Below, one piece after another: positions 1 through 64,000 of a stretch of 64,000 nt of DNA; within the stretch, counting starts at the first letter, position 1, and each line of letters opens with the position of its first letter. Both the position numbers and the translations under genes were made by a program. Source of the DNA: a virus; IMG/VR virus record IMGVR_UViG_3300005466_000025, positions 38,757 to 102,756 of that record. One strand, 5' to 3'. The notes below the pieces were generated by a model, which had not been told where the DNA came from, did not search any database, and was given only the letters and a program-made list of their open reading frames with translations.

Positions 1-119
1 GGGTCATCGGGAACTAGTTGGTTTAAGTTCCTGATTTGGGATTGGAGAATTCGTTTTTATATTGTTTCCCCAATCCAGATCGATAGATGCCGCAACAAGA
101 AATATAGAAAGGCAAAGTA

Positions 120-344
120 ATGCCTGGCACAATGAAAAATAGGGAGGTTTTCCCTATTGGGACAAGGGTAAGAATCGCCCAGGATAAACTTTCTGGGCGC
201 GTTGGCACTGTCGTTGAATATACGGAGGACAATGAAAGAATGTGGGTGCATTGGGATGGGGATTTTATTCCCTATTCCGATGTTCCCAGACTAATCGGCG
301 GCTTTCGTCCAATGGAACTTACAAAAGTAAGGGAGGAAAAGTAA
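120..344 (+). CDS. hypothetical protein (small SH3-like beta protein)
   Basis: ORF with GAAAGG RBS; FPIGTRVRI..GRVGTVV..WVHWD pattern. Confidence 0.6.
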   Translation: MPGTMKNREVFPIGTRVRIAQDKLSGRVGTVVEYTEDNERMWVHWDGDFIPYSDVPRLIGGFRPMELTKVREEK

Positions 345-583
345 TGGAAAAGATTGTAGAGCTTGATCGGGCAAATCTTAATAAGACAATCGGCCTGATC
401 CTTGAGAATCTTGATCGTGTTAGGGATGCATATACCTCCCTTAACACCGACGATATTCTTGATGCCGAAGTTCATCCTTTTCTTATAACATTCACAACTA
501 GTTTGCTTCCGTCCATTATGATGATGGCGTCGGCGGCTGAGGGAATTGTTGTTGCAACAAAGTCAACCGAAGAACCTATTTAA
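344..583 (+). CDS. hypothetical protein
   Basis: ATG at 344 coupled to upstream stop (TAATG), GGAGG RBS. Confidence 0.6.
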   Translation: MEKIVELDRANLNKTIGLILENLDRVRDAYTSLNTDDILDAEVHPFLITFTTSLLPSIMMMASAAEGIVVATKSTEEPI

Positions 584-648
584 TCGGTAGGTTTAGTCCC
601 ATCGGTGAAATAAACGATGGGGCTATGTCAACCGATGAAAGGAGAAAA

Positions 649-798
649 ATGCTGCTAATCAAGCCGCTAGATCGCCTTGGGTATAGGATTTTTTGCTGGA
701 ATGAAACAGCAGGAGTAATTTATGCCTATGGCGTGGTATGGCTTGCGGTTGTTATTCCACTTTTTGTTTTGTTTCTTGTCGCAAATTATTTTCTTTAA
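649..798 (+). CDS. small membrane protein (49 aa)
   Basis: AAAGGAG RBS; hydrophobic C-terminal half; below ORF-track length cutoff. Confidence 0.55.
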   Translation: MLLIKPLDRLGYRIFCWNETAGVIYAYGVVWLAVVIPLFVLFLVANYFL

Positions 799-810
799 AG
801 GAGGTGTAAA

Positions 811-990
811 ATTCCCGTAGAACAAAAGGCAATGACACTCCAAAATCTGGCAACAAAGGAGCAGCTCTTTTGGAAGTGTGTTTCGGAGGATGATCTTAAC
901 TTTTATCTTCACGGATATGTGACGGAAAAGTATGGGATCATTTCTAATTACACCGTGTTTCCTAAGTTTCTTTGGAAGGTGGTGGAGTAA
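811..990 (+). CDS. hypothetical protein, probable ATT start
   Basis: AAGGAGGT 5 nt before in-frame ATT; internal ATG at 832; stop overlaps next ATG. Confidence 0.5.
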   Translation: MPVEQKAMTLQNLATKEQLFWKCVSEDDLNFYLHGYVTEKYGIISNYTVFPKFLWKVVE

Positions 991-1316
991 TGACAAAGGC
1001 CTGGCATATTGAGGCCTATACATTCAATGCGGATATTGTCTGCACTGATTGTATTTATAAGTGGGCAAAGGATGAGCTAAGGAAGCAGGAATATACCGAC
1101 CGGCAAATTTACGATCTTGAAGTTGAAGGCGTAAATTATGACGCCGGCTTTTTTGCTTTTGGAAGCGAGGCTTTGCTGAGGGAATTGGCTCGGCTGAGGA
1201 ATATTAATCTTGAGGATTCCTATTCCTATGATTCCGATGATTTCCCTAAGCCAATCTTTTCCTCTGATATAGAGGACGAGGAAATCTGTGGAGTGTGTAA
1301 TAATGCCTCCGCATGA
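990..1316 (+). CDS. hypothetical protein with two CxxC motifs
   Basis: TAATG coupling; CTDC and CGVC. Confidence 0.65.
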   Translation: MTKAWHIEAYTFNADIVCTDCIYKWAKDELRKQEYTDRQIYDLEVEGVNYDAGFFAFGSEALLRELARLRNINLEDSYSYDSDDFPKPIFSSDIEDEEICGVCNNASA

Positions 1317-1641
1317 CAGATGTGATTGTTGTGAAGCAAGGCGGGAGCTTTATCACAATGAAAACACAGGGTTATCCCTATGTGAAAAGTGTGATCGCTT
1401 TGTGAACAGTATTTTTATAGATGGGCAGAGGGCAGAAAAATTAGAAAATTTCCTCAAAAGCGCACTTGCCTCCATGGAAATGCGTCATGAAAGAGGATTT
1501 AATCTAATGGTACCTCTACCCTGGATTAATGCCGTCCATTTGGTTCTCTATGGTGAGGACAAGGGTCCAAAAATCATGGAGGAAAGAATTGGATGGGCAA
1601 GATTCCGAAAAGAAAGAAGGGATGCTGAAAGTGCCGGATAA
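1303..1641 (+). CDS. hypothetical zinc-finger protein
   Basis: CDCC...CEKC; in gene-dense run. Confidence 0.55.
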   Translation: MPPHDRCDCCEARRELYHNENTGLSLCEKCDRFVNSIFIDGQRAEKLENFLKSALASMEMRHERGFNLMVPLPWINAVHLVLYGEDKGPKIMEERIGWARFRKERRDAESAG

Positions 1642-1906
1642 ATTTGGCTTTGATCATTTCGGCCAGACCTACGGTAAATATGTTGTGTCCTGCATTGATT
1701 GTGAAGTAAATGGGCCGGCATATTACTGGAATGAAAAGATGAGGGAGATGCATTTTCTTACCCATATCATGGAGAAGAAGATTGCCAATCCTTCGTTTGA
1801 AGGTGAAGTAAGAATGGATCGGTGCCGTGTTTGTGGCACTGATTTCGAACAGGAAAGAAAGCGCGGAAGGCCTCGCGTTTTGTGCTACACATGTAAGCCG
1901 GAATGA
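1622..1906 (+). CDS. hypothetical zinc-ribbon protein
   Basis: CIDC, CRVC...RGRPRVLCYTC. Confidence 0.6.
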   Translation: MLKVPDKFGFDHFGQTYGKYVVSCIDCEVNGPAYYWNEKMREMHFLTHIMEKKIANPSFEGEVRMDRCRVCGTDFEQERKRGRPRVLCYTCKPE

Positions 1907-2103
1907 GAAACTTTCTGGCTTGTTTTTGGTCATTTGCTGCGGGACTATGTTTCGCAGTATATTTTTCCCATGAGGGCTTTGTGTTTGTAATTCTAGGGCT
2001 CTTTTTGATTATGTTCGGAGGATTCTGCGGGCTAATCGCATGGGAGGAAGTCAATCAAATCGGCCGTGGCGACAAGTATTGCGCCACTTGTAGAAAGGGG
2101 TGA
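1903..2103 (+). CDS. small membrane protein
   Basis: ATGA overlap; two hydrophobic segments. Confidence 0.5.
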   Translation: MRNFLACFWSFAAGLCFAVYFSHEGFVFVILGLFLIMFGGFCGLIAWEEVNQIGRGDKYCATCRKG

Positions 2104-2247
2104 TAATGGATTTTTTCATGATCTATTTCTGGGTGTTGATATTGACTTTGAACGTCTTTTTTGCCGCTCAAGGTCACGTTCTCAATGCATTTGCGGCGGG
2201 ATTTGCCGTAATTATGATTATAGAAAACGTGAGGGAGGGCAAGGATC

Positions 2248-2481
2248 GTGAACGAAAGGGATAAGTATTGGTTGGATAAATTCAGAGAAGTTGGCAAGGA
2301 GAATATTGAACCAATTCCTGGTCAATTATCTTTTTTCCCGGCCGAAAAATCTTATTTTTTAAATCGTAAGGAAGAAAAAAATAAATCTTTATCTTCCTTC
2401 GATGATGTAATTAAAAATGCTGGCTACACAGTCGGTGAACTAAGTGATCTTCAAACCCTATCAGAGGAGATGGGCGAATGA
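2248..2481 (+). CDS. hypothetical protein
   Basis: ORF in run; contains IPGQLSFF (resembles a beta-clamp-binding QLxLF motif). Confidence 0.5.
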   Translation: MNERDKYWLDKFREVGKENIEPIPGQLSFFPAEKSYFLNRKEEKNKSLSSFDDVIKNAGYTVGELSDLQTLSEEMGE

Positions 2482-2666
2482 ATCAGAATAGGATTGTTGA
2501 GCAGCAGATCGGTAGTTTTCTTGTTTATATTGCAAATATCGGCATTGTCTGGTTTTTTGCCTGGGTGTTCAATCCAAACATCGATAGTGGTCTTGTTTGG
2601 ATGATTGCTGTCCTTTATGGCGCAATCATGAGCCGCTTCTATACCATCGAAGAGAGGCTTAAGTAA
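2478..2666 (+). CDS. small membrane protein
   Basis: ATGA overlap, AGGAG RBS, two TM segments. Confidence 0.55.
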   Translation: MNQNRIVEQQIGSFLVYIANIGIVWFFAWVFNPNIDSGLVWMIAVLYGAIMSRFYTIEERLK

Positions 2667-2791
2667 TGGCTAGAGGACTAAAGCCAAAGCAACGTCGAAT
2701 TCTTGAGGATATGGGATTCCATACCGCCAAGCTAAATCGACAGGCTAAGTATTATTCCGGCAAGAAGGGTAATCGGAAAAGGAAGAAGTAA
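2666..2791 (+). CDS. small basic protein (41 aa)
   Basis: TAATG coupling at both ends; MARGLKPKQRR...KRKK. Confidence 0.45.
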   Translation: MARGLKPKQRRILEDMGFHTAKLNRQAKYYSGKKGNRKRKK

Positions 2792-3153
2792 TGAGATATC
2801 CATTTCTGGCAATGTTTCAGAAGATGGATGAGCCTGAAACGACCTATATTGATAAGGTTGCGGGACATTATGAGCTAAACAATTTCCCTGGCTGTAATCA
2901 AATGGTTGTTTCAAATCACTCATGCGTCTACCCTGAATTCAGGGGAATGGGTCTTGGAACTCAGCTAGCAAAGGAGAAGATTTCAGTCGCAAAGAAGGAA
3001 GGCTATGACTACATGATTGCAACGGTTGTGTCAACAAATACTGTACAACTTGCAATCATGGAAAAGAATGGCTGGAAACTCCTGGACACTTTCTTCAATC
3101 GGGAAAGTGGAAACGAAGTTAATATTTTTGGAAGGAGGTTAAGTGAGCAATAG
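2791..3153 (+). CDS. GNAT-family acetyltransferase
   Basis: Motif A VYPEFRGMGLGTQL; N..(Q)..IMEKNGW motif B. Confidence 0.8.
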   Translation: MRYPFLAMFQKMDEPETTYIDKVAGHYELNNFPGCNQMVVSNHSCVYPEFRGMGLGTQLAKEKISVAKKEGYDYMIATVVSTNTVQLAIMEKNGWKLLDTFFNRESGNEVNIFGRRLSEQ

Positions 3154-3895
3154 ATTGTTTGGCGTGGAAATTGAATGTTATGCGCCAGAAGGTGAAGAAG
3201 GTTGGGACGGTGAAAATGGAGTAGAATATACCGCAAGTGTATTGGAGGAACAAGGTTATCCTTCATGGGCACGCCTAACCGATGCAGATAGTTCCCTCTA
3301 TCATGGCTTTGGGGTGGAAGTAAAAAGTCCACCACTAGCAGGATCAAATGGATATAACGAGGTAACTTCTATCCTCAATATCCTGAATGATCATGACTAT
3401 TGGATTGATAGTTCATGTGGCCTTCATGTACATTTGAATGCCCCGGAATTTGTCGATGATCCGAAGCTAATTAAGAGGGCGGTAAAGGCATGGATGCGAA
3501 ATCAGCACCTAATTAATAATATGGTGGCTGAATATCGCATTAATAATTCCCACTGTGCGCCTTGGGATGAGGACTATTTGTCTGATCTTGAGGAAGTATT
3601 GGCGGAGTATGATACCGCCGAGGAAACCCACCGTGGGGCAATTAATGTCGGAAGTCTCACTATTCATGAGACAATTGAAATCCGTCAGCATGAAGGTACA
3701 TTAGTCCCGGAAGCCGTTGTTTCCTGGATTAAATTCTGCCAGGCATTTATTGATGCAATTCCTGGCACAACGATCCAAAAAATCTCCGACGAGGAACTAT
3801 TCCTCCGACGATTAAAGGTGGAAAGAAATGCAAGTAGATTCCTTACCACAAAGGCTCGTGTTGCCAAACGGAGGAAAGCTGAATCAGGACGTTAG
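3143..3895 (+). CDS. putative amidoligase (COOH-NH2 ligase, Amidoligase_2-like) paralog 1
   Basis: FGVEIE, DSSL..GVEVKSPPL, CGLHVH, TIEIRQHEGT motifs. Confidence 0.85.
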   Translation: MSNRLFGVEIECYAPEGEEGWDGENGVEYTASVLEEQGYPSWARLTDADSSLYHGFGVEVKSPPLAGSNGYNEVTSILNILNDHDYWIDSSCGLHVHLNAPEFVDDPKLIKRAVKAWMRNQHLINNMVAEYRINNSHCAPWDEDYLSDLEEVLAEYDTAEETHRGAINVGSLTIHETIEIRQHEGTLVPEAVVSWIKFCQAFIDAIPGTTIQKISDEELFLRRLKVERNASRFLTTKARVAKRRKAESGR

Positions 3896-4283
3896 AAAGG
3901 CTCTAATAAAGGCAACTAAAAGATCAACGCATAGGCGTCATCAAACGGGTTGCGTGATTGTTGGAAAGAAGGGAGAAATTCTTTCCACAGGCTGTAGTCA
4001 TGCATCATCATTGAGAATGAGTGAGCTTCACTCTATTCACGCGGAAATTCATGCGTTGGGAAGAGGAAGATATGAAAATCTCAGAGGCGCGACGGCGTAT
4101 ATCTGCACAATGGCGAGAAAATCGGGGAATCTTGTATATTCTCGTCCATGCCTTACTTGTGCGATTGCGCTCAGATCGACAGGAATAATTGATGTCGTCT
4201 ATTCTAATAAAATAGGCGGTTTCCAGCGTCTTGACCTTGAGAAAAATCTCATTGGTCTTAAAGTCTACCCTAGGAGGAAATAA
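3828..4283 (+). CDS. zinc-dependent cytidine/dCMP deaminase-family protein
   Basis: HAE and PCLTC motifs; true start probably near 3879. Confidence 0.8.
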   Translation: MQVDSLPQRLVLPNGGKLNQDVRKALIKATKRSTHRRHQTGCVIVGKKGEILSTGCSHASSLRMSELHSIHAEIHALGRGRYENLRGATAYICTMARKSGNLVYSRPCLTCAIALRSTGIIDVVYSNKIGGFQRLDLEKNLIGLKVYPRRK

Positions 4284-5036
4284 GTGTACGACAAGCCTTA
4301 TGATCGTAAGTTTGGAATCGAGTTCGAATTCCTGCTTAGGAGCATTCGAGAAAATGGATATGATTCCAGAGGCACTACTTTTCGAAAGCTCCTAGAAAAG
4401 AACGGACTAGGGGATTTCAATATTGGCTTTGACGGAAGCGAATGGGAAGTCAAAACCCCTGTTCTTGCCGGTCCAAATGGATTCAAGCGGGTAAAGAAGT
4501 TCTTGGCGCTTATGAAAGATATGGGCGCAAGGGTTCAGCTAGATCATGATGGACTTCACGTTCACCATGATGCCCCGGAATTCATTGGTAATAGTGAAGC
4601 CGTTGTCAGACTTGTTGAGAACTGGTATAACAACCAGGAATCAATCATGGAAATGGTGAATTACATTCGCAATAGAAACTGGGCCTGTCCTATTTGGGCG
4701 CAGGGCGATGTTAGTACGCTAAAGCAGCGTGTTGCCGAGTTTGGATATGAAGGGGCAATGTCCTACTTTGGCCGAAAGAATCTCAATATTAGTGCCCTAC
4801 AAAGGCATGGAACAATTGAGATTCGTCTACATGAGGGAACTCTGAATTATGAGGAGGTTCTTTCATGGGTGCGTTTCGGCCAGTCATTCATTGCAAAGGC
4901 ACTGGATGAAAATGATTCACTGGGATATAATCCCCCAGTTGAGCTTCTAAGGAAGATCAATGTAACCCGTAATGCATCTCGCTTTATCACAAGCAAGGTG
5001 GGTCGTAACGATTATTCAGTTGTAAGTTATGCGTAA
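4284..5036 (+). CDS. putative amidoligase paralog 2
   Basis: FGIEFE, DGSEWEVKTPVL, GLHVH, TIEIRLHEGT; shares RNASRF tail with paralog 1. Confidence 0.85.
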   Translation: MYDKPYDRKFGIEFEFLLRSIRENGYDSRGTTFRKLLEKNGLGDFNIGFDGSEWEVKTPVLAGPNGFKRVKKFLALMKDMGARVQLDHDGLHVHHDAPEFIGNSEAVVRLVENWYNNQESIMEMVNYIRNRNWACPIWAQGDVSTLKQRVAEFGYEGAMSYFGRKNLNISALQRHGTIEIRLHEGTLNYEEVLSWVRFGQSFIAKALDENDSLGYNPPVELLRKINVTRNASRFITSKVGRNDYSVVSYA

Positions 5037-5100
5037 GGATTTATCTATTTTAGATATTTCCTTGCTACCATTCACACACACCGATAGGAAGGAGATTTAA

Positions 5101-5298
5101 ATGCGTATCGAACTAACCTTTAGGGGCGTAGCAAAGAATCGTGTTTATTTTGCAACCCCGGTAACACAGGGTCGTCCGCGTAAGACGGCTGAAATCATTA
5201 AGTCACGTAAGCCGTTTGCAACAGGCTCAACTAAGCAGGAAGCCATCCAGAATCTTCTGGATAAGGTGGGTTTCGTTCCTGCAAATGAACAGTCTTAA
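5101..5298 (+). CDS. hypothetical protein
   Basis: GGAAGGAG RBS. Confidence 0.6.
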   Translation: MRIELTFRGVAKNRVYFATPVTQGRPRKTAEIIKSRKPFATGSTKQEAIQNLLDKVGFVPANEQS

Positions 5299-5438
5299 TA
5301 GCTGCAAGGAACACGGGAGGAAATGGTGTTGGCGATGTATTTGCCTCACCATTTCCTTTCCCATTGAGCATTTTGTGTGGGAAAAACTCCCGTTGTTTAG
5401 GTCAGTGACAATGATTCTGGGACTTTAGGAGGTGATAG

Positions 5439-7394
5439 ATGCCAAGAAACAACGAGGAAGAACTAAATCCTGTATTTCGACTCAATAATGATACAGGACG
5501 ATGGGAACTTCAACCATTAAGTCCTGTTGAATATGAAATACAGATTGATTCGGAAGGAGAACAAGTGCCAGAAGTTCCAGAGGTAAACCCGGAACCGGAA
5601 ATCCTTAGTGTTCCAGTACCGACAATTGCCGGTCTATATTTCCAAAGTGAAACCGGAGGTAGAACACTTAGAAATACAAGAAGTACAGATGCAATTGTCC
5701 CCGGTTGTAGCGTTCAAGTTGGCGTTTGGGATAGACAGCCGGATGCAATTCGTCAGTCATATAGTCAGTTCAAACAGTGGGCAGTTGAAAATGGGTTTGG
5801 AGTAAGCTCAACAGCCCATGATTATTTCACGGAGAATGGATATCAAATCAATGTTGATTATTATTTCCTTCTCTGTGATATAAACGACCCCAATGCAATT
5901 GACATTGCTGGGATTATTTCTCAGCCTGATTGTTCCTGTGGAGAGGAACTTGATTATCCAACGGTAATGTGTCCCTCTTGTGACGCAAAAAATCACTGTG
6001 CCTCTTGTCGTAAGTTTTCCACAAACGTTCTATTTGATCCTAGTTGGGGAGACTATTGCGATGAGTGTGGGATTAATTGTGAGGAATGTGGATCAGCATG
6101 TCACTCACAAAATGGGGACTGTATCACATGTAATCCCCGTCAAAATTGTAATTCCTGCGGGGTTACAATGTATGAAAACAGGGACCACGTTAATGAATGG
6201 GCATTTGAGGAGGTCACAAGATATTTTTGTGACCCCTGTTTTCCTGGCCTATGTCATTCATGTGGGACTGTTTATGACGTTGAACAGATCATCATTGATG
6301 GCGATGTTCAGCAGTGTATTTCCTGTGTAAGTAAGAACAGCTTCGAAGAATGGGATGAGAATTCCCAGGATAGGAATATGCTGATTCCCACAATTCCAGG
6401 GCGGGAAACAATTCGTCTTGTTGGCGTGGAAATCGAAGGTGCCAATGGTGAAAACGTAAGTGGATTCGATGGTGGACACGCATTGGCTAGAGGCCTTTAT
6501 CAGGAAGGTCTGACGAGATATTCCGAAATGACTGGCTATCATAGTGGTAGCGGAAGTCGATCATATAGGGTTCACGTTGAGCGTGACTCAAGCGTGGATT
6601 GGGAAATGGTAATCGGGCCACTAAATGTGGCTGATGAGGAAGATGTACGACTCCTTAATAAGTCAGTAAGGGTTGTGCGTGGATTCATCAATAACAAAAC
6701 CCTTAAGCTGGATATGCGGGCAGGATTGCATATTCATGTTGGTGCCGATAGGGTTCCGTTTCCTAAGGCCTATAACCTCCATAAGCTCTATATGTATACG
6801 GAGGATTTCCTCTATCGATTGGGTGCAGCCAAGTGGCCCTATCATAGGTCTATTAATAGACGTGGAGGAAGGGATCAGGCTGGAAAAAGTCCAGTCGCAG
6901 AAGGGAAGCTAAACTTCGCCCAAACATTCTCGGGACAAAGGTATTATGGTCTGTCATTTGACAACTATTTTGCCCGGTATTTCGAGCATTGTGGGTGCGG
7001 GGCTAGAACATACGGATTGTTCGATGAATGCACTTGTGATCTAGGCAAGTGTACATTCGAATTTCGGCTGTTCAATACAACGGCAAATACGATCAAGCTG
7101 CACGCCTATCTTGCAATTTGTCAGGCGCTTGTGGCTAAGGCAATTGAGATGGATGAAATCACGGATTCAAGTCTGTTTCCGGCACTTGATTTCACCAAAA
7201 CAAGGGCATCGGATTTGCACCCCTCAACGCGAAGAAAGCTCGGACGTGAATGGGAGAAGAGGATCGTTTTCGTTAACGAGGAACTCCCGCTTACAACGGA
7301 GGAAAAGGCCTCAATTCACTATTGCATTATGAATAGTGAGATGGGGAAGATCGTGACGAATGCGGATATCCTACTACAGACGGAGGAAAACTAA
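5439..7394 (+). CDS. putative amidoligase paralog 3 with Cys-rich multi-zinc-ribbon N-terminal region
   Basis: GVEIE, DSSV.WEMV, GLHIHV, TFEFRLFN; about 10 CxxC pairs upstream. Confidence 0.85.
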   Translation: MPRNNEEELNPVFRLNNDTGRWELQPLSPVEYEIQIDSEGEQVPEVPEVNPEPEILSVPVPTIAGLYFQSETGGRTLRNTRSTDAIVPGCSVQVGVWDRQPDAIRQSYSQFKQWAVENGFGVSSTAHDYFTENGYQINVDYYFLLCDINDPNAIDIAGIISQPDCSCGEELDYPTVMCPSCDAKNHCASCRKFSTNVLFDPSWGDYCDECGINCEECGSACHSQNGDCITCNPRQNCNSCGVTMYENRDHVNEWAFEEVTRYFCDPCFPGLCHSCGTVYDVEQIIIDGDVQQCISCVSKNSFEEWDENSQDRNMLIPTIPGRETIRLVGVEIEGANGENVSGFDGGHALARGLYQEGLTRYSEMTGYHSGSGSRSYRVHVERDSSVDWEMVIGPLNVADEEDVRLLNKSVRVVRGFINNKTLKLDMRAGLHIHVGADRVPFPKAYNLHKLYMYTEDFLYRLGAAKWPYHRSINRRGGRDQAGKSPVAEGKLNFAQTFSGQRYYGLSFDNYFARYFEHCGCGARTYGLFDECTCDLGKCTFEFRLFNTTANTIKLHAYLAICQALVAKAIEMDEITDSSLFPALDFTKTRASDLHPSTRRKLGREWEKRIVFVNEELPLTTEEKASIHYCIMNSEMGKIVTNADILLQTEEN

Positions 7395-8732
7395 ATGTGT
7401 GGTATTGCCGGAATCTATCTTAAGGACCCGGACGAGCAGTATCTTTCACAGAAGGAAATCGAGGATACTGTGGACTGGCTTTTCTGTGGAATTGAAAACA
7501 GAGGAACTCATGCCAGTGGTGTAGCAGTACAGACCACAAATGGAGAGCATTACCTGGAAAAGAGTGATATGCCAGCGTCAAAGTTCATCTTTTGGCGCAG
7601 GGATATTCCCTCAAACCCTAGGATTATTCTTCAGCATACCCGTTGGGCAACAAAGGGTAAGCCAGAGAATCTCCTGAATAATCATCCGATTGCGTATGAG
7701 AATGTCATTGCGATTCACAATGGTCATATCTCAAATGACGATGAGCTATTTGAGAGTGAGTCACTGAATAGAATCGCGGAGGTTGACTCCGAGATTATTC
7801 CGGCTCTGCTTCACAAATATACCTTTGAGAATCCAAAGGAAGCCCTGGAAAAGATGATTGGTGGATTCGCAATTGCGGCCATTGATGATCGAAATCCTGG
7901 AACACTTCTGCTTGCAAAAGGTACAAGCTCACCGCTTGTATTCATTGAAACAGATGGAATGTTCATGTGGGCATCTGAGCAGAAATTCCTAGAGGATGCC
8001 CTGCTTTATGGAATGGGCTATGAATCAAAGCCCGGTGAATTCCATAACGTTGCATATGGACGGTATGCACTGATTAATGGCGATGAAATGACTGTTGCTG
8101 ATTTCAGTCCTGCATACAAGACATATGTTTCCACTCCGTATGCTAGTTCGTGGGCAGATAGATCAGTATCCGTTCCTACTGGCGGGGAATATCGTGCAGC
8201 CGAGGGTTGGTATGACATGAATGCCAGGGATAAGTGTGACGAATGCTTTATCTGGTACCCGGCATATCAGCTAAATAAGCACGGCAATGATCGCTATTGT
8301 GATCATTGTGAGGTTAAGCTATTCGATATTCTTCCGAATGGTACTCGGGTGCTTAAGTCAACGAAAAAGCTCTCAAGAAAGGAGAGAAAGCGTCAGCGGC
8401 GGGAAGCCGCACGTAAATTTCAGGAGAGTAAAAGGAAAGCGGAGTCTGCTCCGAAGGAAGTAACTACAATTGCTGATGCCTTGGATCAGGAGCATTGGCA
8501 TGTATGTGAACTAGTTGCAAATCACTATGGAACTAAGAAGGAATTCGTTGACTTTCTTCTGTTCAGTGATCATGACATTGAGGACTATGATGATGCCAAT
8601 CTGATGCAGATGTTCCTGGAATTCCAGGATAAGTATCAGGAGTTTCTTACTGAGGTAAGTGCTGATACGGATAATCTAATGGAAACCATTGGTATTGCAA
8701 ATGAACTTGATCGGGCGTTTCTGGGACTCTAA
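7395..8732 (+). CDS. class II (Ntn) glutamine amidotransferase
   Basis: N-terminal MCGIAG; RG, HTRWAT, NNHP, HNG, DSE motifs. Confidence 0.9.
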   Translation: MCGIAGIYLKDPDEQYLSQKEIEDTVDWLFCGIENRGTHASGVAVQTTNGEHYLEKSDMPASKFIFWRRDIPSNPRIILQHTRWATKGKPENLLNNHPIAYENVIAIHNGHISNDDELFESESLNRIAEVDSEIIPALLHKYTFENPKEALEKMIGGFAIAAIDDRNPGTLLLAKGTSSPLVFIETDGMFMWASEQKFLEDALLYGMGYESKPGEFHNVAYGRYALINGDEMTVADFSPAYKTYVSTPYASSWADRSVSVPTGGEYRAAEGWYDMNARDKCDECFIWYPAYQLNKHGNDRYCDHCEVKLFDILPNGTRVLKSTKKLSRKERKRQRREAARKFQESKRKAESAPKEVTTIADALDQEHWHVCELVANHYGTKKEFVDFLLFSDHDIEDYDDANLMQMFLEFQDKYQEFLTEVSADTDNLMETIGIANELDRAFLGL

Positions 8733-9562
8733 TGTTAATGTATAACAGAAGGGGTAGGGCCACTGGTGAGAAAATCGCCATGGCCCTACAGCTTCCCGAT
8801 GAGGTTCTAATTCGTTGGGGTAGTTCATTGAATCCCGAAGTCGATGAGGATTATGAAAGGGTGATTAATTCCTCAGAGGCAATCCAGAATGCAACGGATA
8901 AACTTCTTTCACTTGAAATGATGAGTGAGGGTGGATTGAATGTCCCCGCATGGGATGAGAATCCGGAGAATTTGGTGGAGCAGTATGGCTATCCAATTCT
9001 TGGACGAAAGCTGCGTCATGCAAGGGGAAGTGATATCCAGTTTTGTCTACAGAAAAGGGATCACCGTAGACCACGGGATTTCTATACTGTATATATTCCA
9101 ACAAACAGGGAGTATCGTGTTCATGTTGTTGGGGATCAGGCAGTAAGAGTACAGGCTAAATATCTGGACTTTCCAGAACAGAAAAAGGCTTGGATTAGGA
9201 ATTATGAATCCGGCTATCGGTTCCGTAATCCGCGTCTCAGGATGCATCGTAGGCGGCTACAGGACGCAATTAGGGCCGTTTCTATATTAGGTCTGGACTT
9301 TGGGGCGGTTGATTTGATTGTCGGGGATGATAATGAGACATATATTCTCGAAGTTAATACCGCACCTTCCTGCTCCCCATTGACAGGGGCATCCTACGTA
9401 AATGGGATCGCTAATCTGTTTGAACCCGGCGAAATCGAAGTTAATTTGGAGCCACTACAGCTTCTAACTAGCGACGATGAAGATGGGGATTCAGAGGATG
9501 ATGATGATTCCGATATCGAGGAGTATATAAGGGAGATGGAGAATGCCGCAATTACCGCGTAA
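8732..9562 (+). CDS. ATP-grasp ligase (RimK/YheCD-like)
   Basis: IRWGS, DK, REYRVHV, LGLDFGAVDL, LEVNTAP; acidic tail. Confidence 0.85.
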   Translation: MLMYNRRGRATGEKIAMALQLPDEVLIRWGSSLNPEVDEDYERVINSSEAIQNATDKLLSLEMMSEGGLNVPAWDENPENLVEQYGYPILGRKLRHARGSDIQFCLQKRDHRRPRDFYTVYIPTNREYRVHVVGDQAVRVQAKYLDFPEQKKAWIRNYESGYRFRNPRLRMHRRRLQDAIRAVSILGLDFGAVDLIVGDDNETYILEVNTAPSCSPLTGASYVNGIANLFEPGEIEVNLEPLQLLTSDDEDGDSEDDDDSDIEEYIREMENAAITA

Positions 9563-9749
9563 AAGGCAGATTCTTGAACAATATCCCATCAGTGGTCGGG
9601 ATGAAATTGAGAAGAGAATCAAGGCCTGTGCAACAAATATCCATTCCCCTTATTCCTGGTATAGGGAGGACGTTCGCAGACTATTGATCATGTGCGACTT
9701 CCTATATACGGAAAATATGCAGTTGAAAGATGAACAGGAGGAGGATTAA
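9543..9749 (+). CDS. hypothetical protein
   Basis: ORF in operon with RBS. Confidence 0.5.
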   Translation: MPQLPRKRQILEQYPISGRDEIEKRIKACATNIHSPYSWYREDVRRLLIMCDFLYTENMQLKDEQEED

Positions 9750-9970
9750 TGTCAAATCTAGTTATTAGAACCGAGCCTGGACTTGCCTGGAAATATCGGG
9801 CCAAAGTCTATAAATCATATCTATGGGGTGCCATTATAATTCGCACGGCTACGGCAATGGGATTCGGAAACACTGCCGAAGAAGCAATCCTGGATGCCAA
9901 AAATAAATATGTTCAGTGCGTTCCTAGTGGGGAATATTATAGATCAGTAAAATGGGACGGGAGGCTTTAA
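9749..9970 (+). CDS. hypothetical protein (GxTxEEA motif)
   Basis: GGAGGA RBS; GFGNTAEEAI. Confidence 0.55.
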   Translation: MSNLVIRTEPGLAWKYRAKVYKSYLWGAIIIRTATAMGFGNTAEEAILDAKNKYVQCVPSGEYYRSVKWDGRL

Positions 9971-10149
9971 TGTCATATCTATGTAAGCACGGATACATGT
10001 TTTCATCGTGTCAAACATGCGTTGCAATTGAGGAAGCCGTTGAGGAATTCCTAATGGCACCGCCTGAAACAACCGTGGAAGATGACTATATGTATGATGT
10101 TTATCTGGAAATGGATGAGCGTCGTCTCAGCGAAACGGAGGAGAATTAA
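9970..10149 (+). CDS. hypothetical protein
   Basis: GGAGG RBS, TAATG coupling; CKHG..CQTC. Confidence 0.5.
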   Translation: MSYLCKHGYMFSSCQTCVAIEEAVEEFLMAPPETTVEDDYMYDVYLEMDERRLSETEEN

Positions 10150-10473
10150 ATGAATTTCCTGGCCGTACTACAGACGGATAATTCCGAGTTTGTATGCCTT
10201 GGCAAGACTAAAAAGGCCGCAAAAGCTGGCGTATATGACGGATATAATACATTCGTCAAAAAGCTTCTGGAAACGGAGCATAAGAATCCGCTACAGGATG
10301 TAACATCGGAATGGCTGGAATCACGGCTGGATAAATATTATCGTCATTTTCTTGGCGGTAAGGTAGGAATGGAAACCCTGGAACGAAAGTGGGAGCTAAC
10401 CGTTCTTGAACTCACTTATGATACTTGTTATCGTGATGGGTATGAGACTCCCCGCCGGGAACAGGACTATTAA
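10150..10473 (+). CDS. hypothetical protein
   Basis: GGAGGAG RBS. Confidence 0.6.
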   Translation: MNFLAVLQTDNSEFVCLGKTKKAAKAGVYDGYNTFVKKLLETEHKNPLQDVTSEWLESRLDKYYRHFLGGKVGMETLERKWELTVLELTYDTCYRDGYETPRREQDY

Positions 10474-10665
10474 ATGATCGTCAATATCATCTTGGTTTTT
10501 GACACAGATGAGATGGCGAAAGATGCAGATGATGGCGAATCCTATGGTCTTCCTGATGTTCATCAAATTGCGGAGGAAACTAATATGGAATGGGCCGCAA
10601 ATTATTATGGATATCAGGGGTACCGGGTGGAGGTAGCACAATGGAAGGAGACAATTGGAACCTAA
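10474..10665 (+). CDS. hypothetical protein
   Basis: abuts both neighbours. Confidence 0.5.
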   Translation: MIVNIILVFDTDEMAKDADDGESYGLPDVHQIAEETNMEWAANYYGYQGYRVEVAQWKETIGT

Positions 10666-11218
10666 AATTCTACTAATCGTTGGACGATCAGAAACGGAGG
10701 ATAGATTTCGCTCACAAATTGAGCGGACACTACCAAACGGGTTTGTTATTGAAGGGATTCATTCACTTGGTGAGTTCTATGAATCCGACAATAAGGATCG
10801 GTTTATTGCGTTTGTATCGTGTCTAGATGAGGAGCTTTTCAATGAGAGCTTTGACGCAATTGTTCGCAAGGCTAGGGCTAATTCTTTCGGTGCAAACCCA
10901 TTTGACAACATCTCAGATGCGTTCGAATATGCAACGAATGAATACAACTTCGAATCAGATGATTCTGCCAGAGAGGAACGATATACAGAACTAAGGGAAA
11001 GGTTCCCTCTATTTTCGGCAGAGGAATGGGAGCAAATTCAAATCTTTGACTCCCTATATCATACCGGGAAGGTCCAGCCAATTCGTGCCAGATTCAATGA
11101 TGAGACAGTAGTTGTATTGGCTCATATTACGGCGGGTGCGGATGAAGTTAGGGTAACGCCAATGATGGTACTTATCACTGACGATATCCATAACGATCTG
11201 GAAATTCCCTTTGCCTAA
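10655..11218 (+). CDS. hypothetical protein
   Basis: AAGGAG + TTG start, 187 aa. Confidence 0.6.
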   Translation: MEPKILLIVGRSETEDRFRSQIERTLPNGFVIEGIHSLGEFYESDNKDRFIAFVSCLDEELFNESFDAIVRKARANSFGANPFDNISDAFEYATNEYNFESDDSAREERYTELRERFPLFSAEEWEQIQIFDSLYHTGKVQPIRARFNDETVVVLAHITAGADEVRVTPMMVLITDDIHNDLEIPFA

Positions 11219-11229
11219 GGAGGTTCAAA

Positions 11230-11541
11230 ATCTCTAAAATCTACTTGAAACTAGTCGTTGAGGAAATCGCAGATGATGCAGCAGTGGAAGCATTATTTGA
11301 GGAGCTAGAAACCTACCCATGGATTAGAACCGCCAGCATTTCATTCGGCGGTATGTTCGGGGAAACTAGGAAGAAGGATTTCTATGTTGACCGAATCTTT
11401 GAAGGGGTATTGCCTCGCGTAGTAGTGCAGCAATTCGAAATCAAGCGTCTTGATAGGAATAGAATTCGTAGACTTATCAGGAGCTATGAGCAAAAGGCAA
11501 TCGAGCTAAAGGAGCAACTAAAGGGTCTTGAGCATTCTTGA
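11230..11541 (+). CDS. hypothetical protein, probable ATC start
   Basis: TAAGGAGGT 5 nt before in-frame ATC. Confidence 0.55.
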   Translation: MSKIYLKLVVEEIADDAAVEALFEELETYPWIRTASISFGGMFGETRKKDFYVDRIFEGVLPRVVVQQFEIKRLDRNRIRRLIRSYEQKAIELKEQLKGLEHS

Positions 11542-11890
11542 GAAGAACTCATATAAAATAGAGGAACTTAGAACCATTAAGGACCTCCGGGATATCTATA
11601 ACTCTCATACACCAAAAAGTGCCTGGCTTTTTCTGTCCCTAGTTGGATTTCATGGGACAAGTCTGACGCTGGATGATCTTGAATTGATTCTGGAAAATCA
11701 ATCCAATATCACTGAGTCCGTGAATGGAAGATGGTGGATCACTATTCTGGTGGTCTATCCACTGAGAACATCGGTTTCCATTCTTGAATTCGGGGATATC
11801 ATGATTGACTCCGAGGACATTCAATGGCTCAGGGAAAAGGTCAGGGAAACCCTGGTAGAAGTGGAGGCATCTCAATATGGAAACACCTAA
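11528..11890 (+). CDS. hypothetical protein
   Basis: overlapping run, 120 aa. Confidence 0.6.
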   Translation: MSILEKNSYKIEELRTIKDLRDIYNSHTPKSAWLFLSLVGFHGTSLTLDDLELILENQSNITESVNGRWWITILVVYPLRTSVSILEFGDIMIDSEDIQWLREKVRETLVEVEASQYGNT

Positions 11891-12155
11891 GACAATGTTG
11901 TTTAGGGCTGAGAGGGAAATGGCAAACGAAATCGAAGTCAATATTCCTGAGCTTCGCAATATGTTCGGGGATACTTGGCGTAATTTGGTTAATCCGCCTG
12001 ATTACTATGATGATGATCAGGATGGATATGAGGATGATATTGAGGAATTCGTCAAGGAGGTTCTCTATGGAAATGGGGAGGAAATTGACGGTGTTTCTCG
12101 GATTGGCGGAAATGAAACAGATGGTGTGTTCTACATGAGAATCAGAAACTTCTAA
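11877..12155 (+). CDS. acidic hypothetical protein
   Basis: GGAGG RBS; Asp/Glu-rich. Confidence 0.55.
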   Translation: METPKTMLFRAEREMANEIEVNIPELRNMFGDTWRNLVNPPDYYDDDQDGYEDDIEEFVKEVLYGNGEEIDGVSRIGGNETDGVFYMRIRNF

Positions 12156-12688
12156 TGGGAATGAAAACTGAGCTACAGGAGCATCTTTCATTTCTGGCGG
12201 AAACCCTAGGTTGTAGATTGGATCAGCCGGGAATTGATACCCCCGGAATGATGTATGTTGAATTTGGATATGTGGAAGGGCCTAAGCTCTCCCGAGAAAT
12301 CACAAATTCCTATTCAAATCTACAGTCACGATACATGGTGAATATGCATGAGCTAGGGCACTTTGCACGCGGCCATACGCAGGGCCGTCCGCCTATGCAA
12401 AACAAAAGGTGGTATTTCACCAACGGGGTTTTAAAAAGTGAGGCGGAAGCCTGGGAATGGGCGATGGATAATTCCATTCTATCCGCCTATGAGAACGACA
12501 CTAAATCCTTCATGTGGGAGCGATGTATGGGTTCATATTATCGAGGCTCCCAGATGGACGGATACACCCGAAATGATAACCGTCTATTCAATGGGAATAG
12601 GCATCACGTTGCATTCAAATGGGATCGCCCGGATGAGTATTTCTGGGAAGTAAAGGAGAGACTAAGTGGAGCAGCTACCTACGCTTAA
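12155..12688 (+). CDS. HExxH zinc metallopeptidase-like protein
   Basis: MHELGHFARGH followed by E.EAWEWA. Confidence 0.65.
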   Translation: MGMKTELQEHLSFLAETLGCRLDQPGIDTPGMMYVEFGYVEGPKLSREITNSYSNLQSRYMVNMHELGHFARGHTQGRPPMQNKRWYFTNGVLKSEAEAWEWAMDNSILSAYENDTKSFMWERCMGSYYRGSQMDGYTRNDNRLFNGNRHHVAFKWDRPDEYFWEVKERLSGAATYA

Positions 12689-12875
12689 GGCAAGATTCAG
12701 ATATGACGGATTTGTCCGTCATCTGGAAAATGTCACCCTTGAGCCATTAAAAAGCACGCTCATTGGCATGGAAGTAAGGAAAGGGGGAATGTTCTCAAAC
12801 AAAATCAAGAGATATTCTTTTGACAAAATTGATCATCCCCTTGAATTTTCTAGGGAAGGAGAGGCAGATGAATAA
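12666..12875 (+). CDS. small WYL-like domain protein
   Basis: FRYDG..R...IKRYSFDKI pattern. Confidence 0.45.
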   Translation: MEQLPTLKARFRYDGFVRHLENVTLEPLKSTLIGMEVRKGGMFSNKIKRYSFDKIDHPLEFSREGEADE

Positions 12876-13287
12876 TCAGGAGGCATACGAACTAATCTTT
12901 GATTGGCTTGCCCGACCAGGGGCAACTAAGTGCATGAAGGAAAGAGTGATTGGAGTAGGACAAGTTTGTGCCTATTCTGATGGAAAAGGCAATCATTGTG
13001 CCATTGGTGGCCCTATGAAGAATATCCTCGACCTAAAAATTGTGGATTATGCGGACGAAGAAGGAGAAATGATTATTGGAGATTATGAGGGCTCAATTGT
13101 GGAATTGATGGGATGGGCACCTGAAGTTGATGCATTTTGGGATGGTGTTGATATTGACTTTCTTGAATCAGCACAAACATGCCATGATGCTCCACTCCAA
13201 GATGAAGATTGGCAGAATGAGGCCCTAACAAGTCTAAATGCACAGGCTTCTAGTTTCGATCTAAAACTAAAGAAGATTCCCGCATGA
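12868..13287 (+). CDS. hypothetical protein
   Basis: GGAGAGG RBS; CAY..CAIG..Q.CHD conserved-looking phage motif. Confidence 0.6.
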   Translation: MNNQEAYELIFDWLARPGATKCMKERVIGVGQVCAYSDGKGNHCAIGGPMKNILDLKIVDYADEEGEMIIGDYEGSIVELMGWAPEVDAFWDGVDIDFLESAQTCHDAPLQDEDWQNEALTSLNAQASSFDLKLKKIPA

Positions 13288-13499
13288 CAGTAAGGGAAGA
13301 GGCAATTGCTCGGCAGATTAGATTCAGTAATCTGGACTTTGAGGATATTTTCAAAGCGGAGGGAATTGATTTCTACTCCCTCTCAGAGGATGAATGGCGA
13401 TCCTTTGAAAATATGTTCATGGAAGGTATTCAATGGTCAGAAGTGGCGAGTATTGCCGCCTCAACCATTAAATTCCATAGGGATGCCGACACAATCTAA
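13284..13499 (+). CDS. hypothetical protein
   Basis: ATGA overlap. Confidence 0.55.
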   Translation: MTVREEAIARQIRFSNLDFEDIFKAEGIDFYSLSEDEWRSFENMFMEGIQWSEVASIAASTIKFHRDADTI

Positions 13500-13506
13500 A
13501 TAACAT

Positions 13507-13548
13507 TAGCGGCCCTGGGACTAATACTCCTGGGGCCGCTATTTTTTT
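13507..13548 (+). terminator. rho-independent terminator ending the early region
   Basis: TAGCGGCCCTGGGA / TCCTGGGGCCGCTA stem followed by a T run. Confidence 0.8.
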
Positions 13549-13596
13549 GTGCTAAAATCCATTCAGAATTACTAAACAATTCAGAAAGGATTAAGA

Positions 13597-14502
13597 ATGG
13601 CAACCCCAACAGGAATTCACAGAATGCTTCAAAGTGGATACTGGATCAATACTGTATTTCCACAGTTTAAGGCCAAGTATCCAATTGATGCAGGAAAGAT
13701 TGAAAGCGAACAAAAGGGAGTTAAAAAGCCCCTTCCTGCGTCTGATTTTGCAAAGGGTGTAGTGGAGGAAATACGTGCCCACCCTTTAACCCTACCCCCT
13801 AGCACAAATTTTGGCATTTGGGATAAGCCAACGGTAATGTTGCACAACCCTAGGGGTGGAGTCGAATATCAGGAGGAACAAGTTAAATATTTCGGCTCAG
13901 CTATGTGCGACGTAAATGGAATTGATCCAAATGATCCCCAAAGCACCTGGGCACCATATAAGACTAGGGCCACAAATGTCGGTCTTAAAACAGTTGATTG
14001 GCAGCACTGCCACACATATCCAATGGTCCAGGACCTACTCAATAAATTCAAGCAGAATCCTCTTAAGACAGGCGGATTGAATCTTGAGAGCATTGTGTTT
14101 GAGGGATTGAAGCCTAACATCCTGGCGCAAATGATTGACGACACATTGGGAACCGATGTTATTTTGGGAATCCCAACATTGGGATGGATGGATGGAATTG
14201 ATTGGTCGGCGCTGAGCCGCCATGTATTCCAGCTTGAATTTTTCCTCAACGACCCAGTGCCGGATTGGATCGGTATACCGGACGTTGAACTATGTAAGCA
14301 AATGGCATATCACGCCAGGGAGGATTGTGGGGTTAGAAAGCTAACAATGGTTTGTGGAATATATGATGCCTCATCATACAATCCCCTTGCCAGAACTCTA
14401 ACATCATCCCAGTACAAATCCATTATTGCGGCTGCGGGAGAACGATTTGGAGGCATTTATTTGGGCGATAACAATGGCCCAAACTATTCACAATGGGCAT
14501 AA
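13597..14502 (+). CDS. hypothetical protein (possible glycoside-hydrolase-like barrel)
   Basis: 301-aa ORF; own extended -10 (TGCTAAAAT ~13550) and GAAAGGA RBS; function not recognised. Confidence 0.6.
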   Translation: MATPTGIHRMLQSGYWINTVFPQFKAKYPIDAGKIESEQKGVKKPLPASDFAKGVVEEIRAHPLTLPPSTNFGIWDKPTVMLHNPRGGVEYQEEQVKYFGSAMCDVNGIDPNDPQSTWAPYKTRATNVGLKTVDWQHCHTYPMVQDLLNKFKQNPLKTGGLNLESIVFEGLKPNILAQMIDDTLGTDVILGIPTLGWMDGIDWSALSRHVFQLEFFLNDPVPDWIGIPDVELCKQMAYHAREDCGVRKLTMVCGIYDASSYNPLARTLTSSQYKSIIAAAGERFGGIYLGDNNGPNYSQWA

Positions 14503-14672
14503 GAATAGGGCGAAAAGAGGGGTTACGGCACCCTCTAGAGTGCCTCTGTGCGGCTATAGGCGCTTGTCTGCGGCCATGCAAAACACATGGGCGGTAAGGG
14601 CGTCACTAGGGGTTTGTTTGAGCGCAGGCGGCCTTAGAAAATGAGCGTATAAAGAAATGCTATAATACTATA

Positions 14673-14957
14673 ATGAAAAAGCCAACAAGAAAGGACTATG
14701 ATGCCTTTAGGTGGCTTCCACTTGATCAGTGGAATACGGATAAGCTATTGGGTCCAATCATGGGAGGGACAATCTGTTGCAAGATTTGCGACACATACAT
14801 TGCAATGATGGACTCCAAAACCCATGTTGAAAAACACGTCGCCGTCAGAAAACGGCAGCTTGCTGATGATAAAAAGAAGGCAAGTGCCGCAAGGGCGGAG
14901 GCAATGAGACTGGCTAGGGAAGAGAAAAAGAGGAAGAAACTGGCCGGCAATTTGTAA
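14673..14957 (+). CDS. C2H2-like zinc-finger protein, leaderless
   Basis: CKIC..H...H; TGCTATAAT ends 6 nt before ATG. Confidence 0.6.
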   Translation: MKKPTRKDYDAFRWLPLDQWNTDKLLGPIMGGTICCKICDTYIAMMDSKTHVEKHVAVRKRQLADDKKKASAARAEAMRLAREEKKRKKLAGNL

Positions 14958-14976
14958 GCTAAAAAGGAGGGCTCTT

Positions 14977-15462
14977 ATTTTAATTAAAAGAAAAAATAGA
15001 ATTTTTATTTTTATTATTTTGTGTGTTGTATTATTATTTTCATTTGCTAGATCGGCAACCGCCTCAAGTAAGGCGGAAATCAAGAAGATCAATAGATATC
15101 TACAATCAACACCGATGAGAGGGACAGGTAAAATAATTGTCAATCAGTCCAGAAAATACAAGATCAACCCCACTTTCGTTGTTGCAGTTGCAGGAAAGGA
15201 ATCGAGTTTTGGAGCAGCATCTTGCAGCAGCAATCCAAAAAACGTTTGGGGACTCGGAGCTTGCAACAGAGCTTGGAGAACTCCTGAATTCAAATCCTGG
15301 ATACAGGCTATCAATTATTTTGTCCGTTTTATTGACGGAAGATGGCCCAGTGCTAATAACCCATTCGAATTCTATGGATACTGCCAGGGGTGCGAGTATG
15401 AGTGGGGGAGCGCAGTTTCAACTCATATGCGAAACATTACCGGAAGCACAAGAGTAAGATGA
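14977..15462 (+). CDS. secreted glucosaminidase/lysozyme-like protein, probable ATT start
   Basis: signal peptide (KRKNR + hydrophobic + ATA); INPTFVVAVAGKESSFG..NVWGLG. Confidence 0.7.
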   Translation: MLIKRKNRIFIFIILCVVLLFSFARSATASSKAEIKKINRYLQSTPMRGTGKIIVNQSRKYKINPTFVVAVAGKESSFGAASCSSNPKNVWGLGACNRAWRTPEFKSWIQAINYFVRFIDGRWPSANNPFEFYGYCQGCEYEWGSAVSTHMRNITGSTRVR

Positions 15463-15665
15463 GAGCAGAAGAGGAAATAAGACGGTTCTATAAGGATTAT
15501 GTCCTTAGATTCGCAAAGTCCAAGCTAACAGGAAAGGAAGTTGCGGCTCAACAATATTTTGGAGCCGCCGTAGCCTGTGGCAGAATTTTAGGTAAGGATA
15601 TGAAGAGAATTAAAAAGGATTTTGGGATAGCCGAGGATCACTATCGCAGAGAGGGACTGGATTAA
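15459..15665 (+). CDS. hypothetical protein
   Basis: ATGA overlap; converges with the late operon. Confidence 0.5.
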   Translation: MRAEEEIRRFYKDYVLRFAKSKLTGKEVAAQQYFGAAVACGRILGKDMKRIKKDFGIAEDHYRREGLD

Positions 15666-16219
15666 ACTCCGGTCCCTCTCTTTTCAAAGTACACCTTCAT
15701 ATTCTTGTCAAAATGCTCCTGCTCCCCGATTTGTTTCATGGTGAGTCCACCACCATTTAAATGATGGACAACGACAGTCTCAATGTGCGCCATGGCTATT
15801 TCACTTTCCCATAGGCGGTCATGTAGATCATCGTCCTCCCAATATCCGCCTTCAAACCTCTCATCGAAGAAATCCCCATATTTCTCATATATGTCCTCAT
15901 AAATGATTCTAGGGACGCAGAAGAATGACCGTGGAAGGGTATCCCGTGGATCAGGAATCACCCTGGGCGTAGTGATGGCATTATTAATTGCCAAATCCCG
16001 CAATGTGCCATTTGTAAGCCATGTATCATTATTTGCCACAATAATATGATCCCCGGATGCAAGTCTCATGCCTAAATTAACTGAGGCACCGTATCCCAAG
16101 CCGTCATTGGCTACAATAATTAATTCATCATGGCCCACAAGGGAGTTCACGCACTTTTTAAGCATGAAATCAACATCCTTCAATCCATACATGTGAGGCA
16201 CGACCACGCTAAGCTTCAT
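15662..16219 (-). CDS. GT2-family glycosyltransferase
   Basis: LSVVVP, GYGASVNLG, NND, FDERF..GYWEDDD. Confidence 0.85.
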   Translation of the reverse strand: MKLSVVVPHMYGLKDVDFMLKKCVNSLVGHDELIIVANDGLGYGASVNLGMRLASGDHIIVANNDTWLTNGTLRDLAINNAITTPRVIPDPRDTLPRSFFCVPRIIYEDIYEKYGDFFDERFEGGYWEDDDLHDRLWESEIAMAHIETVVVHHLNGGGLTMKQIGEQEHFDKNMKVYFEKRGTGV

Positions 16220-16727
16220 TATTTTCCCCTAAAACATAAAAGTTTCCATCGGCAAATATGGCATATGGAGTAAATCCTAGCTTACGCAAATCTTCCTTTG
16301 CCTCCTTATAATCGTAATCAACAATCTTTGCCTTGAGATATTTTGTGTTTTTCGGCCATCTTCCGCCATTCTTGAAAATATTTTTTTCTTTTCCCCTAAC
16401 GTCAATTTTAATAAAATCTATTTTGGCCGTTTCGGCAATATTGTTGAATATTAGGGTGTCAAGGTCAAAATACCCCAAATCGAAGTATTTGTAGCAGATG
16501 TTATCATGATAAGCTAACAAACTTTTATCCATCAGAAAATTTGACCTATCACTTTCAAATGAGAGAATTTTGGCCTCAGGAAACATCATGGCGAACTGAA
16601 ATGAGGAGAATTTTGTTCTCACCCCCAGATCAACGATTAAATTGGGCTTAAAGTTTCTAGGGAGATTCCATTCACCCCGCCTGGAAACAATCTCGGCATC
16701 TGGCTTCATAAGTTTCTGTTCCTCCAA
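16209..16727 (-). CDS. FkbM-like methyltransferase
   Basis: IVDLG..ILSFE..IDFIKIDV.G.E; start uncertain. Confidence 0.65.
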   Translation of the reverse strand: MEEQKLMKPDAEIVSRRGEWNLPRNFKPNLIVDLGVRTKFSSFQFAMMFPEAKILSFESDRSNFLMDKSLLAYHDNICYKYFDLGYFDLDTLIFNNIAETAKIDFIKIDVRGKEKNIFKNGGRWPKNTKYLKAKIVDYDYKEAKEDLRKLGFTPYAIFADGNFYVLGENNEA

Positions 16728-17232
16728 CTAGAATTGTCGGCCCATCAAAGGCCGCTGGTTTTCCATCAACAAGTCTTTGTGTAAATGAGGCATCATCTGC
16801 CCCACATTTATTGCAGACGGCAGTAAGTTTGTCCACGCGATCAGCAAGAACCATCAGACGAGGAATTGAGCCAAAATCCTGCGTTGCAAAATCCTTGTCT
16901 AAACCACAAATAATTACTTTTTTATTATTTTCCAAACAGGCACCAATATATTCAATTATTAATTCATCAAAAAATTGTGCCTCATCAACTCCAACAACAT
17001 TTATATCTTCAGCGAATGCTGTCTCCCACAATGCATATGAATTTTCTAAATCATCAGCCTCAAGCTTACTTCCATTATGTGAGGTGACATATCCCCACTC
17101 ATATCTTGTATCAATTGCTGGTCGCACAAGCTTGACAGTTTTGCCAGCGATTTCTTCTCGCCTCAAGCGCCGCAATAACTCCTCAGTTTTACCTGAGAAC
17201 ATTGGTCCTGTGATTACTTCAAGTCTGGACAT
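16672..17232 (-). CDS. tdk: thymidine kinase
   Basis: GPMFSGKT, DEAQFF, GLDKDF, LTAVC..C, GGTETYEARCRDC. Confidence 0.95.
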   Translation of the reverse strand: MSRLEVITGPMFSGKTEELLRRLRREEIAGKTVKLVRPAIDTRYEWGYVTSHNGSKLEADDLENSYALWETAFAEDINVVGVDEAQFFDELIIEYIGACLENNKKVIICGLDKDFATQDFGSIPRLMVLADRVDKLTAVCNKCGADDASFTQRLVDGKPAAFDGPTILVGGTETYEARCRDCFQAG

Positions 17233-17528
17233 TCCATCTCCTCAACGTAGGTATTCAAGCGAATATATTCATTATTGTCCCGCTTGCTTTTTCTTTGCCT
17301 GCAATATTCCTTGAATGCCTCATGCGCCAATTCCTTTGCTTCCTCCATGGTTTCACAATATCCAAGAAAGCATCGATAATCTCCAAATACAGTATATTCT
17401 TCCCAGTTATCAACCAGACCCCAAAATTTATTTTGTTGAACTTCTTCTAGTTTCCAATAAAAATTTTGTGTCTTTCCCTCTACTGGACGACCGATCACAG
17501 GCTCAACCACAATTCTAATTTTGCTCAT
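17214..17528 (-). CDS. hypothetical protein (GYxxTxEEA family)
   Basis: paralogous to 17515-17847. Confidence 0.6.
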   Translation of the reverse strand: MSKIRIVVEPVIGRPVEGKTQNFYWKLEEVQQNKFWGLVDNWEEYTVFGDYRCFLGYCETMEEAKELAHEAFKEYCRQRKSKRDNNEYIRLNTYVEEMECPDLK

Positions 17529-17847
17529 TTTCCGTCCATTCAGTCACATAATCCTTCTTGGAATAATTTTTTATTGATGTGTTTTGCTTGAGATATTTCT
17601 TGAACCACTTCTTGGTTCTCAATCCCTTATAGTATTCCTCAACTGCTTTTTGACCTGCTTCATGGGCTTCATCCTCTGATTTGGCGAAACCCCAGGCCCT
17701 AACAGGATAAACACTTATTTCCTTCCAGTATGCATTGGAATCAGAAAGATGAAATGTTTCAATCTTCCAGCTCCAAACACCCTGTTCAAGTGTGGGTTCA
17801 ACAACAACTCTTACATCTCCATTAGAAAATCCGCTCTGTGCTGTCAA
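17515..17847 (-). CDS. hypothetical protein (GFAKSxDEA family)
   Basis: paralogous to 17214-17528. Confidence 0.6.
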   Translation of the reverse strand: MTAQSGFSNGDVRVVVEPTLEQGVWSWKIETFHLSDSNAYWKEISVYPVRAWGFAKSEDEAHEAGQKAVEEYYKGLRTKKWFKKYLKQNTSIKNYSKKDYVTEWTENEQN

Positions 17848-18379
17848 GATATATCACCCCTATTCCTGGTCCCCTTTCCCAATCATTGTGAGGATAAATT
17901 ATCTCAGAAAAATTATATTTATTTTTTATTTCATCCCAGAAAATACTTACTTCTGAATTGAATGGATAGTATGAAAGAATATCATGGAATGCAATGATGG
18001 AATTGTCGGACATTAATCTTGAGTACAGATAAAAATCCTTGGATACCTCATCGTATGAGTGTCCTCCATCAATGAACAGCCAATCAAGGGCCACAAAATT
18101 TTGTGCGGCCCACTTCCATGATTCATAATCCTGGCTTGGAGCCGTTCTATAAATGATTTCCGTATCATGATAAGTCTTCCAAGAATTATAATGCTCAGAA
18201 TTTATACGCTGTACATCAATGCTGGCGATCTTTGTGTCAGGCTGTGCATATTTCGCCCAATAAAATAATGTTCCACCCTCATGCGTCCCAATCTCCAACA
18301 CATTTTTGGGCTTTCTAAATTTATATAGTTCCAGAAGTTCAGCAAACTCCGGTGGATTCTGTGAGGTTGGTGGAATCAT
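17822..18379 (-). CDS. class I SAM methyltransferase (Methyltransf_24-like)
   Basis: VLEIGT..GGT, LFIDGGHSY, IAFHD, GIGV. Confidence 0.85.
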   Translation of the reverse strand: MIPPTSQNPPEFAELLELYKFRKPKNVLEIGTHEGGTLFYWAKYAQPDTKIASIDVQRINSEHYNSWKTYHDTEIIYRTAPSQDYESWKWAAQNFVALDWLFIDGGHSYDEVSKDFYLYSRLMSDNSIIAFHDILSYYPFNSEVSIFWDEIKNKYNFSEIIYPHNDWERGPGIGVIYLDSTERIF

Positions 18380-18711
18380 AGATATTTAATCCATGTTTTC
18401 TTTTCTAACTCAATTTCTTTATCTATCATTTTCTTTTGTAGATTGCCGAAGTGCGTGGATTTTTCTATCGCCTCTTCCTTTGTTTTTGCATAGCCATGCG
18501 CCTTAATTTCTTCATCTCCGCCTTCATTGGCCCCAATATAAGGTTCACTTGTTATATAAACATACCAAACCCAAGATAGTTCGTATCCATCCCCTATGAC
18601 ATGAGGATTTCGTTTAGCTACTAACTTTACCCATTTCATATTTTCATATCCTTTGTGATTTGTCTCACTATATAAAGAAACACTAGGTATCCTACAAATC
18701 TTCTCATCCAA
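18376..18711 (-). CDS. hypothetical protein (GYAKTKEEA family)
   Basis: ORF in operon. Confidence 0.5.
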   Translation of the reverse strand: MDEKICRIPSVSLYSETNHKGYENMKWVKLVAKRNPHVIGDGYELSWVWYVYITSEPYIGANEGGDEEIKAHGYAKTKEEAIEKSTHFGNLQKKMIDKEIELEKKTWIKYL

Positions 18712-19234
18712 TAAATTGTTTATTCATTTGAAAGAATGCAGTCAGACCGTAGTTGTATATTAAATCAAATTCCCTGGGCACATCCTTTCCACTAATTTCT
18801 ATCTGATAGTCATGCACCGCAAGAAAATCATGTGGTCCAAGAAACGGGGAGAATAATTCAACCTCCCTGGGCTTGTCCCCGTTGTCACAGAAGAGAACAA
18901 GCGGGAAGGGCGAGTCCTGTATGGTATGCTCAATTATTTTTTTATTATCAAAAATATTTATTTTTTTAAATCCCTCAATTTTATTTAATGGTTCCCCAAT
19001 ATCAAATGTTCTGAACCACTCAACATTTGTGCTGAGCCACTCGGAAAATGTTCCATCACCTGTCCCCAATTCTATGATTGCCCTGGGAACATACTTGCGA
19101 AGAAAATAACTCCATGCCTCAATATCTGTCTGATGTTGAGAGGCGAATTTAATTTCCTCCTTCCCACTTTCCAACTGAGTTTTTAGCTCGGCGGCTACCT
19201 CACTAGCATATTTATATTCCATGCACTCTTCCAT
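18704..19234 (-). CDS. CmcI-like SAM methyltransferase
   Basis: IIELGTGDG, LFCDNG.K..E, AVHD. Confidence 0.7.
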   Translation of the reverse strand: MEECMEYKYASEVAAELKTQLESGKEEIKFASQHQTDIEAWSYFLRKYVPRAIIELGTGDGTFSEWLSTNVEWFRTFDIGEPLNKIEGFKKINIFDNKKIIEHTIQDSPFPLVLFCDNGDKPREVELFSPFLGPHDFLAVHDYQIEISGKDVPREFDLIYNYGLTAFFQMNKQFIG

Positions 19235-19743
19235 TTCTTGAAATATTTATTTTCTATGATCATATTTCTTCTGCCAAATTTAAACTCAAAGTTGGATTCA
19301 ATGTCAGGATTAACATCCTCCATGGGGTCCAGTCTCACATGATAGGGATCAATTGTCATGTACTGATGGTTCCACTGATCCTCCCCATAAACAATATCCT
19401 CCCAACGGCTTTTTACTTCAGGGAAATCCGTCCTGTTCACATAACTTCTTAGATACTTGGCGAGATACATTTGAAATTTATCGGCGCAGGTTACACTCTG
19501 GCCCTTAAACTCCTCAAAAATTATTCTCCAAACCTTATTGTCCTTGACGATCATTGTCTCATTGAGAAAAAATATTTCATCGTAGTCAGTCTTCTCAAAT
19601 GTTTCCTTGACTCCATCGATCTGCCAACCCCAATGGTTGGTTAGGATGATTGGATACTTTGTGTCAAGCGTCGGGAGAAGCTCCCCAAGCCATCTTGTAT
19701 CACCCTTAATGGGATGACTAATTGCTATTGCTTGTCTGATCAA
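19195..19743 (-). CDS. hypothetical protein, possibly a divergent glycosyltransferase
   Basis: YDEIFFLNET; position in the glyco island. Confidence 0.55.
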   Translation of the reverse strand: MIRQAIAISHPIKGDTRWLGELLPTLDTKYPIILTNHWGWQIDGVKETFEKTDYDEIFFLNETMIVKDNKVWRIIFEEFKGQSVTCADKFQMYLAKYLRSYVNRTDFPEVKSRWEDIVYGEDQWNHQYMTIDPYHVRLDPMEDVNPDIESNFEFKFGRRNMIIENKYFKKWKSAWNINMLVR

Positions 19744-20158
19744 TGATCCTCCTAATTATTTCCGTTGTGGAGATGCCTCCTGTGTAGGGCAGGTAAACTA
19801 CTTTTATGTTACGCCAGTCCAGCCAAGCCTGATCTATTCCAAGCTGTCCCAGGTAGTCCCTGTTCTTCCAATCGTCCCCGATTGCAATGATCTGTGGTCT
19901 TACTCTATCAATTGTCAGACCTGAGTTGGCCCCTCCTATATTTCTTATCACACTGTTAACATATTTGCAGGACTGAAGCACGGCGAATCTTTCTTCGAAG
20001 GTGCAGATGGGCTGTCTTTTAAATTGCGCCACAAATTCATCGTCGTTCACCGCCACAACTAGGTGGTCCCCAAGCTTTCTTGCCTCCCTTAAAAAATTAA
20101 CGTGGCCCGTATGGAACAGATCAAATGTCCCGCCTGTATACACTTTAACTAGGTTCAT
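19718..20158 (-). CDS. cytidylyltransferase (TagD/RfaE-like)
   Basis: YTGGTFDLFHTGH (HxGH), GDDW, YTGGISTT. Confidence 0.9.
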   Translation of the reverse strand: MNLVKVYTGGTFDLFHTGHVNFLREARKLGDHLVVAVNDDEFVAQFKRQPICTFEERFAVLQSCKYVNSVIRNIGGANSGLTIDRVRPQIIAIGDDWKNRDYLGQLGIDQAWLDWRNIKVVYLPYTGGISTTEIIRRIIDQTSNSN

Positions 20159-20870
20159 AAAATAATTCCAGGATTTCATTGGGGGCAGGATCGAAAACCA
20201 CATCCGCAAATTGACTAGGAACAACAGGGTGAAGATTGGGGTCACCTAGCGTCCATCCTGTCCAGATTTTTTCATACCATTCTGGTATCCACTCATGGTT
20301 ATGTTCCGATCCAGAAATTTTTTGTCTCATTTCCTCGTCCGATCTTACAAATGAAAAATGATGAAACTCTGCGCCAGTTGTCCACCCATTTCTTGCGTCA
20401 GTTAGGCGACTAAATTTAAATTGTTGGTTGGTTCTTATCGCCACCACCGGGTTGTCGGGCTGAGGATCGGGCTGAATTCTTAACCCCATTGTCTTCCAAT
20501 AGACGTGCATATTTGGTGCCCGGACAACATCCACATCATCCTTCAAGGATTTTAATAAAAAATATAATTCTTTTTCTTCCCAGAATTCATCTGTATCAAC
20601 AACTAGTGCCCACTCTATTCCTTGCATTTTCATGTGTGCAAGTCCATGGTTTCTTTGTTGATGATCCACTCCACTATTTATATAAACTAAATTGGCTCCC
20701 TCCTCCTCAACAATATCCATGGTCATATCATTGTTTCCTTCGCCACGCCATGGACGGTCGGAACACACAACATAATGTGGCAAGCCAAAACTTCTAAACT
20801 GCCTAATATTTGCAGCCATGAATCTCTCTGCCTTATATGCAACAGTTAGAACTCCAACTTTATTGTTCAA
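20145..20870 (-). CDS. GT2-like glycosyltransferase
   Basis: QQRNHG, VVDTDE (DxD), HHFSFVR. Confidence 0.75.
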   Translation of the reverse strand: MNNKVGVLTVAYKAERFMAANIRQFRSFGLPHYVVCSDRPWRGEGNNDMTMDIVEEEGANLVYINSGVDHQQRNHGLAHMKMQGIEWALVVDTDEFWEEKELYFLLKSLKDDVDVVRAPNMHVYWKTMGLRIQPDPQPDNPVVAIRTNQQFKFSRLTDARNGWTTGAEFHHFSFVRSDEEMRQKISGSEHNHEWIPEWYEKIWTGWTLGDPNLHPVVPSQFADVVFDPAPNEILELFYEPS

Positions 20871-21048
20871 GGATTCTCTCCCTCATTTTCTTTGGAAGAA
20901 GTTCAAGGGAATCACAGTCAGGACAAATCCATGGGCCTTCCTTGCCGTCTGTTGTCATAATAAGCAACAAATCCATGCCACATTCCGTGGACTGTTCGCC
21001 CTTCTTATAAGTTTTAGAAGTACATTTTCTTTTTTCTACTGCGTCCAT
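20860..21048 (-). CDS. small zinc-ribbon protein
   Basis: C..ECG..WICPDC. Confidence 0.5.
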   Translation of the reverse strand: MDAVEKRKCTSKTYKKGEQSTECGMDLLLIMTTDGKEGPWICPDCDSLELLPKKMRERILEQ

Positions 21049-21845
21049 TTAGATTCATAGTAGTCCCTGTTTGAGAACTCTATAATTTCCTCCCTTTCTC
21101 CTTCGAAGTAGTCCTTGTGGGGCAGGGAAATTGCAATGTTTGATTTATCCAGGACAACATTGAACCCCTTAAGTTTTGCCTGCTGAGCAAAGTCCATGTT
21201 CTCATAGGCAATCCCCTTGTCTAGTTCCTCGTCCCATCTGACTCCCGCCTCAAGAATTTTTCTTGGAATGGCAGCCCAGTTGGCCTCCCAGTGTCCTGTC
21301 TCAACTGGAAGGATTTCATCCCCCAATACATAAAGCTGTGACACCCGCACATCCTCCCATGATAATCTCCTAGGTCTGGACGTAAAGGGTTCATTAAAGA
21401 TTGTGTAGTCACCCTCTAGATCAACAATTTTATTTGGGTATGGATCGCGGGAGATATGTGTGACCCCTGTTAGCAGGGAGTCCGGGAACAATTTGTTGGC
21501 GTCAATGAATCTCTGTAGCCCGTCCGGATGCAGATAAATATAATCCTGTAGGGATACAAGCATGTCAAAGCCTTTGTCCAGGACAAACTCAGCCACATTG
21601 TTATACATGGCGCACAGATTTCTTTTATTTCCCTCAGGAATTTCCCTCTGCATCCACTGGATAGGGAAGTCAACCCTGCTCTGTATCTCACCCCAGATTG
21701 GGTACCTATTAATAAATCTTTGGTCACTGACAACCCATACAAAATCCTTGAATGTCTGACGCATTAGGGATGCCTCTAGTACATCCAATCCCCCTGGTCT
21801 ATATGTGGGTGTAAAAACAACTATCTTCAAGCGAAATACCTCCAT
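21036..21845 (-). CDS. GT2-family glycosyltransferase
   Basis: VFTPTYR, SLMRQTF, LQDY, WDE..D.G.AYEN. Confidence 0.8.
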   Translation of the reverse strand: MEVFRLKIVVFTPTYRPGGLDVLEASLMRQTFKDFVWVVSDQRFINRYPIWGEIQSRVDFPIQWMQREIPEGNKRNLCAMYNNVAEFVLDKGFDMLVSLQDYIYLHPDGLQRFIDANKLFPDSLLTGVTHISRDPYPNKIVDLEGDYTIFNEPFTSRPRRLSWEDVRVSQLYVLGDEILPVETGHWEANWAAIPRKILEAGVRWDEELDKGIAYENMDFAQQAKLKGFNVVLDKSNIAISLPHKDYFEGEREEIIEFSNRDYYESKWTQ

Positions 21846-22396
21846 GCTTCTGAATCATATCCGTATAAGGTAGCGAAGGTCTTTAAAAATAAAATTTTTG
21901 ACTCCACAGGAGTAAGAGGGTTGATGGTATAGCTCAGCACAGGTTCCCCTTCATAATAATCAGGAGGTATGGAACCAAAGTCCCTCATCTCAGTGTGTCT
22001 TACAAGAAGATCAATCTCATGCACTTCCTCTGGCATTTCAAGGGGAATTCCAAACTTGGTGCAGATGGCACCCATAAGATGTTCCTCCACCTGTCGGTAG
22101 GATTCATACTGCGGCGTTGTCTTCAGCGGTGCTATGATATCCCCTATGTATGCCTCCGAGGCGTCATGCATGAGTGCCCATTTCTTTAATGGGTATGGAG
22201 CCTCCCATGAACAAATCACGGAGTGCTGTGCAACACTATAAAATTCCTTACACTGTCCACCATATCTGCACACATTTGACAGACCATGAGCGATATCCAA
22301 TATAGAAATATCATCGATGTTCGGGTCAAGCGGGTAGAATCTCTTGCCTGAGAAGGTACACATCGGCAAGATGGTGGCGGTTTCCATACCGTCCAT
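21827..22396 (-). CDS. HD-domain 5'-deoxynucleotidase (YfbR/YfdR-like), leaderless
   Basis: DIAHGLS..CRYGG, YSVAQHS, LMHDASEAYIGD. Confidence 0.85.
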   Translation of the reverse strand: MDGMETATILPMCTFSGKRFYPLDPNIDDISILDIAHGLSNVCRYGGQCKEFYSVAQHSVICSWEAPYPLKKWALMHDASEAYIGDIIAPLKTTPQYESYRQVEEHLMGAICTKFGIPLEMPEEVHEIDLLVRHTEMRDFGSIPPDYYEGEPVLSYTINPLTPVESKILFLKTFATLYGYDSEAWRYFA

Positions 22397-22511
22397 GCCC
22401 AGTAGTATAGCATAAAGTTGAGGCGGGCCGACACACCGAAACGACCCGCCCCATTAGAAAGGGAGCAAAATGGTGGGGACGGATACCATTCTGCTTCTAC
22501 CTACCTCCTCG

Positions 22512-22724
22512 TTAGAGGAGGATTTTAACGGCCGTCTCCTTTGGACAGCCCTGTTCCAAAAATTTTTCTAATTGTCCGTGATAAACATCACTTTCAACCA
22601 GGGCATGAATGTCATCCAGAGGCCAGTCTGGACCCAATATCTTGACAAAATTGTCGAACTTATGCTTGTACAAATTTTCAACTTCTCTTGTTTTCTTATC
22701 GGTATCTATCGGTATAGATGACAT
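22512..22724 (-). CDS. hypothetical protein
   Basis: ORF following the holin. Confidence 0.55.
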   Translation of the reverse strand: MSSIPIDTDKKTREVENLYKHKFDNFVKILGPDWPLDDIHALVESDVYHGQLEKFLEQGCPKETAVKILL

Positions 22725-22744
22725 TCATGACCCCCTGTTGATTG

Positions 22745-23170
22745 TTAGCTTAGTCCAGCATTTCTAGCGGGGAACTCACCCTTAGTTGCGAGTCCTTCAA
22801 CGGCTCTAAATGCCGCCTGAAGGGCACCAATAAAGGCAGCTACTACAACAGCCTTACCTGCTTCATAATCCGGTGCGTCTGAAATTCCCTGCAATAGAAC
22901 AACAAATGCCGAGAGTCCAGCAATGACAAATGCGTCCAGATATGATGCAATGATGGGCTGGCTTGGAAATAGCCCTGCGAAAGATAGCTTAGGTATGAAT
23001 ACCTGAACTGCCTTAAGTGCGGCAACTCCCGAAGCAACTAGAGCAGCTACGGCTAGCGCCGAGAACTCCTTTAGATTTGTTGCTGACACTAGACCAGCAG
23101 CAAACGTTACAAAGGTGACAGCAAATGCCTTAAGGGCTGCTCGTCCCGCTTCATATAATAGTTTCTTCAA
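22745..23170 (-). CDS. putative holin (four TM, internally duplicated)
   Basis: AAAGGAGG RBS; two RA..AF...F repeats; follows the lysins. Confidence 0.65.
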   Translation of the reverse strand: MKKLLYEAGRAALKAFAVTFVTFAAGLVSATNLKEFSALAVAALVASGVAALKAVQVFIPKLSFAGLFPSQPIIASYLDAFVIAGLSAFVVLLQGISDAPDYEAGKAVVVAAFIGALQAAFRAVEGLATKGEFPARNAGLS

Positions 23171-23183
23171 CTTGTCCTCCTTT

Positions 23184-23888
23184 CTAACATTCTCTGCTTT
23201 TTAGCAGTGATAGGTACTTCGTTATAATAGCCGCATAATCCTTACCTTCGGCTGTATATAACCCTGAGGCTGGTTTTCCGGCCTCAAGCCATTGTCTCGC
23301 ATAAAATCTACCCACGTTGTGGGCGGCGAGGGCGGCGTCATTATCATTCAACGCCTCAATATTATTAGAGAGATACTCAGCGGCCCAGGGGATGGAATAG
23401 GCAGGATCAAATGCATCCTCATCCAATACCTCCGGGTGCCAGTAGGAATTTATCTGCGCCAATCCTCTGTCCCTTGGATCAACATACCCTACGGCTGCTG
23501 GATCAAAACCTGATTCCAGATTCAATTGCTTGCACAATAGCAAGGCTGGATTGCCGCTCTTGTGGGATTCCTCCCAAATTCTTTTCTTAAATAGTCTGCG
23601 GGCTGTTGTTGGCCCGATAACACCGTCCGCCTTCAGTCCTACACTTGCCTGGAATTCCTTGGTTCTATCCCTGGCAGCCGCCCCAAAGAATGGAGTTGTT
23701 GTATCCAATCCCTTGCCGAATCCCCTGTAGGCAAGCTCATTCTTAAGGGCCACCAATGCATATGCCTTGGGGGTATCGGGTTCCGCCTTGTCTTGATATC
23801 TGTACCATGAAGTCCAGGCTGCGCCCAAAGGTCCCTCATCTACCTGGACCAGACGTGCCACATTATGTCTTGCTTCGTCTTCTGACAT
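23184..23888 (-). CDS. endolysin: PG-binding domain + SLT lytic transglycosylase
   Basis: FQASVGLKADGVIGPTT; ESGFDP, GLAQIN, ALAAHN. Confidence 0.85.
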   Translation of the reverse strand: MSEDEARHNVARLVQVDEGPLGAAWTSWYRYQDKAEPDTPKAYALVALKNELAYRGFGKGLDTTTPFFGAAARDRTKEFQASVGLKADGVIGPTTARRLFKKRIWEESHKSGNPALLLCKQLNLESGFDPAAVGYVDPRDRGLAQINSYWHPEVLDEDAFDPAYSIPWAAEYLSNNIEALNDNDAALAAHNVGRFYARQWLEAGKPASGLYTAEGKDYAAIITKYLSLLKSREC

Positions 23889-24832
23889 TATTTTATGTAT
23901 GTTCTGAAGTGCGAGAAGTCTGATCTATAGTATACACTATTTAGGACGGGTCCAATTTCCGATCCGTGTGAGATACATTTTCCGTTTCCAATATATATAA
24001 CAACATGATGATATGGTGCCCCATTCCCATAAAATGCTAGGTCCCCAGGCTGTGGGGTCCCTGTTCTATTCCCATGCTGGACTAGTGTACCAGTATATCC
24101 CCAACCGTTATATCCTAGTCCGTTTGGATCAGGAACTCCTGCCCCCCAATATGTCCAGGTTGAGAATGATGAGCAATCCTCATAAAAAGGAATTTTTGGA
24201 GGACGAATCTTATTACGGACACCATACATTCTGAGTCCGGACTGGGTGTAGTGAATCTTGTATCTGTTGTTGTATCCAAAGGTTGCATAGGATACAATCA
24301 CGGCGCGTGGTGACGTGTTGTAAATCTTGTTGGACTTGTTCATCAGGAAGGTGCCGTACTGATCATAGTATCTGGCTAGCTTCTTGTGTACATCAAGATC
24401 GTATACCCCGTCCCGCTTCATGTGGTTCTTTTCCTGGAATTCACTTACGTTCTTCTGCATACCCTTACCAAAGAAACGTGTGAAGTTACCCCACTTTCTT
24501 ATTCCAGCGGCAGCAAGGGCACGCTGGCAAGCCAACACATCATCCCCATGCATCATCATTGTTTTGTAGTAGAGGGAACGTGGCAATGGAACAACGTTCT
24601 TCTTGTTCAACATCAGTCTCAAATTTGCATCGGCATTTCTTTGAGCCTGCTCCGCCCGTTGCATATCAGTTAGGGGAATACCACCTACATGCTGATACTT
24701 TTCAAGTAGACTGTCGTCCCCGTCCTCATATCCCTCTGGCAATACATCAAGTGGAACCTCATCCAAGGATGTGTAGACAAACTCCTCCGGGAGGAGTATC
24801 AACTTGTTTGTATAAACGTCAACTAGGCTCAT
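23888..24832 (-). CDS. endolysin: PG-binding domain + NlpC/P60 peptidase
   Basis: GDDVLACQRAL..FQ..DGV; DCSSF, PGDLAFY, HVVIYIG. Confidence 0.85.
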   Translation of the reverse strand: MSLVDVYTNKLILLPEEFVYTSLDEVPLDVLPEGYEDGDDSLLEKYQHVGGIPLTDMQRAEQAQRNADANLRLMLNKKNVVPLPRSLYYKTMMMHGDDVLACQRALAAAGIRKWGNFTRFFGKGMQKNVSEFQEKNHMKRDGVYDLDVHKKLARYYDQYGTFLMNKSNKIYNTSPRAVIVSYATFGYNNRYKIHYTQSGLRMYGVRNKIRPPKIPFYEDCSSFSTWTYWGAGVPDPNGLGYNGWGYTGTLVQHGNRTGTPQPGDLAFYGNGAPYHHVVIYIGNGKCISHGSEIGPVLNSVYYRSDFSHFRTYIK

Positions 24833-25140
24833 TATGGCAACTTACATGGTGGTATGTGGTTTAGTCTCATAATTTGTTTGTTGATAACCGAGAGATATGC
24901 AGCCTTCACAGCCGGATCAAAGTGTTCCCCTTCAACCCTCTTGTGGTCCCTCTCTAGGAAATTGATTGCGATTTTGTTTCTGAACTTCTCCCTGTCACAC
25001 TGTCTGATGATGAATATTGTTTGTTTTTTGTTAACTTTTCTGATGGCCGCATCGTTTTGATACGCAAGAAACAGACCTATAACAACACCAATTGCTAAGG
25101 TTAAGTAACCCACCCTATTCTTTGTCTGTGCTGATACCAT
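24832..25140 (-). CDS. N-terminally anchored membrane protein (lysis region)
   Basis: one TM segment, two Cys. Confidence 0.6.
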   Translation of the reverse strand: MVSAQTKNRVGYLTLAIGVVIGLFLAYQNDAAIRKVNKKQTIFIIRQCDREKFRNKIAINFLERDHKRVEGEHFDPAVKAAYLSVINKQIMRLNHIPPCKLP

Positions 25141-25165
25141 CTTTCATAACATCTTCTCTCTGTTA

Positions 25166-25501
25166 TTACTTTAGCAGCTTTTGATTGCATTCTTCTATAG
25201 TAGGTATATGTCTTTTAGCATTCTTGAGGGCAATGATATATTTTCTGTTGATTTCAGCCCTCTTCTTGTCACCCTCCTGCAAGTTTAGTTCTCGGGTGTC
25301 ACTAACTGTTTCAATTTGAACATCCCTGAGTCTGTTTTCCTTCTTGAGGGCGGCGATGTTCCGAACACACAATGCGGATACAGTCTCGTTGATGTTGTCA
25401 ACAAGCTGGTGGGATGATCTTTGAGTCATTGCCCAGACGCCAACCACCAGTGCCAGGGCAAGCACAGCATAGGCCGCAATGTTAAAATTACGCTTCGACA
25501 T
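25166..25501 (-). CDS. N-terminally anchored membrane protein (lysis region)
   Basis: one TM segment, two Cys; same architecture as neighbour. Confidence 0.6.
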   Translation of the reverse strand: MSKRNFNIAAYAVLALALVVGVWAMTQRSSHQLVDNINETVSALCVRNIAALKKENRLRDVQIETVSDTRELNLQEGDKKRAEINRKYIIALKNAKRHIPTIEECNQKLLK

Positions 25502-25590
25502 TTATCTAAATACCTCCTGCCAAATTATACCGACGAGCAGCATTATAGAAACGTATGACGCCGAGAGAATTCGAAGGCGGGCACACATTT

Positions 25591-25815
25591 TTAGTCCTTG
25601 TTGGGTTCCTGAGGAGATGATTTCTTCTCTTCCTTCCCATTCCCATTTCTCAGCCGATCCTCGCCCTTCAAGACCAATGGGAATCCCATCAATGCCAAGG
25701 AGGCCGTCAACAAAAACGGCCTCTCTGCGTTCTCTACTATCAATTCGTGGAGAAACCCCAGTCCCCCCAGGACGTATGCGAGAGTTTCCTTCGTTTCTCT
25801 GGAAAAATTCCACAC
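25591..25815 (-). CDS. small membrane protein (holin-like)
   Basis: two hydrophobic segments, charged tail. Confidence 0.55.
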   Translation of the reverse strand: MWNFSRETKETLAYVLGGLGFLHELIVENAERPFLLTASLALMGFPLVLKGEDRLRNGNGKEEKKSSPQEPNKD

Positions 25816-25903
25816 CTAGTACACTTGTCTTTCTGGACGTTGGATAACAGTAAACGAAGTGTAACAGCACAAATTCCCTGCTGAATTAGTGTTATTATCA
25901 TTG

Positions 25904-28210
25904 TTATTGCAAGGAATTTATTAAGTCATTCCACTTTCCATACACATTCTCCCAGGAGTATTGTTCCGCGTAGGCTCTGTTCTCCTCCCGTATACTTTCC
26001 TGCCATTCCTCCTGTCCCAACATAAGTCCAAGCATTCTGAGGAACTCCTTCTGATAGCCTGTGTTCTTAGGCCACCCGGATATCCTGGGGACGTTTGGAT
26101 TGACTGTCTCATTCAGGGCCGCAAGGCTTGATGTAAGGGGAATGACGCCGGACATTTGCATCTCTAGCGCCGTGATACAGAAGGTTTCCATGAAGTCGGT
26201 TGGGTATGTCCAGAAGGAACACTTAGCCATCTGTCTAGCTAGCTCCTTCTGATTGACACGTCCATGCTCAATGATTCCACCTTCCTCCCCTCCCAGAAGT
26301 TGAATTTGATTGACACATTTTGCCCTGAAATCCTCAAGCTGACCGATTCCGCCGCCCCTTCCCTTGTGCATGGCAATGATCTTGTCGATCATGTCCCACC
26401 CATAGAATAGATGCAGGTTTGCCTCAGGGAAGTTGGTTCTGATGATCGGCCACAGGCTCAGCATTGTGTCCAGCCCTCGGTCGGGTGAGGATGAGTAGAT
26501 AAAATTAAATTTATTTTTTTTATCCCATTCATCCTTGTTAAATCTAGTAAGGTCTATGCCGTTTGGCATGACGGCTATCTTGTTCTTTGGCAGACCATAC
26601 AAATGTCTAAGATGATTGGCGTGCCAGTTTGTTAGACCAAGCACCTTGTCCGGACGCATGAGGACCGCCTTCTCCTCCTTACCAATGTTAACATCGTGCA
26701 TCCATAGCAACTTGACCTTAGCAAGCGGGGTTCCATCAAATGGAATTACCGATCTGCTTGATACAAAGGTATTAAACTGTTCCCCAGGCAGATATTCGTC
26801 TGAACCCCACCATTCAATACCTTCATGGACCCCCCGATAATCACCCGGTGTTCCGAAAACAACGACGCGCCAGCCATCTGCTGCAAAGAAGGGGGCGAGT
26901 TTAATAATGCACGTCTCTGCTCCTCCGTGTCCTCCTTTGGCGAAGGTTTCTGGGTTCCAGACTTCAGGAATGGGCTGTGTGTAGAATGCAATAGATTTTT
27001 CCGGCTTGGTTCCTCTGAGTTTCTTTCGTGCTGTCCAGGCATCATCCACATCCTTTGTCTTGTCGAAGTTTTCCAATGTCTTGATCTTGTCGTCTAATGT
27101 TTCACCGGACTCCCCTGAGGGACGCCAAATCTTTCTGGCTGCCTTGTAATCCTTGAGGGCATTGTCCATATCACCTAGCTCATCATTAGCCATGGCCCGT
27201 AGAAGCATGGGCGTGAACCCTGATAGCTGTGGCTCAATTGATGCGGCGGTGGATGGCTTAGGACATTTAACTGCCATTGAGGCAAAGGCCTTCATGCGCG
27301 GCCAATCCCCTAGCTCCATGCAGGACTTGGCTGCCCCTACATATCCATCAGGCCATTCAGGATAGATGGCAATGCATTCCAGGTCAGCCTCCAATGCATT
27401 AGCATGATCCCCCTTCATTCTAAATAGGTCAGCCATGCGTGCCGTAGCCAAATAAACATCATCCGTTAATTCATGTACCATGCCCCTGTATGCCTCATAG
27501 GCACCAATGGCTGCATCAATTAGTGCGGCCTTTCTCTGTGGGTCCTGCTCCCCATCAGCCTCAGCCAATGTTTCCCCGGCCAAATAAAACTGATAACGTG
27601 GCTCCTCAGGATTCTCCTGGGCGGCCTTCATAATAATCTTTTTATTGCGGTCCCTGGCACCCCTTGTTTCACCAGATACCCTCTGGTGTCTGATGTGGAG
27701 TTCCTCCCGCTTGGCGTACTGAATATTTGAGATGGAGCGGCAAACCTCATGGATGGGATAGACCCAGTTCCATTCCATCTTGGTAGAAAGAATTCTTTCC
27801 CGCCACTGTTCAACAACCACGGCCCCTGTCTCAGGGTCAACGGCATACTCATACTTTAGGAAGACCCCTAGGGAATAATCATCCAGGGAGTCAAGCATCT
27901 TATCCATGGCACCGGGTTCCCCAACGAGAATATCGTCGGTATCAATCCACAGCATCCAATCGAATTCATCCTTTGGAACAAGGGAGAAGCTCTGGTTCCT
28001 AGCCAGGCCGAAATTATCCTCCCACTTAAATTTCTTGTAGACTATCGGAAGTGTTGTCCACTTCTGCCAGTTTAGTTTGGACTTTGTGCCGTTGTAGTTA
28101 ACAAAAATTCCGTCAACATGTGGTTCCAAGGACTTGAGAAGCTTCTTTATCTCCTCTTCCTCATAGGCGTCCCCTGTAATAATACAGGCCGCAACTTTGT
28201 TTGCGCTCAA
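25904..28210 (-). CDS. multidomain glycosyltransferase GT2-TPR-GT4
   Basis: WEDNFGLARN, WIDTDD, IHE (SunS-like GT2); helical repeats; GGAE, NGIDL, SSPDRGL, YPTDFMETFCITALE (GT4). Confidence 0.9.
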   Translation of the reverse strand: MSANKVAACIITGDAYEEEEIKKLLKSLEPHVDGIFVNYNGTKSKLNWQKWTTLPIVYKKFKWEDNFGLARNQSFSLVPKDEFDWMLWIDTDDILVGEPGAMDKMLDSLDDYSLGVFLKYEYAVDPETGAVVVEQWRERILSTKMEWNWVYPIHEVCRSISNIQYAKREELHIRHQRVSGETRGARDRNKKIIMKAAQENPEEPRYQFYLAGETLAEADGEQDPQRKAALIDAAIGAYEAYRGMVHELTDDVYLATARMADLFRMKGDHANALEADLECIAIYPEWPDGYVGAAKSCMELGDWPRMKAFASMAVKCPKPSTAASIEPQLSGFTPMLLRAMANDELGDMDNALKDYKAARKIWRPSGESGETLDDKIKTLENFDKTKDVDDAWTARKKLRGTKPEKSIAFYTQPIPEVWNPETFAKGGHGGAETCIIKLAPFFAADGWRVVVFGTPGDYRGVHEGIEWWGSDEYLPGEQFNTFVSSRSVIPFDGTPLAKVKLLWMHDVNIGKEEKAVLMRPDKVLGLTNWHANHLRHLYGLPKNKIAVMPNGIDLTRFNKDEWDKKNKFNFIYSSSPDRGLDTMLSLWPIIRTNFPEANLHLFYGWDMIDKIIAMHKGRGGGIGQLEDFRAKCVNQIQLLGGEEGGIIEHGRVNQKELARQMAKCSFWTYPTDFMETFCITALEMQMSGVIPLTSSLAALNETVNPNVPRISGWPKNTGYQKEFLRMLGLMLGQEEWQESIREENRAYAEQYSWENVYGKWNDLINSLQ

Positions 28211-28238
28211 ATCATCACCTTTGGTTGTAGTTTTGAAA

Positions 28239-28835
28239 CTATATTATACCTAATAGTAGCAGTTCTTCCTCGTCCTTTTGACGCAAGTTGATTTTTGGCT
28301 CCTCCACTGGCTCCTTTGGTATAACAATGGTTCTTTCACTGACAGGTGAGAAGGATAGAATCTCCACGGCTCTTGGCTTGGCGTAGATTGGTCGTCTAAT
28401 CTTGGTATCAATGTCGGAATCATTATACGCATAAGCCTCAACCAACTCGCCAATCAGAATTTGCTCCCCAATGAGTTGCATTGATGAGGACCTTGCATAT
28501 ATATCCTCCTCGGACCATGGTCGTCCACCCATGACCTGGATTCTGCCTCCGGTTCCACCCCCAACAACAACCTCTGGCTGCTCCGGCTCCGGAATTGGTG
28601 TGCCAATAATTTCCTCGTCGCATGTGTGTGTTCCTGTGCCAGTGTTGGTACACACATCGGCAATGGCCGCACTTACCGGAATCTCAAGATTTAGTATGTC
28701 AACATAAATATGGGCAATGCTAACAACCGTCTCCGATAGAGACGGTGTTCCAGCCCCACTGTTGAGCAGTATGTCATGAAAGCTATTGCTTTCCTCAAAC
28801 TCAAAGTTGAGTTGATCTACAAAAATATTAGGCAT
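28239..28835 (-). CDS. hypothetical virion-associated protein
   Basis: late operon; GGG linker, DEEELLLL tail. Confidence 0.55.
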   Translation of the reverse strand: MPNIFVDQLNFEFEESNSFHDILLNSGAGTPSLSETVVSIAHIYVDILNLEIPVSAAIADVCTNTGTGTHTCDEEIIGTPIPEPEQPEVVVGGGTGGRIQVMGGRPWSEEDIYARSSSMQLIGEQILIGELVEAYAYNDSDIDTKIRRPIYAKPRAVEILSFSPVSERTIVIPKEPVEEPKINLRQKDEEELLLLGII

Positions 28836-28841
28836 GTTTGT

Positions 28842-29357
28842 TTATGCCCCCGTCCTCCTGATGGCAAATTGTTCTAGGAAGATACGCTTCTGGGACGACG
28901 AGGCATTCTTCGTTAGGTTGGAGTAGGTGATAATCTTGAAGCCTGCGGTGGCAACGGCGACCCCTGAAACCGCCTGCACCATATTGTAGTTGAATCCTGT
29001 CTGGTATGTATCAATGGTTCCTGCGGTAACTCCGTCAATAGCGATAGTTATGATTCCGGTAGATGCCAGCTTGGTACACATCGTCTCGAACGTCCAGGTG
29101 CCAGTACGCATGTATAGCCCGACAGTCCAAACCGAATCGTCAGCTATAACAAGCTGACCACCGTGAAGTGAGGCCCCGTCAGCGTTGAGTGCACCACTCC
29201 CGGACGAAAAGGTAAGTCCTAGGAAGGGCACAACGCTGTAATTGTCTGAGGCGGGTGCGATTAGTGTCCCGTCTGCATTATGGGAAACCAATAGATATGT
29301 ATTTAATTCGTCACCCCAGGTATTAATATCTCCTCCGGGTGTAGGTAGGGTAGCCAT
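28842..29357 (-). CDS. putative tail fibre/minor virion protein
   Basis: LPTPGGDINTWGDELNTYLLVSHNADGTL N-terminal motif typical of phage fibre-type proteins. Confidence 0.6.
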   Translation of the reverse strand: MATLPTPGGDINTWGDELNTYLLVSHNADGTLIAPASDNYSVVPFLGLTFSSGSGALNADGASLHGGQLVIADDSVWTVGLYMRTGTWTFETMCTKLASTGIITIAIDGVTAGTIDTYQTGFNYNMVQAVSGVAVATAGFKIITYSNLTKNASSSQKRIFLEQFAIRRTGA

Positions 29358-29365
29358 TCTAACTC

Positions 29366-32287
29366 CTAACTTGTCTGATTAGCTATCAATTCGACATTTA
29401 GATTTGAATAATCAACTATAGCAGATGCCTCAAGTGTGGTTAGTGCTATCTTTTCCACCTTTGGTGACGCTGCTGTTTCGGTTACATTTGTATATGTACG
29501 TGTTGCAATGAGGGTTGAACCCTCCTTTAGGTTCACAGTAAAGTCCAGTGTTTCATCCCCATCCTTATAAAACTGAATATTAATATAATGTTCAGTATCA
29601 ATACCAGGATCGGAGGCAGGAGCCAATTGAATTATGGCCTTGTCATTTGATGGATTGTTTCCTGACCTAATTGTCTCAGTTGGATATCCGGTAGCCACCG
29701 CCAACTCATCAATCTTTTCATAGAGTGGCGGCACTGTCCATGTTCCAGTTGAAATATCCCCAAATGGAACCACTGTGAAGTGGATGGAATCATCTAGATA
29801 CTGTTGTGCAAACTGGGAAACAAAATCGGTTTCAGCGATGGCCTCAACCGCCGTTGAAGGAACGGTAACCCCTGAGTTCAATAGGGACTCAAGATCGGTA
29901 ACCTCAATTGTTGGTGTTCCGGACCCACTGTTGCTGTCACTTTCCGCAGTTGCCTCAGCCATTGTCTGGCTTGAGGCGGATGTGTTAGTTACGGATTCAG
30001 CAATTGCCTCGGAGAAGGAATGGGTTCCTGTTCCTGTGTTGTCAACTGTGTCACCAGGCTGAGCCTCCGCAATAGTCTGGCTTGATGTGGCACTATTGCT
30101 TGTTGTTTCCGCAGTGGCCTCGGAGATGAACTGCGTTCCAGTTCCAACGTTGACCATGCTAGGCTCAGGAATTGTGTCCGTAATTCTGAGCGTTGCTGTT
30201 CCGGTATTGTCAACTGTCTCCGCAGTTGCCTCGGAAATTGCTGGTGTGCCTGTGCCTGTGTTGGAATCAGAGTCAGTCTCAGTCTCAACGGTTCTGATTG
30301 TCGCCGTTGCACTGTTACTTATAGTCTCCGCAGTCTTCTCAACAATTGTTGGAGCGCCTGTTCCGGTGTTGGCCTCAGTCTCAGACTGGAAATCAGAGAT
30401 TAGAATTGTTGCAGTTGCACTGTTGCTGTCAGTTTCAGCGATTGCCTCAGACAGATTCTGTGAGCCTGTGCCCACGTTTGTCATTGCTGGTTCAGGTTCA
30501 AGCTCCGTAATTCTATGAGTTGCTGTGCCCTGGTTGCTTACTGTCTCGGCAGTTGCATCCGTAATTGTTTGCGATCCAGTACCAGTGTTAGATTCTGTTT
30601 CCGCTGGCGCATCTGTGATTCGTGTTGTAGCAGTCGCAGAATTGCTTACTGTTTCTGCTGTAGCCTCTGCAAACGTCTGGGAGCCAACGCCAGTGTTGGA
30701 TTCTGTTTCTGTGGAACGCTCAGTTGTAAGAGTCTGTGTTGCTGTTGCGCTATTGCTGACTGTCTCAGCAATTGCCTCTGTAGTATTTTGTGAACCTGTT
30801 CCCTGGTTAGACTCAAGCTCGGATTGTGACTCAGTGATTCTGGTTGTTGCGGTTGCAGAGTTACTGATTGTTTCGGCTGTAGCCTCGGAGAATGTCTGGG
30901 TTCCAGTACCACTCTGATTGTCACTTTCCGATGTTCGCTCTGTGCTGAGTGTCTGACTTGCTGTTCCAGTGTTTGTGAGAACATCGTTAACACTTGGTGT
31001 AATAATGGTTTCATCAATTGCGATTGTTGCTGTTGCGGAATTAGAAACTGTTTCAGCAATTTTCTCAACAATTGACTGACCATCACCCATTCCATATGGT
31101 CCCCCACCGTATGCCCCTCCACCGTATGCCCCAGAGGTACCACCTTGGTTGGTAACTATTTCATAATCATACTGTGTTATAACTTGTGTTGATTTCGGCG
31201 GCGAAGGAGTATATGTGACATTCACACTGTCAACATACATCTTTGCTCCGGAATCATTGGCGTGGTGACTGCTTGCCAAAAGGGCAAACTGATCGGCAGT
31301 TGTGCTTGGTGGATACAGTGAATCCGTAAATGATGAGTTGAATGAGGTTGGTTCTGTAGTTCCATCTAGCCATACCTTATATGCAAAATTATTATTCTCT
31401 ACTACTATTCTGCACCAGAACCATTGATCCGGAATTGGAGGGCCTATGATTGTATATCCAGCATCCCCGGCCAAGTTAGTCTGAGTTATGTCCACTATGC
31501 TGTTAGTTAATCTATAATTAGGTGGACTTCCGCCCAATTCGTTCATCATTCTATAAACAGTTGTTCCATTGCTCCTAAAATAGAACCATAGTCTAAGAAC
31601 ATTTGATGGTGGCTGAGTATAAGTGATCTTGAATCTATAAAGGGCGCTTAGGTTTCCTACTCCACCAATGGCTCCTCCGATTGAAGTAGCTGTTGGGGCA
31701 CCAGCATTCGAGAATACCAGGCTGCCGCCTGTAATATCTACATTGGCTGCTGTTCCCCCGATTGTATAAACAAATCCGGAATCAGATGTTCCTGCGCCAT
31801 CTGTTACAGAACGATTAAATTCATCAAGGAGGGGAGTAAATGTGTATGGGGAGCCAGGAGGTAGCGACTCCGCAACAGACTCGACCAATGTCTGGGATGC
31901 TGTCGCAGAGTTGGATACTGTCTCCCTTGTTGCCTCAGCCGTAAGGGCGTTGGTTGAGGAACCGGAGTTATTAACTGTGTCCCCATACAGATCGGTTAGT
32001 GTCTGTGTATCAGATGCACTGTTGGAATCCGTATCCGCAGTTGCGTCAAGGGCAAAGTTCTGGGATGCCGTCCCCTGGTTATCCTTATTCGGTTCCCTTG
32101 TTACCTCGGCGGCAAGGGCTGTTGTTGCGGAACCAGACTGATTTACACCCTGGGCCTCAGCGGTAGTTATTGTTTGGGATGCAGTCCCGGTATTATCAAG
32201 GGTGTCAATTTCACCCGCAAATGCAGGCGCGGCAATAACACCAAAGGGTCTTGGCTTAGAAGGAAATCCTCTACCGAAAACTGGCAT
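29366..32287 (-). CDS. 973-aa Ser/Thr-rich repeat virion protein with a lectin-like insert
   Basis: about 30 copies of an ~19-aa ET(V/E)SN(S/T)(A/G)T(A/G) repeat; beta-rich insert starting DEFNR. Confidence 0.75.
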   Translation of the reverse strand: MPVFGRGFPSKPRPFGVIAAPAFAGEIDTLDNTGTASQTITTAEAQGVNQSGSATTALAAEVTREPNKDNQGTASQNFALDATADTDSNSASDTQTLTDLYGDTVNNSGSSTNALTAEATRETVSNSATASQTLVESVAESLPPGSPYTFTPLLDEFNRSVTDGAGTSDSGFVYTIGGTAANVDITGGSLVFSNAGAPTATSIGGAIGGVGNLSALYRFKITYTQPPSNVLRLWFYFRSNGTTVYRMMNELGGSPPNYRLTNSIVDITQTNLAGDAGYTIIGPPIPDQWFWCRIVVENNNFAYKVWLDGTTEPTSFNSSFTDSLYPPSTTADQFALLASSHHANDSGAKMYVDSVNVTYTPSPPKSTQVITQYDYEIVTNQGGTSGAYGGGAYGGGPYGMGDGQSIVEKIAETVSNSATATIAIDETIITPSVNDVLTNTGTASQTLSTERTSESDNQSGTGTQTFSEATAETISNSATATTRITESQSELESNQGTGSQNTTEAIAETVSNSATATQTLTTERSTETESNTGVGSQTFAEATAETVSNSATATTRITDAPAETESNTGTGSQTITDATAETVSNQGTATHRITELEPEPAMTNVGTGSQNLSEAIAETDSNSATATILISDFQSETEANTGTGAPTIVEKTAETISNSATATIRTVETETDSDSNTGTGTPAISEATAETVDNTGTATLRITDTIPEPSMVNVGTGTQFISEATAETTSNSATSSQTIAEAQPGDTVDNTGTGTHSFSEAIAESVTNTSASSQTMAEATAESDSNSGSGTPTIEVTDLESLLNSGVTVPSTAVEAIAETDFVSQFAQQYLDDSIHFTVVPFGDISTGTWTVPPLYEKIDELAVATGYPTETIRSGNNPSNDKAIIQLAPASDPGIDTEHYINIQFYKDGDETLDFTVNLKEGSTLIATRTYTNVTETAASPKVEKIALTTLEASAIVDYSNLNVELIANQTS

Positions 32288-33067
32288 TTAGAAAAATGCT
32301 CCCATTGCTACGGACTGGGCATCAATTACCTTTGTATTCGCAAAGGCCGCAAGGATGGGAGGATCAGGCGCAGGACGAACAGCAATTGTTATCGCTGCAT
32401 CTCTGGCGTTAGATGTATCCATTGTGAATGCACCAACATCTTCTGAGGATGCATTAAGTTGTCTAAATGCCACGGCAATTTCAATTTCCCCAATTGTGCT
32501 TGTGTCCGCCGTTGCGGCATCCGCATAACTACCATAGTTTGTTGGGGCGGACGTAACTCCTGTCCATGAGCCAGTGGCGCTTGTTTCACCTGAAGCCGCA
32601 ACTGCTATCCAAAGGGTATCCTCAGAGGCCCATCCGGCAGGGTCAAATGAAGCCGGGTTAGCTGTACCGGCGGCGCTTGTGGCATAACTTCCTGCTTCCG
32701 GAGGAGTTGAGGCGTGCGCCCCAGGGATAGACATTAGACACATTGAGGCACCACCAGTGACGGTTGCCGCCTCCGTCACAGTAAATGTACCAGTCTCGGA
32801 GCCGGTACTCCATTTATAGGCACAGCCAATTGCCACAGTAGTTGTGGTAGAGAAGTCACCAAACTCCGTGAAGCTTCCGCCCCACGCCGACCACACCGTA
32901 TTGGCTGTGGCTGATGACTGGTAGGCTGCAACAATGGCGATCAAAAGATCGCCTGAGTTTTTAGTCAGAGATGATAGGTTCGGGAAGGTACGTGTACCAG
33001 ATGCGCCTACCGCATTTGTGAAGAGTACGCGAGACGCCCCCGCAGTTGGAATCGTAGGGAACGTCAT
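32288..33067 (-). CDS. putative virion structural protein
   Basis: SGDLLIAIV..YKW...E beta-sandwich pattern, Ala/Thr-rich. Confidence 0.65.
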   Translation of the reverse strand: MTFPTIPTAGASRVLFTNAVGASGTRTFPNLSSLTKNSGDLLIAIVAAYQSSATANTVWSAWGGSFTEFGDFSTTTTVAIGCAYKWSTGSETGTFTVTEAATVTGGASMCLMSIPGAHASTPPEAGSYATSAAGTANPASFDPAGWASEDTLWIAVAASGETSATGSWTGVTSAPTNYGSYADAATADTSTIGEIEIAVAFRQLNASSEDVGAFTMDTSNARDAAITIAVRPAPDPPILAAFANTKVIDAQSVAMGAFF

Positions 33068-33079
33068 TTTTCAACCTCC

Positions 33080-33346
33080 CTACTCTTCTAATGCCCACGC
33101 ATGTTCTACTGCACCCGTTCTTACTAGCCTCTTCTTCTTGGAGTATTCCTTTGTCTTCCAAACCAATACATCATCATCATCGGTTACCCCTACTACTCTC
33201 TTGCCAACCACCTCATAATCATGCTTGGCTTGCTCCATTGCTTCCTTTTTGGTTGCATAATTAGCCTTATATAGTTTTTCTGGGGCTGTATCTGATGATG
33301 GATCAGCTTCATTCCATACCAATGAGTACATTTTATCCCTCCTCAA
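33080..33346 (-). CDS. hypothetical protein
   Basis: late operon; likely start 33331. Confidence 0.55.
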   Translation of the reverse strand: MRRDKMYSLVWNEADPSSDTAPEKLYKANYATKKEAMEQAKHDYEVVGKRVVGVTDDDDVLVWKTKEYSKKKRLVRTGAVEHAWALEE

Positions 33347-33794
33347 ACTCTATATATGCCTGGGCATTTACTGACGCCGCAGCCGTTAATCTAAGAAGCA
33401 AACCGTCTGCCGTAACAGTTTCCTCTGGCTCTCTTCCTAGAGGAAACTGCATTGCAAGTCCTGTCTGTGGGTGAACCCTCCATCTTTTCCAAGTTGTAAG
33501 GGTCGTAGGTTCAGTTGAATAGTTCTTGTTACATGTTGCCTGAACCGTTCTTGTTGCGCCACCAGTCTGCACGATAGTCACAGAGGAACTTCCTGTACCG
33601 TTACCAGCCTGGGTTGAATAGCAAAGCTCAACCAATACCGGCGTGGCGGTAGATGATGTTCCATCAAATGACACAGCAAGCTCAACGATTCTGAGCAGGG
33701 CATTAGAACCTGCGATAACATTTAGAATTGTTTTTGCGGTTGCCGCAGAGAGAGCTACGTCTCCGCCCGTTTCCGCCGAATATCGTGCTGCCAT
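33333..33794 (-). CDS. putative virion structural protein
   Basis: Ala/Thr-rich beta protein ending EFEEG. Confidence 0.65.
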   Translation of the reverse strand: MAARYSAETGGDVALSAATAKTILNVIAGSNALLRIVELAVSFDGTSSTATPVLVELCYSTQAGNGTGSSSVTIVQTGGATRTVQATCNKNYSTEPTTLTTWKRWRVHPQTGLAMQFPLGREPEETVTADGLLLRLTAAASVNAQAYIEFEEG

Positions 33795-33795
33795 T

Positions 33796-34359
33796 TTATG
33801 TCTGCTTATCTCTTAGAGTTACAAGGTAGGACTCACCTGATACGAATGTTCTTGATGTGTTGTTGGCTGTGTGATATGCAGTTGACACATACAGGAACAA
33901 TGTTCCAGTAAACGTTGATGCAACAGACGCCAAGGCAACGTGGGATACAGGAACGTTTCCTGTGAATGCCCCGAATGTCTTCTGTGTGGCTGTAATCTGC
34001 TGATCACCTACGTCTAGAGCCGGTGAACCCCAATCGGTTGCAGAAATCTGTGTTCTGGCATAACCGTTTGTGTTGATGGTTACCGCCTCAGTGATAGTCG
34101 CCAACGTTGAAGTCTTAACTGGCGCTGAGCCTCCCGCCATGTTTAGAAGGAAGAGCCACTTGTTTAGGTTGGACTGTTCCCTTGCCCAGACGTTAAGCAT
34201 GTGTGCCTGACCGTCGTTTGTAAGGGCATTTGGTGAGTAGAATTCCGAATCAAAGATTTTCTTACCTTCAATGTCAAAAATCTCCTCCCGCATTTCAAAC
34301 GCAAGACTGTCAGCGTGGACAATGTTTCTAGCTGGCTTTAGAATCTTTGGAAATCTCAT
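33796..34359 (-). CDS. putative virion structural protein
   Basis: NALTNDG, NGYAR motifs seen in phage tail/baseplate-associated proteins. Confidence 0.65.
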   Translation of the reverse strand: MRFPKILKPARNIVHADSLAFEMREEIFDIEGKKIFDSEFYSPNALTNDGQAHMLNVWAREQSNLNKWLFLLNMAGGSAPVKTSTLATITEAVTINTNGYARTQISATDWGSPALDVGDQQITATQKTFGAFTGNVPVSHVALASVASTFTGTLFLYVSTAYHTANNTSRTFVSGESYLVTLRDKQT

Positions 34360-34364
34360 AGTGC

Positions 34365-34580
34365 TTATTCACCTCCTTGAATGTCTTCTGATGGGTACTC
34401 CTCAAATGCACGCACTTCCTCAATAAGACTGTCGCTCATTGTAACCGTGCGTCTTTCACCGCACTCGCGGTCGGCACAATATTGAACCTCATATGGTTCA
34501 TCATGCTCAATTGGATCAAATGAATAAAATTGTGTAAGCCATTCATGCTTATGCTTGCTCATCTGGTACTTCCTCCTCAT
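34365..34580 (-). CDS. small hypothetical protein
   Basis: HKHEW...C..ECG; likely start 34562. Confidence 0.5.
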   Translation of the reverse strand: MRRKYQMSKHKHEWLTQFYSFDPIEHDEPYEVQYCADRECGERRTVTMSDSLIEEVRAFEEYPSEDIQGGE

Positions 34581-36441
34581 CTACATGTGTAATGTTTCCA
34601 TCGTCATCCCTAACAACTGTTTTTCTTATCTTTTTAGATGGAGTCTCCGAGGCCTTTACTTCCACATTAACAACAGGTGGTTCCTGTGGCTTAAGACTTT
34701 TCTTAATCTCCTCAACTTCAGACAAAACTGCCTTAGTCATTTTAGCAGTTTCTTTGTCCTCTTCTGAGGTTTCATTGTTAACAATTATAATTCTTTCCCT
34801 GTCGTTATAATATCTGCCTTGTTCATCGATTCCAGCCTCCCCAAACTTTGCGTCCCTTTGCTTTGGCTTAGTTGGCATACCTGAATTCTGGGCTGCCGGA
34901 TCAACCTTGTGTCCCTTAAGGGCCGCTGATTCCCTAAGCTTCTGAAGCTCATGTTCATTGGCTGCCTGCTCCTGCTCGGCAAGCTTCTCAAGATTTCTCT
35001 GTGTTTCCTGCCATGACAACAGCGGGATACCCAACTGGTCAAGCATTTCACGAACGTCAACCTCTGGAACCCCACCATTCTTGTTGGCGATGGCCCCAAT
35101 GATTGCACGCATTGTTTCAGTATCACGGGAGTCAAATCCGGTGGTTACCTTCTCAGCCTTGGGACCACCAGGGCCGAAGTTAACCTCTAGCAACTGAGGG
35201 ATCATATAGCGATTGATAAGATCGTCAATCTCCTCCATTACGATAGCCTGGGACTCCTGGAATATGTCGCCAAACTGCTCGGCAACATTTCTGGATGACT
35301 GTCCGCCCTGTCCCTCAACAAGGGACTGTTCCGGAACCATCATTGATCGTAGCTTTAGAACGTCGAGGTACTTGAATGTTGTGTCCAAGGCATCGAAGTT
35401 GGCCTTGCTCTCCAACTGTTGAATCTCCCACTTCTTCTGGGTTGTGATCCTATCGTCCGCCATATTTGTGTGGGGATCAGATGGAAGGGAACCGTTGGCA
35501 CCTGAACGCATTTGTTCAGCGAAGGCCAATGCCTCCGGTGCATAGTCAACAGGATTTCCATCGGCGTCAAATGCTGTTTCCCCAGGATGGTATACAACCA
35601 TTGGAGGATCGGCCCAACGCTCAAAGGCTCGGTCAGCTAGACCGAACTTGTACCAATAGCTCCACCAATATCTGTAGGCATAGCCTAGGCGTGGGTATCC
35701 CCATAGGGAGCCATATACTGAGTCCTTTTCATTGGTTGCCCACAATGCCCAGTCAAGAGGAACATCGGCCACCTTACTTGAGGAGTTTCCTCCGAACTCC
35801 CGGAGGGGCTGTCCTGATGTACCAAAGGCACCTATACCTGAGTTAGGTGCAAAGTCAATGCCGTTGAAGTCACCCTTGGCGCTCCAATGCGGGGTAACAA
35901 AGCGCGGATTAAGTGCCAGGAAGGGCTTCCAAACTAGGGCATCAACACTCTTGCTGTCCCATACTGGTAGCTCTGGCTGATCTGGATTGTCCCTGTCCAC
36001 ATAAGTCCAGTCTGGATTTTCATATTCAAATCTCTTGACCATGGCAGAGTAGCCAAAGGAAAAGCAGTTGGTGTACGCCAAAATGAGTCGTCCATAAATT
36101 CTCCTCAAACAGTTGTCAACGAATGCCGCCCGTTTTGCATCGGTGCATCTGATATACCATGGCGCTCTAACGAGTGGCACCTTGATAAACATCAGTCCGA
36201 ACGATAAGATAGGGTCCCTTTGCATCTGTTCCAGCTTGCTAAGGGAAATCTTGGTCATATCAAATGGCTGACCAAGAAGGTCAGACATTGAATTCCAGTT
36301 AACCCACTGGTCCGATGCCGATCTAGTAGTAGGCCGTCTGTCCTGTGCCAGTCTCTTCTTTAGACGATCTTCAACGCTACCGTTTCCATTGGAATCAGCA
36401 AATTTTGCAATTCTATTGAATTCAGATGAATCTATAGTCAT
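34549..36441 (-). CDS. portal protein (DUF935/Mu gp29-like)
   Basis: follows TerL; FGYS..VK, LGYAYRYW, ERWADPP, INRYMIPQLLEVNFG. Confidence 0.85.
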   Translation of the reverse strand: MTIDSSEFNRIAKFADSNGNGSVEDRLKKRLAQDRRPTTRSASDQWVNWNSMSDLLGQPFDMTKISLSKLEQMQRDPILSFGLMFIKVPLVRAPWYIRCTDAKRAAFVDNCLRRIYGRLILAYTNCFSFGYSAMVKRFEYENPDWTYVDRDNPDQPELPVWDSKSVDALVWKPFLALNPRFVTPHWSAKGDFNGIDFAPNSGIGAFGTSGQPLREFGGNSSSKVADVPLDWALWATNEKDSVYGSLWGYPRLGYAYRYWWSYWYKFGLADRAFERWADPPMVVYHPGETAFDADGNPVDYAPEALAFAEQMRSGANGSLPSDPHTNMADDRITTQKKWEIQQLESKANFDALDTTFKYLDVLKLRSMMVPEQSLVEGQGGQSSRNVAEQFGDIFQESQAIVMEEIDDLINRYMIPQLLEVNFGPGGPKAEKVTTGFDSRDTETMRAIIGAIANKNGGVPEVDVREMLDQLGIPLLSWQETQRNLEKLAEQEQAANEHELQKLRESAALKGHKVDPAAQNSGMPTKPKQRDAKFGEAGIDEQGRYYNDRERIIIVNNETSEEDKETAKMTKAVLSEVEEIKKSLKPQEPPVVNVEVKASETPSKKIRKTVVRDDDGNITHVDEEEVPDEQA

Positions 36442-36444
36442 ATA

Positions 36445-38211
36445 TTATCTCGGCATATATCTTTTGGCAGACGACTTTATCGGTGATTTCCACACCGTTT
36501 CATGAATATTACCGTCAGTCCTTGGACCGCTTGCTGTGATTGACCCCTTCTTTTCCAATACTTTAAGGTTTTCCATGGTATATCTGAAGTTTGACATGGT
36601 GTGGTTGAAGTCATCCACCGGCTTTTCCATCTCATATTCGAATCCCATCTTCTTTGATGGGTAGTGATATGCCTCGGCCTCAATCGGAAACATCTTTACT
36701 GCTTCAATATCAACGGCGAATAGATCGTCCTTTAGGATGGCATTGCATGTCTTGATCTGCTCAATGATATCCCTTGTGCATATAAACATACATCTTAGAC
36801 CCATTCTAATGAAGTCCCTTCTGGCTGCCGCAACGGCGGGGTCGTCAAATCTCCATCGAACCTTCCATTGTGGTCCATATTTTGCTACATAATTGGCTTC
36901 CTTAGCCTTAATCAACTCTGCAATTTCAATATTACCAGTTTCAGCACGGTATATTTCATCAAAACACACCCTTGTTCCAGCCTTGAGAAGCTTCATTGGG
37001 CCTTCGCTTCTTGTCTGGTTCTTTCCATAGACCATTGTGTCCTGGGCCAGGATTTGATACCAGTTCACGGCTGACGGAGTGGTTCCGCCTCCATAGTCGA
37101 TGCCCATTACAATTGTCCCAAGGTCAGGAGTAGGGGCGTACCACTTGATTCCATAGCGTTCCAAATCCCATGACTTGAATACCATTCCCCCGGTTTCCGG
37201 CTTGGAACATTCCTGCTGAGCCTCCCACTCCTCCTGATCAGAGGACTGGAATCTCTTGTGGGTGTTGTCCAGGTCAACAAAGCCTTGACTCTTAAAGAGC
37301 TTCCCCTTGCATACCTCATTGAATCTTCTTGGGCGTCCGTCCTCCCACTTTCCCTTCACCACCATATTGCAGTTGCAAAGCTCTTCCTCAGGCTTGTCCT
37401 TATTCTCCGGTGCCTCCCTGCATCCAGGCTGATTCTTTGTTGTCTCATACACACACCATGTGTATAGCTCCCACGGTGGCTTGAACCCCTGCTTTTTAGC
37501 CTCATTAATTTCATCAACAAGCTTCTGCATGGGTCCAAAGGGGCGCTGACGTGTTGAGGTAACCCAGTCCTGCGCCTTGATTACAGTCTCACTTCCGTCC
37601 TCATTGGTTATTGTTTTGGACTGGGATATATGTCTTGACTGCTGCCATACGTCGGGTGGCATCTGGTCCTGCTCGTCGGCATGGACCTTTTGATTGTGGG
37701 GTCCTGACACGGCGGACATTGTTCCTGGGACAATCTCCACCAGGGAGCCATTATCGAACCTTGTCTCTGATTCAATAGTCCTAACAATTTTAGGATGGTC
37801 CTTTGGTTCATATACACCCTCTCCTCCGTGGACAATAAGGAACTTCTTGAGGTTCTCATAGGCCCTCTTTGACTGGGCCTCAATGGCACCCACAGTAAGG
37901 GACTCACACCCTGGCTTGAACAGGGAGTTTAGAAGGTGAAGGATGGCTGAGCTAGCGGTCTTTGATCCACCACGATTAGCCATGGCAACGGCAGCCGTGA
38001 CCCTCTCAAAATATAGATCGGCAATAAAACTGAACGGCGCCTGATGGCCGTCGCAAACAGCCACCCTAGGGATGTTCATTTTAAGATGTTTTAAAATCCA
38101 GGCGTGAAGTTCATCGTCGGTCTGTGGTCCCTTGACCGCAGATTGCTTTTTAAGTTCCGCTAGATTCTTCGCTAATCTCTGAAGGTCCTTCGTCCCTAAC
38201 GACTTCAGCAT
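36445..38211 (-). CDS. terL: terminase large subunit
   Basis: Walker A NRGGSKT, Walker B VHADE, nuclease GIDYG..DP..DDFNH; start uncertain (ORF open to 38343). Confidence 0.9.
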   Translation of the reverse strand: MLKSLGTKDLQRLAKNLAELKKQSAVKGPQTDDELHAWILKHLKMNIPRVAVCDGHQAPFSFIADLYFERVTAAVAMANRGGSKTASSAILHLLNSLFKPGCESLTVGAIEAQSKRAYENLKKFLIVHGGEGVYEPKDHPKIVRTIESETRFDNGSLVEIVPGTMSAVSGPHNQKVHADEQDQMPPDVWQQSRHISQSKTITNEDGSETVIKAQDWVTSTRQRPFGPMQKLVDEINEAKKQGFKPPWELYTWCVYETTKNQPGCREAPENKDKPEEELCNCNMVVKGKWEDGRPRRFNEVCKGKLFKSQGFVDLDNTHKRFQSSDQEEWEAQQECSKPETGGMVFKSWDLERYGIKWYAPTPDLGTIVMGIDYGGGTTPSAVNWYQILAQDTMVYGKNQTRSEGPMKLLKAGTRVCFDEIYRAETGNIEIAELIKAKEANYVAKYGPQWKVRWRFDDPAVAAARRDFIRMGLRCMFICTRDIIEQIKTCNAILKDDLFAVDIEAVKMFPIEAEAYHYPSKKMGFEYEMEKPVDDFNHTMSNFRYTMENLKVLEKKGSITASGPRTDGNIHETVWKSPIKSSAKRYMPR

Positions 38212-38596
38212 CTCCAATTCGGATGACTCCGGAGTCCCTGAGTTCCCCGAGTTGGTCTGCGACGAGGGCAAGGAGTTCTTCTCTTCTAAGTTGGTCAATC
38301 TTTTCCTCTTCTTCCACTGTAATTTTACGCTCCTGCTCCTCAATCCTCATTAGCGTATTGAATGTGGCCGACGCAACCTTCTCCCCACCTTCTAGGACAA
38401 TATCCCTCATCCTCTGGTAGAATAGATCGGCATCTTCCCGTACCTGCTCGGCTACATGTTCAGAAGCCCGAGGCTTTTTAGGACGGCCGCCCATTTTTCC
38501 ATACTCGGCACCAGCCCGTCCCTGTTTATGTAATTCAAGCATTCTTTGACGACGGGCTTCCCGCTCCTCGTCTGAAATGTTCACCATTTTTCCCAT
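38150..38596 (-). CDS. putative terminase small subunit
   Basis: first late gene upstream of TerL; GKMGGRPKK. Confidence 0.6.
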   Translation of the reverse strand: MGKMVNISDEEREARRQRMLELHKQGRAGAEYGKMGGRPKKPRASEHVAEQVREDADLFYQRMRDIVLEGGEKVASATFNTLMRIEEQERKITVEEEEKIDQLRREELLALVADQLGELRDSGVIRIGDAEVVRDEGPSEISEESSGT

Positions 38597-38936
38597 AACC
38601 TATAAAATTGTACCCTTACAGAATCCTTACCCACCTGTAACTAAAAACACTTCTAGGGGTAGGGTCAGGATGCTATAATTTCACCGTACTATAGAGGAGA
38701 AGTAGTAATACAAGGAAGTATATGAATAAATTTATCTATTACTACTCTCCTTATAAGTATTTCTTTAAAATAGAATATGATGATTATAACTTATTTATTA
38801 TCTTCTAATTATATTCTTTATTAATACTTATTATATATAGCGCAGTTGCATTTCTTAACAAAGCCCTTACAGGTTCCTCAGAAGTGGGAGTACAGGGTCA
38901 TGCTATGATGTTCCCTCTTCTACAGATGGAGGTTAG
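38597..38936. promoter_or_regulatory. divergent promoter region with AT-rich core, candidate replication origin
   Basis: TGCTATAAT (~38671), TGCTATGAT (~38901), minus-strand TACAAT (~38607-38612); very AT-rich 38720-38840; upstream of the helicase. Confidence 0.65.
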
Positions 38937-40166
38937 TTGGACTTTGAACGAAAACTGATAAACGCTACTGCCCAACGAAGTAATGTTGAGTCCCTACTTT
39001 TGGACGGAATTTCAGAGACTCATTTTGCTGACGAGGAAAATGTAGCAATCTTTAACTTCATGACGGACCACTTCAGGAAGTACAAAACTTCCCCGTCCCT
39101 AGAAGTTGTTAAGGAGGCCTTCCCTGAACACCTGTTTGAAACTGAACAGGACACATTGCAATATCTTAAGGATGAATTTCTAAAGGTAGTTAAAAGACGA
39201 TATGCAATGCAGGCTATTTGGGACCTTGCTGAAGCTGTAGATGATAAGGAATTAGTGGGTAATATTGATGCCCTATTCCTAGAAAAATCTAGGGAACTTG
39301 CACAGATTGTTCCTGTAACACAGCTTAGTAAGTTCTCCGATATGGATAAGAGAATTCTATCCTATGAATCAGGGGATGATATTGTTGATGGAATCTTCAT
39401 GGGAATTCCTGACTTTGACTTCCTTACTTCCGGAATTCAGGCTCATGAATATGTAACAATTTCCGGATTCTCAGGGACAGGTAAGTCAACCCTTGCACAG
39501 TGGATGTTATTCAATGCATATATGCAAGGAAAAACACCCATGTATATCTCCCTTGAAATGGAGGCAAAGGCCCTTCTTAGAAAGTGGGATACCATGGCAA
39601 TGAACTTTGAATATCATCGACTGAAAAGGCAGAGACTAAGTGAAGAGGATATTGAACGCTGGAAGGAACGGGCTGATGCTGTTAAAAGCGCAGATAATGA
39701 TATCATCATTCTGGATGATGTCGCTGGCTGCACTGTTGACCGCGTATATGCTGAGCTTACTAGGTATCAACCCGATATTTTGTGCATTGACTACATCACT
39801 CTTATGGATACACCTCGCTCTGCTGGTGGAACGCAGATGTGGGAGAAAGTCGTCACCCTTACCCGACAACTCAAACAGACAAGTCGGACTCTGGGAATTC
39901 CTATCATAGGAGTAGCTCAGACAAACAGATCAGGATATCAAACAGGCGCTCAGTTGGACAACATTGCGTTCTCCCAGAGCATCGTGAACGATTCTGATAT
40001 AATCCTCGGGTTGGGAGCACCGGACGAGGAGAGCAAGAGGAACAATAAAATGACGGTGCGGTTACTTAAAAACAGGGACGGACAGGTTAAGGAAACTGAC
40101 CTACTATGGAAGATGGATACCATGGAATTCGGCCCGTGGAAAGAGGCTTACGCCTTTACTAACTAA
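38937..40166 (+). CDS. dnaB: DnaB-like replicative helicase
   Basis: GFSGTGKS, ISLEM, IDYI, AQTNR, KNRDG. Confidence 0.9.
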   Translation: MDFERKLINATAQRSNVESLLLDGISETHFADEENVAIFNFMTDHFRKYKTSPSLEVVKEAFPEHLFETEQDTLQYLKDEFLKVVKRRYAMQAIWDLAEAVDDKELVGNIDALFLEKSRELAQIVPVTQLSKFSDMDKRILSYESGDDIVDGIFMGIPDFDFLTSGIQAHEYVTISGFSGTGKSTLAQWMLFNAYMQGKTPMYISLEMEAKALLRKWDTMAMNFEYHRLKRQRLSEEDIERWKERADAVKSADNDIIILDDVAGCTVDRVYAELTRYQPDILCIDYITLMDTPRSAGGTQMWEKVVTLTRQLKQTSRTLGIPIIGVAQTNRSGYQTGAQLDNIAFSQSIVNDSDIILGLGAPDEESKRNNKMTVRLLKNRDGQVKETDLLWKMDTMEFGPWKEAYAFTN

Positions 40167-40186
40167 GAAGGAGAGTAACAAAGTAA

Positions 40187-40831
40187 ATGAAAAAGCTAAT
40201 TGCTTTTATCACAGTGGGGGTTGCTTTAGTTGCCGCTTCAGCATCATCGGCCACAGTTGACAAGATTACTATTTGTCACGGAGCAGGGCAGGAGGGAACG
40301 ACTCAGTATGTCACCCTTGAACTGCCATATGAGGCTGTTTATGGACAGGGCGGTCATTTCAATGAAAATGGAACGACCCAGGCTGGACATGAACAGGATT
40401 ATCTAGGGGAGTGTCAGGGAACAGAGGAACCACCAGTTGATCCCCCTGTTGACCCGCCAGTTAATCCTCCCGTTGTACCTCCTGTAGTTCAGGACTGTGT
40501 ATATACGGGTGCCGGTAAGGATGGACAGGTTGATGCATTTGGAGGAAGCAATAATGATTGTGCCCCTCTGCCTGGACCGCCTGTGGTAACAACAACTCCA
40601 CCAAGTGAACGAACTGTAATTGTGGAGAAGGTAGTCTTTAAGGATAAAATCGTTAATGTCGTAAAGATCAAGTATAAGACAAAGGTCAAGACGGTAGTTA
40701 AATACAAGACAATTGTCAAGACGGTGAAGGTGAAGGTATTTGTTCCTAGACCTGACAAGCCAACCGTCAAGAAGTGCCCACCATTCACAAAGCTCTACAA
40801 GGGCATTTGTGCCGCGATGGGTAACGGATAA
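40187..40831 (+). CDS. secreted Pro/Val/Lys-rich protein
   Basis: signal peptide; KITICH; PPVD repeats; KTVVKYK repeats. Confidence 0.7.
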   Translation: MKKLIAFITVGVALVAASASSATVDKITICHGAGQEGTTQYVTLELPYEAVYGQGGHFNENGTTQAGHEQDYLGECQGTEEPPVDPPVDPPVNPPVVPPVVQDCVYTGAGKDGQVDAFGGSNNDCAPLPGPPVVTTTPPSERTVIVEKVVFKDKIVNVVKIKYKTKVKTVVKYKTIVKTVKVKVFVPRPDKPTVKKCPPFTKLYKGICAAMGNG

Positions 40832-41395
40832 ATGAAATACTACGCGGGCATAGGTTCAAGAAAAACTCCTAAGGATATCCTTGACCTAATGCATTCAATT
40901 GCCCGTGGCCTGTATCACCAGGGGTATACGCTCAGATCGGGCGGTGCCCCTGGTGCAGATCAGGCTTTTGAATGGGGTGTGTGGAACTCAACACAACGGG
41001 AAGTATTTATTAATCCTGGAATAACCCCAACGGAAATCTTTCTTCCTTGGAAATCCTTTGAGGAAGGAACGAGGCCTCCTTTCATTCCAAAGCTAGAGGA
41101 ACCACAGAAGGAAGCCTATAATATTGCCGCCGAGTTTCATCCCCAATGGAAGTTTCTAAAGTGGGGCGCAAAGAAACTACAGGCACGCAATGTTCATCAA
41201 GTTTTGGGGCCGGATGTAACCAATCCAACCCCGTCAGAATTTATCATTTGTTGGACTCCCAAGGCCGCTGGTTCAGGGGGAACAGGACAGGCTATTCGTA
41301 TCGCCAAAGCCTGGGAGGTTCCTGTTTATGATCTTGCAGATGATCAACAATTATTTGAACTGAAGGTGAGGCTAAATGGAAGCTTTATCATTTGA
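40832..41395 (+). CDS. SLOG/DprA-like nucleotide-binding protein
   Basis: YAGIGSRKTP, LRSGGAPGAD, ARN, GGTGQAIRIA. Confidence 0.8.
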   Translation: MKYYAGIGSRKTPKDILDLMHSIARGLYHQGYTLRSGGAPGADQAFEWGVWNSTQREVFINPGITPTEIFLPWKSFEEGTRPPFIPKLEEPQKEAYNIAAEFHPQWKFLKWGAKKLQARNVHQVLGPDVTNPTPSEFIICWTPKAAGSGGTGQAIRIAKAWEVPVYDLADDQQLFELKVRLNGSFII

Positions 41396-42344
41396 CGATG
41401 TTCTACTTGTACCTCAGTATAGTGATGTTCGTAGCCGCAGGGATATTAGTCTTGACTCACTTGTAACAAACAATATTGGAGTCACATTCCCTATTATTTC
41501 CGCAAATATGCCGAGTGTTACAGGACCCAGGCTTGCCGCCAACATGTGGCACCTTGGAGGGTTCAGTATCCTTCCAAGATTCAATACCATAGGTGCGGCC
41601 GTTATGGATTATAGGGCTGTCGTTCTTGACGGTGCCAATTGTGGTGTATCACTGGGACTTGACTCCGAGGAGACAGGCAAAAGATATGAGGCACTATATA
41701 AGGAGGGTGCCAGAATTTTTTGTATTGATGTTGCCCACGGCCATCATGAACGGATGGTCAATATGATCAAAGCTGTTAAAGGATGGTATGAGGATGTGGA
41801 AGTTATTGCGGGAAATGTTGCCACTAGTTCTGGTTGCGTTGACCTTGCCGAAGCGGGTGCGGACGCGATCAAAGTTGGTATTGGTCCGGGGGCGGCATGT
41901 ACCACCAGGGAAGTCACAGGATTCGGAGTCCCACAACTCACAGCCCTAGAGGAGTGTGTGAGGGTCAAGGAATTATTTCCAAATATTAAGATCATTGCTG
42001 ATGGTGGAATCAAAAACTCCGGGGATATTGTCAAGGCACTTGCCTTTGGTGCTGACACCGTGATGCTTGGTAGGCTCCTGGCTGGTGCCAAGGAGGCCCC
42101 ACACCCTGGTCAATACTTCGGCAACGCATCTGCTAGAATAAGGGACTACAGGGCACCGGAGGGTGTTGAAGGTCAAGTTGAGGTTGAGGGTTTCCTAGAG
42201 GATATAATCAAGAATTTGACCTGGGGAATTAGATCAGGTCTGTCCTATGCAGGGGTGTCCTCAATCTATCATCTACATAGTAAGGACATTGAATATACTA
42301 TTGTAAGTCCACAGACAATGACTGAGACAAGGACAAGGATTTAA
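41376..42344 (+). CDS. guaB: IMP dehydrogenase/GMP reductase family protein (no CBS domain)
   Basis: LSFDDVLLVP, SANM, DVAHGH, KVGIGPGAACTTR, ADGGI, PEGV. Confidence 0.85.
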   Translation: MEALSFDDVLLVPQYSDVRSRRDISLDSLVTNNIGVTFPIISANMPSVTGPRLAANMWHLGGFSILPRFNTIGAAVMDYRAVVLDGANCGVSLGLDSEETGKRYEALYKEGARIFCIDVAHGHHERMVNMIKAVKGWYEDVEVIAGNVATSSGCVDLAEAGADAIKVGIGPGAACTTREVTGFGVPQLTALEECVRVKELFPNIKIIADGGIKNSGDIVKALAFGADTVMLGRLLAGAKEAPHPGQYFGNASARIRDYRAPEGVEGQVEVEGFLEDIIKNLTWGIRSGLSYAGVSSIYHLHSKDIEYTIVSPQTMTETRTRI

Positions 42345-43084
42345 TGGAAGTTATTATTCACAAGGACGACGCATACAGCATGGACACATACATGGAGTCA
42401 GATGGAATCGGGGTGCTGGATCACGGAAAGGTTTCCCTGATTGCTGAAAGTGCTGATGATCTAGATGTAGTGAACGCCGCAAGGGTTTCCCTTCACGCTG
42501 AGTCATATGAAATGAGTGAAGGGGACGCCGGACTAATTAGATACCTAATGAGGGAAAGGCATGGTACACCATTTGAACATGGTTTCTTCAAATTCAGAAT
42601 CAAGGCCCCGCTCTTTGTATTCAGAGAGTGGCACCGTCATCGTGTGGGGCATTCCTATAACGAGTGGTCTGCTCGTTATTCTCAGCTTGATCCTGTATTT
42701 TACATCCCCAAAGTCGAGGACGTAGTAACACAACAGGGTAAGCCAGGGAACTATGAATTTGCTCAACACTATGATAATAAAGTTTCCAATAAATATATCG
42801 AGAGTCTTCAACACATGTCGGCCCTGGCATATAACGAATATAAGAAAGCCTTGGCTAATGGAATCGCCAAGCAACAGGCTCGTCTATTTCTTCCGGTAAA
42901 CATTTATAGTGAAATGATATGGTCATGCAATCCACGATCACTGATGCATTTCTGCTCTTTGCGAAATTCTAACAATGCTCAGGCAGAGATTAGAGAGTAT
43001 GCACAGGTGGTTGAAGGTTTCTTCCTTGCTACAATGCCTATCACTGCAACGGCATTTATAGACTCAGGTCGAGTCGCGCCATAA
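42344..43084 (+). CDS. thyX: flavin-dependent thymidylate synthase
   Basis: HGTPFEH, RHR...SYNEWSARY, AQAEIR. Confidence 0.95.
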   Translation: MEVIIHKDDAYSMDTYMESDGIGVLDHGKVSLIAESADDLDVVNAARVSLHAESYEMSEGDAGLIRYLMRERHGTPFEHGFFKFRIKAPLFVFREWHRHRVGHSYNEWSARYSQLDPVFYIPKVEDVVTQQGKPGNYEFAQHYDNKVSNKYIESLQHMSALAYNEYKKALANGIAKQQARLFLPVNIYSEMIWSCNPRSLMHFCSLRNSNNAQAEIREYAQVVEGFFLATMPITATAFIDSGRVAP

Positions 43085-43104
43085 TCACTCAAGGAGAGGT
43101 TTAT

Positions 43105-44904
43105 ATGGAAGAACTAGTGGCCGAACTCGGTTCGGAGGAAACCCCATTTCAATTGGACGATCTGGGCGAGGATGTATTCAGAAGATCATACGCATATGAC
43201 AAGGAGGAAACCTGGGAGCAAGCATCCCTTAGGGTTTCAAGACATGTAGCGGAGGCCGAGGACAATGGAAAGCGAATTAAGTGGACTGAGCGATTTTATA
43301 ACGAGCTTGTTACGAACAGATTTATGCCTGGGGGACGAATATGGTACTCTGCTGGTCGTAACAAGGCACAAAGCCTTAATTGCTTTGTCATTCCAGTATC
43401 AGACTCTAGAGAAGGATGGGGCCAGATGCTTAAGGAATCTATTATTATTTCTGGCACCGGAGGAGGCGTTGGAATTAACTTCTCTCCGATCAGACCAAAC
43501 GGAAGTGAAATTAAGGGTACCGGAGGCTACGCTACTGGACCAGTTTCCCTTATGCGTATGGACGACGGAGTGGGTCTAGAACTTGTAGCAGGCGGCGGTA
43601 GAAGAATGGCTAAAATGTCCTGCCTGGATATTGATCATCCCGACGTAATGGAGTTTCTCAATTCAAAATTAGAAGATGGAAAACTATCAACTACAAACAT
43701 ATCAGTTGTCATCAATTTCAATCCAACCGAATTTGTTGAACTTGTTAAGAATGATGGGGATATCGAACTCAGTTGGAACGGAGTTAAGACCGGAGAGACA
43801 ATTAAGGCCAAGGTCCTATGGGACAAGATCGTTGAGAACGCATGGAACAATGGGGAACCAGGAGTTCTAAATGGATACCTCGCTAACCAACAGAATAATA
43901 TCGCCTATTCTAAGCCTCTTATCAGCACTAACCCGTGCGGTGAAATTTGGTTGGAGGCATACGGTTGTTGTTGCCTGGGTGCCCTTGTTCTTCCTCGTTT
44001 TGTCGTGGATGGCAAGGTGGACTGGGAGGAATTGGAAAATACCATTCGCGTTGCTGTGCGTTTCCTTGATAATGTCCTTAGTGTCAATCATTACCCTTTC
44101 GATAAGATCAGAGAGAATTGTGAGGAAGTACGACGAATAGGAATGGGTGTTATGGGACTCCACACAATGATGTTGGAGTTGGGAATCAAGTATTCCTCTG
44201 ACGAGGCGCTTGAGTTCATTGACAAGCTATTCTCATTCATTAAGAACACAGCCTATGACACATCAATCAGTCTTGCTATTGAGAAGGGTCCATTCCCTGG
44301 CTTCAAGCCGGAATTTGTTGACTCAGGATTCATGAAGACTGTTAAGCCAGCATTAAGACGCAAGGTGAGGGAGTATGGAATTAGGAATTGCGCTATTCTT
44401 ACTGTTGCTCCTACTGGAACTACTGGCATTGTTAGCGGTGTTTCCACAGGGATCGAACCATACATGGCGGGAGTCTATTGGAGAAAAATCAAGACCGTGG
44501 ACGCGAAACAGAAGACTGTTATCAAGCGCGTTCTTGTTGTGGAGCCTGCTTACGATATATATGGTGATCTGTGCGAGGGTGCTGCGGATATTCCAGTAGA
44601 GAAACACTTCGCCGTACAGAAGGCAGTGCAGAAGCACGTTGACAATGCGGTATCAAAGACAATTAACCTTCCAAATGATTACCCGATGGATGATCTGTCG
44701 GAACTCTGGTTGGAATATCTCCCCTTCCTTAAGGGAAGTACATTCTATAGATGGGGAAGCAGGGAGAACGAACCGTTTGAGCCTGTCCTCATGAAGGATG
44801 TTGATTTGGTTCTCAGTGAGACACCGGAGGATATGATCATGCGGAAGGAACGCACAGAGGAGCAGAACGCCATGGATTGTGTCGATGGAGTCTGCGCCAT
44901 TTAA
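43105..44904 (+). CDS. nrdJ: class II (B12-dependent) ribonucleotide reductase
   Basis: PGGR, NCFV, TNPCGE, APTGT, SKTIN, C-terminal CxxGxC; no beta subunit nearby. Confidence 0.85.
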   Translation: MEELVAELGSEETPFQLDDLGEDVFRRSYAYDKEETWEQASLRVSRHVAEAEDNGKRIKWTERFYNELVTNRFMPGGRIWYSAGRNKAQSLNCFVIPVSDSREGWGQMLKESIIISGTGGGVGINFSPIRPNGSEIKGTGGYATGPVSLMRMDDGVGLELVAGGGRRMAKMSCLDIDHPDVMEFLNSKLEDGKLSTTNISVVINFNPTEFVELVKNDGDIELSWNGVKTGETIKAKVLWDKIVENAWNNGEPGVLNGYLANQQNNIAYSKPLISTNPCGEIWLEAYGCCCLGALVLPRFVVDGKVDWEELENTIRVAVRFLDNVLSVNHYPFDKIRENCEEVRRIGMGVMGLHTMMLELGIKYSSDEALEFIDKLFSFIKNTAYDTSISLAIEKGPFPGFKPEFVDSGFMKTVKPALRRKVREYGIRNCAILTVAPTGTTGIVSGVSTGIEPYMAGVYWRKIKTVDAKQKTVIKRVLVVEPAYDIYGDLCEGAADIPVEKHFAVQKAVQKHVDNAVSKTINLPNDYPMDDLSELWLEYLPFLKGSTFYRWGSRENEPFEPVLMKDVDLVLSETPEDMIMRKERTEEQNAMDCVDGVCAI

Positions 44905-45092
44905 TGAATAAATATAGACGCTGTGATATATGCAAGACCCGCCTCGCAGGTAAAAAGGGCCACGGATTTGTCGTCAACAACGGCAAGTCCCTGGTCTGCG
45001 GGGATTATAGAAGGCATAATAGAATAAAACAAGGAAGGAAATTTTACTATGGCAACGAAGAAGAAGCCGAAGCCACAGAAGCCGAAGCCTAG
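44904..45092 (+). CDS. small zinc-binding hypothetical protein
   Basis: TAATG coupling; CDIC..C. Confidence 0.45.
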   Translation: MNKYRRCDICKTRLAGKKGHGFVVNNGKSLVCGDYRRHNRIKQGRKFYYGNEEEAEATEAEA

Positions 45093-45281
45093 ATACTAAT
45101 GATACTCAGAACAGCCTTGGCTGAAATTAGTGTGTCTAATCTAAGGGAGGTAATTCCTGAGGCCACATTCTCACCTGGAAATTGGTACGATGAGTGTGCA
45201 TCCAGGCCCATGACCCTAGATGTTAACTTATGGTACGAACTACGCAGTGAGTCCCCAGGTGTGATATACTTACCACTACGC

Positions 45282-45620
45282 GGGGCCGAACAGGTTTCGA
45301 CGGATAGACGGAGTGAACAGTTTGCATCGGTTTGAGACACCTTAATCTCACGGTAGAAAATAAATGCAGATAATACATCTGACCTGACTGTTTCTAAGTC
45401 TCGCTTCGGCGCAGCATTTAGAACCGCAACAGTCGCAGTCGCTTAACACTGGTCAACACAAGTTAAGCTGGCGCTCCCGGAAACGGGGCAAAGAAATACT
45501 CTTTCTTAGTTTAAGACGAAACTAAGTGGTGGACCTGATCGCACCAACGGTCGCCCCCAAGATGCTCAAAGAATTGTTTGCAAAGCTAGACGGACCCGAG
45601 TTCGATTCTCGGCGGCTCCA
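45282..45620 (+). ncRNA. ssrA: tmRNA
   Basis: 5' GGGGCCGAACAGGTTTCGAC; 3' T-arm CCGAGTTCGATTCTCGG + CGGCTCCA; G3:U70; resume context ATAAAT-GCA; tag ADNTSDLTVSKSRFGAAFRTATVAVA* at 45366-45446; TGATATACT promoter upstream. Confidence 0.92.
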
Positions 45621-45621
45621 T

Positions 45622-45801
45622 ATGACAAATAAGGCAGTAGACATTCTGCAATCCCAACTTAATGCGTGGCTTGAAGTTGAACGCAGAGCAACTTCGGAAA
45701 TTGCAAGAGTCACAAATGAACTAGAGGGACTAGAAGAGAAGCTTGATGAGTCCAAGGACACTATTAAGCAGATTAAAGAGGCACTTAAACTTCTTAAATG
45801 A
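45622..45801 (+). CDS. small coiled-coil protein
   Basis: ATG directly after the tmRNA; ATGA overlap with primase. Confidence 0.55.
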   Translation: MTNKAVDILQSQLNAWLEVERRATSEIARVTNELEGLEEKLDESKDTIKQIKEALKLLK

Positions 45802-46835
45802 TCCATTTTGACTACAGCAAGATAGATGTAGAGGATTATCTTCACGAACTAGGACTAAACAATGTATCCCGCAAGGGTGATCAGGTCTGGTTCAGTTGCC
45901 CTCTATCGGGACACATGGGGGTTGATAAAACTCCCAGTGCCTCCATGGAAATCGGCACAACAAGGATGCATTGCTTTGGATGTAACTTCAATGGCAATGC
46001 CGTTTCATTTCTTTCTGAGCTAGAGGGAGTTAGTCCCCTCAAGGCCCGAAAGTGGCTGCGGGACAGATTCAACATGGGTTCCTTTGAACCGAAGGAAGGT
46101 TTTAAGGAACTCATTGACAAGAAGCTAGAGAGGATTCAAAAACACGCCGAGGAAATTAAGCGCAAAAGACAAACACATTCTACACTATTAGATGAGCGTG
46201 AAATAACAAAAAGAAATGTAGATTGGTACAAAGTTTTTGAGCAATGGAGTGGTAATATGGAGGAAGCTTATCCCCTAGCCTACATGTTAGATCGAGGCTT
46301 TCAACCGACTACTCTTGACAAATGGGCCATCGGATGGGACATGATTAGCCAGAGGATAAGCATCCCTATTCGGGACGAAAATGGAAATCTAGTTGGTTTT
46401 AAGGGTAGAACTGCTAATCCAGATAGACTACCAAGATACAAGGTGCTTGGTGGCGGGGAATATGGATTTGATACCTACAATGTATCCAAGGTGCTATTCG
46501 GATTGCATCTTGTTGAGGACCCGTCTGATTTAATTGTGGTTGAAGGCGAGCTAAATGCCATCGCCATGCAGCAGGCTGGATATACAAATACAGTTGGTAT
46601 ATCAGGGAAGATTCTATCAGATACACAGATAGATTTGATCAAGCTTTATGCCAATCGTGTTACATTCATATTTGATGAGGTAAGGGACACCCATAATGCG
46701 GCGCATCTTCTGCGCCCGTTCATCATGACCTACGTGGCTCCCCCACACAGGCGGGACCCTGCCGACATGGACGAGAAGGAACTTTACGAACTTGTAACAA
46801 ATTCCCGCAGTGCAGTGCTGCTGGATTTGGTATAA
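45798..46835 (+). CDS. dnaG: DNA primase (zinc finger + TOPRIM)
   Basis: CP..H..D.TPS..HCFGC; IPIRD..GF.GR; VVEG. Confidence 0.9.
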   Translation: MIHFDYSKIDVEDYLHELGLNNVSRKGDQVWFSCPLSGHMGVDKTPSASMEIGTTRMHCFGCNFNGNAVSFLSELEGVSPLKARKWLRDRFNMGSFEPKEGFKELIDKKLERIQKHAEEIKRKRQTHSTLLDEREITKRNVDWYKVFEQWSGNMEEAYPLAYMLDRGFQPTTLDKWAIGWDMISQRISIPIRDENGNLVGFKGRTANPDRLPRYKVLGGGEYGFDTYNVSKVLFGLHLVEDPSDLIVVEGELNAIAMQQAGYTNTVGISGKILSDTQIDLIKLYANRVTFIFDEVRDTHNAAHLLRPFIMTYVAPPHRRDPADMDEKELYELVTNSRSAVLLDLV

Positions 46836-46873
46836 TGGTACGACCCTAAGCAAATACAAAAAGGAGAAATAAT

Positions 46874-47581
46874 ATGCCAAAGGGATTTAGCGCGGTTGCC
46901 GCAGCCGCAAAGGACGTTAACGATAGAAAGAATAGTGGCGGCGAATTCGAGAAGAAGAAGTACCTCAGGCTTCCAAAGGATGGCGATAAGGCCACAGTAA
47001 GATTCCTTGAGGCCGGGGAAGATGTAATGTCAGCATGGGTACACGTTGTTCCTCACCCTAAGGTTCAGTGGGGAATTAAGATTCCATGCATCGACCAGGA
47101 TGCCGAAACGGGTGAACGTATTGGCAAGGATTGTCCCGGTTGTGAGAAGGGCTATCGAAGAATGTTCCAGGGTTGGATCAATCTCATTTGGAGGGATGCC
47201 CCTATTTATGAGGTAGATGAAAATGGCAAGCCTGATTTCGATTCCGTGGTAGGCAACGAGGATCAGGTTGTTATTTGGCAGTCCGGAATCAATGTCTTTG
47301 AGGACCTACAAATTCAGGATGAAACATATGGTCTTGACTCAAGGGACTTTGTTGTCCGACGTAGAGGTACAGGCAAGAATACAAGTTACAATGTTCTTGC
47401 TGTGGATGGCGGTCCTACTAAACTCTCCAAGGCTGATGTTGCTCTTGCGGAGGACAAGTATGATCTAAACGCCATTGTTACCGCCCCTGATTATGAGGTT
47501 TGGGGTAGAAGCAAGGATGAAAGTGAGTCTGAGGAACAGGCTCCCGTCAAGGAGTCCCCATTCGCTAGAGCAAGGCGCTAA
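46874..47581 (+). CDS. single-stranded DNA-binding protein (gp32-like)
   Basis: ATVRFL, H, C..CPGC, RGTGKNTSY, acidic C-terminus; own promoter TGGTATAAT. Confidence 0.75.
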   Translation: MPKGFSAVAAAAKDVNDRKNSGGEFEKKKYLRLPKDGDKATVRFLEAGEDVMSAWVHVVPHPKVQWGIKIPCIDQDAETGERIGKDCPGCEKGYRRMFQGWINLIWRDAPIYEVDENGKPDFDSVVGNEDQVVIWQSGINVFEDLQIQDETYGLDSRDFVVRRRGTGKNTSYNVLAVDGGPTKLSKADVALAEDKYDLNAIVTAPDYEVWGRSKDESESEEQAPVKESPFARARR

Positions 47582-50500
47582 TGGGTCTAGTCCATCTTCA
47601 TCGTCATGGGGACTTTAGTCTCCTAGATGGAATTGGGCGAGATGAAGTCTATGCGGAGCGGGCGGCTGAGCTAGGACAGTCAGCCCTCGCTCTGACAGAC
47701 CACGGTAATCTTGCTGGTTCCCTATATCATGCTGAGGCGTGTCATAAGGTGGGCATTAAGCCTATCGTTGGCATGGAGGCATATTTCCGGCCCGATATTG
47801 AAAAGGATCGGGAGGAGAAAAATACATATGGATATTTCCATCTTGTTCTCCTAGCCAAGAATGCCCAGGGGTTCAAGAACCTCCTGCGTCTAACCAACGC
47901 ATCATATACGGACAAGTATTGGTACATGAAGCCCAACATTGATTGGGCGCTTTTGCGTGAACACAGTGAGGGCCTAATTGCCTCATCCTCCTGTGTCAGT
48001 GGTTATTTGCCCACCCTCCTGATTCAGGAGGATATTAAGGGGGCTGAGAGGGCGCTCAGAGTGTTCCAGGATATCTTTGGGGACGACTTCTATCTTGAAA
48101 CACAGCCGCATGACTTCCTTGAGCAAAGATTGGTCAATCAGGAGCTATTGAAGCTAGCCTCAAAGAATGGGGTGCCTGTTGTGGCTACCGTTGACGCCCA
48201 TTATCCGTTCAAGGGATGGGAGGACACCCAAGATATCTCCCTGATGATTTCAACCAACTCATCCTACAAGAAGCGCAAGGAGGATGAGGAGGCGGGTAAA
48301 AACTATATGCAATTTAGCGGCAACACCTTCTGGCTCATGTCGGAAGATGAACTTGTTGAATCATTTGCCGCATATCACCCAACCCTACCTGAAAGTACAG
48401 TGAGGGAGATGATATCTACCAGCGAATATTTCGCAGAAAGATGCGAGGACTTTAATTATGACAAATCACCCAAAATCCCCAAAGCAACAACCGGAGATGG
48501 GGAAGCTGAACTTATCCTCCGCGAGTGGTGCGATGAAGGACTTGAACGAATCAATAGAGTTGGCGATCCTAAATACATTGAAAGAATGGAGCGAGAATTA
48601 CGGGTTATCGCCGGACTTAAAGTTTCGGATTACTTCGTTATCGTTGGAGACATGGTGCGGTGGGCCAAACAGCAAGGGATTCGTGTTGGTGCAGGAAGGG
48701 GTTCGGCCGCTGGATCATTGGTCAATTACTTGGTCGGAATCACAGCCATTGACCCAATTGGATATGACCTTCTCTTCGAGAGATTTCTAAATGAGTACAG
48801 AACGGAACTCCCTGATATTGACATTGACTTTCAGGATGATAGGCGGGACGAAGTTAAGGATTACCTCAAAAGTAAGTGGGGGGACGAATATGTGGTGGAT
48901 ATTGGGGCGTATCAGTCCTTTGGTCACAAGGGAGTTATCCAGGACGTAGGTCGGGTAATGAACCTACCCTATATTGAGATTAAAAGGGCCACAGATGACA
49001 TTCCACAGGCATCAAAGCTGTTTGGAATGGACCTTAGGGACGTTGCCAACAATATTCCCTCGGTAGGCAAGCTATTCCAGAAATATCCGGACCTAGAGAG
49101 ACATTGTATGCGTCTATTTGGTCAGATGAAGGGTCAATCTAAGCACGCAGCAGCCGTGATTGTAACCGACCGTCCTGCTTCTGAGATTATCCCTATGATG
49201 CGCTCAAAGGAAGAGGGAATGGTGACCCAGTGGAGTGAAAGAGGAAATGCACAGCTAATTTCCCCCTATGGGTTCCTAAAGATCGACTGTTTAGCCCTTG
49301 ACGAGCTAACTGTGCAGGATGCGACAACAAAACTGGTCAAGGAGCGCCATGGGGTGGACATTGACTTTGAGGATATCAAACAATTCCCTGTAATTGAGTC
49401 CCCATACAACGTGGAGGAGGATATTATTGAATCCTTCTATGATGGGGCTAATATCGGGGTCTTCCAGTTTGAATCCAAGGGAATCGTTGGTCTTTTGAAG
49501 AATATTCAGCCTAAAAACCTGGAACATGTCATTGCGGCCAACGCCCTCTATCGTCCGGGCACCCTGGACAACAATGTTGCCTTCGATTATGCCAATAGGA
49601 AGAATAATAGGCATAATTGGAAACTTCCACACCAATCAGTGGACAAATTCATTGGATACACCTATGGATTCATGATTTTCCAGGAACAGGTCATGCAGAT
49701 TTACTCAACTTTGGCCCAGGACGCCACTGATGCCGAGGCTGCACTGTTTTTGAAGGTGGTTGCCAAGGGTATTGCCCGTGATCTTGAAGGAAAGGCAAAA
49801 CTAGAGGCATATTACGATAAATTCGCCGCAGGATGCGCTGAAAAGGGCATTAGCAAGGGCGCATATGACCTTCTATGGAGCCAAATCCTGCAAATGAGTA
49901 CATATTCATTCAACAAGGCCCACTCAAGCGGTTATTCCGTTGGTGCCTACCAGGATAAGTGGCTCAAGAACAGATATACCATTGAATTCTACACAAGTCT
50001 ACTATCGAAGAAGTCTGAGAAGATTCCGGAGATAATTAGGGAGTCAAGATATTATGGAATTAATATTCTTCCACCGGATATCAACATATCTTCGGAGGAA
50101 TTCACAATCGACGGCAACTCAATCAGATTTGGTCTTTTGGGCATCAAATACGTTGGCCCATCGACAATTGCTGCTATTAAGGCAGCACGCCCGTTCGAAA
50201 CATTTGAGGAACTGATCGAAAAGGTGCCGCGAAGACAGCTAAATCTACGCACAAGAAAGCACCTTTTGATGGCAGGGGCCTTTGACTGTTGGGGAGGCAG
50301 AACACAGTGGATTTTGGATGAGGATGGAGACAGAATCTCCGAGCCTGTTGATCTTGCCGTAATGACGGAATGGGAGAAGGAAACAATGGGCTTCGCCATC
50401 TCCAAGGGGGACGATCTGAACCTCTATCGGGAGCTTATTGAGAGCAGAATCACACTGGATGAGGACTTTGAGGACGATGAGGAGGTTCTTGTCGCCGGGG

Positions 50501-50748
50501 AAATCATTCACATCAAGGAACACAAGACCAGAAGCGGGGACAAGATGGCATTTGTCACCCTGGACTATTTCAACAAGGAATATAGGCTCACTGTGTTCCC
50601 TGAAGTCTATAGTAAGTCACAACATCTACTCGTTCAAGGAAAAGTGCTAATGGCTATTGGCGATTGGGACGAGGAACGCAATACAATTACTGTTGAACAT
50701 TTATGCACGGCGGAACAGCTAGCACTTGAACTAGCAGGAAGAAGGTAA
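47581..50748 (+). CDS. dnaE: DNA polymerase III alpha subunit
   Basis: PHP HLH..FSLLDG, TDHG; GRGSAAGSL; PDIDIDF; FNKAHS; OB fold. Confidence 0.95.
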   Translation: MGLVHLHRHGDFSLLDGIGRDEVYAERAAELGQSALALTDHGNLAGSLYHAEACHKVGIKPIVGMEAYFRPDIEKDREEKNTYGYFHLVLLAKNAQGFKNLLRLTNASYTDKYWYMKPNIDWALLREHSEGLIASSSCVSGYLPTLLIQEDIKGAERALRVFQDIFGDDFYLETQPHDFLEQRLVNQELLKLASKNGVPVVATVDAHYPFKGWEDTQDISLMISTNSSYKKRKEDEEAGKNYMQFSGNTFWLMSEDELVESFAAYHPTLPESTVREMISTSEYFAERCEDFNYDKSPKIPKATTGDGEAELILREWCDEGLERINRVGDPKYIERMERELRVIAGLKVSDYFVIVGDMVRWAKQQGIRVGAGRGSAAGSLVNYLVGITAIDPIGYDLLFERFLNEYRTELPDIDIDFQDDRRDEVKDYLKSKWGDEYVVDIGAYQSFGHKGVIQDVGRVMNLPYIEIKRATDDIPQASKLFGMDLRDVANNIPSVGKLFQKYPDLERHCMRLFGQMKGQSKHAAAVIVTDRPASEIIPMMRSKEEGMVTQWSERGNAQLISPYGFLKIDCLALDELTVQDATTKLVKERHGVDIDFEDIKQFPVIESPYNVEEDIIESFYDGANIGVFQFESKGIVGLLKNIQPKNLEHVIAANALYRPGTLDNNVAFDYANRKNNRHNWKLPHQSVDKFIGYTYGFMIFQEQVMQIYSTLAQDATDAEAALFLKVVAKGIARDLEGKAKLEAYYDKFAAGCAEKGISKGAYDLLWSQILQMSTYSFNKAHSSGYSVGAYQDKWLKNRYTIEFYTSLLSKKSEKIPEIIRESRYYGINILPPDINISSEEFTIDGNSIRFGLLGIKYVGPSTIAAIKAARPFETFEELIEKVPRRQLNLRTRKHLLMAGAFDCWGGRTQWILDEDGDRISEPVDLAVMTEWEKETMGFAISKGDDLNLYRELIESRITLDEDFEDDEEVLVAGEIIHIKEHKTRSGDKMAFVTLDYFNKEYRLTVFPEVYSKSQHLLVQGKVLMAIGDWDEERNTITVEHLCTAEQLALELAGRR

Positions 50749-50750
50749 TT

Positions 50751-51767
50751 ATGCCAGTAGACGCAACAAGCCTCCAAAAGGCACTTGACTCCATCTCAAA
50801 GACCTACGGGAGTGACACAGTGAGAATGGGGGATGAAGACGAGGAGGTAATTAGGGTTCCCACAGGGATTATCCAGTTGGATAGTCTCATTGGTGGCGGA
50901 TTCCCGCTTGGAAGATGGGTTCATCCCTATGGAGGGTATGGATCAGGTAAAAGTTTGACCAGTTTTCACCTAATCAGGGGCGCTCAGGAGATGGGTTTGA
51001 CCTGTGCCTACTATGACCTTGAAAAGCAGTACAACAAGAAGTGGGTTGAGTCAATTGGTGTTGACACAAGCAAGCTTCTTGTCGTTGAAGGCAATGAAAT
51101 TGAGCCTCTGGGTGAAAAAATGGACGTATTGTTGGGTGCCATCAATATTCACGTTGTGGACTCCGTTGGAATTGGTGTTTCAGTCCACAGACAGGCCGCA
51201 AGACTTGACGAATCCCGTCCTGCCTCCTCAGCAAGGGCATGGGGAGAGCTAATTCCTCGTCTTCAGTCCAGATTTGATCGTAAAAATAACATGATTGTTA
51301 TGATTAACCACGCCAGAGAGGTATTTGGCAAGCCAGGACAGGAAAAGCCTGTTGGAGGAAGCGCAATTGAGTTTGCCTCATCCCTCAGCCTTCATTTCAC
51401 TAAGTCAAGCTGGCTATATAGGGATAAAAATGGCAATTTGTCCGAGGAAGGACGCAAAATTGATGAGAGAACAGGCAGAACCAAGCCGGATGGCATTGAT
51501 TTGGTTGTCTCCGTCAAAAAGTCTCGCGTCAGTGACCCCTATGGTTCTGCTAGAATGCGTTTTGAGTTTGGTTCAGGTGGTCACTTCGATGAAACCTGGG
51601 CATTGAGCCGACAGGCCATTTTTGGCGGTCTAATTGCCAAGGCTGGAAGCTGGTACACCCTTCCTGATGGGGAAAGAGTGCAGGGGGAGAGCAAGGTTCG
51701 TCTCTATATTGAACAAAATCCTACTTTTGCAGAAAAACTAAGGGAGATGTTTTATGACAGCGAATAG
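50751..51767 (+). CDS. recA: RecA/UvsX-like recombinase
   Basis: GGFPLGR, GGYGSGKS, VVDSV, GG.A, GSWY. Confidence 0.9.
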   Translation: MPVDATSLQKALDSISKTYGSDTVRMGDEDEEVIRVPTGIIQLDSLIGGGFPLGRWVHPYGGYGSGKSLTSFHLIRGAQEMGLTCAYYDLEKQYNKKWVESIGVDTSKLLVVEGNEIEPLGEKMDVLLGAINIHVVDSVGIGVSVHRQAARLDESRPASSARAWGELIPRLQSRFDRKNNMIVMINHAREVFGKPGQEKPVGGSAIEFASSLSLHFTKSSWLYRDKNGNLSEEGRKIDERTGRTKPDGIDLVVSVKKSRVSDPYGSARMRFEFGSGGHFDETWALSRQAIFGGLIAKAGSWYTLPDGERVQGESKVRLYIEQNPTFAEKLREMFYDSE

Positions 51768-52005
51768 CGTCAAGTATGAACTTAATTTTTATCGACACAA
51801 GAAACTCTATTCCGAGGAATTTGAGGATATTAAGGACCTTTTCCAGTATGTGGAGGAGATGGAGAACGGTGCCGAGGGTGGATTTGCTGATGCAATCTAT
51901 CTAGGCCCTAAACTTCTATATCTAAGGGAGCTAAACCACGAAGCCGGACTGGCATATTGGATCAAAGAGGAAACGCAGGATCGATTTGTCGAATATAGGA
52001 GATAA
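51754..52005 (+). CDS. hypothetical protein
   Basis: overlapping run, RBS. Confidence 0.5.
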   Translation: MTANSVKYELNFYRHKKLYSEEFEDIKDLFQYVEEMENGAEGGFADAIYLGPKLLYLRELNHEAGLAYWIKEETQDRFVEYRR

Positions 52006-52381
52006 ATTTGAGTCTGATCTATCAGATGAGTTCGGGTTATCTCGTTCACCTGGAAGTGGGAACAGGGCCGCATCGAAACTCGACCTATTTGGACTGGGTT
52101 TTCGATGGAGTCTCAAGGCCACGTCGAAGAAAAGTGCGTCCATTAAACTATCAGATGTGCGAGAGGCAATTCAGGCATCTTATGGACTTAATGGAACAGG
52201 GGAAACTCCCCTGTGGGCGTTTCGAATTCAAGATCAGGACATGATAATGATGGATAAGGACACCTTTAAGGCGCTTTGTGCCGGAGAAATACGTCCTATT
52301 AGAGAAGAAAAGGGTAAGGAAAAGGTGAACGATATGCGTCGAAGGGCGTCTGTCCCAACCTTGCTGTGGGATGGCGACTAG
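51986..52381 (+). CDS. Holliday-junction-resolvase-like PD-(D/E)xK nuclease
   Basis: GDKFE..PGSGN..KLD...SLK. Confidence 0.6.
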   Translation: MSNIGDKFESDLSDEFGLSRSPGSGNRAASKLDLFGLGFRWSLKATSKKSASIKLSDVREAIQASYGLNGTGETPLWAFRIQDQDMIMMDKDTFKALCAGEIRPIREEKGKEKVNDMRRRASVPTLLWDGD

Positions 52382-53336
52382 AACGCAGTTTTTCAAGCAC
52401 TTTGGTATTATTGGACAGGCACCAGACCTAGATGAGATAACAAAGGAGGCCTATGAGTCCCTTGAAGATAAAATTTGGAAAAATAATCTTAATTCTTCTC
52501 CTCACGGACGCCCTTGGTTTACTAGTTTTCACGCTTCTGCTTTCCCAGACCGTGATAAGCCCTGTGGTCGTCTTGCCCTTTATACTATGCTTGATATTCC
52601 TAGACCTACTCCTTCGCCGCCGTTTCTCGTTGCGACAGGGGACATTGGTAAGGCGGTCGAATATCAAATCGTCTACAGGTGGGGACTAGAAGGATTGACA
52701 ATTGGCGGTTCCGTTCCACTGTGGGATGGGGCGCATATGTCACAGGTAAAGTTTGAGGATGATTCAACATGGCTCACTGGTTCCTCTGATGCAATTCTTG
52801 ATCTTAGAAGCAGGGGCGTAAAGCATGTTGTACCTGTTGATGTTAAAAGTAAGAAGCATGATGTTGTCCAGGAAATGCAATTAGGGAGAAGAAGTTATGA
52901 AGAGCGACACTACCTGCAACTCCAAGCCTATCTGTATCTCTGCAACCTATTCCATGAAGATATGGGATGGGGAGAAATGGGACTTGAGCCAGCTAGAGGC
53001 GGATATATCTATTACGCTTCCCGCCAGGACCCCCGCACAGCACATTCCTTCTATATTGAAATCGATTGGGAACTCATTGAGCGAGGGAAGGAGCTACTCT
53101 CCGAGTGGAGAACCTATCTCCTTGAGGATATCCTACCAGCCCGACCCAAAGAGTGGAGATGGACAGAGGAACCCTGCAAATGGTGCCCAATGAAGAAGTA
53201 TGCCTGCAAGCCTGACAACAAGGACAAGATTGAAAACTTGAGGGACAGTCATGCGGTTAAATTTGCATCGGAACTTAGAACAAACTATGACTATGATGAA
53301 ATCAAGGAGGAGGTAATTAGAAGATGGGACAGATAG
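52371..53336 (+). CDS. Cas4-like/PD-(D/E)xK exonuclease
   Basis: FHAS..C.R, GSSD, DVKS, HYLQLQAY, CKWC...C. Confidence 0.8.
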   Translation: MATRTQFFKHFGIIGQAPDLDEITKEAYESLEDKIWKNNLNSSPHGRPWFTSFHASAFPDRDKPCGRLALYTMLDIPRPTPSPPFLVATGDIGKAVEYQIVYRWGLEGLTIGGSVPLWDGAHMSQVKFEDDSTWLTGSSDAILDLRSRGVKHVVPVDVKSKKHDVVQEMQLGRRSYEERHYLQLQAYLYLCNLFHEDMGWGEMGLEPARGGYIYYASRQDPRTAHSFYIEIDWELIERGKELLSEWRTYLLEDILPARPKEWRWTEEPCKWCPMKKYACKPDNKDKIENLRDSHAVKFASELRTNYDYDEIKEEVIRRWDR

Positions 53337-53992
53337 AACTTGCGATTCTAAAGGCGGCGCAGGCGGGTGGATATCTAGAGAAGCTCCCTGAGGACCCTGA
53401 GGATATTATCAAGGAGGCAAATTTCTATCTTTCTGAGGCCACCAAAGCCTATGAGGAAGATGGAATGAAGGGGGACAAGGCAATCAAGGAAATCATCAAC
53501 CTTGGAAAGAAGCTTGGTGCCCAGACAGATGAGGAAATCTTTGGTTCAGACAAGCCGGAACTTTTCCGTGGACTTCCTGTACCAGAGAATCCCCGCCATG
53601 AACCAACACCGCTTCCGGTTGACTTCACTGAACTATCCCCGAAGGAAATCAGAAGACTACATGCGGAGTACAACGCCTATGCAGCTAGGGCCAGATGGAT
53701 GCTGGCTGTAACAACAAACAAGCTGGCTGGCATTACACATCTTAGGGACGCCGAATATCGAAAGGCCTACAAGCAGATTCATGAGGAGAACGTTGAAAAG
53801 AAACTCACTCAGCCGCTTCTAGAGGCTGCCGCAAAGCAGACTGAGGCCTATGTAAGTATGGATAACAAGGCTTCCATGTATCAGAACGATGTTAGTTCTT
53901 ATAAGGCTTTGGCCGAAATCTATGTCGGTAATGTTGAGCGCCTGTCAAGGGAGTGGACAATGAGGCAGGATGAAGACAAGCAGCGATACTAG
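53324..53992 (+). CDS. coiled-coil protein, possible recombination mediator (UvsY-like)
   Basis: helical; C-terminal LSREWTMR; position next to RecA/exonuclease. Confidence 0.5.
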   Translation: MGQIELAILKAAQAGGYLEKLPEDPEDIIKEANFYLSEATKAYEEDGMKGDKAIKEIINLGKKLGAQTDEEIFGSDKPELFRGLPVPENPRHEPTPLPVDFTELSPKEIRRLHAEYNAYAARARWMLAVTTNKLAGITHLRDAEYRKAYKQIHEENVEKKLTQPLLEAAAKQTEAYVSMDNKASMYQNDVSSYKALAEIYVGNVERLSREWTMRQDEDKQRY

Positions 53993-54245
53993 AAGTTGCG
54001 CAAAATGTAATAAAACTGTAACACTTGGCAAACCTGATCCATGTTTAGGGTATCTTCCCGATGTGGCCCACGCATGTTGCGGTCATGGTAAGGATTCAAC
54101 CGCCTTCGTAAATGGATTCGATGGGTGCAAACCCGATGAGTGTATAACCACCTACGGAGGAGAGAAGATAAAATACAAAGAAGGATATTGGATATATCGG
54201 GGACAAGAAGCCATTGAACATATGGAGAAACTCAAAAATATCTGA
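53970..54245 (+). CDS. Cys-rich hypothetical protein
   Basis: CAKC, DPCLGYLP..ACCGHG. Confidence 0.6.
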   Translation: MKTSSDTRSCAKCNKTVTLGKPDPCLGYLPDVAHACCGHGKDSTAFVNGFDGCKPDECITTYGGEKIKYKEGYWIYRGQEAIEHMEKLKNI

Positions 54246-54257
54246 TATCCTTAACGC

Positions 54258-54545
54258 ATGGCGGAACCAAAACGACGACGCAGAAGATACCCAAAGAAAC
54301 ACAAGGACTATCTAAACACACAAAGGCACAGATATAATGAGTTGTTAAAGGCTCAGAATGGGAAGTGTGCCCTGTGTAATCGTCGTCCTACTGAACACCG
54401 AAAGTTGGACATGGATCATAATCACCAAACCATGCAGCTAAGGGGTTTATTGTGCGTGCCTTGTAATAGAGCGGTCCGGGACTGGATGACAGTCGAGTGG
54501 GCCTTAAGGCTTGCGGATTACCTGGACCCAAAACGAAAGGTATAA
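54258..54545 (+). CDS. endonuclease VII-like protein, leaderless
   Basis: QNGKCALC, DHNH, RGLLCVPCN. Confidence 0.85.
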   Translation: MAEPKRRRRRYPKKHKDYLNTQRHRYNELLKAQNGKCALCNRRPTEHRKLDMDHNHQTMQLRGLLCVPCNRAVRDWMTVEWALRLADYLDPKRKV

Positions 54546-54866
54546 GTGACTAGAAAATTTGCACATCCTGCTGAAGAACAGTTTGCAAAGATTCTAAACT
54601 TTTATGGTATTGATTGGCATTATGAACCGACAATGTTTGTACTCAGAACAGATGATGAAGGGATAACTAGAAAGGGATTCACTCCGGACTTTTATATCCC
54701 TGAGTATGATATCTATGTGGAGATTACTGTCATGGGAAAGCCACAGAAGAAGAGAAGAAAGATCAGTGAAACTATGGAGCTTTATCCAGAGCTTAATATT
54801 ATCTTAATGAATCGCACGGATATGGAGGAACTGGTCGAGAAATATAGTTTCCTGTTTGTAAATTAG
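54546..54866 (+). CDS. PD-(D/E)xK nuclease-like protein
   Basis: E..FA, W.YEP, FTPDFYIP..YVEI. Confidence 0.7.
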   Translation: MTRKFAHPAEEQFAKILNFYGIDWHYEPTMFVLRTDDEGITRKGFTPDFYIPEYDIYVEITVMGKPQKKRRKISETMELYPELNIILMNRTDMEELVEKYSFLFVN

Positions 54867-54924
54867 TTGTTTGGGGCTGGCGGGACTATGGTTTTTATGC
54901 TATAGTCCTGTCAGTAGCAAATTT

Positions 54925-55006
54925 GGAACCTCGCATTGGCGTGCTTATGCGGTTTGAACCCGTTGATGGTCGAGAGACCGTGGGAGTTCGACTCTCTCAG
55001 GTTCCG
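54925..55006 (+). tRNA. tRNA-Ser(UGA)
   Basis: GGAACCT/AGGTTCC acceptor, TGA anticodon, long variable arm. Confidence 0.8.
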
Positions 55007-55018
55007 TAGAAATAACAT

Positions 55019-55100
55019 GCGCGAGTGGTGGAACGGTATACACACTAGGCTTAGAACCTAGCGCCCTCCGGGATTGTGGGTTCGACTCCCACCTTGCGTA
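55019..55100 (+). tRNA. tRNA-Leu(UAG)
   Basis: cloverleaf, CTAGG-CTTAGAA-CCTAG. Confidence 0.9.
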
Positions 55101-55105
55101 CTTAT

Positions 55106-55179
55106 GCCCCTCTAACCCAATTGGTAGAGGTATCCGGTTTAAGCCCGGTCAAGTGAGAGTTCGAATCTCTCGGGGGGTA
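55106..55179 (+). tRNA. tRNA-Leu(UAA), short variable arm
   Basis: cloverleaf, 74 nt. Confidence 0.9.
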
Positions 55180-55184
55180 CTAAT

Positions 55185-55268
55185 GTCGATCTGGTGAAAT
55201 AGGTAGACACGCTAGCTTGAGGGGCTAGTTCCAGAAATGGAGTGCGGGTTCGACTCCCGCGTTCGACA
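55185..55268 (+). tRNA. tRNA-Leu(GAG)
   Basis: CTAGC-TTGAGGG-GCTAG, long variable arm. Confidence 0.9.
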
Positions 55269-55375
55269 CTATGAAATTAATGACGTTACAGCAAGCACAA
55301 GCTATGAAAATTGCAGAATTTAATTCCCTTTTTAAGGACGTAATTTTCACAGCAAAACGCGGCGGAATTAAATTT

Positions 55376-55453
55376 GCATCTTAGCCCAAGGTGGGCACGG
55401 TGGCTGTAACCCACCCGTCTAAGACATGGTAGGTTCGATTCCTACAGGATGCA
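55376..55453 (+). tRNA. tRNA-Tyr(GUA)
   Basis: GGTGG-CTGTAAC-CCACC. Confidence 0.85.
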
Positions 55454-55461
55454 CTTAAATT

Positions 55462-55857
55462 ATGAAGAATAACATCATCATCCTCACGCTTGTTGGAATA
55501 ATTGGATTGATGGCTGTTATCACAGTTTATTCCCTGACAAGTAAGACGGAAAAGGCACCAAAGGTTGCCAGGATAACAACATCATCAACCACAAGGGAAA
55601 TTAATAAGTTCTTTAGCAATGCGAGTGTTGAAGTTGTATCTAATCAAGTTGTTTGGAGTCTTAACAAGACTGATCTATTGGAGGAGACGGCATATGCGGC
55701 GGCTCGGGCGGATACTAAGGTGGAGAAGATTGGCTTTAGGAAATACTTTTTGTCCCAAGGCGGTGTAATCTATAGACAAGTGTGCTATAATCTACATGCG
55801 TTTGATGAGGCATGGTCGCTAGGATATTGTGTACATAGGAATATAGAGAAGGGTTAG
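55462..55857 (+). CDS. membrane-anchored hypothetical protein
   Basis: N-terminal TM. Confidence 0.6.
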   Translation: MKNNIIILTLVGIIGLMAVITVYSLTSKTEKAPKVARITTSSTTREINKFFSNASVEVVSNQVVWSLNKTDLLEETAYAAARADTKVEKIGFRKYFLSQGGVIYRQVCYNLHAFDEAWSLGYCVHRNIEKG

Positions 55858-55859
55858 AA

Positions 55860-55922
55860 ATGGAATTCGGTCTGTTGGGTCTTATATTACTTATCATCAT
55901 TATCGTTTTAATTGTAAGATAA
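55860..55922 (+). CDS. 20-aa hydrophobic peptide MEFGLLGLILLIIIIVLIVR
   Basis: GAAGGG RBS, single TM. Confidence 0.4.
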   Translation: MEFGLLGLILLIIIIVLIVR

Positions 55923-55925
55923 CAC

Positions 55926-56013
55926 GGAATGGCAAGCCGATGGTTGGCGACGGCACTCCCCTGCTAAGGGAGCGAGCTTAAAAGCCTTGTGGGATCGTTC
56001 CCCACCCTTTCCG
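55926..56013 (+). tRNA. tRNA-Ser(GCU)
   Basis: CTCCC-CTGCTAA-GGGAG, long arm, atypical T-loop. Confidence 0.85.
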
Positions 56014-56016
56014 CTC

Positions 56017-56367
56017 ATGAGAAGAATATTAGATAATATAGCCATCATATTCTTGGTGATTGTTGTCACAGGTGGCTTTATCTATTCCTTATATCAGGGT
56101 TTCTTTGAGGATACAGGGGCGAGGGCCAGATTGGCTATCTCAAATAATATCAAATCCTGTCAGGATAACATAGCCAAGGCCGTTGTGTTTGAGCAGTTCG
56201 CTAGGGAGGCCGCAGCCGCCAGACGTGCCCAGGCTGCCGCTGATTTTAAAGCGGGAGATGAAATCTCAGCCAAGAATAATCTTGCCACGGCGGAACGCTA
56301 TGAGTCCTTCGCTCATCAATGGGATGTATTGACAGTTAAGGACTGTCGTAAGGAATACGGAGGCTAG
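56017..56367 (+). CDS. membrane-anchored hypothetical protein
   Basis: ATG just after the tRNA; TM + two Cys like the 24832/25166 proteins. Confidence 0.6.
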   Translation: MRRILDNIAIIFLVIVVTGGFIYSLYQGFFEDTGARARLAISNNIKSCQDNIAKAVVFEQFAREAAAARRAQAAADFKAGDEISAKNNLATAERYESFAHQWDVLTVKDCRKEYGG

Positions 56368-56411
56368 TAAGGATTTTGTAAGGCCCTCTTTTTTTGTGCT
56401 ATACTCCTATC

Positions 56412-56822
56412 ATGATACGACTGAGAAGCGAGAAGGGACAGGGCGATGTTGGTTTCGTCCTCGCAATCGGATTCGTTGCAGTCATTGTTCTTGTAGGTTT
56501 TGTTACCCTTCTATTTGGAGCTAAGGCTTATTCCAGATATCAGAAGAGGGCTGACGCCGAAAACCAAGTTAAGGTGACGGCAATTCAGATCAGGAACCAG
56601 GAACAGCGAGTCAAGATTGCACAGCAGAAGGCGCAGATTAGATATCAGGAGGCAATTGGTATTCGTCGCGCCCAGGATGAAATTGCAAAGACCCTGAATA
56701 GAAACTATCTTACACACGAATATATTCAGGCTCTTAGGGAATCACATGCAACAACTGTTTATATCCCGACTAGCCCGACAGATGGACTTCCCGTTGTAAC
56801 AACAAGAAACGCAGGAGACTAA
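56412..56822 (+). CDS. membrane protein, SPFH/band-7 C-terminal-like, leaderless
   Basis: TM, EAIGIRRAQ..I..TL...YL, VYIPT..GLPV. Confidence 0.65.
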   Translation: MIRLRSEKGQGDVGFVLAIGFVAVIVLVGFVTLLFGAKAYSRYQKRADAENQVKVTAIQIRNQEQRVKIAQQKAQIRYQEAIGIRRAQDEIAKTLNRNYLTHEYIQALRESHATTVYIPTSPTDGLPVVTTRNAGD

Positions 56823-56827
56823 ACAGC

Positions 56828-56850
56828 AAGGCCCCCTTCCGGGGGCCTTA
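56828..56850 (+). terminator. GC hairpin terminator
   Basis: AAGGCCCCC-TTCC-GGGGGCCTT. Confidence 0.6.
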
Positions 56851-56904
56851 ACTGTCGCGGGATGAGCTACCAAAAGCATTATACCAATATGGTATAATGA
56901 TTAT

Positions 56905-57900
56905 GTGAGATTAACCGTAGGAAGTTTGTTTAGTGGATGTGGCGGATTAGATTTGGGAATGGAAAGGGCTGGATTCGACACCATATGGATGTGCGAAAAC
57001 GACAAATGGTGCAGGAAGATTCTGAACAAGAATTGGCCTGGTATTCACTTATACGAAGACGCGAATACGTTCATGCCAGACTCGGTAGACATATTGATTG
57101 GTGGATTCCCGTGTCAGCCAGTGTCATTCGCAGGGAGAAGAAATGGAGTTGATGATCCTAAATGGCTATGGCCCGCTTATGAAAGAACCATTCGCAATCT
57201 TCGACCCAGATACGTTATCGTGGAAAACGTACCCGGACTCTTCAGACACGGATTCGATGAAGTTCTCGGATCGTTGGCCCTACAGGGGTATAATGCTGAA
57301 TGGTTCAGTCTACAATCTTCAGACATTGGAGCGCCCCACAGACGAAAAAGAGTTTTTATTCTTGCTACCAACTCCGGTAGCCTGGGACTCAGGAAGGACA
57401 ACAAAGGCCCATCTGGCAAACAAGGCAAAGCTAGGGGAAGGGAGAAAAATGATTACTTCCCTCAACGTCTTAGTGAGGAATCAATTTCAGCAGCCGCTCT
57501 TGCCGACACCGTTAGTGGACGATTCAAAAAACGGCAAAAGGGGTGGGAGTTACAACTCATTGAGTCGGAGCGTGATTCTGTTGCCAACTCCGACAGCAAA
57601 TATGAGTACAGGGCCGGGAGGATTCAAGGTACGCGGGGGCAAGAATTTGCAGACAGCGATTTCGGAAATTACGCAGAGGCTATTAGACGATGGTCTGAAC
57701 TCAATGGACTCCCTCCCGCCCCAAGAGACGAGCAAGGAAGAATGAGTCCCTACTTCGTTGAATGGATGATGGGATTCCCTGAGGGATGGACAGAAGGTGT
57801 ATCGAAAACACAGCGGCTAAAAATGCTAGGTAATAGTGTTCAGGTTCAATGCGCCCAGGTTGCAGGGAACCTCATAAGAGAGAAGGTTAAGAATGAGTAA
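56905..57900 (+). CDS. DNA cytosine-5 methyltransferase
   Basis: motif I SLFSGCGG, IV GGFPCQ, VI ENV, VIII RKRVF, X LGNSV. Confidence 0.92.
   Translation: MRLTVGSLFSGCGGLDLGMERAGFDTIWMCENDKWCRKILNKNWPGIHLYEDANTFMPDSVDILIGGFPCQPVSFAGRRNGVDDPKWLWPAYERTIRNLRPRYVIVENVPGLFRHGFDEVLGSLALQGYNAEWFSLQSSDIGAPHRRKRVFILATNSGSLGLRKDNKGPSGKQGKARGREKNDYFPQRLSEESISAAALADTVSGRFKKRQKGWELQLIESERDSVANSDSKYEYRAGRIQGTRGQEFADSDFGNYAEAIRRWSELNGLPPAPRDEQGRMSPYFVEWMMGFPEGWTEGVSKTQRLKMLGNSVQVQCAQVAGNLIREKVKNE
57143..57745 (+). CDS. alternative-frame ORF nested in the methyltransferase (LLPTP repeats)
   Basis: 200 codons open in the +1 frame, GGGAG RBS, SWKT..WP..G.M.NG and three LLPTP units. Confidence 0.65.
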   Translation: MELMILNGYGPLMKEPFAIFDPDTLSWKTYPDSSDTDSMKFSDRWPYRGIMLNGSVYNLQTLERPTDEKEFLFLLPTPVAWDSGRTTKAHLANKAKLGEGRKMITSLNVLVRNQFQQPLLPTPLVDDSKNGKRGGSYNSLSRSVILLPTPTANMSTGPGGFKVRGGKNLQTAISEITQRLLDDGLNSMDSLPPQETSKEE

Positions 57901-58126
57901 ACAATTTCTAACAATCGGGGAGGTTTCAAAACAAGTTGGTAGAGTATCCCACACCATAAGACAGTGGGAGAGGGACGGCCGTCTGCCTCCAAGACTTCTT
58001 CCCTCAAGGGATGAGAATGGATGGAGGGTTTGGACGGTAGATCAGGTTGAGGAACTAAAGGTTTGGATAGAGAAGGAGGACCTTCGCCCAGGCAAGGCAC
58101 TTCCATACAATAATAAGGAGAAATAA
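57893..58126 (+). CDS. MerR-family HTH protein
   Basis: LTIGEVSKQVG..TIRQWERDG...RDENGWR. Confidence 0.85.
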   Translation: MSKQFLTIGEVSKQVGRVSHTIRQWERDGRLPPRLLPSRDENGWRVWTVDQVEELKVWIEKEDLRPGKALPYNNKEK

Positions 58127-58354
58127 ATGAGTAGCAGCACAACAACTGCTAGTTCAGGAGTGAGTCTAGGGTTTCTTGAATTCCTGACGCTCATCTTCAT
58201 TACCCTAAAACTAACTGGTTATATTGACTGGTCATGGTGGTGGGTTCTGTCTCCACTGTGGGCACAGCTAGTTGTCTTTGTAATCGCCCTTATAACAGTT
58301 CTGTTGTATGCGGCTGGAAGTATCAAGAGAGGAAAAGCAGATGGCATCAGATGA
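58127..58354 (+). CDS. small membrane protein
   Basis: FITLKLTGYIDWSWWWVLSPLW, a common phage membrane motif. Confidence 0.75.
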   Translation: MSSSTTTASSGVSLGFLEFLTLIFITLKLTGYIDWSWWWVLSPLWAQLVVFVIALITVLLYAAGSIKRGKADGIR

Positions 58355-58556
58355 GGCACTAGATACATTCACATTCACAGTTGAGGAGAAAATTGGACTT
58401 AAGGATTATTCAAACATCCTAGTTCGGGCCTCCCTGTCCAGACAGATTCCCGACGATGAGGATGCACGCAAGGATGTTATCAATATCGTGGAGAATATTC
58501 TGGTAATGGAGCGTCGTATTGTCCTAGAGGACCTAGGGGTAGAAGTAAAGTCTTAG
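58341..58556 (+). CDS. hypothetical protein
   Basis: GAGGA RBS. Confidence 0.55.
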   Translation: MASDEALDTFTFTVEEKIGLKDYSNILVRASLSRQIPDDEDARKDVINIVENILVMERRIVLEDLGVEVKS

Positions 58557-58599
58557 TAAAGTCGCCCCACAGGGGCAGAATCTTTGCTATAGTTCTTGG

Positions 58600-58672
58600 T
58601 GCGCGTTGGAGAAGCGGTTACCTCGCAAGCTTCATAAGCTTGAGAACCCTGGTTCGAATCCAGGACGCGCTA
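58600..58672 (+). tRNA. tRNA-Met(CAU), initiator-like
   Basis: 1:72 mismatch, A11:U24, but lacks the three G-C anticodon pairs. Confidence 0.8.
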
Positions 58673-58673
58673 C

Positions 58674-58703
58674 TTGACAAGGGACGGTGAAGTATGCTAC
58701 ACT
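58674..58703 (+). promoter_or_regulatory. sigma70/SigA-type promoter for the main tRNA array
   Basis: TTGACA-N18-TACACT with extended TG. Confidence 0.7.
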
Positions 58704-58754
58704 TTGTCGAAATGGGGATACGTCCCCGAGAAACTTGACAACTTAGTAGGTCAT

Positions 58755-58828
58755 CTGGATGTAGGAAAGCTTGGCAATCCGTCTGCTTTGGGAGCAGAAG
58801 ACCGCTGGTTCGAATCCAGCCATCCGGA
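58755..58828 (+). tRNA. tRNA-Pro(UGG)
   Basis: cloverleaf, G37. Confidence 0.9.
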
Positions 58829-58945
58829 CTGTTGCGACTAATCTAGATACGTCGCAATCGTGAGTGGTGACCCGTTAATTCACCACCGTTACCCAATAGG
58901 CGTTGTATTGGGGGTGCCCCCGCCTACCAAAATGTGGGGTATTAT

Positions 58946-59020
58946 CTGGGTGTAGCTCAGCTTGGTCAGAGTAATCGCCTTGGACGCGAGAAGTCGCAGG
59001 TTCGAATCCTGCTGCCCAGA
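58946..59020 (+). tRNA. tRNA-Pro(UGG), A37 variant
   Basis: cloverleaf, loop CTTGGAC. Confidence 0.85.
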
Positions 59021-59025
59021 CTGGA

Positions 59026-59071
59026 AGCAACTGTGTGGATACGTAAAAGTGTTGCTGAAAGTAAGTCCACA
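59026..59071 (+). ncRNA. nested-pseudoknot spacer RNA, copy 1
   Basis: P1 AGCAAC/GTTGCT, P2 TGTGGAT/GTCCACA, P3 AC/GT. Confidence 0.5.
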
Positions 59072-59075
59072 ACCC

Positions 59076-59151
59076 GATGGTATAGTGAAGTCAGGCCTAT
59101 CACGTCTCCCTGTCAAGGAGAAGAACACGGGTTCGAATCCCGTTATCATCG
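59076..59151 (+). tRNA. tRNA-Asp(GUC)
   Basis: cloverleaf. Confidence 0.9.
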
Positions 59152-59220
59152 CTAAAGAGAGTCCCTTCGATCCCTGGACGGACGCGCGCCTAGAGGTAAG
59201 ACGCAATACTCTCTTAACTA

Positions 59221-59292
59221 GCAGCAATAATTCAGTGGTAGAATGTCTGCTTGCCAAGCAGAATGTCGTGAGTTCGAATCTCACTTGTTGCT
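59221..59292 (+). tRNA. tRNA-Gly(GCC)
   Basis: cloverleaf. Confidence 0.9.
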
Positions 59293-59375
59293 CTTATCTG
59301 CCTAAGTCAGTCCTCGGCGTATGGCGAGAGGAATATGGGAGCCTGGAACCCATAGGTAAAAAATGCACGGCAAAT

Positions 59376-59447
59376 GAGTCGGAAGTATCTGGTGATATCC
59401 CTGGGCTGTGACTCCGGGCGGGTAGGGTTCGATCCCCTAACGACTCT
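59376..59447 (+). tRNA. tRNA-His(GUG), atypical
   Basis: GTG anticodon and T-arm present; no clear G-1:C73. Confidence 0.6.
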
Positions 59448-59517
59448 TAGTGGTTCATGCCTTGCCTGCAAGGGCGGAAAGAACGGATACTACAAGGCCC
59501 GTCACCACTAATTTTAA

Positions 59518-59590
59518 GCTTCCTTATTGTTAATGGTTAGCAAACGTGCCTTCCAAGCATGGAGTGTCAGTTCAAATCTGACAGGAAGCT
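59518..59590 (+). tRNA. tRNA-Gly(UCC)
   Basis: cloverleaf. Confidence 0.85.
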
Positions 59591-59595
59591 CTCAA

Positions 59596-59668
59596 GTCTC
59601 TATAGCTCAGTGGAAAAGAGCAACGGGTTTCTACCCCGTGAGCCTAGGTTCGAATCCTAGTAGGGACT
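59596..59668 (+). tRNA. tRNA-Arg(UCU)
   Basis: cloverleaf. Confidence 0.9.
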
Positions 59669-59791
59669 CTGTGAATAAGATTCGGCGCAGGGCGTACCTT
59701 GGCGCGGCAACAGAACAAGTGCGGGACTTACCGGGAAGTACAAGCAACTAGGCGAGACGGCGCTGAACGGGAGAAAGTCCCTCCCAAATAT

Positions 59792-59866
59792 GGAACATTA
59801 GCTAAAATGGACAAAGGCACCTGGCTCTTAACCAGGAGATTCTAGGTTCGATCCCTAGATGTTCCA
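59792..59866 (+). tRNA. tRNA-Lys(CUU)
   Basis: cloverleaf. Confidence 0.9.
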
Positions 59867-59868
59867 CT

Positions 59869-59966
59869 TTATTAACTCCCTGGATGGGTATCTGGCTCGA
59901 AACCAGTGTAATAAGAAATGGTGTTCTCCGCGGAACGTAGAGAGTTCGATTCTCTCCGGTTGATAA
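59869..59966 (+). ncRNA. tRNA-like RNA, CGA (Ser) loop, abnormal D and variable regions
   Basis: terminal stem, CTGG-CTCGAAA-CCAG, canonical T-arm GAGAG-TTCGATT-CTCTC. Confidence 0.55.
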
Positions 59967-59971
59967 AACTT

Positions 59972-60045
59972 GCCCCTCTAGCCCAATTGGCAGAGGCACG
60001 GCACTCAAAACGCCGACAGTCTGAGTTCGAATCTCAGGTGGGGTA
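59972..60045 (+). tRNA. tRNA-Leu(CAA), short variable arm
   Basis: cloverleaf, 74 nt. Confidence 0.9.
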
Positions 60046-60047
60046 CT

Positions 60048-60299
60048 ATGAAACACCTAATGAAATTTGAAGCTGATTGGTGTGGCCCATGTCATGCCAT
60101 TAGACCGCTAGTTGAAAAGATTGCGGATGAGAATGAACTAGATATAGTGGTGGTTGATATTGATAAGGACAGTGACGTTGCCACCCTGTATGGAGTCGCC
60201 TCAATTCCAACAATCATTTTGATTGAGGATGGTTCAGAAGTAGCAAGGCATATTGGTTCCGCGCCAAAATCCACAATAGAAAAGAACTTGAATTTATAG
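60048..60299 (+). CDS. trxA: thioredoxin
   Basis: WCGPC, SIPT. Confidence 0.92.
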   Translation: MKHLMKFEADWCGPCHAIRPLVEKIADENELDIVVVDIDKDSDVATLYGVASIPTIILIEDGSEVARHIGSAPKSTIEKNLNL

Positions 60300-60374
60300 A
60301 CTAGTACGCCCTCTGGCTGATAACCAGTTGAAAGGCTATGCGGATACAAAATGGTTCGAATCCATTCTAGTCTA
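60298..60374 (+). ncRNA. D-armless tRNA-Ile(GAU)-like RNA
   Basis: AGACTAG/CTAGTCT acceptor, CTGG-CTGATAA-CCAG, T-arm; only 8 nt where the D-arm should be. Confidence 0.65.
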
Positions 60375-60450
60375 CTGGGTAAGGAATTTGTTAAAAAGGG
60401 TCGATTCCCACCCCAAACTTGAAATCTTGTGCTATAATCCTTAGCACACA

Positions 60451-60587
60451 AGGGGAGATATGGGTTAAACTGTATCTTCCCACCATGCCTCTCACAGTCT
60501 TACGGCTGTCAGAGGCTCCTGGCCCCCAGTACCCTAACGGGGAAAAGGGCAGCCTGGAAGGAGAGGGGTAAAAGCCTCTCCTTCCCC
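60451..60587 (+). ncRNA. unknown multi-hairpin RNA downstream of a TGCTATAAT promoter
   Basis: GGGAGATAT/GTATCTTCC, GCCTCT..ACAGTC/GGCTGT..AGAGGC, GGAAGGAGAGG/CCTCTCCTTCC. Confidence 0.45.
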
Positions 60588-60594
60588 CAAACTT

Positions 60595-60667
60595 AGGCAA
60601 TTAGCTCAGCCGGGAGAGCGCCGTTCTTACAAATCGGAGGCCGGGGGATCGAAGCCCTCATTGCCTA
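60595..60667 (+). tRNA. tRNA-Val(UAC)
   Basis: cloverleaf, T-loop ATCGAAG. Confidence 0.85.
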
Positions 60668-60671
60668 TCAA

Positions 60672-60743
60672 GTCAAAGTGACCGAGCGGATAGGTATGAG
60701 TCTGCAAAACTCATTCACGCTGGTTCGAATCCAGTCTTTGACT
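60672..60743 (+). tRNA. tRNA-Cys(GCA)
   Basis: cloverleaf, U73. Confidence 0.9.
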
Positions 60744-60776
60744 CTTCCTTTTCCTAGGATAAAAAGGAGGTACCAT

Positions 60777-60869
60777 ATGACAGCAATTAAACCAGGAAAG
60801 CTTTCGACACTTACTGTCGCCTGGACTCCGACCTGGACCGCTAATTGGTCGCCAGTCTGGTCAATGTAA
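60777..60869 (+). CDS. 30-aa Trp-periodic peptide
   Basis: AAAGGAGGT RBS; MTAIKPGKLSTLTVAWTPTWTANWSPVWSM. Confidence 0.6.
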   Translation: MTAIKPGKLSTLTVAWTPTWTANWSPVWSM

Positions 60870-60960
60870 GTCAAGAGATGGGTTAGGTATTTTCTAGATA
60901 AATCCAGCATTCAAGGCCGCGCCTTTGCCTAACGAGGGAAGTAAAATGCGGTCAATAAAT

Positions 60961-61032
60961 GGGGCTGTAAGCTAATCAGGAAACTACCTGCTTTGCACGC
61001 AGGAATACGGGGAGCATAACCCCGCCGCTCCA
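60961..61032 (+). tRNA. tRNA-Ala(UGC)
   Basis: G3:U70, TGC anticodon, atypical T-loop AGCATAA. Confidence 0.8.
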
Positions 61033-61033
61033 C

Positions 61034-61086
61034 TCCCTTCAAGTAGAGATACCAAGTGATCATGGTGAGGGAAACTAAAGTCTCTA
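61034..61086 (+). ncRNA. nested-pseudoknot spacer RNA, copy 2
   Basis: P1 TCCCTT/GAGGGA, P2 TAGAGAT/GTCTCTA, P3 ACCA/TGGT. Confidence 0.55.
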
Positions 61087-61091
61087 TACAT

Positions 61092-61163
61092 TCCAGCTTG
61101 GCGCAAAGGTAGCGCAATCGGCTGTTAACCGAGAGGTTCTAGGTTCGAATCCTAGAGTTGGAG
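61092..61163 (+). tRNA. tRNA-Asn(GUU)
   Basis: cloverleaf. Confidence 0.9.
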
Positions 61164-61235
61164 CTAGCGGAGGGGCATATGGACAGACTCCGTATGTTAA
61201 ATGAGGGGCGTATCGCCCCCGCCCCAATGCCACAT

Positions 61236-61307
61236 TCCTCAGTAGCTTAGTAGTAGAGCAGCAGTCTCATAAGCTGTAAGGCAATGGTGCAACTCCATTC
61301 TGAGGGA
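61236..61307 (+). tRNA. tRNA-Met/Ile2(CAU)
   Basis: GCAGT-CTCATAA-GCTGT. Confidence 0.8.
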
Positions 61308-61341
61308 CTATATTGAACCACAGCTTGTGTTATAATATAGC

Positions 61342-61650
61342 ATGAGCAAGCAGGCAGAATATTCGTCTAAATGGTACAATAATAATAAGCAGTTGCAGAA
61401 GCAAAGAGTTGACAGTAGAAGAAGGGAAATGACCCAATTTCTGTTCTCTCTAAAGAAAAATAAGAAGTGTGCGTTCTGTTCAGAGAGTGAGCCAGCTTGT
61501 CTAGACTGGCATCACACTAGAGATAAGATCGTAGATGTAAGTCAGATTCCAAAGATGGGTTGGGGTAAGGAGAAAGCATTAGAAGAAATTTCAAAGTGCA
61601 TTCTTGTTTGCGCCAACTGTCACAGGAAACTACACGCCGGATTAGTTTAA
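61342..61650 (+). CDS. HNH endonuclease, leaderless
   Basis: CAFC..CLDWHH..KCILVCANCHRKLH; last codons overlap tRNA-Thr. Confidence 0.85.
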   Translation: MSKQAEYSSKWYNNNKQLQKQRVDSRRREMTQFLFSLKKNKKCAFCSESEPACLDWHHTRDKIVDVSQIPKMGWGKEKALEEISKCILVCANCHRKLHAGLV

Positions 61651-61707
61651 CTGGTAAAACACGACTCTTGTAAAGTTGTGAACAGGGTTCAAGTCCTTGA
61701 TTCGGCT
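61636..61707 (+). tRNA. tRNA-Thr(UGU)
   Basis: GCCGGAT/ATTCGGC, CGACT-CTTGTAA-AGTTG. Confidence 0.85.
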
Positions 61708-61708
61708 T

Positions 61709-61732
61709 AGGGTTCGATTCCTAGACGTGGCT
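61709..61732 (+). pseudogene. orphan tRNA 3' fragment (T-arm + acceptor strand)
   Basis: GGTTCGATTCCTAG-ACGTGGC-T. Confidence 0.55.
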
Positions 61733-61827
61733 CTTATGCTATAATGTTCCCTTAGGCTCCTAGCTCCTAAAATTGGACGTGAGCCTACGCGCAGGTAAAG
61801 GCATGGCGTAACAGATGCCTTGTGTTT

Positions 61828-61901
61828 GCACCTTGGCAGGCCGGTTGTTTGGAGGTATCTTATAAGTATCTTTAAGCTTGGTTCGACTCCAAGAGGGTGT
61901 A
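61828..61901 (+). tRNA. tRNA-Ile(UAU)
   Basis: GCACCTT/AGGGTGT, GGTAT-CTTATAA-GTATC, canonical T-arm. Confidence 0.75.
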
Positions 61902-61904
61902 TAA

Positions 61905-62072
61905 ATGGAATATACAAAAACACAGTGGGAGTCATTCCCGACAACAAAGGATGCGGAAGTTATTTCATGCCAGTATTGTGAGAACGAAACTGTTGTGAAA
62001 GCTAACAAATTCGTAACACGGTACACATGTCCTACGTGCTATAGTGTACCTAAGTTAAGCAAGCGCAAGTAA
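61905..62072 (+). CDS. 55-aa zinc-ribbon protein
   Basis: CQYC...CPTC. Confidence 0.55.
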   Translation: MEYTKTQWESFPTTKDAEVISCQYCENETVVKANKFVTRYTCPTCYSVPKLSKRK

Positions 62073-62075
62073 CAT

Positions 62076-62146
62076 GGCCCTATCGTCTAATGGTAGGACG
62101 GGTGCCTTTCAAGCATCTAACCGGGGATCGTAACCCCGTAGGGCTA
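62076..62146 (+). tRNA. tRNA-Glu(UUC)
   Basis: cloverleaf, T-loop ATCGTAA. Confidence 0.85.
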
Positions 62147-62150
62147 CTAA

Positions 62151-62222
62151 CGCTCATTAGCTCAACGGAAAGAGCATTGGTCTTCGAAACCAAGAGTGAA
62201 GGTTCGATTCCTTCATGGGCGT
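62151..62222 (+). tRNA. tRNA-Arg(UCG)
   Basis: TTGGT-CTTCGAA-ACCAA. Confidence 0.85.
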
Positions 62223-62377
62223 CTGGCAGGAAGTCACATTTAAGTTGAAGTGACTGATAGTAGATGAAGATGGAAGATGGAGGTAGAAGTAGTACAGTCG
62301 TAGTTCTGCATCATCGACTTCCTGCCAATTTGTTTGGTGGACCGGGACTCCTGGGTAAGAGTAAAAACTGCCCAATA

Positions 62378-62449
62378 TCCTCCGTAGCGTACTGGCAGCG
62401 CACACGCCTTTTAAGCGACGAGGACAGGGTTCGATTCCCTGCGGGGGGA
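62378..62449 (+). tRNA. tRNA-Lys(UUU)
   Basis: cloverleaf with a weak anticodon stem. Confidence 0.8.
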
Positions 62450-62450
62450 C

Positions 62451-62503
62451 TGGCGAAGGTGTCGTTCGAATCGACTATGGTGTAACCTGGAAGCACATCG
62501 CCA
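62451..62503 (+). ncRNA. circularly permuted tRNA-elbow mimic (T-arm before D-arm, Y-RNA/YrlA-like)
   Basis: TGGCGA/TCGCCA closing stem; GTCG-TTCGAAT-CGAC; GTGT-AACCTGGAA-GCAC. Confidence 0.6.
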
Positions 62504-62578
62504 TGAATCCATGCGACGGCATGGGGGTACCAGGGTATCTGGTTGTTCGTCGGGGTCAACCTTAATCAATCCGACCAT

Positions 62579-62650
62579 TTCTCAGTCGTCTAATTGGCAG
62601 GACAGCGGACTTTGAATCCGCGAATCTGGGTTCGAATCCTAGCAGAGAAA
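62579..62650 (+). tRNA. tRNA-Gln(UUG)
   Basis: cloverleaf. Confidence 0.9.
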
Positions 62651-62717
62651 CTACACCCCTCCGAATGGGTCATAGACTAGTCCGGCTACCCCTGAAATAG
62701 AGCCGGGAGGGGATCAA

Positions 62718-62790
62718 TGCTTCTTAGCTCAGAGGATAGAGCGCGTCCCTGCGAAGGACGAGGCCATAGGTTCGATTCCTATAGGGGCAA
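62718..62790 (+). tRNA. tRNA-Arg(GCG)
   Basis: CGTCC-CTGCGAA-GGACG. Confidence 0.85.
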
Positions 62791-62791
62791 T

Positions 62792-62995
62792 ATGATAATT
62801 AAATTAGGACCAATAGTGATTATGGATTCCAAGACAAGGGAGGCCTATAGGGAACTCCTAACAGAGGCATATTTGGTTCATCAAAATATTTGGTTTTCAC
62901 AGGATTGGGCGCAATCTGAGCAGGAAATTAAGAATGCAGATTCCCATCTTTCTGAAGCAATTTCACATGTACCAGCAAGTGAATTAGAAATTTAG
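62792..62995 (+). CDS. hypothetical protein
   Basis: ATG 2 nt after the tRNA, 67 aa. Confidence 0.5.
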   Translation: MIIKLGPIVIMDSKTREAYRELLTEAYLVHQNIWFSQDWAQSEQEIKNADSHLSEAISHVPASELEI

Positions 62996-63348
62996 AGTGG
63001 AAGACTTGTGCGGCGGAATTCCAACACCGTCGAGGAAGTTCGGGCCACATGAATGCGCTAGACTTGCGAGGAGGCGCAGGAAACGAGCAGAAAAAGTGGG
63101 AGCGGTCGTAAGCTAACGATGGGAAACCGGGAGAAATAGCTGGCCGCGCCTTACCACAAATTCGTCGGTGTGTAACCTCAAGACGCCCTTAGTCTAAGGG
63201 GCATGGTAGAGGGCAGCTAATAATTTAGCCATATGGAGTCATAGTGTCCCTTCTCTACGAAGGTGGTAAGCCCTGAGGTCACGTACAGGCGCTCCATATG
63301 AGACAGATGCAAGTCCACGACAGAATCCCGGCTACGAAACTCTAAATT
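62989..63348 (+). ncRNA. rnpB: RNase P RNA (ribozyme)
   Basis: P1 AATTTAGAGT/ACTCTAAATT; P2 GACTTGT/GCAAGTC; P3; CR-I GAGGAAGTTCGGGC; P4 pairing with CCCGGCT; L15 GGT; CR-IV AGACAGATG; CR-V ACAGAATCCCGGCTA. Confidence 0.88.
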
Positions 63349-63399
63349 AACAAAATATTGACCTACTAAGTTGAAATTTGTGTTATAGTAATCAAACAC

Positions 63400-63470
63400 A
63401 GGCTGTTGGTGTAACAGCAGCATGAACGGCTCCAACCCGTTTGGCGAGGGTGCAAATCCTTCACGGCCTG
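63400..63470 (+). tRNA. tRNA-Trp(CCA)
   Basis: cloverleaf, G73; promoter TGTTATAGT upstream. Confidence 0.85.
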
Positions 63471-63510
63471 CTAGTCCTTGGCCCCCGGACTTTTAAAATA
63501 GGGGCAACAT

Positions 63511-63584
63511 GTTGATGTAGCTCAGCTAGGTAGAGCATTCGGTTGAAGCCCGCAAGGTCACAGGTTCGAGTCCTGTCGTCAACA
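63511..63584 (+). tRNA. tRNA-Phe(GAA)
   Basis: cloverleaf, G37. Confidence 0.9.
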
Positions 63585-63589
63585 CTCTT

Positions 63590-63662
63590 GTTCCATTGGT
63601 CTAACGGTCAGGACGCCGCCCTCTCAAGGCGGAGGCTATGGGTTCGAATCCCATATGGAATA
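63590..63662 (+). tRNA. tRNA-Glu(CUC)
   Basis: cloverleaf. Confidence 0.9.
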
Positions 63663-63671
63663 TGAGGCAAG

Positions 63672-63743
63672 TAGGTTGTGGTGTAATGGTTAGCACACCG
63701 GGGTTTGACCCGGAGGAGCCGCGTTCGAATCGGGTCAGCCGAA
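63672..63743 (+). tRNA. degenerate tRNA (UUG-like, 6-nt anticodon loop)
   Basis: D-arm and T-loop intact; CCGGG-GTTTGA-CCCGG; mismatches in acceptor and T stems. Confidence 0.5.
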
Positions 63744-63809
63744 AGCTTCAACTAAAAGAGTAAATTTCGGGATTTAACTACTCTTTCAAAAAACTTTTAA
63801 ATCCCACTT

Positions 63810-63881
63810 TCCACAGTCGTCTAACGGGTAGGACGCTGGACTCTGAATCCAGTAATCTAGGTTCGAATCCTAGTAGTGGAG
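63810..63881 (+). tRNA. tRNA-Gln(CUG)
   Basis: CTGGA-CTCTGAA-TCCAG. Confidence 0.9.
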
Positions 63882-63907
63882 CTAACAGCCGGATGAATGT
63901 AAGTAAT

Positions 63908-63934
63908 AAGGTCCCTTCGGGGGCCTTTTTTGTT
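63908..63934 (+). terminator. rho-independent terminator ending the tRNA array
   Basis: AAGGTCCC-TTCG-GGGGCCTT + T run. Confidence 0.85.
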
Positions 63935-63967
63935 ATCCTTTTAGTGAGCTACTGAAAGGAGGCAAAC

Positions 63968-64000
63968 ATGGCTGTAGAGCTATCACTAGATAGAAAGGCA
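63968..64000 (+). CDS. start of next gene (truncated by the window edge)
   Basis: GAAAGGAGG RBS + ATG. Confidence 0.5.
   Translation, partial: MAVELSLDRKA

Follow-up and report, generated by a model that had tools for sequence, protein, structure and literature searches.

The methyltransferase locus

The window, by which we mean the whole 64-kb stretch of DNA that was analyzed, is the final part of a 102,756-bp virus record that has direct terminal repeats and recurs across many rhizosphere metagenome runs. A phage DNA polymerase, a ribonucleotide reductase, and a portal protein are encoded in it. The window also carries 31 tRNA genes and one tmRNA gene, located at positions 45282-45620 and 55019-63882, and one of the tRNA calls (63672-63743) has an odd two-base anticodon. 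A C5 cytosine methyltransferase gene, hereafter alpha (56905-57900, forward strand), sits within the tRNA array, between two tRNA clusters; it is the sole match to PF00145 in the whole genome, and no restriction endonuclease gene was recognized beside it. A megablast search of the locus against phage records returned no match, and a scan of viral contigs with a single sequence found nothing.

Upstream of alpha there is a perfect palindrome with 10-bp arms, CATTATACCA-TAT-TGGTATAATG (56877-56899), which overlaps an extended -10 element (TGGTATAAT) and ends 6 nt ahead of the GTG initiation codon. The same inverted repeat was classed as terminator-like on the minus strand in the repeat listing, and a strong hairpin (56827-56850) lies between it and the upstream gene. 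In one RNA run, coverage was confined to 56700-56814, that is, to the upstream gene. For the palindrome together with the extended -10 element, we infer a possible function as operator and promoter. No Shine-Dalgarno sequence is visible before the GTG of alpha, and its absence, with the palindrome lying over the extended -10 element, suggests that the methyltransferase transcript is either leaderless or controlled by an operator. At the other end of the gene, an ORF of 77 aa (57893-58126) overlaps the methyltransferase stop codon by 8 nt and encodes a MerR-like helix-turn-helix protein (best NCBIfam E value 3.8e-8, under the cut-offs), which may be a regulator that binds the palindrome upstream of alpha.

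The outer gene encodes a complete C5 cytosine methyltransferase

Alpha is a GTG-start ORF of 331 aa that matches PF00145 over residues 4-321 (E value 4e-51, 174.8 bits against a cut-off of 22) and TIGR00675 with 139.2 bits (cut-off 100.65). The motifs follow in order: motif I, FSGCGG (aa 9-14), PCQ (69-71), ENV (107-109), RRKR (146-149), a motif IX-like region (283-296), and GNSV (309-312). The outer frame is thus a complete C5 methyltransferase with all of its catalytic motifs intact. The motif IX-like region, YFVEWMMGFPEGWT (57751-57792, placed by alignment A3 and the architecture table), and motif X, LKMLGNSVQV (57817-57846), are found in the outer frame only; the IX-like stretch is located past the stop codon of the nested gene described below, while in most relatives it is found in the nested frame instead.

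In the AlphaFold2 model, residues 1-158 are well folded, with block means of pLDDT of 66-94 except for residues 70-80 of the catalytic loop, and their fold resembles those of M.HaeIII and M.HhaI; the predicted large domain superimposes on M.HaeIII (1dct) with an rmsd of 2.0 over 166 columns. Residues 257-331 reach a pLDDT of 60-83. Between them, the linker of residues 159-256 (57379-57672) has a pLDDT below 50 at each residue and is predicted to be disordered. Solved methyltransferases align with residues 1-156 and weakly with 282-320, and none of them aligns with 159-256. A folded small domain for target recognition was not found between motifs VIII and IX within alpha, and since the linker is both predicted to be disordered and unaligned to the solved enzymes, alpha appears to have no recognition domain of its own. 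The linker is open in the outer frame and reads as an uninformative shadow of the coding in the nested frame: identity to relatives is 15% in the alpha frame versus 33% in the beta frame. The sequence-only reading had described this variable region as low in information and as a mirror of the repeats in the nested frame, and the identities and the pLDDT values bear this out.

At 57742-57745 the TGA stop codon of the nested gene overlaps an ATG of the outer frame (ATGA), which is Met280 of alpha. This codon lies three codons ahead of the motif IX-like stretch and is not conserved in the Gordonia phage Gudmit. The configuration could permit termination and reinitiation, giving a small IX-X peptide.

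A nested gene in the +1 frame

The +1 frame is open from a TTG at 57098 to 57745, and its first ATG, at 57143, gives an ORF of 200 codons (57143-57745, forward strand), hereafter beta, that lies entirely inside alpha. This ATG is likely to be the start of beta. A Shine-Dalgarno-like GGGAG (57133-57137) stands 5 nt ahead of it, the nearest homologue (P0001) begins with M-E-L at the equivalent position, and in three of the related loci (L023-L025) the start of the homologue falls at the corresponding point. Beta had no match in Pfam or NCBIfam and was instead assigned to the PHROG family phrog_1008 and aligned with twenty database homologues (P0001-P0020). The nested ORF of 200 codons, its ribosome-binding site, and its three LLPTP units had been pointed out from the sequence in advance, and that description was correct in every particular.

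Beta carries the N-terminal module of its family, F-D-P-x-T-x-S-W ... W-P-x-x-G-x-M-x-x-G, in the +1 frame over motifs V-VIII of alpha, followed by the LLPTP region (57362-57592), which the alignments suggest to be recognition-like. The three LLPTP units are encoded at 57362-57376, 57497-57511, and 57578-57592. The first of them opens a conserved module of about 45 aa (H-L-A-x-K ... I-T-S-L-x-V-L), and the later ones are short and variable. In the outer frame the same bases are read as LATNS, LADTV, and VANSD, a mirroring that follows from the arithmetic of a one-base offset.

Two segments of the overlap are informative in both frames. The first (57143-57372) encodes motifs V-VIII of alpha and residues 1-77 of beta, and relatives share 45% of its residues when it is read as alpha and 35% when it is read as beta; with four predicted strands, these 77 residues of beta are proposed to be a docking module. 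The second (57646-57745) encodes two predicted helices, the one that precedes motif IX in alpha (NYAEAIRRW...) and the C-terminal one of beta (NLQTAISE...).

Both reading frames are under selection

We then asked whether the two frames are both maintained for reading, using synonymous shuffles in which one protein was kept fixed and the other frame was scored. When the outer codons 66-156 were shuffled, only 15 of 300 sequences had no stop codon in the +1 frame. Scored against a profile of the database homologues of the nested protein, the real +1 translation over motifs V-VIII gave 87.7 bits, versus 29±9 bits (maximum 51.7) in 300 synonymous shuffles, and with the closest homologue removed from the profile it still gave 75.6 bits versus 22±9. 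In the converse case, in which the nested codons 91-215 were shuffled, the outer frame was open in only 1 of 2000 shuffles, with a mean of 5 stop codons; the third frame has 11 stop codons across the same codons. From these odds of openness, both frames are selected for reading. Such selection is evidence that a frame is translated and says nothing of what its product does.

The test over motifs V-VIII was extended to 15 related loci and gave the same result in 13 of them. In the negative control, a viral contig that encodes a true single-chain relative (L008), the +1 frame has 4 stop codons and gives no signal. We also considered the ERPT encoded over GAPH as a universal signature of the +1 frame and rejected it, as it is present in just 2 of the 15 loci. 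Contigs from three other rhizosphere metagenome runs showed neither indels nor substitutions in the gene, and an assembly frameshift is ruled out by the absence of indels in these three independent runs.

These results bear on the alternative that the nested ORF is a relic or a by-product, either a shadow cast by the outer frame and codon bias or the remains of a decaying, frameshifted single-chain gene. The outer frame does force part of the pattern, as the shuffled sequences still score about 29 bits and the ENV motif imposes W-K/R-T in the +1 frame, but the real score lies more than 6 standard deviations above the shuffles. Against the same alternative, both frames are kept open against odds of 1 in 2000, the single-chain control behaves as expected, and the sequence is identical in several metagenomes. 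In addition, among 20 distant phage loci that were fetched, with GC contents of 42-69%, 18 have a +1 frame that is open and homologous to beta, placed exactly +1 to motifs I-VIII. This alternative is therefore already largely refuted here, and we consider it to be scarcely probable. In contrast, the comparative and statistical evidence argues strongly for dual coding, and the earlier proposal of dual coding is sustained by the shuffle tests and by the 18 loci, which mark the nested frame as real and conserved.

Relatives of the nested gene

A tblastn search with beta matched 115 phage records, mostly of Mycobacterium, Gordonia, and Streptomyces phages, with 27-34% identity. Ten named host groups account for 112 of the 115 records, and no Bacillus phage is found among these groups. 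A profile search for the beta family returned 14,071 cluster representatives (counted at 50% identity) at E≤1e-3 and 5,272 at E≤1e-10. Pattern scans were made with the narrower alignments A2 and A6, as the sequences in A1 were too diverse for them. In an alignment of 105 family sequences, the one from the window and its 104 top-scoring homologues, a Pfam methyltransferase domain was present in one sequence. In the ESM Atlas only clusters of viral hypothetical proteins matched, and no relevant account of LLPTP or of nested methyltransferase genes of phages turned up in the literature searched.

Beta matches positions 50-215 of phrog_1008, annotated as "DNA methyltransferase", with an E value of 7e-18, and alpha follows on from there with its C-terminus at positions 214-313, so that phrog_1008 joins a beta-like sequence with a motif IX-X sequence. 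The family thus mixes beta chains of the type of phage Corndog with pieces of two frames, and its label hides the nested layout. Among its members are the actinophage "DNA methylase" genes (Corndog gp6/gp7 and Gudmit gp58), which are homologues of beta with 27-34% identity and appear in annotations either as a single gene or as two neighboring ones; the number of units and the boundaries differ among them. The nested frame is unannotated in Gudmit as well as in the Acinetobacter phage vB_AbaM_ABMM1. In ABMM1 (L003, 1275-2189), a methyltransferase gene of 304 aa holds a +1 ORF of 298 aa that begins 4 nt past the main ATG, such that one ribosome site may serve both. To judge from the sequences compared, the nested layout appears to be common in phages and yet unannotated.

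The relatives follow three layouts. In Corndog, alpha ends after motif VIII and beta consists of the repeats followed by motifs IX and X, as in M.AquI. In the most common layout (ABMM1, L004-L012, and L023-L025), both frames are open over nearly the whole gene, with the IX-like stretch in beta and motif X in alpha, as in M.EcoHK31I. In the third, shared by the window and Gudmit, beta ends before motif IX, and motifs IX and X are both in alpha. Single-base indels within the doubly open region seem to have reassigned the distal motifs between the chains, a change that would be harmless if the chains associate anyway; fragment complementation has been documented for C5 enzymes (PMC3404938).

In two relatives that are read as single chains, the viral contig L008 and the chromosome of Dactylosporangium (L021), the core module of beta (LLPTP, H-L/M-A-M-K, I-T-S-L-A-V-L-A-R) lies in frame between motifs VIII and IX, which is the position of the target-recognition domain. 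The earlier suggestion of target-recognition-like repeats in the nested frame is thus supported. The L021 locus of Dactylosporangium roseum (1854-2501) looks like an intermediate form, in which the outer frame has five LLPTP units followed by motifs IX-X, and a short +1 ORF over motifs V-VIII encodes the docking module and one LPTP unit (48.9 bits versus 8.7±6.9 in shuffles).

These single-chain relatives also give substance to the possibility that one polypeptide is made from the window gene by two programmed frameshifts, +1 after motif VIII and -1 before motif IX: when the frames are joined on paper, the product has motifs I-VIII, a recognition region, and motifs IX-X, as in L008 and L021. 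Delivery by frameshifting had been offered before as one route. However, neither a +1 site nor a -1 heptamer that could serve was found, and the longest homopolymer has 6 nucleotides; a shift at the sole heptamer of the nested frame, A_AAA_AAC at 57526, would bring the ribosome into the spacer and cost the product its third LLPTP unit. Openness of the outer frame across the spacer is selected (1 in 2000 in the shuffles), although a frameshift product could do without it. Beta, for its part, is preceded by a ribosome site of its own, and its start is the one seen in P0001 and L023-L025. Moreover, the points of return to the outer frame vary among relatives, and Corndog never returns; placing motifs IX and X on either chain would be easy for chains that associate and hard for a fixed frameshift. 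Finally, a 2016 review of recoding has no DNA methyltransferase among the cases it describes. We therefore regard the frameshift route as very unlikely.

Predicted structure of beta and of the alpha-beta complex

Modeled alone, beta has a mean pLDDT of 60 and a pTM of 0.28; four N-terminal strands and two helices reach a pLDDT of 72-84 and the remainder is low. A Foldseek search with this model returned no match to solved structures. Matches to designer Kelch proteins in a profile search of the PDB were discarded as spurious, as they covered only the Y-D-P-x-T-x-x-W hairpin. Since beta folds poorly when alone and has no match among solved structures, its proposed recognition role rests on position and homology.

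The sequence-only reading had proposed a structure prediction of the heterodimer, and the one that we ran lends support to binding: the model of the alpha-beta complex scored 0.87, and the best of three controls scored 0.02. Of 80 solved complexes, 58 reach this mark, as do 2 of 110 mismatched pairs; the counts hold only roughly, since we supplied alignments of our own for each chain. The runs agree in at least 46% of the contacts, and the pLDDT of the partner is at least 54. The tightest contacts in the model are between residues 47-54 of beta (YRGIMLNG) and 129-134 of alpha (YNAEWF), which are encoded by the same bases. In addition, beta contacts residues 138-150 and 248-326 of alpha through its LLPTP units and its C-terminal helix, and residues 248-289 of alpha touch residues 168-183 of beta, which brings the helix before motif IX against the C-terminal helix of beta. 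The model supports the binding of alpha and beta without showing it, and its score could partly reflect a memory of single-chain methyltransferases.

A further alternative is that beta is translated and acts as a regulator or adaptor, or in an unrelated phage function, with alpha methylating alone at a relaxed specificity. All of motifs I-X are united in alpha, which is not so in M.EcoHK31I or M.AquI, and beta is poorly structured alone, as would suit such a role. On the other hand, the core module of beta is found in frame at the recognition position of single-chain methyltransferases, it is fused to motifs IX-X in Corndog gp6 and in the homologues P0016 and P0018, and alpha has a mere disordered spacer where the small domain belongs. 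In our judgment, a beta with no part in recognition is unlikely.

Comparison with known two-chain enzymes

To our knowledge, M.EcoHK31I is the only enzyme for which a beta chain nested in the other frame of alpha has been shown experimentally. It is a heterodimeric C5 methyltransferase from E. coli HK31 that recognizes YGGCCR (Lee, Kam and Shaw, 1995, via PMC2836561 and PMC3404938); its alpha chain has motifs I-VIII, motif X, and the recognition domain, its 61-aa beta chain has motif IX only, and activity requires both chains (PMC2836561; PMC3404938). The window gene resembles it in that a second polypeptide is inscribed wholly inside the alpha gene in another frame. It is set apart by the published layout, as here it is alpha that has motif IX, and a beta of 200 aa that has the docking module and the recognition-like repeats, whereas most relatives (L003-L012 and L023-L025), with motif IX in beta, are nearer to M.EcoHK31I. 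Since the nesting is common to both and the division of labor is reversed, the gene is not a plain member of the M.EcoHK31I type. Of the enzyme of this type that had been proposed from the sequence, the two chains stand as the best reading, but the division of motif IX and recognition differs.

M.AquI (CYCGRG) is a C5 methyltransferase of two subunits, the small one of which carries motifs IX-X (PMC3404938). It is naturally split after motif VIII in the variable region, and Corndog gp7/gp6 is divided likewise. The genes of M.AquI are not nested, unlike the window gene, in which motifs IX-X are in alpha and beta lies wholly inside it.

Arrays of recognition domains within one polypeptide have also been described (PMC12707154). 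The enzymes of the type found in Bacillus phages SPR and phi3T are, like that of the window, orphan C5 enzymes of phages whose variable region contains repeated elements. They are, however, single chains with several unlike recognition domains, whereas here short homologous LLPTP units are on a separate chain, and no similarity to Bacillus phage enzymes was seen among the ten named host groups of the tblastn search (112 of 115 records). The multispecificity that had been suggested as possible for the window enzyme is unsupported, as the LLPTP units are homologous short repeats, from 0 to 10 per relative, and not tandem domains that are unlike one another.

Discussion

Two polypeptides, a catalytic alpha with motifs I-X and a separate beta for recognition, are in our opinion the best reading of this locus, and a likely one. 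Under this two-chain reading, two overlapping genes would encode one orphan phage C5 cytosine methyltransferase. Alpha would provide the large domain (motifs I-VIII), a disordered spacer of about 98 residues, and then motifs IX and X, and beta would be made separately from its own ribosome site and the ATG at 57143. The N-terminal hairpins of beta would dock on the strand of alpha that is encoded by the same bases, and its LLPTP region would occupy the place that the small target-recognition domain has in single-chain enzymes, and beta would set or enable the recognition of the sequence. What we infer is thus a probable two-subunit mechanism, in the production of alpha and beta, in their binding, and in the recognition role of beta alike.

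We also entertain, as a doubtful extension, that each LLPTP unit is a DNA-reading module on a subunit acting in trans, where the number of units (0-10 in relatives) and their sequence would set the length or identity of the methylated site, with the docking hairpins overprinted on the very strand of alpha that they bind. If this were true, thousands of "short" phage Dcm genes that now carry the annotation of a single gene would be two-chain enzymes, and a change of beta could bring a change of specificity.

Among the main ways in which phages escape host restriction are orphan cytosine methyltransferases, and why many of these are so short, with no recognition domain in sight, is a puzzle. Should the part for recognition be a separate protein read from the +1 frame, annotation pipelines would be missing a whole family (14,071 cluster representatives), and predictions of specificity made from the annotated protein alone would be wrong. 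Among bacterial viruses, the case would also be one of the longest and most widespread of same-strand dual coding. A natural experiment is built into it, as motifs IX and X fall on one chain or the other depending on the relative; in the variant that the window adds, all ten motifs stay with alpha and only the recognition-like part is left to beta, which would make it the cleanest case for testing the role of beta.

Follow-up and report, generated by a model that had tools for sequence, protein, structure and literature searches.

The DNA analyzed here, a 64-kb window of a viral record from an uncultured phage with a genome of 103 kb, contains what appears to be a translation-support region. 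The best overall explanation, to which we give a probability of about 0.62, is a tRNA region with several promoters and its own RNase P RNA, in which a minority of the spacers between the tRNA genes are real RNA elements. Three of these candidate elements (A, B and C) are conserved and two (E1 and E2) are exceptionally stable; most of the other spacers would be leftovers of processing that contain promoters, tRNA fragments or ordinary hairpins. An earlier note, made from the sequence alone, had described the array as a source of about 15 different small RNAs, but 10 of its 15 examples have neither folding nor conservation support, and the RNA elements of the array that are not tRNAs and are conserved or very stable number perhaps three to five.

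Organization and transcription of the tRNA region

The viral record includes portal, DNA polymerase and other phage genes, and its many closely spaced tRNA genes on the same strand make the region a phage tRNA gene array. Within 9 kb lie 35 genes for tRNAs or tRNA-like RNAs that together cover all 20 amino acids, arranged in two same-strand clusters (Table 1), and the tRNA genes and spacer coordinates of the earlier note proved correct. One gene of the first sub-array (54925-55005) was overlooked by ARAGORN; it has a type-II tRNA fold and 87% identity to a tRNA of locus L023. The gene order of this sub-array is identical in the related phages G006 and G007, and a tmRNA gene lies at the syntenic position in G006, G007 and a third relative, G008. 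Five small ORFs and several predicted internal promoters also lie in the array, which has a single terminator.

Promoter-like sites were located by motif counting and a sigma-70 scan. The motif TGTGYTATART occurs four times, always on the plus strand of the tRNA region, against an expectation of 0.05 occurrences, and it is also found upstream of a protein gene in G006. The single polycistronic transcript that had been proposed is not supported, there being at least six promoter-like sites within the main array. The region is probably transcribed as short polycistronic units from several extended -10 promoters and ended by one terminator. The layout in G006 is alike, with Gln(CUG) followed by a terminator and then by a promoter.

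Table 1. Positions of the RNA genes, ORFs, candidate RNA elements and predicted transcription signals in the window
Feature	Position	Strand	Remarks
tmRNA gene	45282-45620	+	ARAGORN; Rfam RF00023, 65 bits; upstream member of the putative translation-support set
First tRNA sub-array	54925-56014	+	Ser(UGA), Leu x3, Tyr, Ser(GCU); encloses one ORF (55462-55857)
Extended -10 promoter-like site	58585-58593	+	7 nt upstream of the first main-array tRNA
Main array	58600-63882	+	29 tRNA or tRNA-like genes, 26 by ARAGORN and 3 added
Promoter-like site	58674-58703		TTGACA-18-TACACT
Element A	58830-58945	+	Spacer between two tRNA-Pro genes; local alignment to L129:8448-8551(-), z 5.1 vs shuffles
Element B	59294-59375	+	Two-hairpin RNA after tRNA-Gly; alignment to L129:7732-7815(-), z 10.2
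Element C	59670-59791	+	Alignment to L129:8218-8372(-), z 12.8; its end adjoins the 5' end of a tRNA
Ser(CGA)-like gene	59869-59966		Added to main array
Thioredoxin gene	60048-60299	+	Within array; Pfam PF00085, 1.2e-19
Ile(GAU)-like gene	60298-60374		Added to main array
Promoter-like site	60428-60438		Extended -10 motif
Element E1	60445-60593	+	Very stable multi-hairpin stretch between a promoter-like site and tRNA-Val
Trp-rich ORF, 30 aa	60777-60869		Within array; homolog in G006 has its own promoter
Ala(UGC) gene	60961-61032		Added to main array
Promoter-like site	61326-61336
HNH endonuclease ORF	61342-61650		Within array; phrog_3106, 4e-19
Promoter-like site	61737-61745
ORF	61905-62072		Within array
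Element E2	62224-62327	+	104-nt hairpin with 12-bp closing stem; tRNA-Arg(UCG) immediately precedes it and a U-rich tract comes after it
ORF	62822-62995		Within array
RNase P RNA homolog	62989-63348	+	Covariance model R1
Promoter-like site	63379-63389
Intrinsic terminator	63908-63927	+	End of array

tRNA ends and processing

The tRNAs of the array do not encode CCA; C74 is present in 25 of 30 and U75 likewise in 25 of 30, and U(-1), the nucleotide preferred by bacterial RNase P, precedes 19 of 30. A last ARAGORN base C followed by T is also frequent in G006 and in the loci L044 and L253, and in L041 the next base T is frequent but the last base C is not. Each tRNA is thus framed by U(-1) and by C74-U75, which takes the place of CCA, and the precursors are therefore probably cut by RNase P at the 5' end and by an RNase Z-type enzyme at the 3' end, after which CCA would be added by the host. 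Neither RnpA nor a CCA-adding enzyme was found in the phage. The idea that the spacers are set free by tRNA punctuation is upheld as far as the CCA-less tRNAs and their conserved end signals are concerned, and therefore cuts at the tRNA ends should release the spacers.

The RNase P RNA homolog

The RNase P RNA previously noticed in the array was confirmed as a remodeled homolog by a covariance model and by covariation of P1-P3 among orthologs. For the model, R1, only the RNase P RNAs of three further phage tRNA arrays (L001, L037 and L013) were used, with the window excluded, and it gave a single, full-length match in the 64-kb window at 62989-63352 (31.5 bits, E about 5e-9). R1 gave 23 matches across 45 loci from phages or metagenomes, many of which are tRNA-rich, and the window copy scores far below the canonical phage copies (31 vs 110-319 bits). 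The Rfam model RF00010 had no match in the window at the gathering score (100 bits) or at E<=10; other phage copies score 118-191 bits with this model. In the R1 alignment P1 and P4 are paired, and the catalytic core is kept, with P1, P2, P3, P4 and its bulged U, the CR-I and CR-V motifs that form P4, and a CR-IV-like motif. P15 (63176-63179/63209-63212) is present with GGU at 63205-63207, a motif that in RNase P RNA pairs with the 3' end of the tRNA and here would pair with the C74-U75 trailer. About 100 nt between the strands of P5 do not align to R1 and include blocks conserved among the orthologs of the window, G006 and G007, which yielded no fold; 87 nt are inserted at the position of P18, and the T-loop-binding specificity domain (P7-P12 with CR-II and CR-III) and the P18 region are unrecognizable in the window copy.

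The phages that carry these three orthologs have DNA polymerases of only 55-58% identity. R1 scores the G006 ortholog at 24.8 bits and misses that of G007. When the three are aligned, P1 and P2 differ at almost all positions with pairing kept, and the fourth pair of P3 is C-G, A-U or U-A. In the G007 ortholog CR-V carries one substitution and P4 a U-U mismatch, and it is possible that activity was lost in this lineage. The RNA might be no active ribozyme at all, being either a decaying copy or one repurposed, for example, to titrate host RnpA; the lack of a Rfam match, the unalignable specificity domain with the insertion at P18, and the altered G007 copy would all suit this reading. We nevertheless regard it as rather unlikely, since a pseudogene would not keep P1, P2 and P3 by compensatory change in three phages, the CR motifs and P15 with its GGU are intact in the window, and comparable forms, reduced to about 200 nt, are present repeatedly at other tRNA-rich phage loci. 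The phage would supply a working derivative of the bacterial type-A RNA, with its core kept and its specificity domain and P18 region remodeled, and because the phage encodes no RnpA, this RNA probably works with the RnpA protein of the host.

Folding of the spacers

The earlier description of most spacers as compact folds did not hold. When compared with 300 dinucleotide shuffles, two of the 15 listed intervals fold better than expected, 60451-60587 (z -5.36) and 62224-62327 (z -4.39), and the other 13 are indistinguishable from the shuffles (z -1.31 to +0.61). This z-score is a weak measure here, as the 30 tRNAs of the window have a mean z of only -1.42 and the conserved element B of only -0.2 (MFE z -0.2 to -0.45). 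Taken whole, the 18 spacers of at least 39 nt have a mean z of -1.07 vs -0.49 for coding controls (Mann-Whitney p 0.06), and the spacers of ten other phage arrays have a mean z of -1.46. The folding energy of the sense strand minus that of the antisense strand is -3.07 kcal/mol for the tRNAs (p 2e-5) and -1.29 for the spacers (p 0.28), so that the spacers as a group show no significant sense-strand bias. Helices that close a spacer end to end are not enriched (Fisher p 0.23), no motif is common to the spacers of the window, and several spacers contain promoter motifs or fragments of tRNA T arms.

The stability of E1, which includes 60451-60587, extends to its whole spacer (z -5.2), and E1 would form a 5' leader downstream of the extended -10 motif at 60428-60438. 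Of all the spacers, the one that contains E2 (62224-62377) favors the sense strand over the antisense strand most, at -9 kcal/mol. A homolog search was negative for E1 and found no credible homolog of E2.

Conserved elements

Elements A, B and C have conserved counterparts in G006, and none of the other window spacers gave an alignment with G006 above z 3.7; in place of the 66-nt spacer between the Gln and Arg genes of the window there are 4 nt in G006. Covariation among homologs, which the earlier note had put forward as a check on the spacers, was found as compensatory change in the stems of B and C, A is conserved with a weak consensus structure, and for the other 12 of the 15 examples the portion of G006 that was sampled gave no significant match. 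Element B has two stems (59311-59315/59328-59332 and 59334-59339/59349-59354) and an invariant apical loop (59316-59327); its two sequences, the only copies that model R3 found in 1.04 Mb, share 13 pairs, of which six are altered on both sides and none is broken. In element C a hairpin (59683-59706) is combined with a conserved single-stranded motif of 20 nt (59706-59725) and with a long-range helix (59723-59729/59775-59781), and over three sequences its hairpin has 11 pairs with three compensatory changes and one conserved G-U pair. The third copy is in L253, an unrelated viral contig, immediately 5' of the tRNA that ARAGORN lists first in a cluster of 17; model R2 scores the three copies at 72-76 bits and matched nothing else. 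In all three cases element C lies directly 5' of a tRNA, and the downstream tRNAs differ (Lys, Ala and Gly). The motifs of element C also bear a loose resemblance to CR-V and CR-I, with the order of the two exchanged.

The alignments support selection on A, B and C, with the stems of B and C kept through compensatory changes. Recent lateral transfer of DNA could also make the elements alike in different phages, and their position beside different tRNAs in two phages does indicate that they have moved. This is very improbable as the whole explanation, because the elements are diverged by about 25-30%, as are the adjacent tRNAs (73-88% identity), the differences are paired changes in stems around invariant loops, and the conserved G-U pair marks the sense strand.

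Possible roles of the elements

We tentatively favor, at somewhat less than even odds, a role of the five elements in cis on the precursor, either as leaders, which would present the downstream tRNA or help RNA polymerase to traverse the structured array, or as hairpins that insulate or stabilize. The leader version is weakened for element C because no promoter is evident upstream of it in the window. It is possible but distinctly less probable that A, B and C, perhaps together with E1 and E2, represent a few stable small RNAs that persist after excision and act in trans, as T4 RNA C and RNA D might. Their conserved loops and covarying stems would fit such RNAs, B and C adjoin different tRNAs in different phages as independent modules would, and the invariant 17-20-nt single-stranded stretch of C is typical of a surface for binding or pairing. 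Against this, complementarity to targets does not exceed chance in the window and two further phage stretches of about 8 kb, and every copy of element C adjoins a tRNA at its 5' end, an arrangement that suits a leader role equally well. The rest of the probability falls to something else, neither a cis role nor trans-acting small RNAs.

The larger proposal, that the array is above all a factory in which tRNA punctuation yields about 15 different small RNAs that act in trans, as anticodon-nuclease decoys, mimics of antitoxins or protein sponges, seems to us very unlikely. It can draw on the conserved end signals that frame the spacers, on the slightly better folding of spacers relative to coding controls and the mean in ten other arrays, on the three conserved spacers, and on the precedent of T4 RNA C and RNA D (PMC3014915). 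It has to be set against the 13 examples that fold like shuffles, a group strand bias that is not significant although the tRNAs have one, the lack of a common motif, the 12 examples unmatched in the sampled G006 together with the replaced Gln-Arg spacer, the spacers that are promoters or tRNA debris, and the lack of complementary targets in the phage DNA searched. A joint reading, which we consider improbable though less so, would make the region a self-contained RNA production unit, where a phage-specific ribozyme with a remodeled specificity domain, tuned to the C74-U75 precursors of the array, frees both the tRNAs and A, B, C, E1 and E2 to act in trans on host factors, for example against tRNA-targeting defenses; C might then engage RNase P or RnpA.

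Comparison with known systems

The homolog in the array shares with the bacterial type-A RNase P RNA (E. coli M1 RNA, rnpB; RF00010) the P1-P4 topology, CR-I, CR-IV and CR-V, the bulged U of P4 and P15 with GGU. It differs in lying within a tRNA array of a phage that has no RnpA, in the lack of a RF00010 match, in the unalignable specificity domain and in the large insertion at P18. Our literature search for phage RNase P RNA found no paper that describes one.

In mitochondrial tRNA punctuation, cuts at tRNA ends free mRNAs and rRNAs from one long transcript, whereas the phage region has several predicted promoters and would release short pieces. The sponge RNA 3'ETS-leuZ is excised from the glyW-cysT-leuZ tRNA precursor of E. 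coli and pairs with Hfq-dependent small RNAs; the candidates described here are likewise derived from spacers, but no target pairing was found for them in the phage DNA searched. RNA C and RNA D of T4 (species 1 and 2 RNAs) are small non-tRNA RNAs of unknown role transcribed from the T4 tRNA cluster (PMC3014915), and they were seen as stable species, whereas the elements of the present array are recognized by conservation and covariation only. GOLLD and ROOL, structured non-coding RNAs of unknown function, occur near the tRNA islands of phages and prophages (PMC12286853); their Rfam models have no match in the window. These RNAs, which belong to Rfam families, measure 500-800 nt or more, in contrast to elements A, B and C, which are 80-120 nt in length.

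A remodelled RNase P RNA in the tRNA array

The locus combines a cluster of phage tRNA operons with an RNase P RNA of its own in remodelled form, an arrangement that recurs and appears to be unpublished; our literature search found no paper on a phage-encoded RNase P RNA. Rfam searches of the region and of a 501-nt slice of it (62900-63400), at the gathering threshold and at E <= 10, returned no RNase P RNA, and RF00010 had no match in the whole phage. The stretch at 62989-63348 contains helices P1 (10 bp), P2 (6 bp) and P3 (6 bp), CR-I and CR-V motifs able to pair as P4 with a bulged U, and a CR-IV-like motif. An exact 21-mer from the CR-V region is shared with a viral contig of 332 kb, in which a type-A RNase P RNA (Rfam, 189 bits) sits amid a tRNA array, and motif scans gave at least 44 further loci, many of them tRNA-rich. 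The Rfam threshold was reached by 8 of the 20 loci scanned. A covariance model trained on three RNase P RNAs of such loci, with the window left out, was run over both strands of the full window and gave a single, full-length match at 62989-63352 (31.5 bits, E about 5e-9, the E-values of this model being rough). The alignment places P1, P4, P15 and a GGU; the region of the specificity domain and 87 nt at the position of P18 stay unaligned. The same model matches 23 places among 45 loci, some of which are reduced RNAs, about 200 nt long, from loci carrying 24-27 tRNAs. A terminase was found in two of five viral records checked among the RNase P RNA loci.

RNase P-like RNAs of about 200-220 nt (31-47 bits with this model) lie at L008:8088-8290, L044:11182-11383, L045:2022-2224 and L026:2060-2282. 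The Rfam gathering scan was silent on those of L008, L044 and L045, the three scanned. L008 and L044 each carry 24-27 tRNAs and a tmRNA. L008, a metagenome locus with 27 tRNAs, also has a c-di-GMP-I-GGC riboswitch aptamer match above threshold (L008:8417-8497, 64.5 bits).

Searches for relatives with the cytosine methyltransferase and a 717-aa neighbour gave none of use, and near and distant DNA searches of GenBank phages matched tRNAs only. A search with the DNA polymerase identified three related phages, G006, G007 and G008 (55-58% identity), with synteny covering the tmRNA, the polymerase and a Ser/Leu/Tyr/Ser sub-array. The orthologous RNA of G006 adjoins its second array and scores 24.8 bits; that of G007 is present and was missed by the model. 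When the three sequences are aligned, P1 and P2 are changed at almost all positions with pairing complete, and one pair of P3 varies between C-G, A-U and U-A. The pairing of P1, P2 and P3 kept despite this sequence change argues for a maintained structured RNA rather than a relic. The proposal of the earlier note that an RNase P RNA lies within the tRNA array is borne out, for a remodelled copy, by the single model match and by orthologues with compensatory pairs. Neither RnpA nor a CCA-adding enzyme was found in the phage.

Organization of the tRNA array

ARAGORN identified 31 tRNA genes and one tmRNA in the window. Rfam added two tRNA matches (60298-60374, 60961-61032) and one tRNA-like match, at 54925-55005, which has a long-arm tRNA-Ser fold and 87% identity to a tRNA of another contig. 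Reading of the sequence added one more gene, Ser(CGA)-like, whose variable region is oversized (59869-59966). The total is 35 tRNA or tRNA-like genes, all on the + strand and covering 20 of 20 amino acids. The main array also encloses the two protein genes listed in the table and three small ORFs.

Features of the tRNA region and counterparts of conserved spacers in the related phage G006
Feature	Window position	Strand	G006 position (locus L129)	Content or score
First tRNA sub-array	54925-56014	+		6 genes
Main tRNA array	58600-63882	+		29 genes
Thioredoxin gene within main array				Pfam 1.2e-19
HNH endonuclease gene within main array				phrog_3106, 4e-19
TGTGYTATART extended -10 motif	55781, 60428, 61326, 63379	+
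Looser extended -10 sites	54898, 56890, 58585, 61737	+
Element C	59670-59791	+	8218-8372 (-)	z 12.8
Element B	59294-59375	+	7732-7815 (-)	z 10.2
Element A	58830-58945	+	8448-8551 (-)	z 5.1

Several of the tRNA genes are unusual. The Ile(GAU)-like gene at 60298-60374 has no normal D-arm, the variable region of the Ser(CGA)-like gene is about 33 nt, and the tRNA at 63672-63743 has an anticodon loop of 6 or 8 nt (ARAGORN '???'). The Ala(UGC) gene at 60961-61032 has G3-U70 and a non-canonical T-loop, while the tRNA-Met at 58600-58672 has a U1-U72 mismatch, a trait of initiator tRNAs. A Trp-rich 30-aa ORF inside the array (60777-60869) has a strong ribosome-binding site; its G006 homologue (36 aa, L129:9049-9202, - strand) has an identical first five residues, a repeated W-T-P and its own consensus promoter, and the ORF probably encodes a real small protein.

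The window is the final 64 kb of a 102,756-bp IMG/VR virus record. The record has a 'direct terminal repeat' of exactly 100 bp (window 63901-64000, equal to the genome start, L003:1-100), and an ORF starting at 63969 runs on at the record start. In our reading the repeat is an overlap left by assembly, and the genome is circular or permuted.

The window contains four copies of the TGTGYTATART motif where 0.05 would be expected, all in the tRNA region and on its + strand. The looser site at 58585 lies 7 nt upstream of the first tRNA of the main array, a near-consensus sigma-70 site is found at 58674-58703, and a terminator at 63908-63927 closes the array. Because of these multiple promoter-like sites and the terminator, the array is probably organized as several short operons rather than a single transcript. 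In G006 the motif is also found upstream of a protein gene after its array.

An encoded CCA is absent from all tRNAs. Of 30 tRNAs, 25 have C at position 74, 25 have U at position 75 and 19 have U at position -1. The tally at the matching positions is similar in G006; it is C then T in two other loci (L044 and L253), with T at the second position in a third (L041), and two arrays that probably encode CCA deviate from it. In the light of established enzymology, these tRNA-framing signals are compatible with maturation by RNase P and an RNase Z-type enzyme, and release of the spacers through tRNA-end cleavage is plausible. CCA blocks RNase Z; C74-U75 would sidestep that block and might all the same pair (G-C, G-U) with the GGU in P15 of the RNase P RNA.

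Folding of the spacers

The earlier note had described most spacers as compact folds. This was not borne out when the 15 intervals that it listed were compared with 300 dinucleotide shuffles each: only 60451-60587 (z -5.36) and 62224-62327 (z -4.39) fold better than their shuffles, and the other 13 give z between -1.31 and +0.61, despite ends picked to resemble stems. Whole spacers of at least 39 nt (n = 18) have a mean z of -1.07, against -0.49 in length-matched coding controls (p 0.06), and show no enrichment of closing helices (p 0.23). Since spacers from ten other phage arrays average -1.46, those of the window are not unusual. The shuffle test is itself weak, because the 30 canonical tRNAs of the window have a mean z of only -1.42, and it tells little about elements of this kind, since the conserved elements B and C score -0.2 and +0.6. 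Comparison of sense and antisense folding has greater power, and gives a sense-strand advantage of 3.07 kcal/mol for the tRNAs (p 2e-5) and 1.29 for the spacers (p 0.28), which is not significant. As a warning on method, shuffle z-scores neither reveal real elements this small nor warrant naming each spacer a small RNA.

No Rfam family was found for any spacer at the gathering threshold or at E <= 10, and no enrichment of k-mers among the spacers, GATAC included, was left after multiple testing. Nested pseudoknots at 59022-59075 and 61033-61091 were considered and set aside: 4-7% of shuffles contain two interleaved 6-bp helices too, as do 8 of the 14 remaining spacers with lengths of 39-130 nt, so such helices are no evidence by themselves. 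These two spacers have loop words in common, and 61033-61091 aligns at borderline level (z 3.7) with a G006 spacer of 38 nt. Exact T-arm-like matches occur within two spacers (60398 and 61711), with a looser one at 62464-62484; the corresponding T-arm and acceptor 3'-half fragments (60398-60415, 61709-61735 and 62460-62484) suggest earlier tRNA genes that left scars through decay or recombination.

Spacer elements conserved in a related phage

Searches of the window spacers against G006 with blastn gave no matches. When 357 spacer pairs were aligned locally with calibration against shuffles, homologies that blastn had missed emerged, namely elements A, B and C of the table; all remaining pairs have z <= 3.7. 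The unmatched spacers are weak evidence, because G006 is a 35-kb fragment with an array running past the contig edge and a rearranged gene order. A clear case is the Gln-Arg spacer, which is 66 nt in the window and 4 nt in G006.

Element B follows a tRNA-Gly in both phages. It folds into two hairpins, and the apical loop is invariant; both bases differ in 6 of its 13 pairs, and no pair is lost. The hairpin of element C has 11 pairs, three of them compensatory, with a G-U kept, and is followed on the 3' side by an invariant single strand of 17-20 nt and a 6-7-bp helix of copy-specific sequence. An unrelated viral contig of 6 kb carries a third copy of C; there it sits just 5' of the first tRNA that ARAGORN lists in a cluster of 17 tRNAs. 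All three copies end at a tRNA 5' end, with a different downstream tRNA each time, and no convincing promoter was found upstream of C. Element A is conserved, with no convincing common fold.

With covariance models of C and B, the members themselves score 72-98 bits, and 1.04 Mb of phage loci gave no further matches. A 14-mer from the element B loop has at least 115 matches, all due to chance except that in G006, and a longer element B pattern has none. A 17-mer of element C occurs in at least 71 bacterial loci; these are regarded as chance matches because their scores with the model of C (<= 30 bits for all) about equal the contribution of the 17-mer itself. In the window and two more stretches of phage DNA, each about 8 kb, targets complementary to the conserved loops occur at chance level only.

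Within element C (59706-59781), an ACAGAAC stretch is followed by the 5' strand of the helix and then by a GAGAAAGUCC-like stretch leading into the 3' strand, an order loosely like that of RNase P CR-V and CR-I, swapped. The only weak matches of the model of C (E about 0.5) lie within the RNase P-like RNAs of two loci, L043 and L040. The resemblance may be a coincidence.

Discussion

Elements B and C are apparently undescribed small conserved RNA motifs linked to phage tRNA operons. Since C always adjoins a tRNA 5' end, we prefer action of A, B and C in cis over action in trans. The proposal that the array is a source of about 15 small RNAs is not supported: real non-tRNA RNA elements number perhaps three to five, not fifteen, and ten of the 15 listed intervals have neither folding nor conservation support. 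The observation and the interpretation in the earlier note were each partly right.

RNase P RNA is usually regarded as a cellular housekeeping gene. The phage lineage studied here retains a remodelled copy next to its tRNA genes, upheld by compensatory changes, and dozens more viral contigs carry canonical or reduced RNase P RNAs, many of them overlooked by standard annotation. If this is true, phages supply tRNA maturation capacity besides tRNAs, and their copies are natural experiments on the extent to which the ribozyme tolerates trimming.

For an RNA derived from a spacer, 3'ETS-leuZ, which acts as a sponge, is a close precedent. The candidate non-tRNA RNAs of the array have close precedents in RNA C and D of T4 (PMC3014915) and in GOLLD and ROOL, which lie near phage tRNA islands (PMC12286853).

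Follow-up and report, generated by a model that had tools for sequence, protein, structure and literature searches.

Phage tRNA arrays counter host defences and codon bias, and the processing of their long precursors is poorly understood. In the tRNA cluster of phage T4, the stable RNAs known as species 1 and 2 are structured tRNA spacers, while at the 3' ends of MALAT1 and MEN-beta an A-rich triple helix lies directly upstream of a tRNA-like RNA that is cut by RNase P. The preQ1-I aptamer and the luteovirus frameshift elements are H-type pseudoknots with an A-rich loop 3. Theta ribozymes, minimal HDV-like ribozymes that lie at the 3' ends of phage tRNAs, depend on a catalytic cytosine as the first base of J4/2, and most of the tRNAs associated with them lack CCA (Kienbeck et al., 2024; PMC10879173).

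The array described here belongs to a 102.8-kb rhizosphere (soil) phage that carries about 33 tRNA genes, all of them without an encoded CCA. Positions are those of the window, the whole 64,000-nucleotide stretch of DNA that was analysed. A sequence-only reading had flagged two spacer elements as a pair of HDV-like pseudoknots directly 3' of tRNAs. We find instead that they are almost certainly not HDV-like ribozymes but two of at least six predicted classical H-type pseudoknots, each placed in the leader 5' of a tRNA gene. The two elements and their neighbours are as follows.

58946 to 59021, plus strand: second copy of tRNA-Pro(UGG), which lies upstream of copy 1 (ARAGORN; Rfam, 58 bits)
59026 to 59071, plus strand: copy 1 pseudoknot, before tRNA-Asp (sequence read; 0 of 100 shuffles as good by energy; shuffle frequency 0.005)
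59076 to 59152, plus strand: tRNA-Asp(GUC), preceded by copy 1 (ARAGORN; Rfam)
60961 to 61032, plus strand: tRNA-Ala(UGC) with G3:U70, upstream neighbour of copy 2 (Rfam only, 34.4 bits; missed by ARAGORN)
61034 to 61087, plus strand: copy 2 pseudoknot, before tRNA-Asn (sequence read; 0 of 100 shuffles as good; shuffle frequency 0.01; minimum-free-energy fold)
61092 to 61164, plus strand: tRNA-Asn(GUU), preceded by copy 2 (ARAGORN; Rfam)

Both copies are present as first described, every pair having been checked by script. In copy 1, P1 joins AGCAAC (59026-59031) to GTTGCT (59051-59056) by six Watson-Crick pairs and P2 joins TGTGGAT (59034-59040) to GTCCACA (59065-59071) by seven pairs including one G-U; loop 1 is UG, loop 2 spans 59041-50, the joiner GAAAGTAA (59057-59064) forms as RNA the A-rich loop 3 GAAAGUAA, and a 4-nt tail, ACCC, separates P2 from the start of tRNA-Asp. 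In copy 2, P1 pairs TCCCTT (61034-61039) with GAGGGA (61067-61072), six base pairs including one G-U, and P2 pairs (G)TAGAGAT (61043-61050) with GTCTCTA(T) (61080-61087) over 7-8 bp; loop 3 is AACUAAA (AACTAAA at 61073-61079) and the 4-nt tail up to tRNA-Asn is ACAU. The P1 and outer P2 sequences differ wholly between the copies and pairing is nevertheless kept, while GAUAC and AAGUC (GATAC and AAGTC in the DNA) are common to both, as had been reported; GATAC is, however, a common pentamer across the genome and no distinctive signal, and a MAFFT alignment of the two copies runs out of structural register. The P3 helix opening with AC/GU that had been assigned to both copies is credible in copy 2, where ACCA (61051-54) pairs with TGGT (61063-66) as an inserted 4-bp hairpin, and the minimum-free-energy fold holds P2 with this hairpin stacked on it. 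In copy 1 it is weak, being the 2 bp AC/GT only, and its AC can pair equally well with GU inside the joiner, as in the minimum-free-energy fold.

On each strand of the 103-kb genome there are about 17 crossing pairs of this kind, with helices of 6 and 7 bp, and copy 1 or copy 2 alone is therefore unremarkable. The evidence for them is positional and lies in their relation to tRNAs. Scanning every tRNA spacer gave six H-type pseudoknots that end 3-5 nt before the next tRNA, those before Asp (copy 1) and Asn (copy 2) being joined by elements before Ile(UAU), Gln(UUG), Phe and Gln(CUG); a larger candidate precedes tRNA-Tyr.

61786 to 61821, plus strand: pseudoknot before tRNA-Ile(UAU) (shuffle frequency 0.02; by energy alone p = 0.11)
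62541 to 62575, plus strand: pseudoknot before tRNA-Gln(UUG) (shuffle frequency 0.035; weak by energy alone, p = 0.30)
63473 to 63505, plus strand: pseudoknot before tRNA-Phe (0 of 100 shuffles by energy; 0 of 200 shuffles in the scan)
63755 to 63805, plus strand: pseudoknot before tRNA-Gln(CUG) (0 of 100 shuffles by energy; 0 of 200 shuffles in the scan)
55305 to 55374, plus strand: candidate larger pseudoknot before tRNA-Tyr (shuffle frequency 0.01)

The Ile(UAU) element has P1 at 61786-90/61806-10 and P2 at 61798-804/61815-21, a single G as loop 2, ACAG as loop 3 and the tail GUGUU; it lies 78 nt past tRNA-Thr, with a TGCTATAAT-type promoter, identified by eye, upstream of it. The Gln(UUG) element, 90 nt past tRNA-Lys, pairs GGUUG (62541-45) with CAACC (62557-61) as P1 and 62549-54 with 62570-75 as P2, with loop 2 GU, loop 3 UUAAUCAA and tail CAU. 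In the Phe element, P1 is AGUCC (63473-77) with GGACU (63487-91) and P2 is GCCCC (63481-85) with GGGGC (63501-05); loop 2 is C, loop 3 is UUUAAAAUA and the tail is AACAU. The Gln(CUG) element has P1 of 8 bp (63755-62/63779-86) and P2 of 9 bp (63769-77/63797-805), together with loop 2 C, loop 3 CAAAAAACUU and tail ACUU. The Tyr candidate, with a 10-bp P1 (55305-14/55340-49), an 11-bp P2 (55317-27/55364-74) and a 1-nt tail, overlaps a possible 37-codon ORF.

All six elements consist of perfect helices with interleaved strands (P1 of 5-8 bp, P2 of 5-9 bp), and the loop lengths fit crossed helices, loop 1 having 2-7 nt for a P2 of 5-9 bp and loop 3 having 4-10 nt for a P1 of 5-8 bp. Loop 3 is A-rich, with 28 of 46 bases being A across the four elements found without a composition filter and the element of the distant relative L002 described below; the genome as a whole has 46% G+C. 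The six elements have no conserved sequence in common. At the place assigned to P3, four of them contain no more than 1-2 nt. Copies 1 and 2 represent the variant with extra sequence in loop 2, which in copy 2 forms a hairpin.

A crossing-helix pseudoknot 3-5 nt before the next tRNA is found in 6 of 16 tRNA spacers against 0.22 expected from dinucleotide shuffles, under scan thresholds that were fixed after the first four pseudoknots had already been seen, and six or more in 16 spacers did not arise in any of 200,000 simulated draws. By energy alone, four of the six elements are better than all 100 shuffles; those before Ile and Gln(UUG) are not significant (p = 0.11 and 0.30) and are counted because of their position only. 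Short spacers could happen to allow two crossing helices as a neutral by-product with no selected function. This would agree with how common such pairs are in the genome as a whole (the roughly 17 loci per strand rise to 30-48 under looser rules), with the ordinary and uninformative z-scores of the nested folds (-1.7 to +0.3), and with a comparison among homologues limited to one distant array-bearing relative. We nonetheless regard chance as unlikely, given the observed six at a fixed distance from tRNAs, the A-richness of loop 3 in every element whose detection used no composition filter, the recurrence of the fold ahead of the L002 tRNA-Asp, and other phage arrays that stay at the background rate. 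Under the looser rules one strand has 48 folds of this type and the other 31, where shuffles give 30-46; there is no genome-wide excess, and the excess of pseudoknots is therefore specific to tRNA spacers.

The comparison with other sequences has its centre in L002, a distant relative with 38% protein identity, in which a pseudoknot of the same fold and unrelated sequence precedes tRNA-Asp. A search for related loci on viral, metagenome and genome contigs gave it as the only relative with a tRNA array, together with an incomplete one, L003, and short contigs. Across the copies within the genome and the Asp element of this one distant array-bearing relative, the pairing is built from unrelated sequences. 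The neighbouring gene has 28 relatives by protein homology, with up to 94% identity; scans with the DNA pattern CGGCGTATGGCGAG and with a tRNA-Asn pattern recovered only the L002 contig, and the more distant relatives have few tRNAs, with one small, tightly packed cluster. Eight unrelated phage arrays gave 2 matches in about 62 spacers where about 0.8 were expected. In four public runs the contigs were identical to the window or came from unrelated tRNAs and yielded no variant; those from RNA libraries extend over parts of the array at a depth of 2-5 and may be DNA. Literature searches turned up no account of pseudoknots in the tRNA leaders of phage arrays.

The position of the elements also bears on their partner. 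Copies 1 and 2 do stand directly 3' of tRNAs, as the sequence-only reading had it, but only because their spacers are short. The sister elements start 10, 78 or 90 nt after the upstream tRNA, and every element stops 3-5 nt short of the downstream one. Where the spacer is long, as in two cases, the pseudoknot occupies its 3' end and adjoins the downstream tRNA, 78 and 90 nt from the upstream tRNA, which identifies the downstream tRNA as the fixed partner.

A minimal ribozyme of HDV topology would cleave at the 5' end of P1 in copies 1 and 2, generating the upstream tRNA's 3' end in the manner of theta ribozymes. The strand order P1-P2-(P3)-P1'-J-P2' is indeed that of HDV, P1 begins within 1-5 nt of the upstream tRNA in these two copies (at 5 nt from C74 in copy 1 and at 1 nt in copy 2), and the joiner of copy 2 has a C followed by UAAA. 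The tRNA-Pro(UGG) upstream of copy 1 ends in N73-C-U with CCA not encoded, as all tRNAs of the array terminate, and in this they resemble most theta-associated tRNAs (PMC10879173). On inspection of the parts that such a ribozyme would use, however, the likeness fails. There is no G1·U, the wobble pair by which HDV-like ribozymes close P1 at the cleavage site: copy 1 begins P1 with A59026-U59056 and copy 2 with U61034-A61072, and the neighbouring bases cannot extend P1 by a G·U in either. P1.1, the nested second pseudoknot that joins L3 to the bases immediately 3' of P1, is absent from both copies, as had been noted from the start, since the bases after P1' (GA in copy 1, AA in copy 2) find no complement in the P3 loops GUAAAA and AGUGAUCA; P4, which is short in theta ribozymes and was likewise already reported missing from both, is absent from every element. 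Against about 3 bp in HDV-like ribozymes, copy 1 has a P3 of 2 bp and copy 2 one of 4 bp, and the four sister elements have none. The observation that only copy 2 has a C in its joiner (C61075) stands, but this C is at the third and not the first position, the copy 1 joiner has none, and neither does loop 3 of the Phe element. Moreover, the family is anchored to the downstream tRNA, and an RNA-library contig spans 58993-59143 uncut, a weak point given its depth of 2 and possible origin from DNA.

Covariance-model searches agree with this assessment. Rfam at gathering thresholds and at E <= 10 returned only tRNAs and tmRNA, with no HDV-type match in 54500-64000 at E <= 10; RF00094 has no match in the genome, and the best genome match of RF02682 (E = 0.37) is on the other strand at the tRNA-Tyr gene and not at the spacers. 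The pseudoknot topology, the pairing retained between wholly different sequences and the status as an uncatalogued motif are borne out, whereas the interpretation as an HDV-like or theta ribozyme is not, having next to no probability in our estimate; nor are the two copies an isolated pair. A related suggestion is that copies 1 and 2, which carry the loop-2 insert, might represent a new minimal RNA, catalytic or responsive to a ligand, that has the strand order of HDV but lacks P1.1 and P4, and which would control the release of neighbouring tRNAs and have the simpler pseudoknots as inactive or structural relatives; we give this very little credence. Strand order like that of HDV is insufficient by itself to call a theta-type ribozyme beside a phage tRNA.

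Two further functions come into question, the first of which, a ligand- or protein-binding motif, had been the alternative in the sequence-only reading. An aptamer, for example one like preQ1-I tying the release of queuosine-family tRNAs to precursor supply, or else a site for a phage or host protein, would accord with the size and topology of the elements (P1 of 5-6 bp, short loop 1, A-rich loop 3), with Asp, Asn, the Tyr candidate and the Asp of L002 being queuosine-family tRNAs, and with a loop 2 that ends in C directly before the 3' strand of P1 in Phe, Gln(CUG) and the Asp element of L002. We consider it very unlikely, as the best match of the Rfam PreQ1 model RF00522 (10.6 bits, E = 1.4) is at 51713-51747 of the window and in no spacer, the elements precede tRNAs rather than queuosine or transport genes, and a P2 of 5-9 bp would be stable without ligand; Ile, Phe and both Gln are not queuosine tRNAs, tRNA-His has no pseudoknot, and conserved sequence over all six is lacking. 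Plant-virus tRNA-like structures imitate the acceptor/T-arm, and stacked P1 and P2 with a single-stranded 3' tail might do likewise as a substrate mimic for RNase P, giving an extra cut inside the spacer. The stacked helices total 10-17 bp, near the 12-bp acceptor/T minihelix, and copy 1 has ACCC after P2; but the CCA-like tail is confined to copy 1, helix lengths vary widely, and the 5' and 3' ends leave from opposite ends of the stacked helix, unlike in a tRNA acceptor stem. Such mimicry seems highly improbable.

We tentatively propose that the pseudoknots are caps or boundary markers for tRNA processing, with a combined role as cap and folding insulator that appears plausible, if still short of probable. 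The array would be transcribed as multi-tRNA precursors, and host RNase P would cut at the 5' end of each tRNA; RF00010 and RF00011 detected no RNase P RNA in the phage. The upstream fragment would then end in a compact pseudoknot with a single-stranded tail of 3-5 nt. In view of the overhangs that RNase R, RNase II and PNPase require, such a tail would be too short for loading of 3'-to-5' exonucleases, so that the fragment would stay protected until precise RNase Z cleavage after N73 and the addition of CCA; a phage-encoded CCA-adding enzyme or RNase Z-type fold was looked for and not found. The same fold would stop the leader from pairing with neighbouring tRNAs. If this is true, the pseudoknot, repeated at a fixed distance ahead of tRNA starts, would constitute a simple processing signal.

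The insulating part of this proposal could also stand by itself, the pseudoknot locking up the leader and positioning RNase P on a defined single-stranded leader of 3-5 nt, often AC-N-U, with no block to exonucleases. The constant distance to the tRNA start speaks for this, as does AC at positions -4 and -3 in 12 of 32 tRNAs, and the pseudoknot-free spacers of the array end in plain closing hairpins at a similar distance from the tRNA. A hairpin would suffice for such a purpose, however, which leaves the crossing helices and A-rich loop 3 unexplained; sequence alone cannot separate this reading from the cap, and we regard insulation without a cap as possible but doubtful. Because of these same hairpin spacers, the cap idea in turn leaves the need for a pseudoknot unexplained, and a leader structured up to -5 might hinder rather than help the protein subunit of RNase P.

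Compared with theta ribozymes (Kienbeck et al., 2024; PMC10879173), the elements share the setting of a phage tRNA array without CCA and, in copies 1 and 2 only, the P1, P2, P3 strand order and a start 1-5 nt after a tRNA. They differ in having no G1·U, P1.1, P4, obligatory catalytic C or covariance-model match, and in sister elements that lack P3 and are placed by the downstream rather than the upstream tRNA. With the classical H-type pseudoknots of the preQ1-I aptamer and luteovirus frameshift sites they have in common two crossing helices, a loop 1 of 2-7 nt and an A-rich loop 3 of a length able to lie in the minor groove of stem 1, although here they occur in tRNA leaders and not in mRNA, have a longer P2, carry a loop-2 insert of 10-16 nt in copies 1 and 2, and do not match the PreQ1 model. 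Species 1 and 2 of T4 are also folded RNAs other than tRNAs that stand between the tRNAs of a phage array and are freed by the enzymes of tRNA processing; the present elements are much smaller (33-54 nt), pseudoknotted, repeated and at a fixed distance to the next tRNA. With MALAT1 and MEN-beta the likeness is one of arrangement only, a compact structure with an A-rich strand just upstream of an RNase P site that would become the 3' end of the upstream RNA. Here the setting is a bacterial virus with true tRNAs and an H-type pseudoknot rather than a U·A-U triple helix; a U-rich internal loop or two U-rich motifs of the MALAT1 type are found in none of the elements, and the A-rich strand is loop 3 of the pseudoknot. 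The leader pseudoknots may represent, in a bacterial virus, the counterpart of structured 3' ends made by RNase P in eukaryotic long non-coding RNAs.

A scan for the best pair of crossing helices in each tRNA-tRNA spacer, each scored against dinucleotide shuffles, showed that four spacers in the window exceed 100 of 100 shuffles, as does the Trp-to-Asp spacer of L002, a distant relative with a tRNA array (38% protein identity). Two further pseudoknots, each at the far 3' end of a long spacer, were gained once the scan also required a gap of 2-6 nt between pseudoknot and downstream tRNA. The six elements, together with two features that flank the array, are as follows.

RNA features of the tRNA array (window coordinates; P1 and P2 are the two crossing helices)
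59026-59071: copy 1, before tRNA-Asp, filling the tRNA-Pro to tRNA-Asp spacer; P1 59026-31/59051-56, P2 59034-40/59065-71; beats all 100 shuffles
61034-61087: copy 2, before tRNA-Asn, filling the tRNA-Ala to tRNA-Asn spacer; P1 61034-39/61067-72, P2 61043-50/61080-87; beats all 100 shuffles
61786-61821: pseudoknot before tRNA-Ile(UAU), gained by position
62541-62575: pseudoknot before tRNA-Gln(UUG), gained by position
63473-63505: pseudoknot in the Trp-to-Phe spacer; beats all 100 shuffles
63755-63805: pseudoknot before tRNA-Gln(CUG); beats all 100 shuffles
45282-45620: tmRNA gene, upstream of the array
63908-63927: terminator, downstream of the array

End-anchored pseudoknots thus occupy 6 of 16 spacers against 0.22 expected, a count reached in none of 200,000 simulated draws, although this significance is somewhat inflated by thresholds tuned after the first four had been seen; such post hoc tuning cannot account for the observed factor of ~25. 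A larger candidate lies before tRNA-Tyr. Under the same criteria there was no genome-wide excess of pseudoknots above shuffles, and eight unrelated phage arrays gave 2 matches in ~62 spacers (~0.8 expected); the excess is therefore specific to the tRNA leaders of this phage.

All six elements are classical H-type pseudoknots, with loop lengths compatible with the helices to be crossed, and end 3-5 nt upstream of tRNA position +1 (tails ACCC, ACAU, GUGUU, CAU, AACAU and ACUU for Asp, Asn, Ile, Gln(UUG), Phe and Gln(CUG)), while the gap on the other side, to the preceding tRNA, ranges between 1 and 90 nt. Loop 3 is rich in A (GAAAGUAA, AACUAAA, UUUAAAAUA and CAAAAAACUU in the window; UUAAAAAUGUAA in L002), and loop 2 is only 1-2 nt long in four elements, copies 1 and 2 being a variant with a loop 2 insert.

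These two copies had been described from the sequence as HDV-like nested pseudoknots, possibly a minimal ribozyme or a ligand- or protein-binding motif. Every pair was checked and both are present, with GAUAC (inner end of P2) and AAGUC (boundary of loop 3 and P2') in common while the remainder of both helices differs; of the proposed P3 in loop 2, copy 2 has a credible hairpin of 4 bp that stacks on P2, and copy 1 an ambiguous 2 bp. Crossing helices of 6 and 7 bp with such spacing occur ~17 times per strand genome-wide, so either copy, taken alone, could be chance; the two may be paralogues of each other. Theta ribozymes require a cleavage-site G1, a cytosine first in J4/2, P1.1 and a short P4 (PMC10879173). 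Copy 1 has none of these and copy 2 only a C, third in the joiner rather than first, and Rfam HDV models gave no match at either site, which argues against the ribozyme. A preQ1-I-like aptamer was considered because the tail is A-rich and tRNAs for Asp, Asn and Tyr lie adjacent, but it fails when tested with RF00522, and the Ile, Phe and Gln neighbours do not fit it either.

GAUACGU is present in three consecutive spacers (58712-58725, 58843-58856 and 59037-59044), first as a plain hairpin with a UNCG-type loop (GGGGA-UACG-UCCCC) and then in a hairpin loop closed by 7 bp, 3' of the first tRNA-Pro. The two copies of tRNA-Pro may be followed by spacers that arose by duplication and have since diverged.

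Public runs contained only identical copies of the window sequence. A protein search pointed to 28 closer relatives; the apparent conservation of the pseudoknots is drawn from the in-genome copies and L002. In the unrelated actinophage Microbacterium phage Big4, two similar pseudoknots (9110-9167 and 10027-10088) precede tRNA-Glu and tRNA-Phe by 2-3 nt; its relative Pumpernickel has no scoring pseudoknot at the matching spacers.

The phage derives from rhizosphere metagenomes, and its record is complete (102,756 bp with direct terminal repeats), the window being the final 64 kb. Cultured phages are distant (DnaE-type polymerase at most ~36% identical to any phage record). The array (54,925-63,882) comprises ~33 tRNA genes with small ORFs between, each tRNA lying on the + strand; none encodes CCA, nearly all end in N73-C-U, and the phage encodes neither a CCA-adding enzyme nor an RNase Z-type fold. 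The constant feature is a stable pseudoknot, a 3-5 nt tail and then the RNase P site. Cleavage by RNase P would leave the upstream fragment ending in a pseudoknot whose overhang would be too short to admit processive 3' exonucleases, and these CCA-less tRNAs would be left to mature through accurate cutting by RNase Z and addition of CCA; the fold would also insulate adjacent tRNAs against mispairing. We infer from sequence that the leader pseudoknot may act as cap and insulator, a reading that leaves the preference for a pseudoknot over a hairpin unexplained.

Other spacer RNAs are shared with L002. One (window 59294-59375; L002 18601-18518, - strand) has a hairpin whose loop, GGCGUAUGGCGA, is invariant and whose stem covaries (window UCCUC/GAGGA, L002 CUUCC/GGAAG), and next to it, on the 3' side, another covarying hairpin; this RNA is absent from Rfam, and a 14-mer search of IMG/VR gave no additional tRNA-array relative. 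Another (59670-59791; L002 19158-19004, - strand) reads AACAGAAC(A/G)AGUGCGGG ... ACGGGAGAAA(GU/AC)CCCUCCCA, with compensating changes in a GGGAC/GUCCC pairing. At 63313-63335 lies GTCCACGACAGAATCCCGGCTAC, which we take to resemble the 3' strand of P4 in bacterial RNase P RNA, and a 530-nt spacer of L002 (~15830-16359, - strand) has GACAGAACCCGGCTTAT at the equivalent position; the Rfam models RF00010 and RF00011, however, matched nowhere in the genome.

Four atypical tRNA-like genes were missed or left untyped by ARAGORN (59870-59968, 60298-60374, 54925-55005 and 63672-63743): one is, by eye, Ser(CGA)-like and has a long variable arm, one is Ile(GAU)-like (30.5 bits in Rfam), one gives a Sec-like match at 27.6 bits, and one has an 'anticodon' of 2 bases. 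TG-extended -10 boxes (TGCTATAAT, TGCTATAGT, TGTTATAAT) recur within the array at several sites over 54880-63390 (e.g. near 58695, 60432, 61331, 61738 and 63382), and it therefore seems divided into several transcription units; the promoter consensus scan detects only those also having a -35 box.

An ORF of 30 codons preceded by a ribosome-binding site (60777-60869) encodes a Trp/Thr-rich peptide (MTAIKPGKLSTLTVAWTPTWTANWSPVWSM) and is kept in the L002 array (19988-19835, - strand; MTAIKVSTGS...WTPAVTMAWTPNW...). At two sites (60047-60050 and 55270-55275) an ORF starts 1-2 nt past a tRNA, namely thioredoxin, with its ATG at 60048 immediately 3' of tRNA-Leu, and a possible 37-codon ORF after tRNA-Leu(GAG), both without a ribosome-binding site. 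RNase Z cleavage of these tRNAs would yield nearly leaderless mRNAs, and we liken these tRNA-abutting ORFs to mitochondrial transcripts, in which tRNAs mark gene boundaries.

Follow-up and report, generated by a model that had tools for sequence, protein, structure and literature searches.

An RNase P RNA homologue with a remodelled architecture in the tRNA array of a soil phage

RNase P RNA is considered a ribozyme common to all cells. Bacterial P RNAs require their protein in vivo, and this protein, RnpA, contacts the RNA at J18/2, J2/4 and P15. The elbow of the tRNA is normally read by P13/P14 and CR-III of the specificity domain (S-domain). An S-domain that is lost or reduced beside a retained catalytic core is known from the type T RNA of Pyrobaculum (RF02357) and similar RNAs. 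A search of full-text literature, in which few subscription journals are covered, found no published RNase P RNA encoded by a phage or other virus. Here we describe an RNase P RNA-like gene located in a 64-kb stretch of phage DNA (the window). Judged from its sequence, the identity of the element at 62989-63348 (+) as a genuine RNase P RNA homologue is secure. The first-pass annotation of the window had proposed a phage-encoded RNase P RNA of remodelled architecture, and this proposal was borne out by a complete phage genome, a chain of homology to the Rfam model of type A RNA (RF00010) and a covarying catalytic core.

The window is the final 64 kb of an IMG/VR record of 102,756 bp. The first 100 bases of this record are identical to its last 100, so that the assembly closes on itself. 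The record, which encodes a cytosine methyltransferase and a tape-measure protein as well as a primase and a large DNA polymerase, is the complete genome of a tailed phage from soil. The RNA genes of the window comprise one tmRNA and 31-32 tRNA genes. RnpA, which the first-pass annotation had not seen in the window, was found to be absent from the entire complete 102.8-kb genome (PF00825), and many of the phage ORFs are without a known family. A search of 62400-64000 for sigma-70-like promoters was negative, a weakly informative result as the promoter type of the host may differ; this result and the terminator past the last tRNA fit an element that is co-transcribed with the array. The phage tmRNA is at 45282-45620 (+) of the window (Rfam 65 bits; ARAGORN tag peptide ADNTSDLTVSKSRFGAAFRTATVAVA), and the tmRNA of kin phages is likewise located upstream of the DNA polymerase (L192 7703-8038, L193 5501-5818 and L194 6944-7323). 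A tRNA-like gene at 63672-63743 has an irregular anticodon loop and is given no identity by ARAGORN.

A canonical T-loop (UUCRANY) was detected in 26 of 31 tRNAs, and variant T-loops in the other five (Ser-GCU, Val-UAC, Met at 61236, Glu-UUC and Trp-CCA). The first-pass annotation had overstated the non-canonical T-loops as 'many', and its suggestion that the RNA is tuned to such tRNAs is unsupported, as nothing ties the changes in the S-domain to the five variants. The 3'-CCA is encoded by none of the 31 tRNA genes; thus, a contact between the GGU of L15 and CCA would be possible only once CCA has been added.

The element was analyzed for homology by use of motif searches, Rfam models and BLAST. 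The 18-nt J2/4-P4 string CACGACAGAAUCCCGGCU (63316-63333) is present in a single copy in the window, whereas 100 shuffles yielded no copy; it is one inserted U apart from the J2/4-P4 string of E. coli M1 RNA. The Rfam RNase P models gave no gathering-score match in the window (the threshold of RF00010 is 100 bits), all 4227 Rfam families, including type B (RF00011), archaeal and type T, gave no match of E<=10 on 62790-63400 (611 nt), and RF00010 run over the whole genome left the element unmatched. The first-pass annotation had named such a covariance-model comparison as a means of refuting its proposal; the negative outcome is read here as insensitivity of the model. RF00010 also failed to see the elements of the two closest kin (contigs L340 and L401), and the less altered element of a third (L192) was matched. 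Thus, the Rfam miss is a sensitivity failure for this subclade and not counter-evidence to homology. A single-sequence minimum free energy fold of the element was no better than shuffles (z = -0.74).

Homology to RNase P RNA was concluded from a chain of significant matches that ends at RF00010. By BLAST (3.6-Mb database), the window matched L340 over 246 nt at 71.5% (E 4e-25) and over a further 47 nt at 96% (E 8e-15), and L340 in turn matched L192 (E 4e-7). L192 then matched RF00010 (RNaseP_bact_a) at 71.6 bits (E 6e-22), in an alignment that covers P1-P5, P15, L15, J18/2 and P4 and leaves the entire S-domain unaligned.

The kin were identified by several routes. A metagenome scan with a string extending from J18/2 to P4 detected the contigs L340 and L396, whose RNA is the same, and L401 was detected by a genome scan. 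L192 was found through its DNA polymerase (58% identical); it has the same tmRNA-polymerase-tRNA synteny, and its RNase P RNA lies between tRNAs. The RNA of L340/L396 occupies the slot between tRNA-Arg(GCG) and tRNA-Trp as in the window, with an identical order of tRNAs. When the window was compared to L396, the RNA was found to be 72-96% identical and the flanking spacers unalignable. MAFFT misaligned L192 and L401 (422-458 columns). A search for relatives through a tail-region protein (L191:727-2880) found none. The RNase P gene of L192 is oriented opposite to a Leu/Tyr/Ser tRNA block, and a perfect TTGACA-17-TATAAT promoter is present between this RNA and the next tRNA (~22250-22300, -). 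L401 (JANMDL010000311.1) is a 1.66-kb contig with two tRNAs that was binned into a Chitinophagales MAG, in which an ordinary RNase P RNA (240 bits) is present on a different contig; L401 is probably mis-binned phage DNA or a pointer to the host group.

Table 1. Features of the RNase P RNA-like element and its surroundings (window coordinates).
Feature	Position	Strand	Basis or detail
tRNA array	55019-63882		RNase P-like RNA embedded within
tRNA-Arg(GCG)	62718..62790	+	upstream neighbour of the RNase P-like RNA
RNase P RNA-like gene, ~360 nt	62989..63348	+	helix map, homology chain, RNA-library contigs
P1	62989..62998 with 63339-63348	+	10/10 pairs; sequence differs yet pairs in L340, L192, L401
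P2	63003..63009 with 63309-63315	+	7 bp; GGAAUAU/GUAUUCC in L192, CUCUAC/GUAGAG in L401
P3 hairpin, CGGCGG/CCGUCG	63011..63032 (strands 63011-63016/63027-63032)	+	10-nt loop
CR-I/J3-4 and P4 5' strand, AGGAAG(U)UCGGG	63033..63044	+	bulged U63039
P5, CACA/UGUG	63046..63049 with 63169-63172	+	
Single S-domain hairpin in place of P7-P9 cruciform	63054..63078	+	consensus fold
P10/11-like helix, 5' strand within GGAAACGAGCAGAAAAAG (CR-II-like)	63084..63092 with 63161-63167	+	7 pairs
P12	63096..63157	+	P12a GUGG/CCAC, internal loop, P12b GCGGUC/GGCCGC (63102-07/63142-47), distal fold 63108-63141
P15, P16-like hairpin (63185-63202) and L15 GGU (63205-63207)	63176..63212	+	Rfam aligns L192 equivalent to P15/L15
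P18-like hairpin, GCUAA-UAAU-UUAGC	63216..63229	+	same place in 4/4 kin, sequences differ
Extra helix P18' (CAUAUGGAG/CUCCAUAUG) bearing module A (63239-63291)	63230..63300	+	
J18/2 (AGACAGAUG, CR-IV-like), P2 3' strand, J2/4 (CACGACAGAAU, CR-V)	63301..63326	+	
P4 3' strand, CCCGGCU	63327..63333	+	pairs with 63037-63044 around bulged U
tRNA-Trp(CCA)	63400..63471	+	downstream neighbour of the RNase P-like RNA
Intrinsic terminator	63908..63927	+	3' of the final tRNA of the array

The helices of the catalytic domain were re-derived, and P1, P2, P3, P4 with its bulged U, P15 and the GGU of L15 were recovered where the first-pass annotation had placed them. The P4 feature of type A, a helix of CR-I and CR-V with a bulged U, is found in the window, where A63037 pairs with U63333, G63038 with C63332 and U63040 through G63044 with G63331 through C63327. 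The type-A internal loop of P15 with its GGU for the tRNA 3'-CCA is likewise found (P15 strands CCUC, 63176-79, and GAGG, 63209-12). P3 is CGGAGG/CCUUCG in L192, where both strands are altered and still pair, and P5 has four complementary versions in four kin (CACA/UGUG, CAUC/GAUG, CACC/GGUG and CACG/CGUG). P15 covaries (UCUC/GAGA in L192), the P16 stem has a different sequence in each of the four kin, and 7 of the 14 pairs of P15 and P16 were found to change on both sides. For eight hand-chosen helices (P1, P2, P3, P4, P5, P15, P18-like and P18') compared across four distinct kin, 184/184 cells pair, and just 34-44% pair in a slid control in which the 3' partners were moved by 1-3 positions. 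Changes relative to the window numbered 27 that occur on both sides and keep pairing and four on one side. No P6/P17 pseudoknot was identifiable in the window.

The unusual CR-I pointed out in the first-pass annotation was verified to read GAGGAAGUUCGGG. The Rfam consensus is GAGGAAAGUCCGGG for CR-I, AGAugAAUG for CR-IV and ACAGAACCCGGCUUA for CR-V, compared to GAGGAA-GUUCGGG, AGACAGAUG and ACAGAAUCCCGGCU-A in the window, and the L192 counterpart of J18/2-J2/4 is aligned by Rfam to AGAugAAUG ... ACAGAA. The CR-I variant is also present in five phage RNase P RNAs validated by Rfam (L009, L031, L056, L080 and L129). The CR-I and CR-V variants of the window both recur in phage RNAs that are above the Rfam threshold. 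A small hairpin had been described as extra and as preceding P18. The hairpin is real (63216-63229), and by its position it is the better equivalent of P18 itself. The 9-bp helix CAUAUGGAG/CUCCAUAUG that had been called P18-like, with an insertion of ~53 nt, is also present (63230-38/63292-63300, 53 nt enclosed), as an additional element that we label P18'.

The S-domain had been considered hard to map, and we found that type A and type B both fail to fit. A type-A S-domain contains a P7-P8-P9-P10 cruciform, P11-P14, CR-II and CR-III; by contrast, only a hairpin, a P10/11-like helix and P12 were detected in the window, and P13/P14 and CR-III were not found. The RNAalifold consensus of the S-domain consists of P5, one hairpin, the P10/11-like helix, P12a and P12b. 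The hairpin changes on both sides among kin in 4 of its 5 pairs, the P10/11-like helix covaries in 1 of 7 pairs (A-U, G-U, U-A), and P12a and P12b covary in three kin. The distal fold of P12 is without the module that kin carry there. The sequence GGAAACGAGCAGAAAAAG resembles the Rfam type-A consensus GGAaAGugCcACAGAAA, and the CR-II-like string GGAAACGAGCAGAAA, also present, resembles the type-A consensus. The first-pass annotation had drawn a P7 at 63049-54/63160-65. These strands pair in the window, but the 5' strand is missing from L192, and this helix was rejected for the P10/11-like pairing, in which the consensus fold joins AUUCG to the C-GAA of GCAGAA. In three sequences, the same from which the structure was derived, 93.7% of S-domain cells were found to pair (slid control 36-49%) and 13/27 pairs to change on both sides, and 0/500 shuffles equalled the observed values.

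The module enclosed by P18', termed module A, has the consensus GGAG-UCAUAG..GUAAGCCCUGAGGU..CGUACAGGCG-CUCC and is located on P12 in L340 and L192. The window at 63235-63295 (61 nt) is identical to the P12 module of L340 at 47/62 positions, ~11 sd above shuffles, and BLAST of module A against L340 gave an out-of-order match at 94% (E 1e-6). The P12 tip of the window weakly resembles the L192 module (z about 2.3), in its 5' half only. Module A itself covaries in its closing stem and inner stems and may form a pseudoknot. The P18' site serves as an expansion point: in L192 it is a 4-bp mini-hairpin, and in L340 (2508-2611, -) and L401 (949-1037, +) it carries another conserved module, with the order stem, UACGAAC, hairpin, ..ACGU..AAAAG, stem and both-side changes in 9/17 predicted pairs. 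Within the subclade, module A is at P18' in the window only. This arrangement is not an assembly error: two RNA-library contigs and one DNA contig obtained independently extend across it and show no differences. A tentative explanation, somewhat doubtful to us, is that module A is a self-contained tertiary or substrate-reading unit that was transplanted with its closing stem from P12 to P18', after which the P12 copy degenerated. If true, this would be a case of natural module shuffling inside a ribozyme, and RNase P would work even with an elbow-reading or bracing element on its other domain.

Several assignments and matches were rejected in the course of this analysis. An equivalence of P18' to the P19 of type B was tried; P19 is not named in the publication consulted, so the provisional label was kept. 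Matches to the module motif CTGAGGTCRCGTACAG in viral contigs (L273-L276) and to the P15 pattern (L400) were found to be due to chance, as they are in coding sequence with no CR-I/CR-V nearby; L402 and L403 were chance matches as well.

A phage lineage wider than the four kin was detected in IMG/VR. A scan with the J2/4-P4 string revealed two huge-phage contigs, L009 (332 kb) and L010 (360 kb), with tRNA arrays that contain RF00010 matches of 189 and 118 bits, respectively. L009 has the CR-I GAGGAAGUUCGGG and CR-V ACAGAAUCCCGGCUA of the window exactly, and its BLASTN match is a Salmonella 'RNA component of RNase P'. When the elements of the window, L340 and L009 were compared by BLASTN to deposited phage genomes, no phage match was obtained and Salmonella rnpB was the sole match. 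Scans with both CR variants gave 177 further loci. Both exact motifs, 139-573 nt apart, were present in 35 elements (34 loci and the window), and both motifs with <=2 mismatches in 57 loci in viral contigs, 48 of which are <=600 nt from a tRNA gene. Of 17 lineage elements tested, five passed the Rfam threshold (158-168 bits; L056, L129, L080 and L031 are in this range) and 12 failed. Thus, the phage RNase P RNA lineage grades from clear type A to Rfam-invisible forms.

Other forms were observed in these scans. The RF00010 match of L010 (11470-12119, -) extends over 650 nt and is interrupted by an insertion of ~350 nt with an HNH-like ORF (...CANCHRKEH...), which may be a homing endonuclease or intron within the ribozyme gene. 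Two Rfam-invisible phage RNase P-like RNAs, L184 (~5440-5830, +) and L044 (~350-660, -), have a tRNA-like segment at the position of the S-domain; this segment resembles the 3' half of a tRNA, with a GGUUCGAAUCCC T-arm, an acceptor strand and then CCACCA. Miniature forms with 139-185 nt from CR-I to CR-V (L189, L106, L164, L063, L167, L174, L014, L180, L187, L188, L370 and others) are located in phage tRNA arrays and have essentially no S-domain.

Metagenome and metatranscriptome data of rhizosphere origin were also compared with the element. The stretch was contained in at least 15 rhizosphere metagenome runs. The element was detected in three metatranscriptome assemblies from three rhizosphere studies, as one short contig each, with 100% identity over 63002-63331 (330 nt), 63005-63331 (327 nt) and 62948-63254 (307 nt), contigs that amount neither to proof of transcription nor to a definition of the RNA ends. 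Two of these contigs stop at the same base (63331), and an independent DNA contig continues past it; the shared end hints weakly at a discrete RNA. The flanks at 62800-62947 and 63352-63500 are outside the RNA-library contigs, a gap that carries no evidential weight.

Taken together, these results make it rather probable that the element is the phage's own RNase P RNA gene, encoding an active ribozyme that would use host RnpA and mature the phage tRNAs with which it is co-transcribed. From the homology, the covarying core, the presence in RNA libraries and the lack of a phage rnpA, we infer catalytic activity and the borrowing of host RnpA, together with phage pre-tRNA substrates and co-transcription. 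The RNA would be transcribed as part of the tRNA array, and the processed RNA of ~360 nt would fold into a catalytic domain like that of bacterial type A, with the GGU of L15 predicted to bind the tRNA 3'-CCA and the bulged U of P4 to bind metal. Of the S-domain, only P12, a P10/11-like helix and a single hairpin would remain, and the conserved 53-nt module would be relocated from P12 to the extra helix beside P18. The RNA would most likely recruit the RnpA of the host, as the phage is without an RnpA gene, and the ribozyme would then cleave the 5' leaders of 32 tightly packed phage pre-tRNAs and so supplement or replace host RNase P during infection.

The strong reduction and rearrangement of the elbow-reading S-domain could also be explained if an RNase P-derived fold had taken on another job. 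Such an RNA might be a decoy that ties up host RnpA, so that the maturation of host tRNAs is starved, or it might act on other substrates such as the spacers of the array. The regions that RnpA contacts in known RNAs are the best conserved in the element, and the lack of a phage rnpA is also consistent with a decoy. By contrast, a pure protein sponge would need none of the bulged U in P4, the J3/4 adenosines, the GGU of L15 and ACAGAA, all of which are kept under covariation, and the location of 48/57 lineage members in tRNA arrays points to tRNA processing. We thus consider a function other than tRNA maturation unlikely. That the genome encodes no RnpA homologue would also fit with an active RNase P RNA that dispenses with host RnpA, working alone or with an unrecognised phage protein cofactor. 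The peripheral modules of P12 and P18' could stabilise the fold as proteins do, and ORFs of no known family are many in this phage. The sole ORF that adjoins the element (67 aa, 62792-62995) was nevertheless rejected as a cofactor, as its product is acidic (pI 4.8) and it lacks both a ribosome-binding site and a homologue in the kin. The general requirement of bacterial P RNAs for protein in vivo also argues against independence from host RnpA, which appears quite improbable.

The failure of Rfam to recognise the element and the indels in its conserved regions would be expected of a captured host rnpB that is decaying as a non-functional relic. By contrast, compensatory changes maintain the helices across the four kin, the CR-I/CR-V variants are common to dozens of phage contigs, and the element is present in three RNA libraries. 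Covariation, together with conservation of the RNA in L396 relative to flanks that are unalignable, leads us to disfavour decay, which we regard as very improbable.

Particular to this locus are a full-size, Rfam-invisible subclade, a reduced S-domain, the P18' expansion site and a module with two alternative attachment points. Through such copies of RNase P RNA, phages that have a large set of tRNAs would also bring their own catalyst of tRNA maturation, which bears on the escape of phages from host shut-off or tRNA-directed defences. As the subclade is invisible to Rfam, such genes are missed by current annotation pipelines. The variants (reduced S-domain, P18' expansion, two-site module and miniatures) constitute a natural experiment on the requirements of RNase P RNA.

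Compared to type A RNA (E. coli M1 RNA/rnpB; RF00010), the element is similar in P1, P2, P3, P4 with the bulged U and P5, in P15 with the GGU of L15, the enclosed P16 hairpin and the P18-like hairpin, and in J18/2 (AGAnnGAUG), J2/4 (ACAGAA), the CR-II-like GGAAACGAGCAGAAA and a length of ~360 nt. It differs from type A in that the window itself is unmatched by the model, CR-I is one A short of the universal GAGGAAAG and has a C-to-U change, P4 has U-G for C-G, and J2/4 has an extra U. It differs further in one hairpin for the P7-P9 cruciform, the absence of P13/P14 and CR-III, the extra helix P18' with its 53-nt module, and its location in a phage genome with no rnpA. Like other IMG/VR phage RNase P RNAs (L009, L056 and L129), the element has the CR-I/CR-V variants GAGGAAGUUCGGG and ACAGAAUCCCGGCUA and is inside a tRNA array, whereas the Rfam-recognised phage RNAs keep a type-A S-domain. 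The members of its subclade (window, L340/L396, L401 and L192) are full-size, unlike the miniatures, and are distinct in their reduced S-domain and the P18' expansion site. A reduced S-domain with a retained catalytic core is shared with Pyrobaculum type T; unlike type T, the element has no Rfam match and keeps P10/11, P12 and a bacterial-type P15/L15.
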